This document shows positions 1-32,000 of a DNA stretch of 32,000 bases, in pieces. A model generated the notes under the pieces. It saw nothing but the letters and a program-made list of their open reading frames with translations, searched no databases and had not been told where the DNA came from. Source of the stretch: Candidatus Omnitrophota bacterium (lineage in GTDB: Bacteria > Omnitrophota > Gorgyraeia > 2-01-FULL-45-10); assembly GCA_023818895.1 (NCBI GenBank), contig JAMWCX010000003.1, forward strand, positions 1 through 32,000, written 5' to 3'. Both the position numbers and the translations under genes were made by a program. Position 1 is the stretch's first letter; each line of letters opens with the position of its first letter.

Positions 1-3000
1 GTTATGACTCCGTCTGTTATCGACGGCTGGGAGGCCAGGTTATAGTTGGAGGCGTCGGATCCGGATAATGAGACCCCTGATACCGTGACCAGGTGGTTTG
101 TGCCGACGTTCTTGTTGTCATAGCTTGCAGTGGCAGAGGAGTAGTTTATCGAAAGATCATCGCCTGAGACCTTGCCGTTTATGACGGCTGAGGAGAAGTT
201 CAGCGCCGATGTGCCGGCTGTTGTGCCGTCGTATACCTTAGAGGCGCTTACCCCTGTTATGGTGACGTCCTTTGCGGTTATGTTAGCAGTTGCGGTAGCA
301 GTTGTCACGCCATTAAGAGTAAATTTGGAAGCGTCGGCGCCGATAAGCGAAATGCCACTTACGCTGATCGATTTGCCAGTGCCGACATTCTTCCCTGCGT
401 CAAAAGTGGCCGATGCATAAGTAGCGGAAACGCTATACGCCGTGAATATATTAGGAAACGAAAGATTTACGGTCGCTGTAGCCGTCCCGTCATATACCTT
501 ATCGATGCCGGTGGCACTCACAATAAGCAATACTTGGGCTGTACCGCTTATTGTTCCTGTGCCATTTATAACCGTGCTTGTATGGTTTACTGTCTTTACT
601 CCACTTCCTGAAACAGTTAGATTATTGTATGTTCCAGTTGAAATAGTCTGTGAGGCTCCGTCATAGTTCACAGTCCCACCCCATGTCTTGCCGGCAGGTA
701 TAGGAGTAGCTGATGTATTTTGAGTTCGGATAGTTCCATTATTGTTAATAGTAGAAAGGGTGCCCAACAACTGATAGGTGGCCATATCCAGCGTGCCACC
801 TGCCGTAGTGGTAAGCGTGCCATTTACAGTAATATTGCCAGCGGCTGTCTGTGTACCGCTCGTATTACTCAATGTCAGGTTGTTATAGATAAGGGACCCT
901 ATCGTCTGGCCGCCAGAAGCGGCATTATAATTGACTGTTCCGCTACCGGCCGTAAATGTGCCGTTATTAGTCCAGTTACCCGCTATATTGATAGTAGATG
1001 AACCTGCGGTAATAGCGCCTGATCCGCTAAGGTTTCCGGTCAGGTTTATTGTAGGATTATTGGTGTTAAGCGCGGTGGTGCTGCCTACCACCCAGTTGCC
1101 TCCGATAGTAAGCGTTCCAGCTGCCACTGTCTTGGTGCCTGCTCCAGAGAAAGTCAGGTTAGAATAGCTGGGGGTGGTGGAAACGGTCTGGGCAGCGCTT
1201 GAGGCATATTCAACCGTAGTCCCGGCCGCGATATTTCTGGTGGTAAATGCCGGGAAGTTGGTGGCTACAGTACCGCTCCCCAGTTTAAAGGTTCCTGAAG
1301 TCAGATTCAGGGTTCCGGTGGAGGTTACCTGATAGCCGCCGTCACTAAAGACGCTGTTTGAGGTTACATCGCCGATGGTAAGCGTAGAGACGGTTATCGC
1401 CGCTGCCAGGGTTACGCCAGCAGTATTGTTTGACTTTAAGACGTTGTACGTGTAACCGGCAACTGTTTGGACAGCAGAGCCATTACAGTTTACCGTTCCG
1501 GTAGACGCAACAAATGTTCCTCCGGTCCCCAGATTTCCTCCCAGATTCAGCGTGCCGCTACCGGTAAAGGTCAATCTTGCAGAAACCTGGGTACCGCCAA
1601 ACGTAATATTGCCAGTACAATTAATTGTTCCGGTAGAGACCGTTACTTGGCTTCTTCGGTTTATATTGCTACCTGATGTAATACTTATGCTGCCAGCGTT
1701 TAATGTGCCTGCACCAACCGCTACCACCTTGGTTACATTCGCGGTCGGCGCGTTAATAGTAACCGCTCCTGTGACTGTTAGAGAGTTTGTTCCAGAAAAG
1801 GTAAGACTGTTAGCTGCATTTCCGCCCTTAAGAGTTAAAGAAGCTATTGCATATGCTGGAGTGATATTCAGCGTTACGGCAATCCCATTATTAATAGTAA
1901 CGGTATCAGCAGTATTCTGTTGACCAGGGTAATAAGTTCCACCTCCCCAAGTGGCGGTATTACTCCAGTTTCCGCTGACGCTAGCAGTGAAAGCCGCGTC
2001 CGTAAATTCAGTTCGGCTAGACAACCCGGAAGAAAGCCCGCTTGCGGTAAGAATGAATGTTACCCCGCGATGCTCTTCTTTAGGGGTAAAGCTTGAGTCT
2101 GAGAAATAACCGTTTTTATCCGCGGTAATGTTGATCAAAAGGTCTTCAATCCCGTCTTTAAGGGATTTCAAAACAAGCAGGACGGTTTCGCCGGCAGTCC
2201 ATCCATAACCCATGATCGTCACGGTTTCTCCGGGATAATAGTCCAGTTTATCCGTAACCAGGCAAGCCGCATAGCCGCTTGTGCCAAGAGGGTCAAGGAT
2301 TAGGGTGCCACGCTCGCCGCTTGGTGCGGTGGCGTCTATAAAGCCGTTAAAGCGCAATGTTCCAGAGCTGGAAACCTGAATAAAGCCACCATTGCCGTCT
2401 TCAGGGCCCCCGCGGCTGCTGATATGTCCAAAATAGCTGGTAAGCACATCAGACCATACAATCACCATGCCACCATTACCGGAAATAGTGGCATCCGCGT
2501 AAATATAGGAATTTCTGTTTATAAGAACGATTTCAGCGTTGAATAGTGTTCCCTTGCCTTGGAAATCACCTCCAATAAGGACAGTACCGCCGCCAGTAGT
2601 ACCGGAAACATCGATAGTGGCACCTATTAATATAACCTGATGGCCAAGTATCTCTACCCTGCCACCTATCCCTTTATCATTAGAAGCGTCTATTACACTG
2701 CCGGCCTCTAATAAGGCATCTCCATTCATTCCATTAATCAATATATACCCAGCAGGAACGGCTATTCTGGTCATACCGCCTATAGTTACGCCCTGGAGGC
2801 CTATTAGTTCTATTTTATTTGCAGCAGTAAGCGCGGTGAGCTCAGTTCCGGAGGTAATTACACGAACACCTTCCAGCGTCAACTGGGAGGCATCAGAATT
2901 GTATAAAATAGAGCCAAAAGTCCATTCTTCCGGAGGTCCGCGGATCCATACGTTTGTGCCTATACCTACAGATGAACGTATATCTATATCTCCATTTAAC

Positions 3001-4172
3001 CGTTCGATTATTATATTAGAACCATAAATACGAACAGGAGTCTCGCTTGTCCCGAACCTTTGCGCTGTAAGGTTGAGGTTTGTGCCCTGGATAATGGCCA
3101 TATCCATGGTATTCAAGGTATCGCCCGATACCAGCTTCACAGCCGGAGCCTTGAGCGTTGACCCCACGTTTATGGCCTCCTGGGCGCTTATCGTGATAGA
3201 TACCTCTCCCCTTACAAGCGCTGTCGGTTCAATCGTCACACTCTTGGGAACTATGTTCTGGCTCGGCTCGCCTACTACTATATTAGTAGCGCGGACCTCT
3301 CCTCCAAGCGATACATACCCGCTTGTCGCGAAATAAACCTTGCCGTCCTTTTCTTCAAGATGCGTGGCCTTTACTGTTCCTTCCATGTTAATAGCGCTCG
3401 TGAAGATATCATTAATGCTCTCTGCCGCAAGTATTACCGTTCCGCCCTCAGCATCCAAAGTGCCTGTATTCTTGATTTGATCCGTAATGGGCCTGCCCTG
3501 ATAATCTCTTATGGTCCTGGCTACCGGTTCCTCAATGGCGACCCCTATAAACCTATTCCCGGACATCTCAAGCCGTACAGCATTGCCCGAAGCAAGGGCA
3601 ATTGTGCCCGCTTTTGCCGTTATAACGCCTTTATTCTCTATGGCGCCGGCTATAAGGACCCCAAAACCGCCGTTAGAAATCGTTATATTACCTTCGTTAA
3701 TAAGGAGCTTATCGAATTCTTCCTGGGAGATACGCTTGAACATATACTCCCCGTCAATGAAGCGCTGATTTGTGATGTCCCTTGTGGACAACACAAGCGC
3801 GCCCGCGTTGATAGTAGCCTGCGGACCCACGTATATCCCCGCTTCATTGACAAGTATGATTATACCGTTTGAACCCATAGTTCCGAGTATCCGGCTTGGA
3901 GTGGCCGTAACAACCCTGTTCAGGATGGCGTCATTGGACGATGGCAGATAGAACATCACGCTCTCATGTTCCATGATGTTGAATGAATTGTAATTTATAA
4001 TGGCTTTTTCGGATGCGGTGATGGTCATCGTGTTCTGGTCTTTAATCTGGATTTCTGCGGTGCCGTTCACGACTTCTTTGACCTCAGGCAGACAGAATCC
4101 GACACCGGCGCCCACGCCTAGTATCATCATCATCGCGATCGCTATGGTCTTCAGTGCCGTTTTCGCTCTCAT
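1..4172 (-). CDS. TpsA-type large secreted exoprotein/adhesin (filamentous-hemagglutinin family). About 1390 N-terminal codons lie in the window; the C-terminus is beyond the left edge.
   Basis: It is missing from the ORF track because there is no stop in the window. My reverse-complement translation from the ATG at 4172 gives MRAKTALKTIAIAMMMILGVGAGVG (signal peptide). A TPS/haemagglutination-activity domain follows (ITASEKAIINYNSFNI...AILNRVV...PSRILGTMGSNGIIILVNEAGIYVGPQATINAGALVLST). Further in is the motif MVIVWSD...GHISSRGGPEDGNGGFIQVSS...IDATAPSGERGTLILDP. Spot-checked frames near 2300 and 1-60 remain open and protein-like. A GAGGA RBS lies 5 nt upstream of the ATG. Confidence 0.85.
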   Translation of the reverse strand, partial: MRAKTALKTIAIAMMMILGVGAGVGFCLPEVKEVVNGTAEIQIKDQNTMTITASEKAIINYNSFNIMEHESVMFYLPSSNDAILNRVVTATPSRILGTMGSNGIIILVNEAGIYVGPQATINAGALVLSTRDITNQRFIDGEYMFKRISQEEFDKLLINEGNITISNGGFGVLIAGAIENKGVITAKAGTIALASGNAVRLEMSGNRFIGVAIEEPVARTIRDYQGRPITDQIKNTGTLDAEGGTVILAAESINDIFTSAINMEGTVKATHLEEKDGKVYFATSGYVSLGGEVRATNIVVGEPSQNIVPKSVTIEPTALVRGEVSITISAQEAINVGSTLKAPAVKLVSGDTLNTMDMAIIQGTNLNLTAQRFGTSETPVRIYGSNIIIERLNGDIDIRSSVGIGTNVWIRGPPEEWTFGSILYNSDASQLTLEGVRVITSGTELTALTAANKIELIGLQGVTIGGMTRIAVPAGYILINGMNGDALLEAGSVIDASNDKGIGGRVEILGHQVILIGATIDVSGTTGGGTVLIGGDFQGKGTLFNAEIVLINRNSYIYADATISGNGGMVIVWSDVLTSYFGHISSRGGPEDGNGGFIQVSSSGTLRFNGFIDATAPSGERGTLILDPLGTSGYAACLVTDKLDYYPGETVTIMGYGWTAGETVLLVLKSLKDGIEDLLINITADKNGYFSDSSFTPKEEHRGVTFILTASGLSSGLSSRTEFTDAAFTASVSGNWSNTATWGGGTYYPGQQNTADTVTINNGIAVTLNITPAYAIASLTLKGGNAANSLTFSGTNSLTVTGAVTINAPTANVTKVVAVGAGTLNAGSISITSGSNINRRSQVTVSTGTINCTGNITFGGTQVSARLTFTGSGTLNLGGNLGTGGTFVASTGTVNCNGSAVQTVAGYTYNVLKSNNTAGVTLAAAITVSTLTIGDVTSNSVFSDGGYQVTSTGTLNLTSGTFKLGSGTVATNFPAFTTRNIAAGTTVEYASSAAQTVSTTPSYSNLTFSGAGTKTVAAGTLTIGGNWVVGSTTALNTNNPTINLTGNLSGSGAITAGSSTINIAGNWTNNGTFTAGSGTVNYNAASGGQTIGSLIYNNLTLSNTSGTQTAAGNITVNGTLTTTAGGTLDMATYQLLGTLSTINNNGTIRTQNTSATPIPAGKTWGGTVNYDGASQTISTGTYNNLTVSGSGVKTVNHTSTVINGTGTISGTAQVLLIVSATGIDKVYDGTATATVNLSFPNIFTAYSVSATYASATFDAGKNVGTGKSISVSGISLIGADASKFTLNGVTTATATANITAKDVTITGVSASKVYDGTTAGTSALNFSSAVINGKVSGDDLSINYSSATASYDNKNVGTNHLVTVSGVSLSGSDASNYNLASQPSITDGVI

Positions 4173-4187
4173 ATAATCCTCTATATT

Positions 4188-4218
4188 AAAAAACCCACAC
4201 GCTCTTCAAGCCTGCGGG
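4188..4218 (-). terminator. Leader hairpin plus U6 (intrinsic-terminator-like) immediately upstream of the tpsA RBS
   Basis: The minus strand reads CCCGCAGGCUUGAAGAGCGUGUGGG-UUUUUU. It forms 6 bp, a G/G mismatch and 3 more bp around a UGAAG loop, then six U. The sequence AAUAUAGAGGAUUAU-AUG follows. Confidence 0.5.
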
Positions 4219-4221
4219 TAT

Positions 4222-4247
4222 AAAAAAATCTCTACCACTTTCGGTAG
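4222..4247 (-). terminator. Weaker leader hairpin plus U7 directly 3' of the riboswitch-like aptamer
   Basis: The minus strand reads CUACC-GAAAGU-GGUAG-AGA-UUUUUUU. The 3' arm and U-run (UAGAGAUUU, 4234-4226) are exactly complementary to AAAUCUCUA (4351-4343) located 5' of the aptamer. Confidence 0.4.
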
Positions 4248-4254
4248 CTGACTG

Positions 4255-4340
4255 CCATTGTCCACCTATCGTACGTCTTCGGACTTTAGGCTCTTTGAGC
4301 TTTGCGTCGCCGGATTTCTCCGGCTTTGCCTTTTTCGGTC
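4255..4340 (-). promoter_or_regulatory. Candidate c-di-GMP-I (GEMM-I) riboswitch aptamer in the tpsA 5' leader
   Basis: The minus strand reads AAAAAGGCAAA-GCCGGA-GAAA-UCCGGC-GACGCAAAGC-UCAAAGAG-CCUAAA-GUCCGAAGACGUACGAU-AGGUGG. This matches the GEMM-I signature as I recall it from V. cholerae Vc2: GGCAAA, a P-stem closed by a GNRA (GAAA) tetraloop, GACGCAAAGC, then CCUAAA ... UAGGU. I could not fold the second hairpin convincingly by eye. Confidence 0.6.
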
Positions 4341-4384
4341 GTTAGAGATTTCTCTCTCTACTTACCTTTCGCAACTTCAGTATA

Positions 4385-4412
4385 AGTATACCACAATATT
4401 TTTTATTGTCAA
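4385..4412 (-). promoter_or_regulatory. Sigma70-type promoter for tpsA
   Basis: The minus strand has TTGACA (4412-4407), a 16-nt spacer, and TGgTATACT (extended -10; hexamer at 4390-4385). This predicts a leader of about 200 nt. Confidence 0.6.
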
Positions 4413-5063
4413 GGTTAGGAATTACAATTTTTAGAAATAGTTCATCTCCTTCTTCCTTCTTCGATATATTTCTACCTTTGTAATATTCTATAAAGCGTAT
4501 CACTTTTCACGAAGGCAATAAAAATGATATGGCATTTGCCTTACCTTGGTCGCCTTTGAGCATAAAATACATATGCCTTCTGACCGAACTCAAGGATGAG
4601 CAGATTGTTCCTACCATAGTCCGCCATGCTTATACGCTCATAAAAAAGCGAACCGCTTATCATTTTAACATCAATAACAAAACAACCTAACTGCTATGTT
4701 AGTTAAAATTTTTTAGGCCTGTAAAATTTTTACTGATTTTTTGAGAGTTTGCGAATTTTTACATCATATATTTTATTAATTTTTGTCGCGTGCTTTTTAT
4801 GCAAAGCCCATAAAAAATTTCAGAAAAAGGAAAGTCTTTTTTAAAAAATTTGGCAAGTTTTTCAAAAAGATATCAAGCAAGTAATTTAGTTTGAAAAAAA
4901 TTTTTTAAAACGGCTTTTATATTTTGCTCAACCCCATCCTTTTTATAGCTTAATAGAATCTCAATAACTTTTTGACAAAGAAAAAATGCTACGGCTTTCA
5001 AACAATAAACTGCAAGATAATAGCACCTTGTCAAATGTAAATTTACGATTGGAAAAGCTGTGT

Positions 5064-5305
5064 TTATTCATAGTTTTTCGTGTCCGCGCAGTGTTTTAAA
5101 TATACCGCCTTTTTATAGACAAGATCATCATCCGTTCGTTTATACCTGATGAACGAAAGCAAACTGTCAAAATGGCCGCTATTAAAAATGGTATCCGAAA
5201 AATAGCCCCTTGCGCCATTTTTATTTACTATAAAAACTTCGCGCGCGTTTTCGCCAATCTGGTATTTTATTTTTCCTATCGAAAAAACAAAATAATACCC
5301 GCCAT
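5064..5305 (-). pseudogene. Possible frameshifted small ORF of about 80 codons with unknown function
   Basis: An ATG at 5305 opens MAGIILFF and stops after 9 codons. A frame offset by one nucleotide is open for about 79 codons (..SIGKIKYQIGENAREVFIVNKNGARGYFSDTIFNSGHFDSLLSFIRYKRTDDDLVYKKAVYLKHCADTKNYE*) but has no canonical start. The two frames would be joined by adding one T to the T6 run (plus-strand A6, 5282-5287). I saw no RBS and recognised no homology. Confidence 0.2.
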
Positions 5306-5436
5306 TTCAAAAGTTAGAAATTACCGACTATAAACCGCAAATACATTAATTTGGCCTCATTTATAGTGCTAAATGATACTTCACAATATAATAAATTTGA
5401 CAAAATGGAATTTTCCAAGTAAACTTATATAAAATA

Positions 5437-7470
5437 ATGTCCAAGCTATATATAAAATATCCGCTATCGATAGCGGCAATTTTGGCTTTTTCTTTATCCC
5501 TGACTGTGAACTCTCCTGTCTGGTCACAACCCCCACCGCAACCTGCCGTAGACCAAGCCACAAGGCAGATCGACCGCGATGTCCGCGAAAAGGTCGAAAA
5601 AGAGATGGTGAAGCCGCCCAAGAAAGAGGCCCCTGTCGAAAAAGCCCCCGAGGCGGTTGAATTCACCGGCCCAAAACTTTTTGTAAAAAGCATAACGCTG
5701 GTGGGAGTAAAGTCTTTCCCCGCCGATAATTTCAAGCCCATCATCTCAAAATTCGAGAACAGGGACGTCTATGAACAGGAGCTGCAGAATGTGCTCGTCA
5801 AAGAGATCGAAAGAGAATACCTGCGCAAAGGCGCGATAGCCGCCTGTTTCATCCCGCCGCAAGAAGTAAAAGACGGCGCTCTCACGCTTCGTGTTGTTGA
5901 GGCGAAGATGGGAAATCTTGAGAGCGAAAAAACCAGATATTTCTCAAAAGACAGGCTTAACTATTACTGGAGCATCAAACCGGGTGAAGTGTTAAATTAT
6001 GAAAAGATTTCAAGAAGCCTGCAATTCATGAACAAAAATCCTGACAGGCAGGTTACGGCAACTCTTCATAAAGGTGAAAAACCCGAGACCACCGATGTCC
6101 TCCTGAACGCTAAGACATTCTGGCCGCTTCATATAACCGCTCTTTTTGACAATGAAGGCTCTGTTCCAACAGGCAAGACCAGAACCGGATTCGGATTTGT
6201 CGAGAATAACATCACCGGCCATGACGATACCCTGATGGCTGGTTACACTGGCGGTAAAAACTTTGGCGGCGTATACGGCTACCACCGCCTTCCGATCACA
6301 AATTACGGCACATCAATACTTTACGGATATAACGAGACGAAGGCCTACCCCAAAAAGGACTTCCAGCAGTTTGAGCTTTCTTCAATGGCCAATAGCGCCA
6401 GCGCCTTCCTGTATCAGGACCTTTTCCATAAGGACGAATACAAAGGCGAGCTTTCGTTCGGCGTTGAAGCCAAGAATAAAAGAGTTGTCGGTATCAACGG
6501 CACTATAAATACCGACCGACTGAGGTTCCTGCGCGCAAGTCTGGCTCTTCTGGGTAGGGACGGTAAGTCCGTCACGTATATCAAGCCGCAGATTTCTCAA
6601 GGATTGAACTGGTTTGGCGCACGGCGCCAGAGCGAATTCTCTTCGAGAAACGCGCAGAATACACCCACAGAATTCAGCCTGAATATAAATTTCATCAGAA
6701 CCCTCGTGCACAATATCAAGGCCCAGTTCAAATTCAGCGGGCTGCTTGCTTCGGAAAAGCTTATGCCTCAGGAAGAGCTGTACATGGGCGGCATAGATTC
6801 GGTAAGGGGTTATCCTTCCGGCGACTATCTTGCAGATACGGGTTTTTATAACCAGTCAGAACTCATAATTCCGGCATTTTTCCTTCCGGACTGGGCAAGG
6901 CTTCCTTATGGTGAAAGGCCTATTAAGGACGAGATAAACGGTGTGTTATTCTTCGATTATGGCTACGGCATAAAGCGGGGTCTGATGGATGGTGAAATAT
7001 CGGAACGCAGGATGGGCTCTCTTGGCGCCGGCGTGCGCGTACGGCTCTGCAACCAGGCTAACTTAAGACTCGAGTGGGGGTTTCCGATGAATCCCCTGGT
7101 CAATAACCCCATAACGGAAATGGATCGCTCACGCCTGCATTTTTCAATTGATATCCAGGAGAGGCTGCCTGAGGAAGTGGAGCGTTTCAGCAAGGAATTC
7201 AAGGCAAATCCAAATCCATTTAAGTATTACGCCCGCAAGAAAGAGCGCGAACTGGCTGAACAGAAAGCTACGGAAATCGCGCAGTCGGCGGCTGAAAGTA
7301 CCGCAGCGGTTGAAAAGAAAGCTCCTGAAAGCACACAAGTCCCTGAAGCTCCGAAAGAAAAAGCTTCCAGGAAAGAATCCCAGATCAAACCGCAAAAGCT
7401 TGCGCCCAAGAAGGCAAAGCACGTGCAGCAAACCGTTAATTACACGTCAAAGAGCAGGATCGACAAATAA
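5437..7470 (+). CDS. TpsB outer-membrane transporter (ShlB/FhaC/HecB family, POTRA domains plus beta-barrel) with an atypical C-terminal tail
   Basis: There is a signal peptide (MSKLYIKYPLSIAAILAFSLSLTVNSPVWS). A POTRA-like segment follows (FVKSITLVGVKSFPADNFKPIISKFENRDVYEQELQNVLVKEIEREYLRKGAIAA...LTLRVVEAKMG). Barrel motifs are present (LYMGGIDSVRGYPSGDY; barrel-closing ..RSRLHFSIDIQ). The gene sits divergently next to a TpsA gene. Confidence 0.85.
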   Translation: MSKLYIKYPLSIAAILAFSLSLTVNSPVWSQPPPQPAVDQATRQIDRDVREKVEKEMVKPPKKEAPVEKAPEAVEFTGPKLFVKSITLVGVKSFPADNFKPIISKFENRDVYEQELQNVLVKEIEREYLRKGAIAACFIPPQEVKDGALTLRVVEAKMGNLESEKTRYFSKDRLNYYWSIKPGEVLNYEKISRSLQFMNKNPDRQVTATLHKGEKPETTDVLLNAKTFWPLHITALFDNEGSVPTGKTRTGFGFVENNITGHDDTLMAGYTGGKNFGGVYGYHRLPITNYGTSILYGYNETKAYPKKDFQQFELSSMANSASAFLYQDLFHKDEYKGELSFGVEAKNKRVVGINGTINTDRLRFLRASLALLGRDGKSVTYIKPQISQGLNWFGARRQSEFSSRNAQNTPTEFSLNINFIRTLVHNIKAQFKFSGLLASEKLMPQEELYMGGIDSVRGYPSGDYLADTGFYNQSELIIPAFFLPDWARLPYGERPIKDEINGVLFFDYGYGIKRGLMDGEISERRMGSLGAGVRVRLCNQANLRLEWGFPMNPLVNNPITEMDRSRLHFSIDIQERLPEEVERFSKEFKANPNPFKYYARKKERELAEQKATEIAQSAAESTAAVEKKAPESTQVPEAPKEKASRKESQIKPQKLAPKKAKHVQQTVNYTSKSRIDK

Positions 7471-7479
7471 CCTCGAGAA

Positions 7480-9303
7480 TCAAAATTCGATCCTACCCCC
7501 TGATTTTACCCACCTTCCCGGCATAGGAATATCTGACTGCTCGGAATATTTCACATCGAAAAGGTTCGATATCTCGATAAATGCCTCGAAGGTCACGTTG
7601 CCTTTGCGAACTATATCTTTTGATAATTTCGTATCAGTGACCACGTATCCTGAATCCCCTATCCTCTTTTTGTAATTTAAGATCCATGAGTTCCTGAAAC
7701 CCGAAAGCTCCCATTCCAGGCCGCCTGTAAGGTGCTGTTTCAGATAGTCCAGGGCGTATTTTGAGAAATAATCGTGCTTATTGTATATGCTCATCATTGT
7801 ATGCTCTATGAATATCTTATTGACAGGCAGCCAGTTACATATTTTATCTGGCATTAAGCTAAAGGATATTTCCAGGCCATTGGCTTCTGACTCACCTATA
7901 TTAGAGGCCTGCCAGCGCGCCTTGGACGAATACCTTATCCAGTCTATCGTATCGTATGTATCACGCCGGAATACGGTGGCTGAGAATGTCATCGTGTCTT
8001 CTCTGTAATCCAGGCCTGTCTCATACGACCATGAGCTCTCAGGCACAAGGCCTGAATTACCACGATTACTGGCGTCATTGTAGTAGAGGTCTGTAAAAGT
8101 GGGTATCCTGTATGCGCGGCCAATCAGGCCCCGCGCTGTGAGGCCTTTCGCAAGGTGGTAACTTGCGCTCACCGAAGGAGAACATTGCCATCCGAATTCA
8201 GTGAAATAGTCGAGCCGCGCGCCTGTGTTTATGTACAGGCCTTCGGCAAGATGCGGCAAAAGTTCCAGATACAGGCTATCTCTCGTTCGGCTGTGAGTCT
8301 GCATACTGGTCGAGTCTATCGTATCAGCGGATAGCTCATAACCGTATGAGATGTCCATGAAACGGTTCTCCACCGTGAAGTCTATCTCGCCGCCGTAGGT
8401 GTAGGTGGTATGGTAATTTGTCTGCCAGCCGGTTCTATTCTGGTCGAGGACGAATTTGTCATTGTGGTTGCGCAGATATGCTTTAGTCTCTATTTTAAGG
8501 TTACCGATTTCATGGACGCCTTCCATCCTGAAAAACCTGGTATCCGTTCTCTCGTATTCGTTCGGGAAGAGGTTCGAATAGAAGCTATCGGCGCCGAAGT
8601 CCTTATTAAGGTATCCGAATAGGAAGTTGTAGACCCCGATACCGGTCTCGATAAGGGCGTTTTCGGTCAAAGAGAGGATATTGAACTCTGTCTGGCTCAT
8701 GTAACCGGTCGAGCGGCTTTGCTCGAACGAGAACCGGTTTTTGACCGGCCCCAACGGGGTCGTTATGGATACGCCGCCGTTAACATAGTCGTATGACCCT
8801 CCTTCAGCGTATAAAACAGCCTTAAATGTATCGGCCGGCTTTTTTGTTATCATGTTCACCGCTCCGCCGAAGGCGTTAGGGCCATACAGGCTTGAGACAG
8901 GGCCTTTCAGTATCTCGATAGCTTCGACGTCCATCATGGTGAGCGGCAGGTCCATGTTGAAGTGTCCGGTCTGGGGGTCATTGACATTTATCCCGTCTAT
9001 GAGCACCGTATTCTGCTCGAAGGTCGTTCCTCTGATAATCAGATCCGCCTGCACATTCTCAGGACCCCTCCTGCGGATATCGATACCCCCGACTTCTCCT
9101 ATAAGGTCCGGGATGGTCTTGTATATGGCTTGCCGGAACGCATCGTTATCGAGTATCGTGAGGGATCGGGATGTCTCGCTGAGTTCAGTGGCAACGCGGG
9201 AAGGGGTAACTACTATCTTATCGAGCTTGCGGGTTGAGTCCGCGAACGCTCCGGGCGCCAGAAGCGCCGATATTATGGCAAGCGATATGGTTATCCTTCG
9301 CAT
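7480..9303 (-). CDS. TonB-dependent outer-membrane receptor (small, BtuB-sized); substrate unknown
   Basis: It has a signal peptide (MRRITISLAIISALLAPGAFA) and a TonB-box-like DKIVVTPSR. The plug motif is IEILKGPVSSLYGPNAFGGAVNMITKKP. The C-terminus ends in GGRIEF, a terminal aromatic. Confidence 0.9.
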   Translation of the reverse strand: MRRITISLAIISALLAPGAFADSTRKLDKIVVTPSRVATELSETSRSLTILDNDAFRQAIYKTIPDLIGEVGGIDIRRRGPENVQADLIIRGTTFEQNTVLIDGINVNDPQTGHFNMDLPLTMMDVEAIEILKGPVSSLYGPNAFGGAVNMITKKPADTFKAVLYAEGGSYDYVNGGVSITTPLGPVKNRFSFEQSRSTGYMSQTEFNILSLTENALIETGIGVYNFLFGYLNKDFGADSFYSNLFPNEYERTDTRFFRMEGVHEIGNLKIETKAYLRNHNDKFVLDQNRTGWQTNYHTTYTYGGEIDFTVENRFMDISYGYELSADTIDSTSMQTHSRTRDSLYLELLPHLAEGLYINTGARLDYFTEFGWQCSPSVSASYHLAKGLTARGLIGRAYRIPTFTDLYYNDASNRGNSGLVPESSWSYETGLDYREDTMTFSATVFRRDTYDTIDWIRYSSKARWQASNIGESEANGLEISFSLMPDKICNWLPVNKIFIEHTMMSIYNKHDYFSKYALDYLKQHLTGGLEWELSGFRNSWILNYKKRIGDSGYVVTDTKLSKDIVRKGNVTFEAFIEISNLFDVKYSEQSDIPMPGRWVKSGGRIEF

Positions 9304-9309
9304 GGCCCT

Positions 9310-9338
9310 ATGATATCAACGCGCCTGCCTATTGTCAA
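9310..9338 (-). promoter_or_regulatory. Sigma70-type promoter abutting the receptor start codon
   Basis: The minus strand has TTGACA (9338-9333), a 17-nt spacer and TATCAT (9315-9310). Only 6 nt (AGGGCC) separate the -10 from the ATG at 9303, which implies a leaderless or near-leaderless mRNA. Confidence 0.4.
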
Positions 9339-9795
9339 CCTATAATAGTATATGCGGTTTACAATGAGGGTAATTTTTCGGCTTCCCCCAACACAACTCG
9401 CCGGATTGGGCTGACCCGGCCAGGGGGCTTCGCCTAATTTTGCTTTCAAGGAAGATATGGTTTGGTTTTATTTATCTGCTGGTATGGTAGCTTGCCGACC
9501 CCTTGGCCGCCTTAGGTTATAGTAGTAAGACGTAAGCAAAATTTTACGGCTCAACCCCCGTGGCCGGGTCGCCATCCACATCTTACACTAGAGAAGCCGA
9601 AAAGTTTCTGGGGAGAGTGTGTGTAAGTGAGCGAGTGTTTCTTGTAGACATCTTTCGGGACAGCGGAACTTTTGCGACCTGCCTGAAGCGACTCTTCAAA
9701 ATTTTTGATACCTTATGGCGATACACAAGGCCAATGAAACCTGTAAAGGGAACTTCTGCGAGTCCGGGTTCATTGGTCATCAAAAATTTTGGACA

Positions 9796-9824
9796 GTAAA
9801 TGGGCATGCCTAATGCCCATTTAC
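9796..9824 (-). terminator. Perfect 12-bp hairpin downstream of pabC; a possible operon terminator
   Basis: The sequence is GTAAATGGGCAT-gccta-ATGCCCATTTAC, 82 nt after the pabC-like stop. On the minus strand it is followed by UGUCCAAAAUUUUU, so the U-run is not adjacent and this is not a canonical terminator. Confidence 0.35.
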
Positions 9825-9905
9825 GAGAAGCGGAAGGCAGACGCAAAAGTAAACGCTGCCATGGACATTTTCTACAAAATATGAGCCAGTGGAGCTAGAG
9901 TGCGG

Positions 9906-10772
9906 CTATCTAAGAATCTCTCTAATAACCTGTTTCTGGTAGCAGATGCGCAGGAGTTTCGTGATCTCTCCGGGACGGCCGGAGCCGATCTTGTGGCATC
10001 CGATACGCGTTACAGGAATGATCTCGGCAAGTGAATTGGTAATAAATACCTCGTCAGCACTGAGGAGGTCCTCGCGGAAGACCGTTTTCTCCCTAACACC
10101 TATCTTTAGATTACGGGCGATCTCGAGGACAGTCGTCCGCGTTATTCCGGGCAGTATCCCGGAAAAAAGCGAAGGCGTTATCAGAGCGCCTTCTTTTACG
10201 AGGAATATATTACTCGTGGCGGCCTCCGCTATATGGCCCTTCGTGTTGGTGAGGATGGCCTCATCATACCCCATATCTTTTGCCGCGAAACGGGCCATTA
10301 TATACGGAAGGAAATTGAGCGACTTTACTCTAGATAGTATAGACATCTCATTTTGGCGAATACTTCCTATGATCTCGGCGCTTATACCCTTTTCGAACAT
10401 CCAGGTCGGATAGTCTTCGAAATCTTTAGTTACTATGACTGTATTGGGCCGGAAGGTGTCCTTGTGACTTATGCCGAACCTGCCCTCTCCTCTGGTAACG
10501 ATTACCTTTATGTAAGCGGACTTTAGTCTATTGACTTTAAGTAACTTGTATATAGCCGCTTTAATGGTCTTCTTGCCGTATGGCGGCTTGATGCCAAGGA
10601 CTGCCAATGAGGTATAGAACCTATTTATATGCGCGTCGAGCCTGAATACCACACCGGCGTAACTACGCATAGTCTCAAATAGGCCGTCACCGTACATAAA
10701 GCCGCGGTCGAATACTGAAATGCGCGCTTTAACACCATCAACCATTTTTCCGTTGAGCCATATCTTTTCCAT
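9906..10772 (-). CDS. pabC: Class IV PLP aminotransferase-fold enzyme, most likely aminodeoxychorismate lyase (a branched-chain or D-amino-acid aminotransferase is not excluded)
   Basis: Fold-type IV motifs are present (FMYGDGLFET, VKSLNFLPYIMA with the presumed Schiff-base Lys, EAATSNIFLVKEGALITP). The gene starts 7 nt after a PabB-like gene. Confidence 0.65.
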   Translation of the reverse strand: MEKIWLNGKMVDGVKARISVFDRGFMYGDGLFETMRSYAGVVFRLDAHINRFYTSLAVLGIKPPYGKKTIKAAIYKLLKVNRLKSAYIKVIVTRGEGRFGISHKDTFRPNTVIVTKDFEDYPTWMFEKGISAEIIGSIRQNEMSILSRVKSLNFLPYIMARFAAKDMGYDEAILTNTKGHIAEAATSNIFLVKEGALITPSLFSGILPGITRTTVLEIARNLKIGVREKTVFREDLLSADEVFITNSLAEIIPVTRIGCHKIGSGRPGEITKLLRICYQKQVIREILR

Positions 10773-10778
10773 TACCCA

Positions 10779-12185
10779 TTACACCTTACACATTACTGGA
10801 GTCTCCGCATTTACGCCCAGCGCCGCCATAAGCCCTCTGGCCTTGTGAAGCGTCTCCTCATACTCGCCCTCAGGATCCGAGTCGGCCACGATCCCGCCGC
10901 CTACTTGAAAATAAATCCTGCCATCCTTTACCAAGAATGTTCTTATCACTATCGAGGTATCCATGTTGCCGTCTAATGAGATATATCCGATAGCGCCGGT
11001 ATAAACAGCTCTTTTCACCGGTTCAAGCTCGTCTATGATGGCCATTGAACGCATTTTTGGCGCGCCCGTTATCGAGCCGCCGGGGAATGTGGCCTTGAGG
11101 CATTCTATCGGGCCAATACCTGCCTTGAGTTTACCAGCGACCGTGGATACCAGATGGAAGACATTAGCGTATTTTTCTATTATCATCGACTCAGTCGGCC
11201 TGACGGTACCGTATTCGCATATCCTGCCCAAATCATTGCGCTCAAGATCCACGATCATAATATGCTCTGCCGCATCCTTGACGCTTGTCCTTAGCTGCGA
11301 TTCAAACAAACGGTCTTCTTCAATGGTCGCCCCACGAGGCCTTGTACCTTTTATCGGACGAGTCTCTATATAGTCTTTTCTTTTCATAATAAAACGCTCC
11401 GGTGAAGAACTGAGAACGGTAACATCGCCGAAATTCAAGTACGAGGCAAATGGAGCGGGGCTCACCTGCCTCAGCCTGCAATAAAGCGCAAAAGTATCAA
11501 CATCGCTAGTGGTTGAGAAACGTTGGGAAAGATTGACCTGATATATATCGCCCTTTTTAATATATTCTTTCGCTTTCTGAACGGCCTTCATATAGGCTCG
11601 TTTTGTAAAATTTGACTCAAGCCTGATATGTGAACAAGGCATCGGTATCTTGACCGGTGGTGATGCGCTTAATACGGCCTCCTTGAGATCTTCGGTATCT
11701 TCATCTGCCATAGCCAGACTTGCCAGAAAGCATCTTTTCTTGAGATTGTCATACGCAATCACCTTGTTGTAGAAACCAAGGATGCAATCCGGGATGCCAA
11801 GATCATCTTCGGCGCTACTGGGCAGCTCCTCTATAAGATCTTTAAGATCATACGAAAAATATCCGACGGCTCCTCCGGTAAACGGTACCTCGCAGCCATC
11901 GGGTCGTGCCGTCCTATAACGGTCAAATAAACCTTTAAGGGTAGCGAACGGATCTGCCCTGAAGATTTCTTTCTTTCCACTATCATCTTCCAGAGTAATG
12001 AGTTTGCCTTTGCTCCTGAAGACGAGAAAAGGAGAATGTCCTATGAAAGAGAAATTTCCGAGCTTTGCGGAATCGCAGGCACTATCGAGAAAAAAACTGT
12101 AGGGACGGTCCTTTATCACGGAAAATACGGTTAGAGGATCGGGCGCTTCGTTAATCTCTTCAACCTTTTGTCTTATCTCGTTCAT
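10779..12185 (-). CDS. pabB: Chorismate-utilising enzyme, aminodeoxychorismate synthase component I (PabB/TrpE family)
   Basis: Motifs include SSSPERF, RPIKGTRPRG, IMIVDLERNDLGR and FPGGSITGAPKMRSMAIIDELEP...YTGAIGYISLDGNMDTSIVIRT. Pairing with a class IV lyase-like gene favours PabB over TrpE. Confidence 0.8.
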   Translation of the reverse strand: MNEIRQKVEEINEAPDPLTVFSVIKDRPYSFFLDSACDSAKLGNFSFIGHSPFLVFRSKGKLITLEDDSGKKEIFRADPFATLKGLFDRYRTARPDGCEVPFTGGAVGYFSYDLKDLIEELPSSAEDDLGIPDCILGFYNKVIAYDNLKKRCFLASLAMADEDTEDLKEAVLSASPPVKIPMPCSHIRLESNFTKRAYMKAVQKAKEYIKKGDIYQVNLSQRFSTTSDVDTFALYCRLRQVSPAPFASYLNFGDVTVLSSSPERFIMKRKDYIETRPIKGTRPRGATIEEDRLFESQLRTSVKDAAEHIMIVDLERNDLGRICEYGTVRPTESMIIEKYANVFHLVSTVAGKLKAGIGPIECLKATFPGGSITGAPKMRSMAIIDELEPVKRAVYTGAIGYISLDGNMDTSIVIRTFLVKDGRIYFQVGGGIVADSDPEGEYEETLHKARGLMAALGVNAETPVMCKV

Positions 12186-12195
12186 AACCGGTCTT

Positions 12196-12693
12196 TCACG
12201 CGAGCGCTTCTGTCAAGATATCAGCGAGCGCCTCAAGGCCGCCAGAGACCTCGCTACTTATCGGTGCCCCTAAAGCCGTTGTTTTGGCCTGCACCGATAT
12301 CACGAATATATTGAGGTCCTCCTTACCTGTCTTCAAGAGATCGATAAAAAGTCTTGGCGATGGGTTATGGGTGGAAAATCCTACATTGGCGATACATTCT
12401 ACATCTAAGACCTTTGCCTGGCCAGCCGGCAGGCCGATATCGGCGGCGTCGATAATTATTACTGTCGAACAGGCCGAGGTAAGTATTGGGAAAAGATAAT
12501 TTTCGGGCGCTGTGCCGCAATCAAAGAGGCTCGCTTTCGTTGAACGGGCTTTCAGAAGTTCTATAAGCCTAGGACCAAGGCCATCGTCGCCGCGCATAAT
12601 GTTGCCAATGGCAGCTATGGCTACTTTTCCTTGTATTCTTTTCCTGATTTCCGCAGTAAGATCGTCGCTAGAAGGGCCTTTAGAAACGTTCAA
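12196..12693 (-). CDS. hycI: [NiFe]-hydrogenase maturation endopeptidase (HycI/HybD family)
   Basis: Motifs are VAIAAIGNIMRGDDGLGPRLIELL, DCGTAPENY, IIIDAAD and FSTHNPSP. The adjacent large subunit carries a cleavable C-terminal extension. Confidence 0.85.
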   Translation of the reverse strand: MNVSKGPSSDDLTAEIRKRIQGKVAIAAIGNIMRGDDGLGPRLIELLKARSTKASLFDCGTAPENYLFPILTSACSTVIIIDAADIGLPAGQAKVLDVECIANVGFSTHNPSPRLFIDLLKTGKEDLNIFVISVQAKTTALGAPISSEVSGGLEALADILTEALA

Positions 12694-13300
12694 TAGTGGC
12701 TTTTCTCCTGCACTTTGCGCAGAGAATCTTCATTCTGTCGAACCGAAGCATGTAATCTCTTGCGATTTGCGCGATATCTTCAGAGAATCCGAGATCCTTA
12801 AGCGATGACACGAAAATCGTTGGGTTGGCAAACGCGAGTGGACCCAATCTTTTGGCTAACCATTCTAGGTGTGCCTTTGCCGTAATAACATCGCCACAGC
12901 ATTCGCATATAGCCAGTTCTTTATCTTCCGTAGATGATATCATAGCTGTCCTGTCAAATCCGGCAAGGTCAAATTCAGTGGTATGTCTTATTCCTGGCGG
13001 CATATCTTCCCTTGTGGTGCAGAGAGCGCTGCACTGACCGCAGAAATGGCATTCGTCAAGGTGCAGGACCATTTTGCGAACCGCCCTTTGAGGCGTTACC
13101 GTATCGCGACATTCTATAGCCCTTGCCGGACATACCAAAGCGCATGCGCCACAAGCAACACAGCCTTCATTTGAATATTCAGGTTTACCGCGGAACCTCT
13201 TTGGAGGATTGTGCGGCTTGAAAGGATAAGAAGAAGTATAAGGTCCATTTATCAGGGCCTTTATCGCTTCTTTAAGTTCTCTTAGCTTAGGATATTTCAT
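12680..13300 (-). CDS. HycF/NuoI-type 2x[4Fe-4S] subunit of the membrane-bound hydrogenase
   Basis: It has YPFKP...RFRGKPEY, then CVACGACALVCP and CHFCGQCSALC. A C-terminal CECCG...CAKCRRK pair follows, like the CNCRVC...CPECKRQK pair I recall in E. coli HycF. Confidence 0.8.
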   Translation of the reverse strand: MKYPKLRELKEAIKALINGPYTSSYPFKPHNPPKRFRGKPEYSNEGCVACGACALVCPARAIECRDTVTPQRAVRKMVLHLDECHFCGQCSALCTTREDMPPGIRHTTEFDLAGFDRTAMISSTEDKELAICECCGDVITAKAHLEWLAKRLGPLAFANPTIFVSSLKDLGFSEDIAQIARDYMLRFDRMKILCAKCRRKATIERF

Positions 13301-13304
13301 GTTC

Positions 13305-13901
13305 CTAAAAAAGCTTAACTATGTTAGAGGAATGTCTTGCCAGGTTACCGGTAAAGTCCAACATATCGAAAAACATGTTGGCGGCCATAGGCGTGCAAAT
13401 ACCTTTGATGAGACGCTCGGTGTGTTCGGCTCGGTAGCGCTCAACGAGGGCCTTCACATGAAAACCGTTATCTATGACTCTTTCTCTCAGCACGCTGTCA
13501 CCGCCTTTTAAAAATTCCCTCATCATATTGACAGATTTCTTCATCGTAAGAAAAGTCTCATTAAATTGCGCCACGCCAATATCGCTGAATAGCAAGTGCT
13601 CCGAGTTCTTTATCTCTATGCGCTCCACAAGGTTTGAGGCCTCATCGCCCATGCGTTCGAGCATCTCGACGGTTTGCTGGAGCCGAACGAGTTCTTTCTT
13701 ATCCTCCTCGCTCTTCAGGGATTTTGACAGCTCAAGAACTCTTTTCGTCGAGGCCTTTTCCATTTTATTTATTTCAGATTCGATTTCCATGGCAATGGTA
13801 AGAGCTCTAGGGTTGTGCTCCATAAAACCATTCTCTACAAATTCCAGCATCTCGCAGATCTTATCTGCCATGGATATGGCAGTTGAGCGTATCTCGTTCA
13901 T
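13305..13901 (-). CDS. Soluble PhoU-like (two-repeat helical) protein embedded in the hydrogenase/Mrp operon
   Basis: No hydrophobic segments are present. There are two repeats with a PhoU-type signature: EIESEINKME...LERMGDEASNLVERI and VKALVERYRAEHTERLIKGICTPMAANMFFDMLDFTGNLARHSSNIVKL. This resembles PhoU and the C-terminal repeats of Na/Pi-cotransporter proteins. The assignment is from memory of the family pattern only. Confidence 0.5.
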   Translation of the reverse strand: MNEIRSTAISMADKICEMLEFVENGFMEHNPRALTIAMEIESEINKMEKASTKRVLELSKSLKSEEDKKELVRLQQTVEMLERMGDEASNLVERIEIKNSEHLLFSDIGVAQFNETFLTMKKSVNMMREFLKGGDSVLRERVIDNGFHVKALVERYRAEHTERLIKGICTPMAANMFFDMLDFTGNLARHSSNIVKLF

Positions 13902-13907
13902 AAATAC

Positions 13908-14243
13908 CTATCTTATATTTTCCATGTCGTTGCTGTATTCATCAACAACGGTTCCTTCCCATGGCTTAACACCTGAGCGATAAGCGCTCCTTGCCAGAGC
14001 GTGCGCTGATACAGGCGCCGTCAGTAGAATAAAAACCATGCAAAGAAGCGCCTTAACCCCAGTCGCAGTAAGGCCTTTGAAAAGGAAAAGGCCTAAAAGG
14101 ATACCGCAGGTGCCCAGAGTTATGCATTTTGCGGAAGCCTGCAAGCGGTTATAGACATCAGGAAATCGTATAAGGCCGAGGCATCCGAAAAAATCAAATA
14201 TAAGACCTATTACGATTAATGCGGTCCCTATCGTCTCATTCAT
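13908..14243 (-). CDS. mrpG: Mrp/Mnh antiporter subunit G (MbhC-like)
   Basis: It has three TM segments and the motif GCLGLIRFPDVYNRLQASAKCITLG typical of MnhG. It overlaps mrpF by 8 nt. Confidence 0.8.
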   Translation of the reverse strand: MNETIGTALIVIGLIFDFFGCLGLIRFPDVYNRLQASAKCITLGTCGILLGLFLFKGLTATGVKALLCMVFILLTAPVSAHALARSAYRSGVKPWEGTVVDEYSNDMENIR

Positions 14244-14592
14244 CGAACTCTTTGCCCTCTAAATACTTAGAAAGCGCCATGATACCAATAAAGCTCTGCA
14301 GCGCCCAAGCTATTCCTATATCTATGTACCAGTCCCTTCCCGTTGCTATGCTTAAGACTGCGCAAAAACCAACTATTAGTATTCCAAGCATATCTATCGC
14401 TACAGCCCTATCAGGTGCCGTCGGTCCACGCAGAACCCGCCAGAGACAAAGCCCGGCGGATACAAGCAGGCATAAGAAAGCACGCTCCAAAAATTCCGAC
14501 TGCCACTGCATCATAGAAGGCAAGGGCAATAAAAGTATCGCAGCCGCAATGATAACTATGACGATAAATCCAAACACCCAGTTTGTATTCAT
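14236..14592 (-). CDS. mrpF: Mrp/Mnh antiporter subunit F (MbhB-like)
   Basis: It is a small three-TM protein with RVLRGPTAPDRAVAIDMLG, the MnhF signature. Confidence 0.75.
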   Translation of the reverse strand: MNTNWVFGFIVIVIIAAAILLLPLPSMMQWQSEFLERAFLCLLVSAGLCLWRVLRGPTAPDRAVAIDMLGILIVGFCAVLSIATGRDWYIDIGIAWALQSFIGIMALSKYLEGKEFDE

Positions 14593-14597
14593 AATAT

Positions 14598-15107
14598 TTA
14601 TTCGAATATCTTTTTTAATATCTTCTCATACTTCGTTACAACAGGAAGCCTGGTCTCTCCATCTCTGATAGACAGGCAATGTACATATAAATAGCCACTG
14701 GGCTTATCAATATCGACAGTCGTTCTGCCAGGCGTCAATGTCAAAGAATTGGCCAAGAATGCAAGGCCGATATCGGATTTAAGGTCAACTTTTACCTTTA
14801 TCGTCCCTGGCCTTATGGGAAGCGCTGGATGTAGAACCCGATACGCCACATCGATATTGGCCTTGAAACACTCCCAAACAAAAACCATTACATACCACAA
14901 GAACCAGAATGGCCTTGCGATCGCCTTTCCTTTTCCACAACGAGATATTTTATTTTCGGCGGAGGTATCAAACATTAGATCCAGCGTCATGTAGGATACA
15001 AATAAAGAGACTGCTACGGCATAAATCGCGTCCACCAGCGCCGGCGGCCACGACAGGCCGATCCATACAAAAAACCATAAGAGAAAAAGTGATATTTTGC
15101 GTCTCAT
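14598..15107 (-). CDS. mrpE: Mrp/Mnh antiporter subunit E (MbhA-like)
   Basis: N-terminal TM helices are followed by NSLTLTPGRTTVDID, an MnhE-type motif. It overlaps mrpD by 4 nt. Confidence 0.7.
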   Translation of the reverse strand: MRRKISLFLLWFFVWIGLSWPPALVDAIYAVAVSLFVSYMTLDLMFDTSAENKISRCGKGKAIARPFWFLWYVMVFVWECFKANIDVAYRVLHPALPIRPGTIKVKVDLKSDIGLAFLANSLTLTPGRTTVDIDKPSGYLYVHCLSIRDGETRLPVVTKYEKILKKIFE

Positions 15108-16600
15108 TTCAAAGCCTCGAAAACTACATCGGTATAACTTATGCCTCTAACAAGGGAGGCGACCGCGCCATCCATGAAGACGTTTCCCACAACCGGAATA
15201 AGGATAAAGGCGGCAAGCGCCACCAACACCGTCAGGGCAACCATGGGCGCGTTCATTGTAAAAAGACTCTTAGCCTTAATCTGCTTCGAGGTTGTAACAT
15301 TACCGAATAATACAGGAGTATATGATTTAAAATAATAGGCAAGCGTCAGGATGCTCACCACTACAGCCGTCAGCGCGAGAATAGGGCGTCCAGCCTGTAT
15401 ACAGGCAAGTATGATGATAAACTTAGACCAGAAACCGCCAAGCGGAGGCACGCCGCATATCGAAAGGGCGCCGACAAGACCAGTGTAAGCGGTAAGAGGC
15501 GCTTTGTCAAGGATACCGGCTATCTTACCCATATCTCTTGTGCCGGCAACACGCTCTATAGAACCTGAATTTAAAAACAGAAGCGATTTAAAAAGACTGT
15601 GGTTGAAAAGATGAAAAAGCGCTCCGAAGATAGCGAGGGGGGTTCCCACACCGAGACCTAAAGCTACATAGCCTATCTGGCTAACAGTCGAGTACGCGAG
15701 CATCCTCTTTATATCTGACTGGACAAACGCTAACATGCTACCTACAATCATCGAAAGAACTGCAAGAGTCAATATCATAAACGATATGACAGGCGTGATG
15801 CCAAAGACATTAAAGAATATGCGCGCGATAGCATACATGCCAAGCACTTTTATAACAACGCCGGAAAGCATTGCCGATACCGGCGCTGGCGCAGAAGAGT
15901 GAGCATAGGCAAGCCACGCGTGGAACGGCGCGAGGGCGGCCTTGAGACCGAATCCCATCAAGAATAGAACGCTCGCTAAAAGAAGCGCCCCTGATGGTCC
16001 TTTGGAAGCCAAGACACTAGCCATGTCGGCCATGTTTAGAGTAGAGCTATAACCGTAGAGGAACGCGATGCCAAGGAATATGAAACACGATGCAACGGTT
16101 CCCATAACCGCGTATTTGAATGAAGCCTCGAGTTCTTCGGCGGTGGTACCAAATGCCACCAAAGCATACGCCGCTATAGCCGCTATCTCCATAAATATAT
16201 ATAGGTTGAACACGTCACCGGACACCAGGACGCCGTTTATCCCTGCAAGCAGAAGAAGAAAAAGCGCGTAGAATTTCCATTTATCCGTGTATTTTTTCAT
16301 ATAGCCGGTTGAATAAAAAAGCGCGGCGAGCGCTATTAAATTTACCGTAACAAGCATGAACGCCGCGAGCCCATCTATCACAATGGACACACCGAAAGGT
16401 GGAACCCAGCCGCCAACCTTATATACAATGGCGCCAGAAGAACCGGCGCCAGATAATACCGTTATGGCAAATAGCGAAAGCGTAAGCGTCGCGAGGGCCG
16501 CCAGGCACGCTATACAATCCTGAATGCGCTCGTCAAGATTGGCAATCATCGCCACCACAAATGCGGAGGCAAGTGGTATCGCTATGAATGATATTTCCAT
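15104..16600 (-). CDS. mrpD: Antiporter-like subunit MrpD/NuoN/MbhH family
   Basis: This 498-aa polytopic protein has proton-pumping-subunit motifs (FHAWLAYAHSSAPAPVSAMLSGVVIK, AYSTVSQIGY, HLFNHSLFKSLLFL). Confidence 0.85.
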   Translation of the reverse strand: MEISFIAIPLASAFVVAMIANLDERIQDCIACLAALATLTLSLFAITVLSGAGSSGAIVYKVGGWVPPFGVSIVIDGLAAFMLVTVNLIALAALFYSTGYMKKYTDKWKFYALFLLLLAGINGVLVSGDVFNLYIFMEIAAIAAYALVAFGTTAEELEASFKYAVMGTVASCFIFLGIAFLYGYSSTLNMADMASVLASKGPSGALLLASVLFLMGFGLKAALAPFHAWLAYAHSSAPAPVSAMLSGVVIKVLGMYAIARIFFNVFGITPVISFMILTLAVLSMIVGSMLAFVQSDIKRMLAYSTVSQIGYVALGLGVGTPLAIFGALFHLFNHSLFKSLLFLNSGSIERVAGTRDMGKIAGILDKAPLTAYTGLVGALSICGVPPLGGFWSKFIIILACIQAGRPILALTAVVVSILTLAYYFKSYTPVLFGNVTTSKQIKAKSLFTMNAPMVALTVLVALAAFILIPVVGNVFMDGAVASLVRGISYTDVVFEALK

Positions 16601-16602
16601 AT

Positions 16603-16941
16603 TTAACCTTTAAGCTTCGTTATCTTTGTTATATCGAACGTCCCGTATCGCTCATAGATCCGTATCGCTATCGCTACCAACAGAAGCGTAACCGAAAGAC
16701 CGAGCACAATACCCGTAAGAACGACCGATTGCGTAAGCGGATCGACCATGCTCTTTATCTCCTGGTCAATGGCATATATTGGCGAGCGACCGTGTGTTCG
16801 GTACCCCAGAAGCACAAAGAACAGATTTGCCGCGTACTCCATAATACCTATACCTATTATTATCTTTATGACATTGCGTTTTCTCAGTATACAGTAAAGG
16901 CCTACGGAAAAGAGAACCAGGCACAGCATATATGATATCAT
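16603..16941 (-). CDS. mrpC: MrpC/NuoK-like subunit (MbhG-like)
   Basis: It is a three-TM NuoK-like protein. I moved the start to the ATG at 16941 (MISYMLCLVLF...). That ATG has a GAGGGG RBS and lies 4 nt after the upstream stop. The track ORF's 23-aa extension overlaps mrpB. Confidence 0.75.
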   Translation of the reverse strand: MISYMLCLVLFSVGLYCILRKRNVIKIIIGIGIMEYAANLFFVLLGYRTHGRSPIYAIDQEIKSMVDPLTQSVVLTGIVLGLSVTLLLVAIAIRIYERYGTFDITKITKLKG

Positions 16942-16945
16942 AGCT

Positions 16946-17368
16946 TCATTTCCCCTCTTCGGCGTCTCTGTCCTTTTTGGAGAGAAGAACGAGCGCCACG
17001 AATATAGCAAAAAGCGCGGAGGCAGTTATCACCGCCTGGCAAATAGGTATTATTATCTCGGACACCAAACCCCTGCAACGAAAACCTAACACCACTATAG
17101 TCAGGAAGACTAAAGTCGACAGGCCTAAAATGACACGAAGGCCTGATGCATGCAACCTATTAAGCGCCGCCTCCTTACCAAAAGCGAGCATGACATGGAC
17201 AAGGGAAAGCGCCACTATAACGCCCCCCGCGAAACCGCCACCCGGCTCTACATGTCCGCTTACCGCTATATATATGCCGTAAAGGAGTATGAAACCAAGG
17301 GTAATCCTAGTAACCGTCTTTATTATCAACGTCATGCCCCTGTCCTCGGTGTTACCCATACGCTTCAT
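16946..17368 (-). CDS. mrpB: MrpB/MnhB-domain subunit (MbhF-like)
   Basis: It carries GHVEPGGGFAGGVIVAL, the MnhB-domain signature. An ATGA overlap links it to the upstream gene. Confidence 0.75.
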   Translation of the reverse strand: MKRMGNTEDRGMTLIIKTVTRITLGFILLYGIYIAVSGHVEPGGGFAGGVIVALSLVHVMLAFGKEAALNRLHASGLRVILGLSTLVFLTIVVLGFRCRGLVSEIIIPICQAVITASALFAIFVALVLLSKKDRDAEEGK

Positions 17369-17886
17369 TCCTTCCTGCGCGCCGATTTGCGGGCTATCGC
17401 GAGCACGCCTATTACAGCCGCGAATATGGCTGTCGCTTCGCCCAGCGTGTCGATGGCCCGGAAATTAATCGCTATCGCTTCCACAATGTTAAGGCTCCCT
17501 GTCAGCGGAAAGGCCTCTTCAAGATAAGTTCTCAACACCCTCATCTCTGGGCTACCGAACTGATGCACTGTCTTAAGCGCGATATAGGCCGCAAAAAGGA
17601 ATACGGCCAAGAATATCACGGTCGATGTGGTATTGAAAACCCAGCGCCCTGATACGCTAAAAGGTACGTCTTTTCTTATGGTAGCGCGTATGAGGATGAT
17701 GAGACTCAGGATTTCAACCACAAGCTGCATTATAGCGAGATCCGGAGCCTTCAGAACAAGAAATGCCATACAAAGTCCTATACCTACGCCACCGACGGCG
17801 ATAATGCTCGAAAGTAGGTCTTTCACTTCTACGGCAATTACCGCCGCCGCTATCATGAATAGAAGTATAAGATGTATCTCTATCAT
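17365..17886 (-). CDS. MrpA-C-terminal-like subunit (DUF4040/MbhD fused to an MbhE-like segment)
   Basis: The N-terminal half contains LKAPDLAIMQLVVEILSLIILIRA (MbhD/DUF4040-like). The C-terminal half contains NIVEAIAINFRAIDTLGEATAIFAAVIGV (MnhB-N/MbhE-like). Confidence 0.65.
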   Translation of the reverse strand: MIEIHLILLFMIAAAVIAVEVKDLLSSIIAVGGVGIGLCMAFLVLKAPDLAIMQLVVEILSLIILIRATIRKDVPFSVSGRWVFNTTSTVIFLAVFLFAAYIALKTVHQFGSPEMRVLRTYLEEAFPLTGSLNIVEAIAINFRAIDTLGEATAIFAAVIGVLAIARKSARRKE

Positions 17887-17890
17887 GCTT

Positions 17891-19699
17891 TTACCTTAAA
17901 AAAAGGAACAAAAACATCCCCACCATACCCAAGAGACACCATACCAGATATGTCGGCAACACACCGTTATGCAGGAACTTAAGAAAATCCGCCAGCGCGT
18001 ATACTGGCTTCCTGCCCAGATTGTATACGTCCATAGCTCCTTTTTCCTCCCGGGCATAGATACCTTTCAGCAGAGGTATTTCCTTTATTGTATTATAAAA
18101 ATCGGCTCCTGATATCCGGGGCAATGCCCGGGCGTCTTCTCCACCTATAAAAGACTCAACCGTCCGCAATCTTTTCGGAGCCATCACCGCGTATACTAGA
18201 AGGCCGATCAGTACGCCGACGGCCATGATGGAGGTGGCAAGAGTCGGATTCCAGGTTCCCAGATAAGAGGGACTAAGGGCGGTCGCTGGCATTATGAAAA
18301 GCGGAAGGGCTATCTTGAAAGCGAGTATGCCGAATATAAAACAAGCGGCCGCAAGCACGCAAATCGGCAATATCATCGAGAAGGATGCCTCTCTAACGTT
18401 CTTGAGGTTCTCGGAAGGACGGCCCAGGAATACCGCGTGAAGAAGCTTCATGAAGCTGGCGATGGTAAGCGCGCTTCCGAACATAGCAGCGACAAGCCAG
18501 ACGACCCAAAGATAGTCCTTTGAGGCGCTCGACTCTATTATGCCCTGATATATCATCCACTTGGACACAAATCCATTGAATGGAGGTATGCCGGATATGG
18601 AAAGCGATGCCACGAGAAATGATATAAAGGTGATCGGCATGTACTTCGCGAGTCCTCCGAGGTTGTCGAGGTCTTGCGTGAGGGCCTTTTTTTCCACGGA
18701 ACCGGCTGAAAGGAAAAGGCATGATTTATATATCGCGTGGTTCAGCATGTGGAAAAGCCCTCCGGCTATGCCTGTGGGGTTTCCGGTCCCTATGCCGAGC
18801 ACCATGTAACCGACCTGCGAGACCGCGTGATATCCCAGAAGCCTCTTAAGGTCATGCTGTATCAGGGCTATCACGACCGCAAGCACTATCGTCACCGCGC
18901 CGACTATTATGAGGACGGCATTGGTTATATGGTTTGCCACAAAAAGATCCAGCGATATCCTCGCAAGAAGGTATATCCCCAGAAGTTTATCCACTGAGGC
19001 AGGCAGGTATGCGGTAACGGACGCCGGCCCGTCCTCCGCCACATCAGGAAGCCATGAATGGAATGGCATCGCTCCCGCTTTGGCAAAACTCGCGATAACA
19101 AGCGAAAAGTATGCGGCGTAGGAGAAGGCGCCGGCAAGCTGCAGATGAACCTTGTCCATAGCAAAAGTTCCTGTAAGCGCCCATATTATTCCTATGCCAA
19201 ATATCATTATCGCGTCAGTGCCACCGATTATTATAATGGCTTTTTTCGCCGCCGCCGCCGCCTTCGGCGTTCCGTCCATCGCTACCATGAGATAAAGAAG
19301 CGCGGCGAGCATCCCCCAGAATACCAGCATTATGACTAGGTCATTTGCGAATAAAACACCTATCGATGAACCGAGCGTCATCAGCAGGTACCCGAAATAT
19401 CTGCCGAATGATTTGTCGATGTATGAGAAGGAATAAACTGTTATCAGTAGGGCAAAAAACGTTACCGCTAAGGCTATAAATGCCGAGAGGTTATCCGCAA
19501 GCAGGATAACCGACGAGCCATATTGCGAAAGTGATGGTTTATGCATGAATACAAATAACGATGCCGCGAAAGACGCCAGAGTTATTGCAAAGGCTACGAC
19601 CTTTGGCACAGCCCGCAGGCGGTCTGTAATGCCCAGACATAAGAAACCGGCCGCGATCGGGACAACTATCAGCATCAAAAGAGGATCTATATTATTCAT
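17891..19699 (-). CDS. Antiporter-like subunit NuoL/HycC/EchA family
   Basis: This 602-aa polytopic protein has FHSWLPDVAEDGPASVTAYL, GYHAVSQVGYMVLGIG and HMLNHAIYKSCLFL. It overlaps the large-subunit gene by 4 nt. Confidence 0.8.
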   Translation of the reverse strand: MNNIDPLLMLIVVPIAAGFLCLGITDRLRAVPKVVAFAITLASFAASLFVFMHKPSLSQYGSSVILLADNLSAFIALAVTFFALLITVYSFSYIDKSFGRYFGYLLMTLGSSIGVLFANDLVIMLVFWGMLAALLYLMVAMDGTPKAAAAAKKAIIIIGGTDAIMIFGIGIIWALTGTFAMDKVHLQLAGAFSYAAYFSLVIASFAKAGAMPFHSWLPDVAEDGPASVTAYLPASVDKLLGIYLLARISLDLFVANHITNAVLIIVGAVTIVLAVVIALIQHDLKRLLGYHAVSQVGYMVLGIGTGNPTGIAGGLFHMLNHAIYKSCLFLSAGSVEKKALTQDLDNLGGLAKYMPITFISFLVASLSISGIPPFNGFVSKWMIYQGIIESSASKDYLWVVWLVAAMFGSALTIASFMKLLHAVFLGRPSENLKNVREASFSMILPICVLAAACFIFGILAFKIALPLFIMPATALSPSYLGTWNPTLATSIMAVGVLIGLLVYAVMAPKRLRTVESFIGGEDARALPRISGADFYNTIKEIPLLKGIYAREEKGAMDVYNLGRKPVYALADFLKFLHNGVLPTYLVWCLLGMVGMFLFLFLR

Positions 19700-20886
19700 T
19701 GTTTCATCCTGAATCTTTCCCTTATTCGGGCGGTCTTCTCCTGCGAAAGTCTTACCAATTCCTGCGCCCTGAAAAGCTCTTTATTGGAATCATCCACGAC
19801 TATCATGCGCTCCGTACAGCAATAACAGGGATCTATAGCGGCCAGTATTATTGTGGCATCCGATACCGTCTCTCCTATAACCGTCTCCCTAAATGTCGGA
19901 AAGTTCATATAAGTCGGGGCCCGTATCTTGTGCCGAACCGGTGAATTTGTCCCATCGCTCTTGACGTAATGGAAAACCTCCCCCCTCGGCGCCTCAGCAA
20001 CTCCTATGCCCTCCCCTGGGGGTATCTCTTTGGGTTTTGAGTCTATAGGGCCATCTGGCAACCGGTCTAGGCACTGCCTGATTATGCGTGCGGATTCGTA
20101 CATCTCAAGTATCCTCACCACCGCCTTAGCGAAGACATCGCCTTTTTCTTGCGTAATTACGTTCCATTTGACCTTGTCGTACACACCGTAGGGATGGTCG
20201 CGCCTGACGTCAATATCATATCCGGAGGCCCTCGCCGTTGGGCCGAGCGCCGAGTATTCGATAGCCGCCTCTTTGGTCAATATGCCAATACCCTCAAGAC
20301 GAGTGTGAAGCACCGGATCGTCAAGCACAGCGCCTTTCAATATATCAAGCTGCTTTAAAAATTCGTCTAACCGAGTCAATATATAGGAGACATGTTCTTT
20401 CTCTATATCGCGCCGTACGCCACCTACTTTGTGCATGGCATAGTTCTGGCGATTACCGGTCACCATCTCCATGATATCGCATATCGGTTCCCTGTATTTC
20501 CATCCCCACATAAATACAGTGTTGTAACCAAGGAAGTGGCCCGCAAGACCGAGCCAGAGCATATGGGAATGGATTCTTTCGAGTTCTTGTGTTATTGTCC
20601 GTATATACAACGCTCTCTCCGGTACCTCTATGCCGGCAAGATCCTCTATGGCCTGAACGCAAGCTATCGGATGGCTTGATGAGCAAATGCCGCATATGCG
20701 TTCCACTATGAATATCGATTGGTCGAAACTTTTGGACTCAGATATCTTTTCTATGCCGCGGTGGTTGTATCCTATTCTGACATCCACATCCACGACGGTC
20801 TCGCCGTCAACAACCAGCTTCCAAAACTCGGGCTCTTCCTGGAGAGGATGATACGGCCCAATTGGTATCACAGGCTTAGCTTTCAT
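19696..20886 (-). CDS. Group-4 [NiFe]-hydrogenase large (catalytic) subunit, NuoD-like
   Basis: Both Ni-binding Cys pairs are present: N-terminal ERICGICSSSH (C65/C68) and C-terminal DPCYCCTER (C354/C357). A 36-aa C-terminal extension follows (MIVVDD...RFRMKQ) of the kind removed by HycI-type proteases. Confidence 0.9.
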   Translation of the reverse strand: MKAKPVIPIGPYHPLQEEPEFWKLVVDGETVVDVDVRIGYNHRGIEKISESKSFDQSIFIVERICGICSSSHPIACVQAIEDLAGIEVPERALYIRTITQELERIHSHMLWLGLAGHFLGYNTVFMWGWKYREPICDIMEMVTGNRQNYAMHKVGGVRRDIEKEHVSYILTRLDEFLKQLDILKGAVLDDPVLHTRLEGIGILTKEAAIEYSALGPTARASGYDIDVRRDHPYGVYDKVKWNVITQEKGDVFAKAVVRILEMYESARIIRQCLDRLPDGPIDSKPKEIPPGEGIGVAEAPRGEVFHYVKSDGTNSPVRHKIRAPTYMNFPTFRETVIGETVSDATIILAAIDPCYCCTERMIVVDDSNKELFRAQELVRLSQEKTARIRERFRMKQ

Positions 20887-21350
20887 GCTTTCCTCGAGTC
20901 TCTCTTAGGCACCACGAAATTCTTTCTTAATGGGTAGACCCCTTTTGGCCAATCATCCGGTAAAAGAAGCGGCCGCAGGTCCTCGTTCCCATCAAACTCC
21001 ACCCCAAAAAGCTCGTGTATTTCGCGCTCAATCCACCAGGCCGCTTTTGTCACAGTCGTTATTGTATCTATATGGGGATTGTCTTTATCCTTCAGTATTA
21101 CCCTTATCGTCACTATCACCCCTGAGGCATCATAAGCGAAGTGGTATAGTATCTCTATTCCGTCAAAATCATCTACGGCGCTGGCTATGTTAAAGCGCAT
21201 GCCCAGTTCCTTAAAAAGATATTTTGCCACATCAACGATATCTTTCGGATATATATCAATATATGCGCGCTTGGACGATTTGATCTCGGATTTAAGAATC
21301 CTGTCACCGTAACGATCGTTTATCTTCTTGACTATAGCGTCTATCGTCAT
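20883..21350 (-). CDS. NuoC/MbhK-like 30-kDa-type hydrogenase subunit
   Basis: At 155 aa, its size, position and ending (WWIEREIHELFGVEFDGNEDLRPLLLPDDWP) are typical of NuoC/HycE-N. Confidence 0.75.
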   Translation of the reverse strand: MTIDAIVKKINDRYGDRILKSEIKSSKRAYIDIYPKDIVDVAKYLFKELGMRFNIASAVDDFDGIEILYHFAYDASGVIVTIRVILKDKDNPHIDTITTVTKAAWWIEREIHELFGVEFDGNEDLRPLLLPDDWPKGVYPLRKNFVVPKRDSRKA

Positions 21351-21393
21351 TGCTGCCCTTTGTCCTATACTATTCGCGAATTTTCTTTAGTTT

Positions 21394-21825
21394 CTATTTG
21401 CCCTTCTTCGCTCGTATCTTACCTATAAGTTTAACCAGCGCCCCGATCGTCGCTTCCGGCTTTGGGGGACATCCCGGTATATACGCATCCACCGGTATAA
21501 TTTCATCAAGCGGCTCGCCAGTATTGTAGCTATCTTTAAAAAGCCCTCGCGATGAACCGCAGGCACCGTAAGCTATGACAAAAGCGGGTTTTGGCATCTG
21601 TTCGTATAGCTTCTTGATTCGCGGGATGGTAAGCCTGTTGGCCGATCCTGTGCATAGCAAAACATCCGCATGTTTGATGCTACCGACCAGTACTATCCCG
21701 AATCGCTCCAGATCAAAACGCGGCGTCAGGCAATCAAGTATCTCTATATCGCAGTTATTGCAGCTGCCGCTTGACAAATGAAATACGTATATCGATTTTG
21801 TAAGTATCTTCTCTTTAAATCCCAT
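21394..21825 (-). CDS. Group-4 [NiFe]-hydrogenase small subunit, NuoB-like (HycG/MbhJ/EchC)
   Basis: Four Cys for the proximal [4Fe-4S] sit in the family context: SGSCNNCDIE, YGACGSS and IPGCPPKPE. Confidence 0.9.
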   Translation of the reverse strand: MGFKEKILTKSIYVFHLSSGSCNNCDIEILDCLTPRFDLERFGIVLVGSIKHADVLLCTGSANRLTIPRIKKLYEQMPKPAFVIAYGACGSSRGLFKDSYNTGEPLDEIIPVDAYIPGCPPKPEATIGALVKLIGKIRAKKGK

Positions 21826-21828
21826 TGG

Positions 21829-22767
21829 CTAATACCCCAGATAAGCAAAAATAACCGATATCACCGCAAGCAAGGTAATCACAGTCCAAAAAAACCTCAG
21901 CGCCTGGTCAATTCTCACTCTTGGATTCGTATTCTTTATCACTATCATCAGAATGAGGATAAAAAGATAAGAAAGAATAGTCTTTACGATGCCCGCTGCG
22001 GAAAATGCCAGTCCTCCAAAATACAATGTTACCAATAAAATCGGCACTACAAACATCAGTATTGACTTGGTAAGTTTTAATATAGCCAGCGCCTTGCCTG
22101 AATATTCTATATACGGCCCCGCGATAATCTCGGTCTCCGCCTCCGGGATGTCAAAAGGTATGAATCCGAGTTTGGCCTGCACACACAAAAGCATAGCAAA
22201 AAACGAGATGGCTCCGGAGAAACTTGCTATCAGGGTCCCGTTTGACTGCTGATATAATATGATCTCTCCCAGCCTGATTGCCGACCCAGACTTCATTATC
22301 GGAACTGCGAGCGCTAGTATAAACGGTAGTTCGTACGATAGCATGAGTTTCATCTCGCGCGAAGCGCCAAGTGAGGCAAAAGAATTCCCTGATGAAAAAG
22401 CACCTATTATAAGCGATAACGGCGGAATTAAAAGAAGATATACCACAACGATCAAGTCGCCGATGAAACCGCTATGTGGCTTAACATTTGAGACCAGTAC
22501 CAACGTCGATACCAAGGTTGCCGCAGCAAGTCCTACAATGGGCATACCAAGGAAAATTATCTTTGGCGCACCGTGAGGTACCAGCGTCTCCTTGTAAAGG
22601 GCAAGTTTAATAAAATCCACAAAGTTCTGGTACCATGGTGGTCCAGCCCGCCACTGAAGGCGAGCGGTCAGCTTCCTATCGATCCACCCCACAAACAACC
22701 CCATGGTAGCCGAGAAGAGAAGGCCTGGAAAAACCAGAAATAAGAATAGTTGTTCAGCTATTTTCAT
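21829..22767 (-). CDS. NuoH/HycD/MbhM-like membrane subunit
   Basis: It is a polytopic protein containing RKLTARLQWRAGPPW and PFDIPEAETEI, both NuoH-family motifs. I prefer the ATG at 22767 (MKIAEQLFLF...) over the track's TTG at 22815. Confidence 0.8.
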   Translation of the reverse strand: MKIAEQLFLFLVFPGLLFSATMGLFVGWIDRKLTARLQWRAGPPWYQNFVDFIKLALYKETLVPHGAPKIIFLGMPIVGLAAATLVSTLVLVSNVKPHSGFIGDLIVVVYLLLIPPLSLIIGAFSSGNSFASLGASREMKLMLSYELPFILALAVPIMKSGSAIRLGEIILYQQSNGTLIASFSGAISFFAMLLCVQAKLGFIPFDIPEAETEIIAGPYIEYSGKALAILKLTKSILMFVVPILLVTLYFGGLAFSAAGIVKTILSYLFILILMIVIKNTNPRVRIDQALRFFWTVITLLAVISVIFAYLGY

Positions 22768-22810
22768 ATGAAGCGATCCCGATATTAGACATTGCGGCGT
22801 TAAACGGCAT

Positions 22811-22857
22811 ATCAAAATTAAATTTTTTTGAATCTCGGATTCTTATTTTGATTTTTG
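22811..22857 (-). repeat. Intergenic repeat copy 1 (three collinear A/T-rich blocks)
   Basis: The plus-strand blocks are ATCAAAATTAAAT (22811-22823), TTTTGAATCTC (22826-22836) and TGATTTTTG (22849-22857). The same three blocks recur in the same order at 24286-24358. Confidence 0.3.
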
Positions 22858-22874
22858 GTTCTATATTTCGTGTT

Positions 22875-23378
22875 CTATTTTCTCTTCGAGATTTCAGGCA
22901 CCCTCTCCCACCTATAGGATGTCTTCACCAGCAGATGCTCTGATACACTAAATATATTTTCTTCTTTCTTTTCTTCAAATTCTCCGTATTGTATACCGCC
23001 CGCCGCGCAAGATTCCAGGCATATTGGCGACTCCTCTTCTCTTAGGCGGCCGAGACAGAAGTCACAGCGCGCTATTACGAAAGGTATAGTCTCTGGATAA
23101 ATGACGCCGAAAGGACATGCCCTAGAACAGGATTTACAAGAGGTACAGCGCATCATGTAACGCTTTAGCATGTTAGTGTCTTTTTGAAGCTCGATAGCCT
23201 CCCATGGGCAGGAGGCAACGCAAGGCGCGTCATCGCATCTGCGGCAATTAATAGCAAAGTGGGCAAACTCCCGCAGCGTATTTATCCCGTTATTCAACGG
23301 ATGCTGAATATAACTGCAGAGCATGCCGCAGTCATCGCATTTTGAGCATATATCGAGATCTATTAACAAACGTTTCAT
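22875..23378 (-). CDS. HycB/CooF-type four-cluster polyferredoxin (electron-transfer subunit)
   Basis: Four Cys groups are present: CSKCDDCGMLC, CRRCDDAPCVASCP, CTSCKSCSRACP and CDFCLGR...CLESCA. This pattern is typical of HycB/CooF/DmsB-type proteins. Confidence 0.8.
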   Translation of the reverse strand: MKRLLIDLDICSKCDDCGMLCSYIQHPLNNGINTLREFAHFAINCRRCDDAPCVASCPWEAIELQKDTNMLKRYMMRCTSCKSCSRACPFGVIYPETIPFVIARCDFCLGRLREEESPICLESCAAGGIQYGEFEEKKEENIFSVSEHLLVKTSYRWERVPEISKRK

Positions 23379-23454
23379 AGAATTCGAGTATTAAAAACGG
23401 TGATTTCTGTGCTTCGAGTTTCCGTTTTTATCCTTGTATTTTGACTTTTAACCT

Positions 23455-24276
23455 TTAATCCCATATGCCCGGCAGTTCCTTTATCTTATCGTATGTAAAA
23501 ACAGGCCCGTCCTTACAAGCATAATATGGTCCTATTCTGCAATGGCCGCACTTCCCCACCCCACAAGACATGTTCTTTTCCATCGAAAGATAAATATTAT
23601 GGTCCTTAAAACCCAGGTCGAGTAGTTTAAAGGTGGCGAACTTCATCATTACAGGAGGACCGCAGACGATCGTTACGGCGTTTTCCATATCAAGACCTTC
23701 GTCTTTGAGTATGGTGGTAACCAGTCCGACATTTCCTTTCCATGATGGGTCGCCGACATCACAGGTGATCGCGACATCAACATGCCCGGCCTTATCTCTC
23801 CAAGAATCTATCTCGTTCTTATACACTATGTCTGAGGGCGTCCTTGCTCCATATCTTAAAATTATTTTCTTATAGACATTCACGTCGTTGAATAGAGCGT
23901 ATAAAAGGGCGCGCAGTGGCGCCAGCCCTACGCCTCCACCTACGATATAAACCTCTTTACCCTTAAACTTCTCAAGCGGGTATTGGCTACCATAAGGACC
24001 CCGCAGACCAACAATATCACCGGGTTTTGCCTGATGAAGAAGCTTCGTAACTCTGCCAGCCGCCATTATGGTAAAATCGAGCGTCCCCTTGTGGTCGTGG
24101 TTAGAAGAGGGCGTAAACGGCGCCTCACCTATGCCGGGAAGCGTCAGATCCATAAACTGGCCGGCTCTGAAACCTATCTCCCCCTGCGGCCTTATAGTAA
24201 AGGTCTTTATCGTGGCTGTCTCGTTGGTTATGTTAAGTATCTCGGCCTTTATATACGCGTATGGGTTCTTCTTCAT
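23455..24276 (-). CDS. AsrB/HydG-type FAD + NAD(P)-binding + [2Fe-2S] oxidoreductase subunit
   Basis: It has a ferredoxin-reductase-type fold (RAGQFMDLTLPGIGEAPFTPSS; VYIVGGGVGLAPLRALL). The C-terminal CGVGKCGHCRIGPYYACKDGPVF is a [2Fe-2S] motif. At 273 aa it is close to the AsrB length I recall. Confidence 0.8.
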   Translation of the reverse strand: MKKNPYAYIKAEILNITNETATIKTFTIRPQGEIGFRAGQFMDLTLPGIGEAPFTPSSNHDHKGTLDFTIMAAGRVTKLLHQAKPGDIVGLRGPYGSQYPLEKFKGKEVYIVGGGVGLAPLRALLYALFNDVNVYKKIILRYGARTPSDIVYKNEIDSWRDKAGHVDVAITCDVGDPSWKGNVGLVTTILKDEGLDMENAVTIVCGPPVMMKFATFKLLDLGFKDHNIYLSMEKNMSCGVGKCGHCRIGPYYACKDGPVFTYDKIKELPGIWD

Positions 24277-24285
24277 AATCTAAAC

Positions 24286-24358
24286 ATCAAAAATTAAATA
24301 TAAAATTTAAACTTTTGAATCTCAGCTTTTTGTGTCAGTTTTTGAATTCTGATTTTTG
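24286..24358 (-). repeat. Intergenic repeat copy 2 (three collinear A/T-rich blocks)
   Basis: The plus-strand blocks are ATCAAAAATTAAAT (24286-24299), TTTTGAATCTC (24313-24323) and TGATTTTTG (24350-24358). Confidence 0.3.
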
Positions 24359-24361
24359 TTT

Positions 24362-25411
24362 TTACTCATGAGGCGGTTTATTCCACTTGCCACTAACAAG
24401 CCCTTTGAGCACTTCCCTTATGTCAATATCTCCTGCGCAGGCCTCGACGCATCGGCCACATCCGGTACATGCGAAAGAGTTCATCACCTGAGGGAAAAAG
24501 TCGAACTTTTTGTCAAAGCGGTTACGCAGTCTCTCATAAAGATGCTTGCGGGGATTCGCGCCTCCAGCGACCCGCGCGAATGTGTTGTATAGGCACGCGT
24601 CCCATATCCTGAAGCGCTTGGCGCCGAACCTGTCTTTCTCGTCGAAAAGCAGAAAACAGTGACACGTAGGGCAAGCAAGATTGCAAGCGCCGCACTCGAC
24701 GCATGTAGAGGCCATATCCTTCCAGAAATCGGTTGAATCGTAATTTTTCTTAACAACCCCTCTAATCTGATCGGTATTAGGTATCCCTCTTTTGTCAATA
24801 TAGCTCTGCACTTGCCTTTCGACCGCCTTGCGGGATGACTCCCTAATGGATCTGGCATGGGGGGAAGGCTCCTTGAAAAAGACATTGAAGCCGCTTATGA
24901 TCGCCTCTCCCTTGGGGCCACCAACTTCGACAATGAAATAGTTATCCACAGAAGAAAGATTCAGATCGAAGTCTTTGCGGGGATAAGGGGCTCCATCCAT
25001 GGCAAGGCAAAAACAGGTCTCCTTCGCATAAGTACAATCACATCCTATTATCGTGGTATTATCCCTGTTTTCGGCGTAGAATGGATCTCTTACGTCTCCC
25101 CCTTCGAATACAAAATCTTGGATTGCCAGACTTGCCAAGTCGCATGCCTTGACGCCGACAACTATGGCCGGTCTCGGATCTCTAGTCAAACCGTTAAAAA
25201 CTTTCTCCCGGGCAGGATTCAAGAAAGTCTTTAGTGGTTGGCTCTGCCTTATACCGCCGAGTTCGATAAGGTCCTCTTTGGAGGCATCAAACTCATCAAA
25301 ATATAATTTATCACCTTTGGCATAAGGGACGAAGACACGGTTGATCTCCGCGAGTCTTCCTAAAAGGTCGAAAAGGTCTTTTCTGGATATCGTATATAAA
25401 GCTAGTGGCAT
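24362..25411 (-). CDS. AsrA/HydB-type iron-sulfur subunit (anaerobic sulfite reductase A / sulfhydrogenase beta family)
   Basis: At 349 aa it carries CVECGACNLACPTCHCF and CTGCGRCVEACAGDIDI, plus an upstream CDCTYAKETCFC. It pairs with the AsrB/HydG-like gene. No AsrC-like siroheme subunit is present in the window. Confidence 0.75.
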   Translation of the reverse strand: MPLALYTISRKDLFDLLGRLAEINRVFVPYAKGDKLYFDEFDASKEDLIELGGIRQSQPLKTFLNPAREKVFNGLTRDPRPAIVVGVKACDLASLAIQDFVFEGGDVRDPFYAENRDNTTIIGCDCTYAKETCFCLAMDGAPYPRKDFDLNLSSVDNYFIVEVGGPKGEAIISGFNVFFKEPSPHARSIRESSRKAVERQVQSYIDKRGIPNTDQIRGVVKKNYDSTDFWKDMASTCVECGACNLACPTCHCFLLFDEKDRFGAKRFRIWDACLYNTFARVAGGANPRKHLYERLRNRFDKKFDFFPQVMNSFACTGCGRCVEACAGDIDIREVLKGLVSGKWNKPPHE

Positions 25412-25447
25412 AAAATATTGTTATTTTAATATTATAGAGGAGATTAC

Positions 25448-25476
25448 ATTGTAAACCGATATAGTAGCTAAGTCAA
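25448..25476 (-). promoter_or_regulatory. Sigma70-type promoter for the hydrogenase structural operon
   Basis: The minus strand has TTGACT (25476-25471), a 17-nt spacer and TACAAT (25453-25448). The predicted A/U-rich leader of about 30 nt has no Shine-Dalgarno before the ATG at 25411. Confidence 0.45.
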
Positions 25477-25483
25477 GGTTGAA

Positions 25484-25522
25484 TTTCGGAGGTATCTTTC
25501 GGCTTCCTCAATACCTCCGAAA
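25484..25522 (-). terminator. Perfect 12-bp inverted repeat after the NIL-ferredoxin gene (terminator-like, no U-run)
   Basis: The sequence is TTTCGGAGGTAT-(15 nt)-ATACCTCCGAAA. It lies 57 nt after the NIL-ferredoxin stop and immediately upstream of the -35 element above. Confidence 0.35.
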
Positions 25523-25578
25523 AGGTAGCCATTCAGTTTCCATGCTTTCGATAAACCGAAATTTCAAATATCAAACAA

Positions 25579-25986
25579 CTAGAGCTTGACAATCATTGCC
25601 CGCGGCGGGCATGCCTTTACGCAAAGTTCGCAGGCGATACATTTGTCTGCATCGAATATGACCTTCATCGTCTTTTTGTCGGTATAGAGGGCTCCTGTGG
25701 GACATATGGTAACGCAGGCGCCGCAGTGGGTACACTTGTTTTCATCTCTAGAGACATCCTGATTTAACGGCTGTATCTTAACGCCAGCGGAGGTAAGATA
25801 CTTAATACCCTCCGCGTAGTTCTCCTTCTTGCCTTTAAGCTCAAGAACCATTATCCCCTCCTCTTGCGGGGTGATCTTGGCCTGCAATATATTAAAGACA
25901 AGATCGAAATCCTTAACAAGTTTATAGACTATTGGCTGATCTACCAATTTATGCGGAAACGTAAGCACTATCCTTTTTGAAACCAT
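25579..25986 (-). CDS. NIL-domain / 2x[4Fe-4S] ferredoxin fusion protein
   Basis: The N-terminal ~75 aa (RIVLTFPHKLVDQPIVYKLVKDFDLVFNILQAKITPQEEGIMVLELKG) look like a NIL domain. CTHCGACVTICP and CIACELCVKACP follow. Confidence 0.75.
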   Translation of the reverse strand: MVSKRIVLTFPHKLVDQPIVYKLVKDFDLVFNILQAKITPQEEGIMVLELKGKKENYAEGIKYLTSAGVKIQPLNQDVSRDENKCTHCGACVTICPTGALYTDKKTMKVIFDADKCIACELCVKACPPRAMIVKL

Positions 25987-25996
25987 TGCTACCCCC

Positions 25997-26716
25997 TTAT
26001 GCTAAGACTACCTTCCCCCACATTCCTATCCTATCCTGTATCATCACCAGTACACCGGTTACACCGCTTATCCCTTTTGCAAAATCTATTGCCTTATTAA
26101 GATCGTCGGGCGTTTTTAAAATATTGGCTGCCGCTGTGGCAGCCGCGTCAGCCAGCGCCGTGTCGTCAGATATTATAACAACCGCGTCTGATTTTCCAAA
26201 GCTCAAAGAATGGCTGACAGTGCCGCTGGAAGTGCAGATCCCTATACCGTCTTCGGCCGGTCCGACCTCGATGGCAAGCTTGCCGGTAAATGGCGAATCT
26301 TCTCCAGCGTAAATACCGAGCGTTCTCTTTTTGAAAGTCTTCATAAATATATCACCGCCGTTTTCTATAATAATTTCGTCTGAATATAATACAAGATCTC
26401 TTCCAACTGATTCGGCTATGGCACCCGCGACCGCGGCCATCGGCCCAACACCGGCGCAAGCGGCGGCCTCGGCCATCCACCGGACTATGACAGGGGCGTC
26501 GATCTCGACATTTAGGGGCTCCAGAGACGTCAGAAATTCAGGATGAGTGCGGATATATCCTTCCAGCGCCTGCCGGTTATTCAGGACGCTTGAGCGAGCC
26601 TGCTTTTCGAGGCCTTTTTTCGCGTAGATCGCCAGATCCGTATCTTTCTCGACGACCTCAAAGAAGAAAAGATCACTCGATCCGGTCCAACTTCTGTATG
26701 TGCGCGGTTTATACAA
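25997..26716 (-). CDS. UPF0280 / COG2122 (ApbE-superfamily-like) protein
   Basis: Motifs are FFFEVVEKDTDLAIYA, AGVGPMAAVAGAIAESVG, IIENGGDIF, ICTSSGTVSHSLSFGKSDAVVI and ADAAATAAAN. These match my memory of archaeal UPF0280 proteins. It uses a TTG start, with AGGGG 9 nt upstream. Confidence 0.7.
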   Translation of the reverse strand: MYKPRTYRSWTGSSDLFFFEVVEKDTDLAIYAKKGLEKQARSSVLNNRQALEGYIRTHPEFLTSLEPLNVEIDAPVIVRWMAEAAACAGVGPMAAVAGAIAESVGRDLVLYSDEIIIENGGDIFMKTFKKRTLGIYAGEDSPFTGKLAIEVGPAEDGIGICTSSGTVSHSLSFGKSDAVVIISDDTALADAAATAAANILKTPDDLNKAIDFAKGISGVTGVLVMIQDRIGMWGKVVLA

Positions 26717-26788
26717 GTATCAGACCCCTACCGTCTAAGTTCAAAAAATACCGTCATTTTCTTTTTTGCGCCTTTGCTGTGTTATATT

Positions 26789-27790
26789 CTAGCATATACG
26801 CGGCAATTGTTCTCCAGACAGCATATCGAGAACTCTCGAGCTTCCCGCCAAAGTATTAAGATACACACGCCCCTTATGTTCTTTGGTAACCGTCCCTATT
26901 ATCCTGGCGGCTCTACCCTCTCTTGATTTCCTTACAGCGCTAAGAACCTTCGCGGCATCATTTTTCGACACTATGATGACAACCCTGCCTTCACAGGCAA
27001 GATACAGTGGATCTAAGCCCAGAAGCTCGCAAGCCTCACGCACGCCTTCCCGCACAGGTATTTCCTTCTCTTCTAAGGCGATGCCGAAACCGGATAATTT
27101 TGTTATTTCATTAAGGGTCGTCGCAAGGCCTCCTCTGGTTGGGTCGCGCATAAAGGCAATGTTTTTCGAAACCTTCAACGCCTGGAATATCAGGCCGTTA
27201 AGAGGAGCTGAATCACTTTTGACCTTGGCCCGGAATGCTATTCCCTCCCTTACCGACAGAACGCTTATCGCATGATCACCTATTGGGCCGCTCACAAGCA
27301 CAACATCACCCGGTTTTATTTTACCTACTGAAAGATTTTCGTAACTTACCTTTCCAATACCACTTGTATTTATGAAGATCTTGTCGGCCGATCCCCTTTC
27401 TACTACCTTGGTGTCTCCAGTAACGACTTTGACCCCTGCGGCTCTCGAGGCTGCTCCAACTGACTTTATGACCCTATCGAGAACTGCTTTCGGCAGCCCT
27501 TCCTCTATCACAAGACCGAGCGAGATAAAAATAGGCTTTGCGCCGCAGACCGAGATATCGTTGATGGTCCCGTTCACAGCGAGGCTTCCGATGTCACCGC
27601 CGGGGAAAAAAATCGGGTCGACCACATATGTATCGGTGGTGAACGCTATCTTTTCGTCCCCCAACTTAAGGATGGCCGAATCCTTCCTCTGACTGAGAAT
27701 GCTGTTCGAAAATTCTTTCATGAACAAAGAATCTATCAGCTGGTGCATCATCCTTCCACCGCTTCCGCAAGAAAGTGTTATTCTATCCAT
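26789..27790 (-). CDS. hypE: [NiFe]-hydrogenase maturation protein HypE
   Basis: It has an AIR-synthase-like fold and the diagnostic C-terminal ...LPRIC. I chose the start at 27790 (MDRITLSCGSGGRMMHQLI), one base after the hypD stop. The track's 31-aa extension lies inside hypD. Confidence 0.9.
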   Translation of the reverse strand: MDRITLSCGSGGRMMHQLIDSLFMKEFSNSILSQRKDSAILKLGDEKIAFTTDTYVVDPIFFPGGDIGSLAVNGTINDISVCGAKPIFISLGLVIEEGLPKAVLDRVIKSVGAASRAAGVKVVTGDTKVVERGSADKIFINTSGIGKVSYENLSVGKIKPGDVVLVSGPIGDHAISVLSVREGIAFRAKVKSDSAPLNGLIFQALKVSKNIAFMRDPTRGGLATTLNEITKLSGFGIALEEKEIPVREGVREACELLGLDPLYLACEGRVVIIVSKNDAAKVLSAVRKSREGRAARIIGTVTKEHKGRVYLNTLAGSSRVLDMLSGEQLPRIC

Positions 27791-27791
27791 T

Positions 27792-28871
27792 TTATACACC
27801 ATATTTGTAATATGCGGCGCACGTCCCTTCGCTGGAGACCATGCACGCCCCAACGGGATGTTCCGGTGTGCAGGAACGCCCAAACAGGGCGCATTGGGGC
27901 GGTACTTTCACGCCCTTAAGCACGTCTCCACATATACACCGAGCGTCTTCTCTGACTGGTCTGATATTAGGCGAAAACCTAATATCTGCGTCAAAATCGC
28001 TGAAATCTTTCCTTATCCTAAGGCCGCTTGAGCGCACTTTACCGATACCGCGCCATACGGAATCGGCTTTGACAAAAACCCTTTCCATCACGCGACGCGC
28101 TGTACTGTTACCACTAGGGTGCGTAATTCTTGAATACTCTATTTCTACTTTCGGTTTTTTCTGGCTTATGAGCATGAAAATTGATTCCAGAATATCAACA
28201 GGTTCAAACCCTCCTACCACGCACGATTTACTATACTCTTCCGCTAGAAACTCGTACGGTAAGGAGCCTATGATAGCGCTAACGTGACCCGGAAGTAAAA
28301 ATCCATCTATGCGGGTTCGATTGTCAACCACAAGCTTTTTTAGCGCCTCGGGCATCGTCTTATGGCCGCAAAGAACCGAATAGTTCTTCAACCCTTCTTT
28401 TTTGGCCTCTAAGATTGATGCCGCCACAGTTGGCGCTGTCGTCTCGAACCCTATGCCGAGGAACACCACCTGTCTTCTGGGATATTTTCTGGCAATATCT
28501 AAGGCATCGTCCGTCGAATAGACTAATTTTACTGAGGCACCTGCGGATCTTTCCTTATCCAAGCTAGAATAAGAGCCGGGAACGCGCAGCATGTCGCCGA
28601 AAGTGGCTATCGTCACTTCCGGCATGCGCGAAAGCGCGACTGCTTTATCTATGTATTTTTTGGGGGTAACGCACACCGGACATCCAGGTCCTGAGATAAG
28701 TTTAACGTTGTCGGGTAAAATCTGACGCAACCCCCACCTGGCTATAGCCATTGTATGCGTGCCGCATACTTCCATAATTTTATATTCGGCGCGGCCCGCC
28801 ATCTTCTCCCTTATCAGCCTGGCTATCTTATCTATCAATTTCCTGTTTCTGAATTCATCTACGTATCTCAT
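27792..28871 (-). CDS. hypD: [NiFe]-hydrogenase maturation protein HypD
   Basis: Motifs are MEVCGTHT, GPGCPVCVT, GFETTAPT and LPGHVSAIIG, plus C-terminal Cys motifs. Confidence 0.9.
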   Translation of the reverse strand: MRYVDEFRNRKLIDKIARLIREKMAGRAEYKIMEVCGTHTMAIARWGLRQILPDNVKLISGPGCPVCVTPKKYIDKAVALSRMPEVTIATFGDMLRVPGSYSSLDKERSAGASVKLVYSTDDALDIARKYPRRQVVFLGIGFETTAPTVAASILEAKKEGLKNYSVLCGHKTMPEALKKLVVDNRTRIDGFLLPGHVSAIIGSLPYEFLAEEYSKSCVVGGFEPVDILESIFMLISQKKPKVEIEYSRITHPSGNSTARRVMERVFVKADSVWRGIGKVRSSGLRIRKDFSDFDADIRFSPNIRPVREDARCICGDVLKGVKVPPQCALFGRSCTPEHPVGACMVSSEGTCAAYYKYGV

Positions 28872-29010
28872 TCGCCCAAAATTTTTCCTGCCGATCCATA
28901 TTGGCTACCCTATGCTAAAATTTTTCTATTATTTTAGGGGAGGTTGAATTTTAAACTGGAGGATAAGCAAAATACGGCCACGAAACTGAAAGTTTTCCCT
29001 GCCTTAAAAT

Positions 29011-29217
29011 TTACACCTCCCTGATAAGCTTAAGCATGCCCTTTGCCTCAATAGCGTCGACTTTCTCGATCGCAAATCCGGCATGCAACAAGACGTAGTC
29101 ACCTGGTTTAACACCTTTCAATAGTGAAAAATTGGCCCGACGGCTTAAATTCCCCGCCTTAACGGTGCCTTCGTTGCCATGAATACTAATAACCTTCATT
29201 GGTATCGCAAGACACAT
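29011..29217 (-). CDS. hypC: [NiFe]-hydrogenase maturation chaperone HypC
   Basis: It is 68 aa and begins MCLAIPMKV, giving the essential N-terminal Cys2. Confidence 0.9.
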   Translation of the reverse strand: MCLAIPMKVISIHGNEGTVKAGNLSRRANFSLLKGVKPGDYVLLHAGFAIEKVDAIEAKGMLKLIREV

Positions 29218-29242
29218 ATATCACCTGAGCGTTGAACGTCGG

Positions 29243-30373
29243 TTACCTACCCCTGTAACGGGAGTGCGCGATGGCGATCTGTCCGATAGGGATACCGGAG
29301 TCATTCGCGCTGGTCCTTGAGTGGGTAAATACGCTGAATCCCTTGCTGCGCAATACGTTAACGGTCTTTGCCGTCAAATATTTGTTTTGGAATACGCCGC
29401 CGCTCAAAACCACCTTATCTTTATCTGTTCTTTTTCTTATGCGCGAAGCGACCTCAGCTATGATCTGGGCAATAGTGTTGTGGAATTTGGCGGATACAGT
29501 CGAGCGGCCGATCCCTTTGGCAAGGTCATCGATCACGCCTTCTATAATCTTTTTATAGCCAACGAGCATCCTGTCGCCTTCTGATCTTACATTTAACTGG
29601 TAATGGTCAAATCTGCCTCTAATGGCTATCTTCTCAAGCTCCATTGGCAGCTCGGCCTCATAGGCCGATTTGAATTTGCATAGTATTATTGAGGCGACGG
29701 CGTCGAAAAGCCTGCCCACGCTTGAAGTGAGCGGAGCGTTTAAACTTGAGTCGATCATCCTTTTCACAATCCGCCATTTTCTACGGTCCACTTTGCGCAC
29801 GAAATCTATATCCAGATCCAGGAATCTGTCGCCGAAAGCCCCATAAAGGTGGGTAGCCGCCATACGCCATGGCTCCTTTATCACGGCTTCGCCGCCGGCC
29901 ATAGGAATATACTCGAAATGGCCAGCCCTTCTGAACTTGGCAGGGCTTCCAACAAGGAACTCGCCTCCCCAGATGCAGCCATCCCACCCGAAGCCGGTAC
30001 CGTCGAAAACAACGGCTATAACACCGCCTTTGATGTTGTTGTCAACTATGGCGCTAGCCGCATGAGCCTCGTGGTGCTGGATATCAATTAGCTCGTAGAC
30101 CATACGCTCCAGACCATGCATCTCCGCAAACCTGGTAGAGCAATAGTCCGGATGGTGGTCGCAGGCGATGACGCGAGGTCTTATAGATAGTCTCTTTTCG
30201 GCCTGGATCACGGCATCCTCGTACCTGGCGAGATTGCCAAGCTGGCTTAAATCTCCGAATCCTTCGACCAAGTGAGCTTTATTTCCTTTCGCCAGCGCGA
30301 ACGCGCCTTTAAGGTCAGCGCCTGTGGCGAGTATTGGTGCTTTGACATTGAACGGCAGATTTATAGTTTTCAT
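29243..30373 (-). CDS. hypF: Truncated HypF: the Kae1/TsaD-like carbamoyltransferase domain only
   Basis: The 376-aa protein aligns, from memory, to the C-terminal half of ~750-aa HypF (ILATGADLKGAFALAKG..., CDHHPDY, IQHHEAHAAS, VFDGTGFGWDGCIWGGEF, EPWRMA, LSGGVFQN). No acylphosphatase, CxxC zinc-finger or YrdC-like segment lies upstream in the ORF or the flanking DNA. Confidence 0.8.
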   Translation of the reverse strand: MKTINLPFNVKAPILATGADLKGAFALAKGNKAHLVEGFGDLSQLGNLARYEDAVIQAEKRLSIRPRVIACDHHPDYCSTRFAEMHGLERMVYELIDIQHHEAHAASAIVDNNIKGGVIAVVFDGTGFGWDGCIWGGEFLVGSPAKFRRAGHFEYIPMAGGEAVIKEPWRMAATHLYGAFGDRFLDLDIDFVRKVDRRKWRIVKRMIDSSLNAPLTSSVGRLFDAVASIILCKFKSAYEAELPMELEKIAIRGRFDHYQLNVRSEGDRMLVGYKKIIEGVIDDLAKGIGRSTVSAKFHNTIAQIIAEVASRIRKRTDKDKVVLSGGVFQNKYLTAKTVNVLRSKGFSVFTHSRTSANDSGIPIGQIAIAHSRYRGR

Positions 30374-30382
30374 AGTGTTAAT

Positions 30383-30391
30383 ATTATATCA
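30383..30391 (-). promoter_or_regulatory. Extended -10 promoter element for the hyp operon
   Basis: The minus strand reads TGaTATAAT and ends 9 nt before the hypF ATG (30373). This implies a very short leader or none. I saw no good -35. Confidence 0.35.
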
Positions 30392-30463
30392 GATGGATGA
30401 CTGTTAAAGGTATATTTTTCGGACCGTTAAACGCGCAAGATGAAAAATTTCTTTACTTTACAC

Positions 30464-30491
30464 TTGACAAATAAAGCGGATGTGGTATATT
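30464..30491 (+). promoter_or_regulatory. Sigma70-type promoter for the HTH-glnA gene
   Basis: It has TTGACA (30464-30469), a 16-nt spacer and TGgTATATT (extended -10; hexamer at 30486-30491). The layout matches the tpsA promoter. Confidence 0.55.
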
Positions 30492-30588
30492 TACGAATGT
30501 AAACCATAACTATGATGGTATTTTTTAATGGTATGCGGTGCCTAATTTTTAAGCATCTCAAACCAAATCTAAGGAAAGGAGCTTTTAC

Positions 30589-32000
30589 GTGAAAGATGAT
30601 TTCCTCACCCCTACCCAGCTTGCACGTATGATGGGAATATCGCGCCAGGCGGTTATAGACAAGATACAAAAAGGCCTTATAAACGCTACGAGAGTCGGCC
30701 ATCAGTATATTATCGAGAAAAAGGAGCTTGACGGATTAAGAAAGAAGGGTTACGCCATACGCGAGGCGGGCTTAAAGAAGACGGCAAAGTCCGATAAAGA
30801 CAACCGGGAAGATGTTATAAAAATGGTCAAAGATAACGATATCAATACAATCCAGCTCTGGTTTGTCGATATACTGGGCACACTTAAATGCGTCTCCGTA
30901 ACCGCCAGGGACCTTGAAGAGGCCATATATCACGGCAAGGGTTTCGATGGTTCTTCGGTCACCGGTTTCGCTGAGGCGCAAGAATCTGACATAATCGCGA
31001 TGCCGGATGCATCAACCTTCCAGATATTGCCGTGGGAAGAATCCGCCACGCCGGTTGCAAGGCTTTTCTGCGACATACTAAATCCGGACAAAACACCATA
31101 TCCGGGTGACTCCAGATATGCCCTGAAGAGAAACCTTGAGAGAGCCCGAAAGATGGGTTATACCTATTATATAGGGCCGGAGCTAGAATATTTTTATTTC
31201 AAGACCGACAAGGCGCCCGAGATTCTCGATGAGGGAACCTATTTTGAGCTAATACCCAATGATCTTGCCGATGTTGTCAGAAACAAGACCGTGGATGTGC
31301 TGGAAGAAATGGGCATACCGATGGAAGCAAGCCATCACGAAGTAGCGCCATCACAGCACGAGATCGACCTAAAATACAACGAGGCCCTTACGATGGCCGA
31401 CAACATCATAACCGCCCGCTATTGCATAAAGGAGATAGCGAAAGCTCATGGCATATATGCCACTTTCATGCCAAAGCCGCTCTTTGGAGTCAACGGAAGC
31501 GGCATGCATGTCCACCAATCACTTTTCAAAGGAGACAAAAACGCCTTTTACGACAAGAACGACAGCTACCATCTATCCCCTGTCGCCAAGCAATTCATAG
31601 CAGGGCAACTGAGGCACGCCAGAGAGATATGCCTATTGAGCGCGCAATGGGTAAATTCCTACAAGAGGCTTGTGGCAGGATACGAAGCGCCTGTCTACGC
31701 CTCATGGGCGCAACGTAACAGAACGGCATTAATACGGGTTCCTCTATATAGGCCCGGCAACGAAAAGGCCACTAGAGCGGAGCTTCGCTGTCCGGATCCG
31801 TCATGCAATCCTTATCTTGCGTTCGCTGTCATGCTTGCGGCCGGTTTGGAGGGAATAGAGAAAAAATATAAATGCCCTGAACCGGTAGAGCCCAACATCT
31901 ACAAGATGGAGATGTCGGAACGGGAAACCAGAGGCCTTGTAGCGCTTCCTGGAAGCCTTTTCCAGGCTATAACCGAGACCGAAAAAAGCGCCGTAGTCAG
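30589..32000 (+). CDS. glnA: Type I glutamine synthetase with an N-terminal excisionase/MerR-like HTH extension; the 3' end lies beyond the window
   Basis: It is absent from the ORF track because there is no stop in the window. An AAGGAAAGGAG RBS sits 7 nt before the GTG at 30589, and an in-frame stop lies at 30550. I translated codon by codon. The HTH is LTPTQLARMMGISRQAVIDKIQKGLINATRVGHQYIIEKKEL. A linker leads into the GS core: NREDVIKMVKDNDINTIQLWFVDILG, FDGSS, GPELEYF, EASHHEVAPSQHEIDLKY, FMPKPLFGVNGSGMHVHQSLF, NSYKRLVAGYEAP and RVPLYRPG..TRAELRCPDPSCNPYLAFA. Confidence 0.85.
   Translation, partial: MKDDFLTPTQLARMMGISRQAVIDKIQKGLINATRVGHQYIIEKKELDGLRKKGYAIREAGLKKTAKSDKDNREDVIKMVKDNDINTIQLWFVDILGTLKCVSVTARDLEEAIYHGKGFDGSSVTGFAEAQESDIIAMPDASTFQILPWEESATPVARLFCDILNPDKTPYPGDSRYALKRNLERARKMGYTYYIGPELEYFYFKTDKAPEILDEGTYFELIPNDLADVVRNKTVDVLEEMGIPMEASHHEVAPSQHEIDLKYNEALTMADNIITARYCIKEIAKAHGIYATFMPKPLFGVNGSGMHVHQSLFKGDKNAFYDKNDSYHLSPVAKQFIAGQLRHAREICLLSAQWVNSYKRLVAGYEAPVYASWAQRNRTALIRVPLYRPGNEKATRAELRCPDPSCNPYLAFAVMLAAGLEGIEKKYKCPEPVEPNIYKMEMSERETRGLVALPGSLFQAITETEKSAVV

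Follow-up and report, generated by a model that had tools for sequence, protein, structure and literature searches.

[quoted passage not shown]

The window analysed here, a 32,000-nucleotide stretch of Omnitrophota DNA, almost certainly carries the full operon for a Hun-type complex, that is, a 16-subunit (HunA-P) Mrp-linked group-4 [NiFe]-hydrogenase served by a HycI protease and hyp genes of its own. The architecture is already known, since the Hun operon was published earlier, and Hun is known from genomes alone; the unpublished part is our reading of how it works. We propose that Hun operates by an NAD(P)H mechanism, a plausible reading towards which we lean with some reserve, and one that contradicts the ferredoxin assumed in the papers in print. 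If it is true, Hun is an NAD(P)H:H+ oxidoreductase that is coupled to ions and can run in either direction.

By ORF, Pfam and NCBIfam calls, the locus comprises 18 co-oriented genes on the minus strand, from 25411 to 12196. The genes named in the first-pass annotation were confirmed at the coordinates listed here; the co-oriented run that it described stood, but its count of nineteen did not, since MbhD and MbhE form a single ORF.

hyp maturation genes, 26789 to 30373, minus strand: hypF C-terminal half (29243-30373), hypC (29011-29217), hypD (27792-28871), hypE (26789-27883)
promoter-like site, 25448 to 25476, minus strand: TTGACT-17-TACAAT, with the hunA start 37 nt further on; weak evidence, from a consensus match alone
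hunA, 24362 to 25411, minus strand: AsrA / sulfhydrogenase-beta-like Fe-S protein, 349 aa; Fer4_22
hunB, 23455 to 24276, minus strand: AsrB / sulfhydrogenase-gamma-like FAD, NAD(P), [2Fe-2S] protein, 273 aa; FAD_binding_6, NAD_binding_1, DHODB_Fe-S_bind
hunC, 22875 to 23378, minus strand: CooF/HycB-like polyferredoxin, 167 aa, 16 Cys; Fer4_11
hunD, 21829 to 22815, minus strand: NuoH/HycD/MbhM-like membrane anchor, start codon uncertain; PF00146, E 6e-64
hunE, 21394 to 21825, minus strand: NuoB-type hydrogenase small subunit, one proximal [4Fe-4S]; PF01058
hunF, 20883 to 21350, minus strand: NuoC-like, unfused to the large subunit; PF00329
hunG, 19696 to 20886, minus strand: group-4 [NiFe] large subunit; L1 RICGIC, L2 DPCYCCTER, 36-aa C-terminal tail
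hunH, 17891 to 19699, minus strand: NuoL / MrpA-N-terminal-like antiporter subunit, 602 aa; Proton_antipo_N and Proton_antipo_M; NuoL model covered end to end
hunI, 17365 to 17886, minus strand: MbhD plus MbhE, the MrpA C-terminal equivalent; PF13244 and PF20501; aligns with about 600-770 of MrpA models
hunJ, 16946 to 17368, minus strand: MrpB/MnhB; PF04039, NCBIfam
hunK, 16603 to 17010, minus strand: MrpC/NuoK-like; PF00420; real start probably downstream of the listed TTG
hunL, 15104 to 16600, minus strand: MrpD-like second antiporter subunit, 498 aa; PF00361; NCBIfam MrpD-type, 347 bits
hunM, 14598 to 15107, minus strand: MrpE; PF01899
hunN, 14236 to 14592, minus strand: MrpF; PF04066
hunO, 13908 to 14243, minus strand: MrpG; PF03334
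PhoU-domain protein gene, 13305 to 13901, minus strand: PF01895; weak PDB PhoU matches; optional accessory outside the 16 Hun subunits
hunP, 12680 to 13300, minus strand: HycF/NuoI-like 2x[4Fe-4S] subunit with four more conserved Cys; best PDB match E. coli HycF 7z0s_F
hycI-type maturation endopeptidase gene, 12196 to 12693, minus strand: PF01750; TIGR00072, 96 bits (cutoff 47)

The hyp genes (hypF in its C-terminal half only) do lie near the operon, upstream, as first noted. A hairpin, CGGAGGTAT...ATACCTCCG, follows the upstream gene and precedes the promoter-like site of hunA. Spacers of 59-85 nt set hunA, hunB, hunC and hunD apart, whereas the later genes mostly overlap; a consensus scan, a weak kind of evidence, found no terminator-like site in any of the three intra-operon spacers. 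The reported absence of AsrC, FDH and CODH genes from the window was confirmed.

The domain content and gene order match Hun exactly, and the L2 motif DPCYCCTER is the Hun CYCC signature. The 16-subunit complex was described from Atribacteria and other subsurface bacteria, with Omnitrophica also listed and Kosmotoga named as a carrier of hun (Glass et al. 2021, bioRxiv 10.1101/536078). The 16 genes of the published complex recur here in unchanged order, and both have AsrAB-like HunAB without AsrC, the HunG motifs CGIC / CYCC and an Mrp-like Na+ module. The Omnitrophota copy differs in adding a PhoU-like gene between hunO and hunP, and in having hycI after hunP and the hyp cluster upstream; the published model also relies on ferredoxin, whereas the evidence set out below favours NAD(P)H. 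An arrangement of asrA/asrB/cooF with Mrp genes was noted in Saganbacteria in 2019 (Matheus Carnevali et al., PMC6349859). The "enigmatic" group-4 hydrogenase of Saganbacteria RX5A has asrA-, asrB- and cooF-like genes together with Mrp-like subunits; its nearest relatives were said to be in Zixibacteria and Omnitrophica, and the authors likened its AsrA-, AsrB- and CooF-like proteins to NuoE/NuoF (PMC6349859). Its locus differs in adding a molybdopterin oxidoreductase, of which there is none in the Omnitrophota window. The first-pass annotation had taken the architecture as new; Hun is a described subgroup with the same asrAB-like neighbours.

Among the 80 closest species genomes, 44 loci cover the whole stretch from hunA to hunP. 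In 43 of these 44, from many phyla, the 16 genes keep one common order, which excludes chance. Wherever a locus reaches far enough upstream (51 loci, from MAGs assigned by label to more than 10 phyla), HunA and HunB are adjacent and co-oriented, which supports the initial view that the flavoprotein pair is part of the enzyme. The hycI gene follows hunP in 44/53 loci. The PhoU gene is absent from 43 of the 53 related loci and otherwise lies between the large-subunit gene and hunH or after hunO, occupying two or three different positions among related loci. An order that is fixed across phyla, with PhoU optional and variable in position, speaks against the suggestion that Mrp and PhoU are a modular insertion between core genes.

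The spacers before hunD could suggest that HunAB, alone or with HunC, works as a soluble oxidoreductase in its own right (e.g. a reductase of sulfur, polysulfide or another substrate) that only shares a transcript with an Mrp-Mbh hydrogenase, or that H2-derived electrons go to a non-nucleotide acceptor. The in vitro sulfur reductase activity of the beta-gamma pair of P. furiosus soluble sulfhydrogenase I (SHI; group 3b, PDB 9nez / 9nf0), known from the cited literature, is in line with this. We give this explanation very little weight, since the pair is invariably adjacent across phyla, the spacers have no terminator-like site and the window contains no catalytic partner such as AsrC.

RICGIC, DPCYCCTER and the 36 residues after it were confirmed in the large subunit, and DPCYCCTER is present in 80/80 relatives, with C-terminal tails of 31-49 aa. 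All 80 relatives keep the Ni ligands, the tail and HycI, which upholds the assignment as a real [NiFe] hydrogenase rather than an Mbx/Nuo relic. HunE has four Cys that are invariant among 74 orthologs, and in the ortholog alignments the Fe-S ligands of HunA, HunC, HunP and HunE are all invariant or nearly so. The solved structures nearest to HunG are MbhL (6cfw_L, 309 bits) and HycE (7z0s_E, 298 bits), which are about equally close, and NuoC is unfused, as in Mbh, so that the earlier term "FHL-type core" is imprecise. Similarly, the "HycC-like" protein is not a separate FHL core subunit, but forms, with MbhD/E and MnhB, the counterpart of MrpA/MrpB.

P. furiosus MBH (HydDB group 4d, PDB 6CFW), which provides the best solved large-subunit match, likewise has separate NuoC- and NuoD-type subunits, MbhD/E with Mrp-like subunits and a Na+/H+ module. 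However, MBH has 14 subunits, one antiporter-like subunit, direct ferredoxin input and no flavoprotein, whereas the antiporter-like subunits of Hun number two and HunABC comes on top. Features shared with E. coli formate hydrogenlyase (FHL; group 4a, PDB 7Z0S) and the Thermococcus Fdh-Mfh-Mnh and Codh-Mch-Mnh systems (group 4b) are HycF-like and HycB-like subunits, the HycI protease and the C-terminal tail and, for group 4b, the full Mrp module as well. HycE, however, is a NuoC-NuoD fusion, FHL has FdhH and group 4b has an FDH or CODH, none of which is found in the window. In respiratory complex I the subunits of the Q-module and P-module are homologous to those of Hun. A pyridine-nucleotide input would be common to both as well if the NAD(P)H reading is correct, although the input module of Hun is of the AsrAB/SHI type rather than NuoEFG, and its acceptor would be H+ at an intact Ni-Fe site rather than quinone.

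Evidence for the NAD(P)H reading comes from the input module and from a Rex link in relatives. HunA scored below cutoff with all three NCBIfam models (ShyB 149 bits, HydB 131, AsrA 111) but matched the SHI beta chain over its full length (9nez_B, E 2.6e-32), and 15 of its Cys are invariant among 59 orthologs. HunB matched the SHI gamma chain, also over its full length (9nez_C, E 3e-58), and GEAPFTPSS, GRVT, GGGxGxAP, CGPPxM and C-x4-C-x2-C...C are conserved among 62 orthologs. The best match to its AF2 model (pTM 0.81) is 9nf0_C, the gamma chain of NADPH-bound SHI (TM 0.85), with which its fold and all cofactor motifs agree. The site for NAD(P), FAD and 2Fe-2S that had been ascribed to the flavoprotein pair is therefore intact. 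SHI itself, whose large and small subunits belong to group 3, is a soluble enzyme, while in Hun the pair is attached to a group-4 core in the membrane. The Cys of HunC are conserved in 86-100% of 66 orthologs, its 16 Cys fit four [4Fe-4S] clusters, and its PDB matches include the Fe-S subunit 8c0z_C and HycB 7z0s_B.

In the published model, Hun is a ferredoxin-dependent Mbh-like hydrogenase in which reduced ferredoxin donates to HunABC or HunP, H2 is released and a Na+ gradient is formed via Mrp, the HunB flavin site being vestigial, regulatory or structural. Ferredoxin is the named donor in two papers, one of them bioRxiv 10.1101/536078, and is the published assignment for both Hun and the Omnitrophota "group 4g" enzymes. 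HydDB tags 4g as putatively ferredoxin-coupled, MbhL is nearest to the large subunit, the gene immediately upstream in the clade of the Omnitrophota locus codes for a NIL-2x[4Fe-4S] ferredoxin, and a large pumping module would be better paid for by the energy of ferredoxin to H2. We nevertheless consider this model unlikely. Across phyla, strong purifying selection has kept the FAD, NAD(P) and 2Fe-2S motifs of HunB, which is unexpected for a vestigial site, and the pair is a pyridine-nucleotide module in both known contexts, SHI and AsrABC. The statement that AsrAB takes electrons from ferredoxin is also at odds with the NAD-binding domain. Furthermore, MBH needs no such module; since P. furiosus MBH accepts ferredoxin without a flavoprotein, the conserved flavoprotein in Hun needs another explanation.

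In the NAD(P)H mechanism that we infer, HunB would bind NAD(P)H at an FNR-type site, the HunB sequence being compatible with a preference for either NADH or NADPH, and electrons would pass through FAD and then the [2Fe-2S] cluster of HunB. From there they would move along the Fe-S clusters of HunA and on through HunC (four clusters), HunP (two) and HunE (the proximal one) to the Ni-Fe site of HunG, where protons would be reduced to H2; the reverse path may also operate. Turnover at the HunG/HunE/HunD interface would be coupled to H+ and Na+ movement via HunH, HunL and the remaining Mrp module, with the direction set by H2 pressure, nucleotide redox ratio and ion gradient. The conversion of NAD(P)H to H2 requires +18 kJ/mol under standard conditions and is near equilibrium at 1-100 Pa H2, and Hun would therefore be reversible and ion-coupled. 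Against the mechanism, NAD(P)H to H2 provides little or no energy, yet the complex has two antiporter-like subunits and a Na+ module.

A multi-input or confurcating enzyme would combine NAD(P)H at HunB with reduced ferredoxin at HunC/HunP on one Ni-Fe site, with formate entering via an added FDH in some lineages, and the low-potential donor would help to pull NAD(P)H oxidation. The four HunC clusters exceed the need of a simple wire, and FdhA-like genes, a second HunA-like gene, MobA, FdhD or a FocA-like transporter are found upstream of rex-hunA in loci L024, L034, L036, L048, L031 and L073. In favour too, a molybdopterin protein has been reported within the operon in some MAGs (bioRxiv 10.1101/536078; PMC6349859). 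However, no flavin is a candidate for bifurcation (HunB is of the PyrK/NfnA type, which is not known as the bifurcating site in Nfn), and the Omnitrophota window has no FDH. Sequence alone does not separate this enzyme from one using the NAD(P)H mechanism; we rate it as slightly less probable again than the ferredoxin model.

A link to NADH balance is seen in the relatives. In other bacteria, ferredoxin-dependent and bifurcating hydrogenases are under Rex control too, so that Rex marks this link rather than the substrate. The Omnitrophota window and its nearest relatives (L001-L010) lack both the rex gene and the Rex box, but in about half of the relatives hunA is preceded by a rex gene, by Rex operators or by both. 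The repressor gene is directly upstream of hunA in 22/54 loci, and Rex boxes with up to two mismatches precede hunA or rex-hunA in 23/54. In six of the 23, belonging to a few related lineages and so not independent, perfect boxes lie 25-40 nt before hunA. Sites preceding hun make up 24 of the 35 Rex-box matches (<=2 mismatches) in 1.23 Mb of loci.

The minus-strand locus at 12196-25411 is a real and complete hun operon. ORF calls together with Pfam and NCBIfam matches bore out the gene set read there by the first-pass annotation, with 18 co-oriented minus-strand ORFs instead of the 19 it had counted; the gene it had set apart as HycC-like is, together with MbhD/E and MnhB, best read as the equivalents of MrpA/MrpB.

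Products of the hun locus, 12196-25411 (-), in transcription order
hunA (first): AsrA/ShyB-like Fe-S protein (Pfam, NCBIfam)
hunB: AsrB/HydG-like protein with FAD_binding_6, NAD_binding_1 and DHOD-B type 2Fe-2S domains
hunC: Fer4_11 polyferredoxin, then NuoH, NuoB-type small subunit and NuoC
hunG: large subunit, matching Complex1_49kDa as well as NiFeSe_Hases
hunH: 602-aa NuoL/MrpA-like protein, the next ORF being MbhD plus MbhE in one
after the MbhD/E ORF: MnhB, MrpC, MrpD, MrpE, MrpF, MrpG
operon end: PhoU-domain protein, HycF/NuoI-like protein, HycI

A promoter-like site lies 37 nt 5' of hunA, and a search of the three internal spacers of the operon for a terminator-like site found none. 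The large subunit, HunG, carries ERICGICSSSHP (L1) and DPCYCCTER (L2), the latter followed by 36 residues. The four Ni-Fe ligand cysteines of this NuoD-like subunit are present and invariant, which upholds the earlier view of a real hydrogenase and sets the enzyme apart from complex I and Mbx-Mbs-type relics.

The first-pass annotation took this arrangement to be a new hybrid architecture, a claim that fails since the complex has already been published. Glass et al. (bioRxiv 10.1101/536078) named it the 16-subunit "Hun" complex, in which HunAB are similar to AsrAB, HunEFGP surround the Ni-Fe site, HunDHILK form a P-module-like part and HunIJKLMNO a Na-module-like part, and they remarked on the unusual CGIC-CYCC motifs. 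They reported the operon in Atribacteria, Firmicutes, Omnitrophica, Elusimicrobia, Bacteroidetes and Kosmotoga isolates, placed HunG in HydDB group 4g but far from other 4g members, and predicted ferredoxin as the donor. An "enigmatic" group-4 hydrogenase of Saganbacteria is most closely related to those of Zixibacteria and Omnitrophica (Matheus Carnevali et al., PMC6349859), and "Group 4g, Mrp-linked" hydrogenases of Omnitrophota have been treated as ferredoxin-dependent Mbh (Williams et al., PMC8542988). In the window, all 16 genes hunA-P stand in one collinear operon, HunG has CGIC at L1 (RICGIC) and CYCC at L2 (DPCYCCTER), and AsrA-/AsrB-like HunAB occur with no AsrC-like gene anywhere in the window. 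Every gene and every motif of Hun has its counterpart in the locus, which therefore belongs to the Hun family. Kosmotoga is cultured and carries the operon (Glass et al., bioRxiv 10.1101/536078), which makes the choice between NAD(P)H and ferredoxin a bench-testable question; a literature search on Kosmotoga hydrogenase physiology gave nothing relevant in the library searched.

The Hun complex is distinct from the better-known enzymes that it resembles in parts. Among the full-length members of a set of 50%-identity representative proteins, only two exceeded 50% identity to the window large subunit, one at 57% with DPCYCCTER and the other, the sister form P0241 (583 aa), at 60% with a fused NuoC and DPCYSCTER instead of CYCC. 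The next full-length representatives were at most 49% identical and had other CxxC variants, and the HunG clade is therefore well separated. The closest solved structures to HunG were MbhL (309 bits) and HycE (298), ahead of Nqo4 (220) and MbsL (175). The core thus lies equally close to FHL and Mbh, and the earlier label of an "FHL-type core" should be dropped. Whereas the group 4d Mbh of Pyrococcus furiosus has 14 subunits with a single antiporter-like subunit and no flavoprotein, Hun has two antiporter-like subunits (HunH, HunL) plus HunABC. Unlike the group 4a formate hydrogenlyase, with its fused NuoC-NuoD HycE and FdhH, the window has NuoC as a separate ORF and no molybdopterin gene. The Mrp-linked formate- or CO-respiring hydrogenases of group 4b differ in that FDH and CODH are absent from the window, FDH genes being found upstream in some relatives. 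Compared with the group 3b sulfhydrogenases, homologs of the beta and gamma subunits are present below the equivalog cutoffs, but the large subunit is of the NuoD/group-4 type and the soluble group-3-type alpha-delta pair that characterizes group 3b is lacking. Finally, in contrast to AsrABC, the window lacks the siroheme subunit AsrC, and its AsrA- and AsrB-like proteins fall below the family cutoffs (110.7 bits against 323 and 226.8 against 288.6, respectively). A hidden molybdopterin, FDH, CODH or AsrC gene was also considered, and a family scan of the window found none, in agreement with the earlier statement that AsrC, FDH and CODH genes are absent.

A scan of one genome per species, with the large-subunit alignment as the query, found relatives encoded in at least 570 species genomes. 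The best 80 of these loci were fetched (large subunits 64-86% identity) and the window proteins were compared with them by tblastn and ORF-level blastp. HunA and HunB adjoined the hydrogenase core in all 51 loci with sufficient upstream DNA, so that the partnership on which the earlier reading depended is upheld. Of the 44 loci spanning the first to the last structural gene, 43 had all 16 hun genes as ORFs in the same order, the one exception being L002, in which hunB was detected by tblastn only. The MAGs are labelled as Omnitrophota, Planctomycetia, Clostridia, Actinomycetota, Hydrogenedentota, Nitrospirota, Elusimicrobiota, Acidobacteriota, Atribacterota, Fermentibacteria, Aegiribacteria and Spirochaetes, these labels being as deposited and possibly not all reliable. 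DPCYCCTER was present in 80/80 large subunits of the relatives, with tails of 31-49 residues, and the Fe-S cysteines were invariant or nearly so (15 in HunA, 16 in HunC, 8 plus 4 in HunP and 4 in the small subunit). A protein search with the window large subunit gave a 100% identical protein from a Candidatus Omnitrophica MAG, and 120/120 matches listed shared 80% identity or more with the query.

Beyond its two [4Fe-4S] motifs, HunP (12680-13300 (-)) also has C132, C135, C194 and C197 conserved at 98-100% in 53 orthologs, and the C132/C135 pair aligns with a C-x-C-x-x-C stretch of E. coli HycF. Judged from these residues, a third metal site in HunP is possible.

In both known contexts of an AsrAB-type pair, the P. 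furiosus sulfhydrogenase I (SHI) and AsrABC, the pair forms the pyridine-nucleotide side of the enzyme, while the membrane-bound hydrogenase MBH takes ferredoxin and has no such pair. HunB matched the SHI gamma chain (9nez_C) over its full length (E 3e-58) and HunA the beta chain (9nez_B; E 2.6e-32), the identity of the SHI structures being taken from their PDB titles. Across 62 HunB orthologs aligned with SHI gamma, conservation covered the flavin motifs GEAPFTPSS and GRVT, the nucleotide motif GGGxGxAP, CGPPxM, and the 2Fe-2S motif C-x4-C-x2-C...C. An AlphaFold2 model of HunB (pLDDT 79, pTM 0.81) found as its best PDB match 9nf0_C (TM 0.85), the gamma chain of "the NADPH-bound Pyrococcus furiosus SHI complex", followed by NADH-cytochrome b5 reductases and NqrF. 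Homology, motifs and model therefore argue against the loss of a functional nucleotide site in HunB, which the first-pass annotation had named as a finding that would tell against it. As to which nucleotide is used, the residues after the second strand of the NAD domain are ambiguous: their YGAR(T/S) stretch is as close to NqrF, which uses NADH, as to SHI gamma, which uses NADPH. It is reasonable to propose NAD(P)H instead of ferredoxin as the partner of Hun, which differs from the published papers; between the two donors the sequence and model evidence strengthens and favours, without proving, the NAD(P)H input suggested earlier.

Regulation in relatives also bears on the redox role of the enzyme. 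A rex gene, encoding a repressor with Put_DNA-bind_N and CoA_binding domains, lay directly before hunA on the same strand in 22 of the 54 loci with upstream DNA. Operators of the form TTGTGAA-N4-TTCACAA, counted with up to 2 mismatches, preceded hunA or the rex-hunA unit in 23/54 loci in all, comprising 14/22 with an adjacent rex and 9/32 without. At this threshold, 24 of the 35 matches in 1.23 Mb of fetched loci were these hun sites. Perfect boxes were found 25-40 nt before hunA in loci L024, L031, L034, L036, L048 and L073; these come from related lineages and are therefore not independent events. Rex control points to induction on NADH accumulation and so suggests that H2 evolution is the usual direction in these relatives. 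Since Rex elsewhere controls ferredoxin-dependent hydrogenases too, the link speaks for a role in NADH balance and is not proof of the substrate. Rex control of the window's own operon was considered and rejected: tblastn found no rex gene in the window, no box with up to 4 mismatches was present within 700 nt upstream of hunA, and three weak matches in the window were at chance level. The nearest relatives of the window likewise lack both the rex gene and the box.

Electrons would be expected to pass from NAD(P)H to HunB (FAD, 2Fe-2S) and on through HunA, HunC, HunP and HunE to the Ni-Fe site of HunG, and ions would move through HunD, HunH, HunL and the Mrp module. With E0' values of -320 mV for NAD+/NADH and -414 mV for H+/H2, the standard free-energy change of H2 evolution from NADH would be +18 kJ/mol. 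With H2 at 1-10 Pa, the H+/H2 couple would rise to about -265 to -295 mV, which would bring the reaction close to equilibrium or, with NADPH, make it mildly favourable. No more than about one ion could be exchanged per two electrons in either direction, and an enzyme working so close to equilibrium would thus be reversible. At high H2 the ion gradient would drive the disposal of NADH as H2, and at low H2 or during H2 uptake energy could be conserved. We put forward, tentatively and at a little under even confidence, that Hun is the first group-4 (complex-I-like) [NiFe]-hydrogenase to work on pyridine nucleotides. On this reading it would be an NAD(P)H:H+ oxidoreductase that is reversible and coupled to Na+/H+, occurs widely in the subsurface and in anoxic sediments, and in many lineages is switched on by Rex upon NADH accumulation. 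Fermenters would use it to get rid of NADH as H2, aided by the ion gradient, or to conserve energy when H2 reduces NAD(P)+, and it would offer a present-day counterpart of the transition from hydrogenase to complex I. Should the partner be NAD(P)H and not ferredoxin, existing models of metabolism in Omnitrophota, Atribacterota and other groups would have to be revised, and the group-4 family would include an enzyme that ties the NAD(P)H pool directly to both H2 and the ion gradient. Given the at least 570 carrier genomes and the 120 listed matches at 80% identity or more, the Hun family is probably a major route by which H2 is turned over in sediments, aquifers and digesters.

Around this constant core some genes vary. 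The PhoU-like gene is optional: 43/53 loci lack it, 6 have it between the large subunit and hunH, and 4 have it after hunO; in one further locus, the Nitrospirota-labelled L051, tblastn placed it between NuoH and the small subunit (hunD/hunE). Its recurrence at different sites of the operon suggests that it is functionally tied to Hun, for example as an assembly factor or regulator. Besides the window (13305-13901 (-)), the PhoU-domain gene occurs in L014, L023, L026, L052, L057, L059, L060, L074 and L051. Upstream of rex-hunA, L034, L036 and L048 encode an FdhA-like molybdopterin protein, a second HunA-like protein, MobA and FdhD, L024 encodes a NuoG-type FdhA, and L031 and L073 a FocA-like transporter. 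These genes point to formate as an additional input for some Hun lineages, not including the window, and fit earlier reports of molybdopterin genes at such loci (bioRxiv 10.1101/536078; PMC6349859). The formate-related genes of these loci lie about 5 kb upstream of hunA, in MAGs labelled "Clostridia". L051 also has a 3.8-kb insert (3148-6963) between hunB and hunC with three ORFs, one with a type-IV-pilin-like N-terminus (FTLIEMII...); the insert was considered as the reported molybdopterin gene, and by eye none of the three ORFs resembles one.

The hun locus of the window is flanked by the following genes.

Features flanking the hun locus
25997-26716 (-): PRK04334-family hypothetical protein, 295 bits, above cutoff
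25579-25986 (-): NIL-2x[4Fe-4S] protein (ferredoxin), between hypE and hunA
10779-12185 (-): pabB-like (chorismate-binding) gene, starting 10 nt past the hycI stop
9906-10772 (-): class-IV aminotransferase, following the pabB-like gene

The NIL ferredoxin/PRK04334 pair is conserved between hypE and hunA in about 13 Omnitrophota-type loci (e.g. L002, L013, L015, L039, L056), with rex between the pair and hunA in L013 and L015. Further upstream in the window are hypE, hypD, hypC and a half-length hypF (29243-30373 (-)), which consists of the C-terminal Kae1-like half only (TIGR00143 positions 381-740 of 741) and lacks the acylphosphatase, zinc-finger and YrdC parts. Near relatives have the same short HypF of 357-455 aa, and L033 has a full one of 759 aa; the N-terminal half of HypF, hypA and hypB were not seen in the window. 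The pabB-like/aminotransferase pair also follows hycI in L001, L003, L004, L008, L009 and L015, and since it recurs in these six loci it may be co-transcribed with hun in the window's clade.

Elsewhere in the window are genes for a two-partner secretion pair and a TonB receptor, as well as glnA. A c-di-GMP-I riboswitch (4240-4340 (-); Rfam 72.5 bits) is located in the leader of the gene for a TpsA-type exoprotein, whose ORF (4172 to 1 (-)) encodes at least 1390 aa with TPS and YDG domains and runs off the window, and a divergent ShlB/FhaC-type TpsB partner is found at 5437-7470 (+). The arrangement suggests that this Omnitrophota MAG encodes a two-partner secretion adhesin under c-di-GMP control. 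The glutamine synthetase frame (30553-31998 (+)) runs off the right end of the window and has an HTH_17 match at residues 17-60, a stretch that may simply lie upstream of the true start codon.
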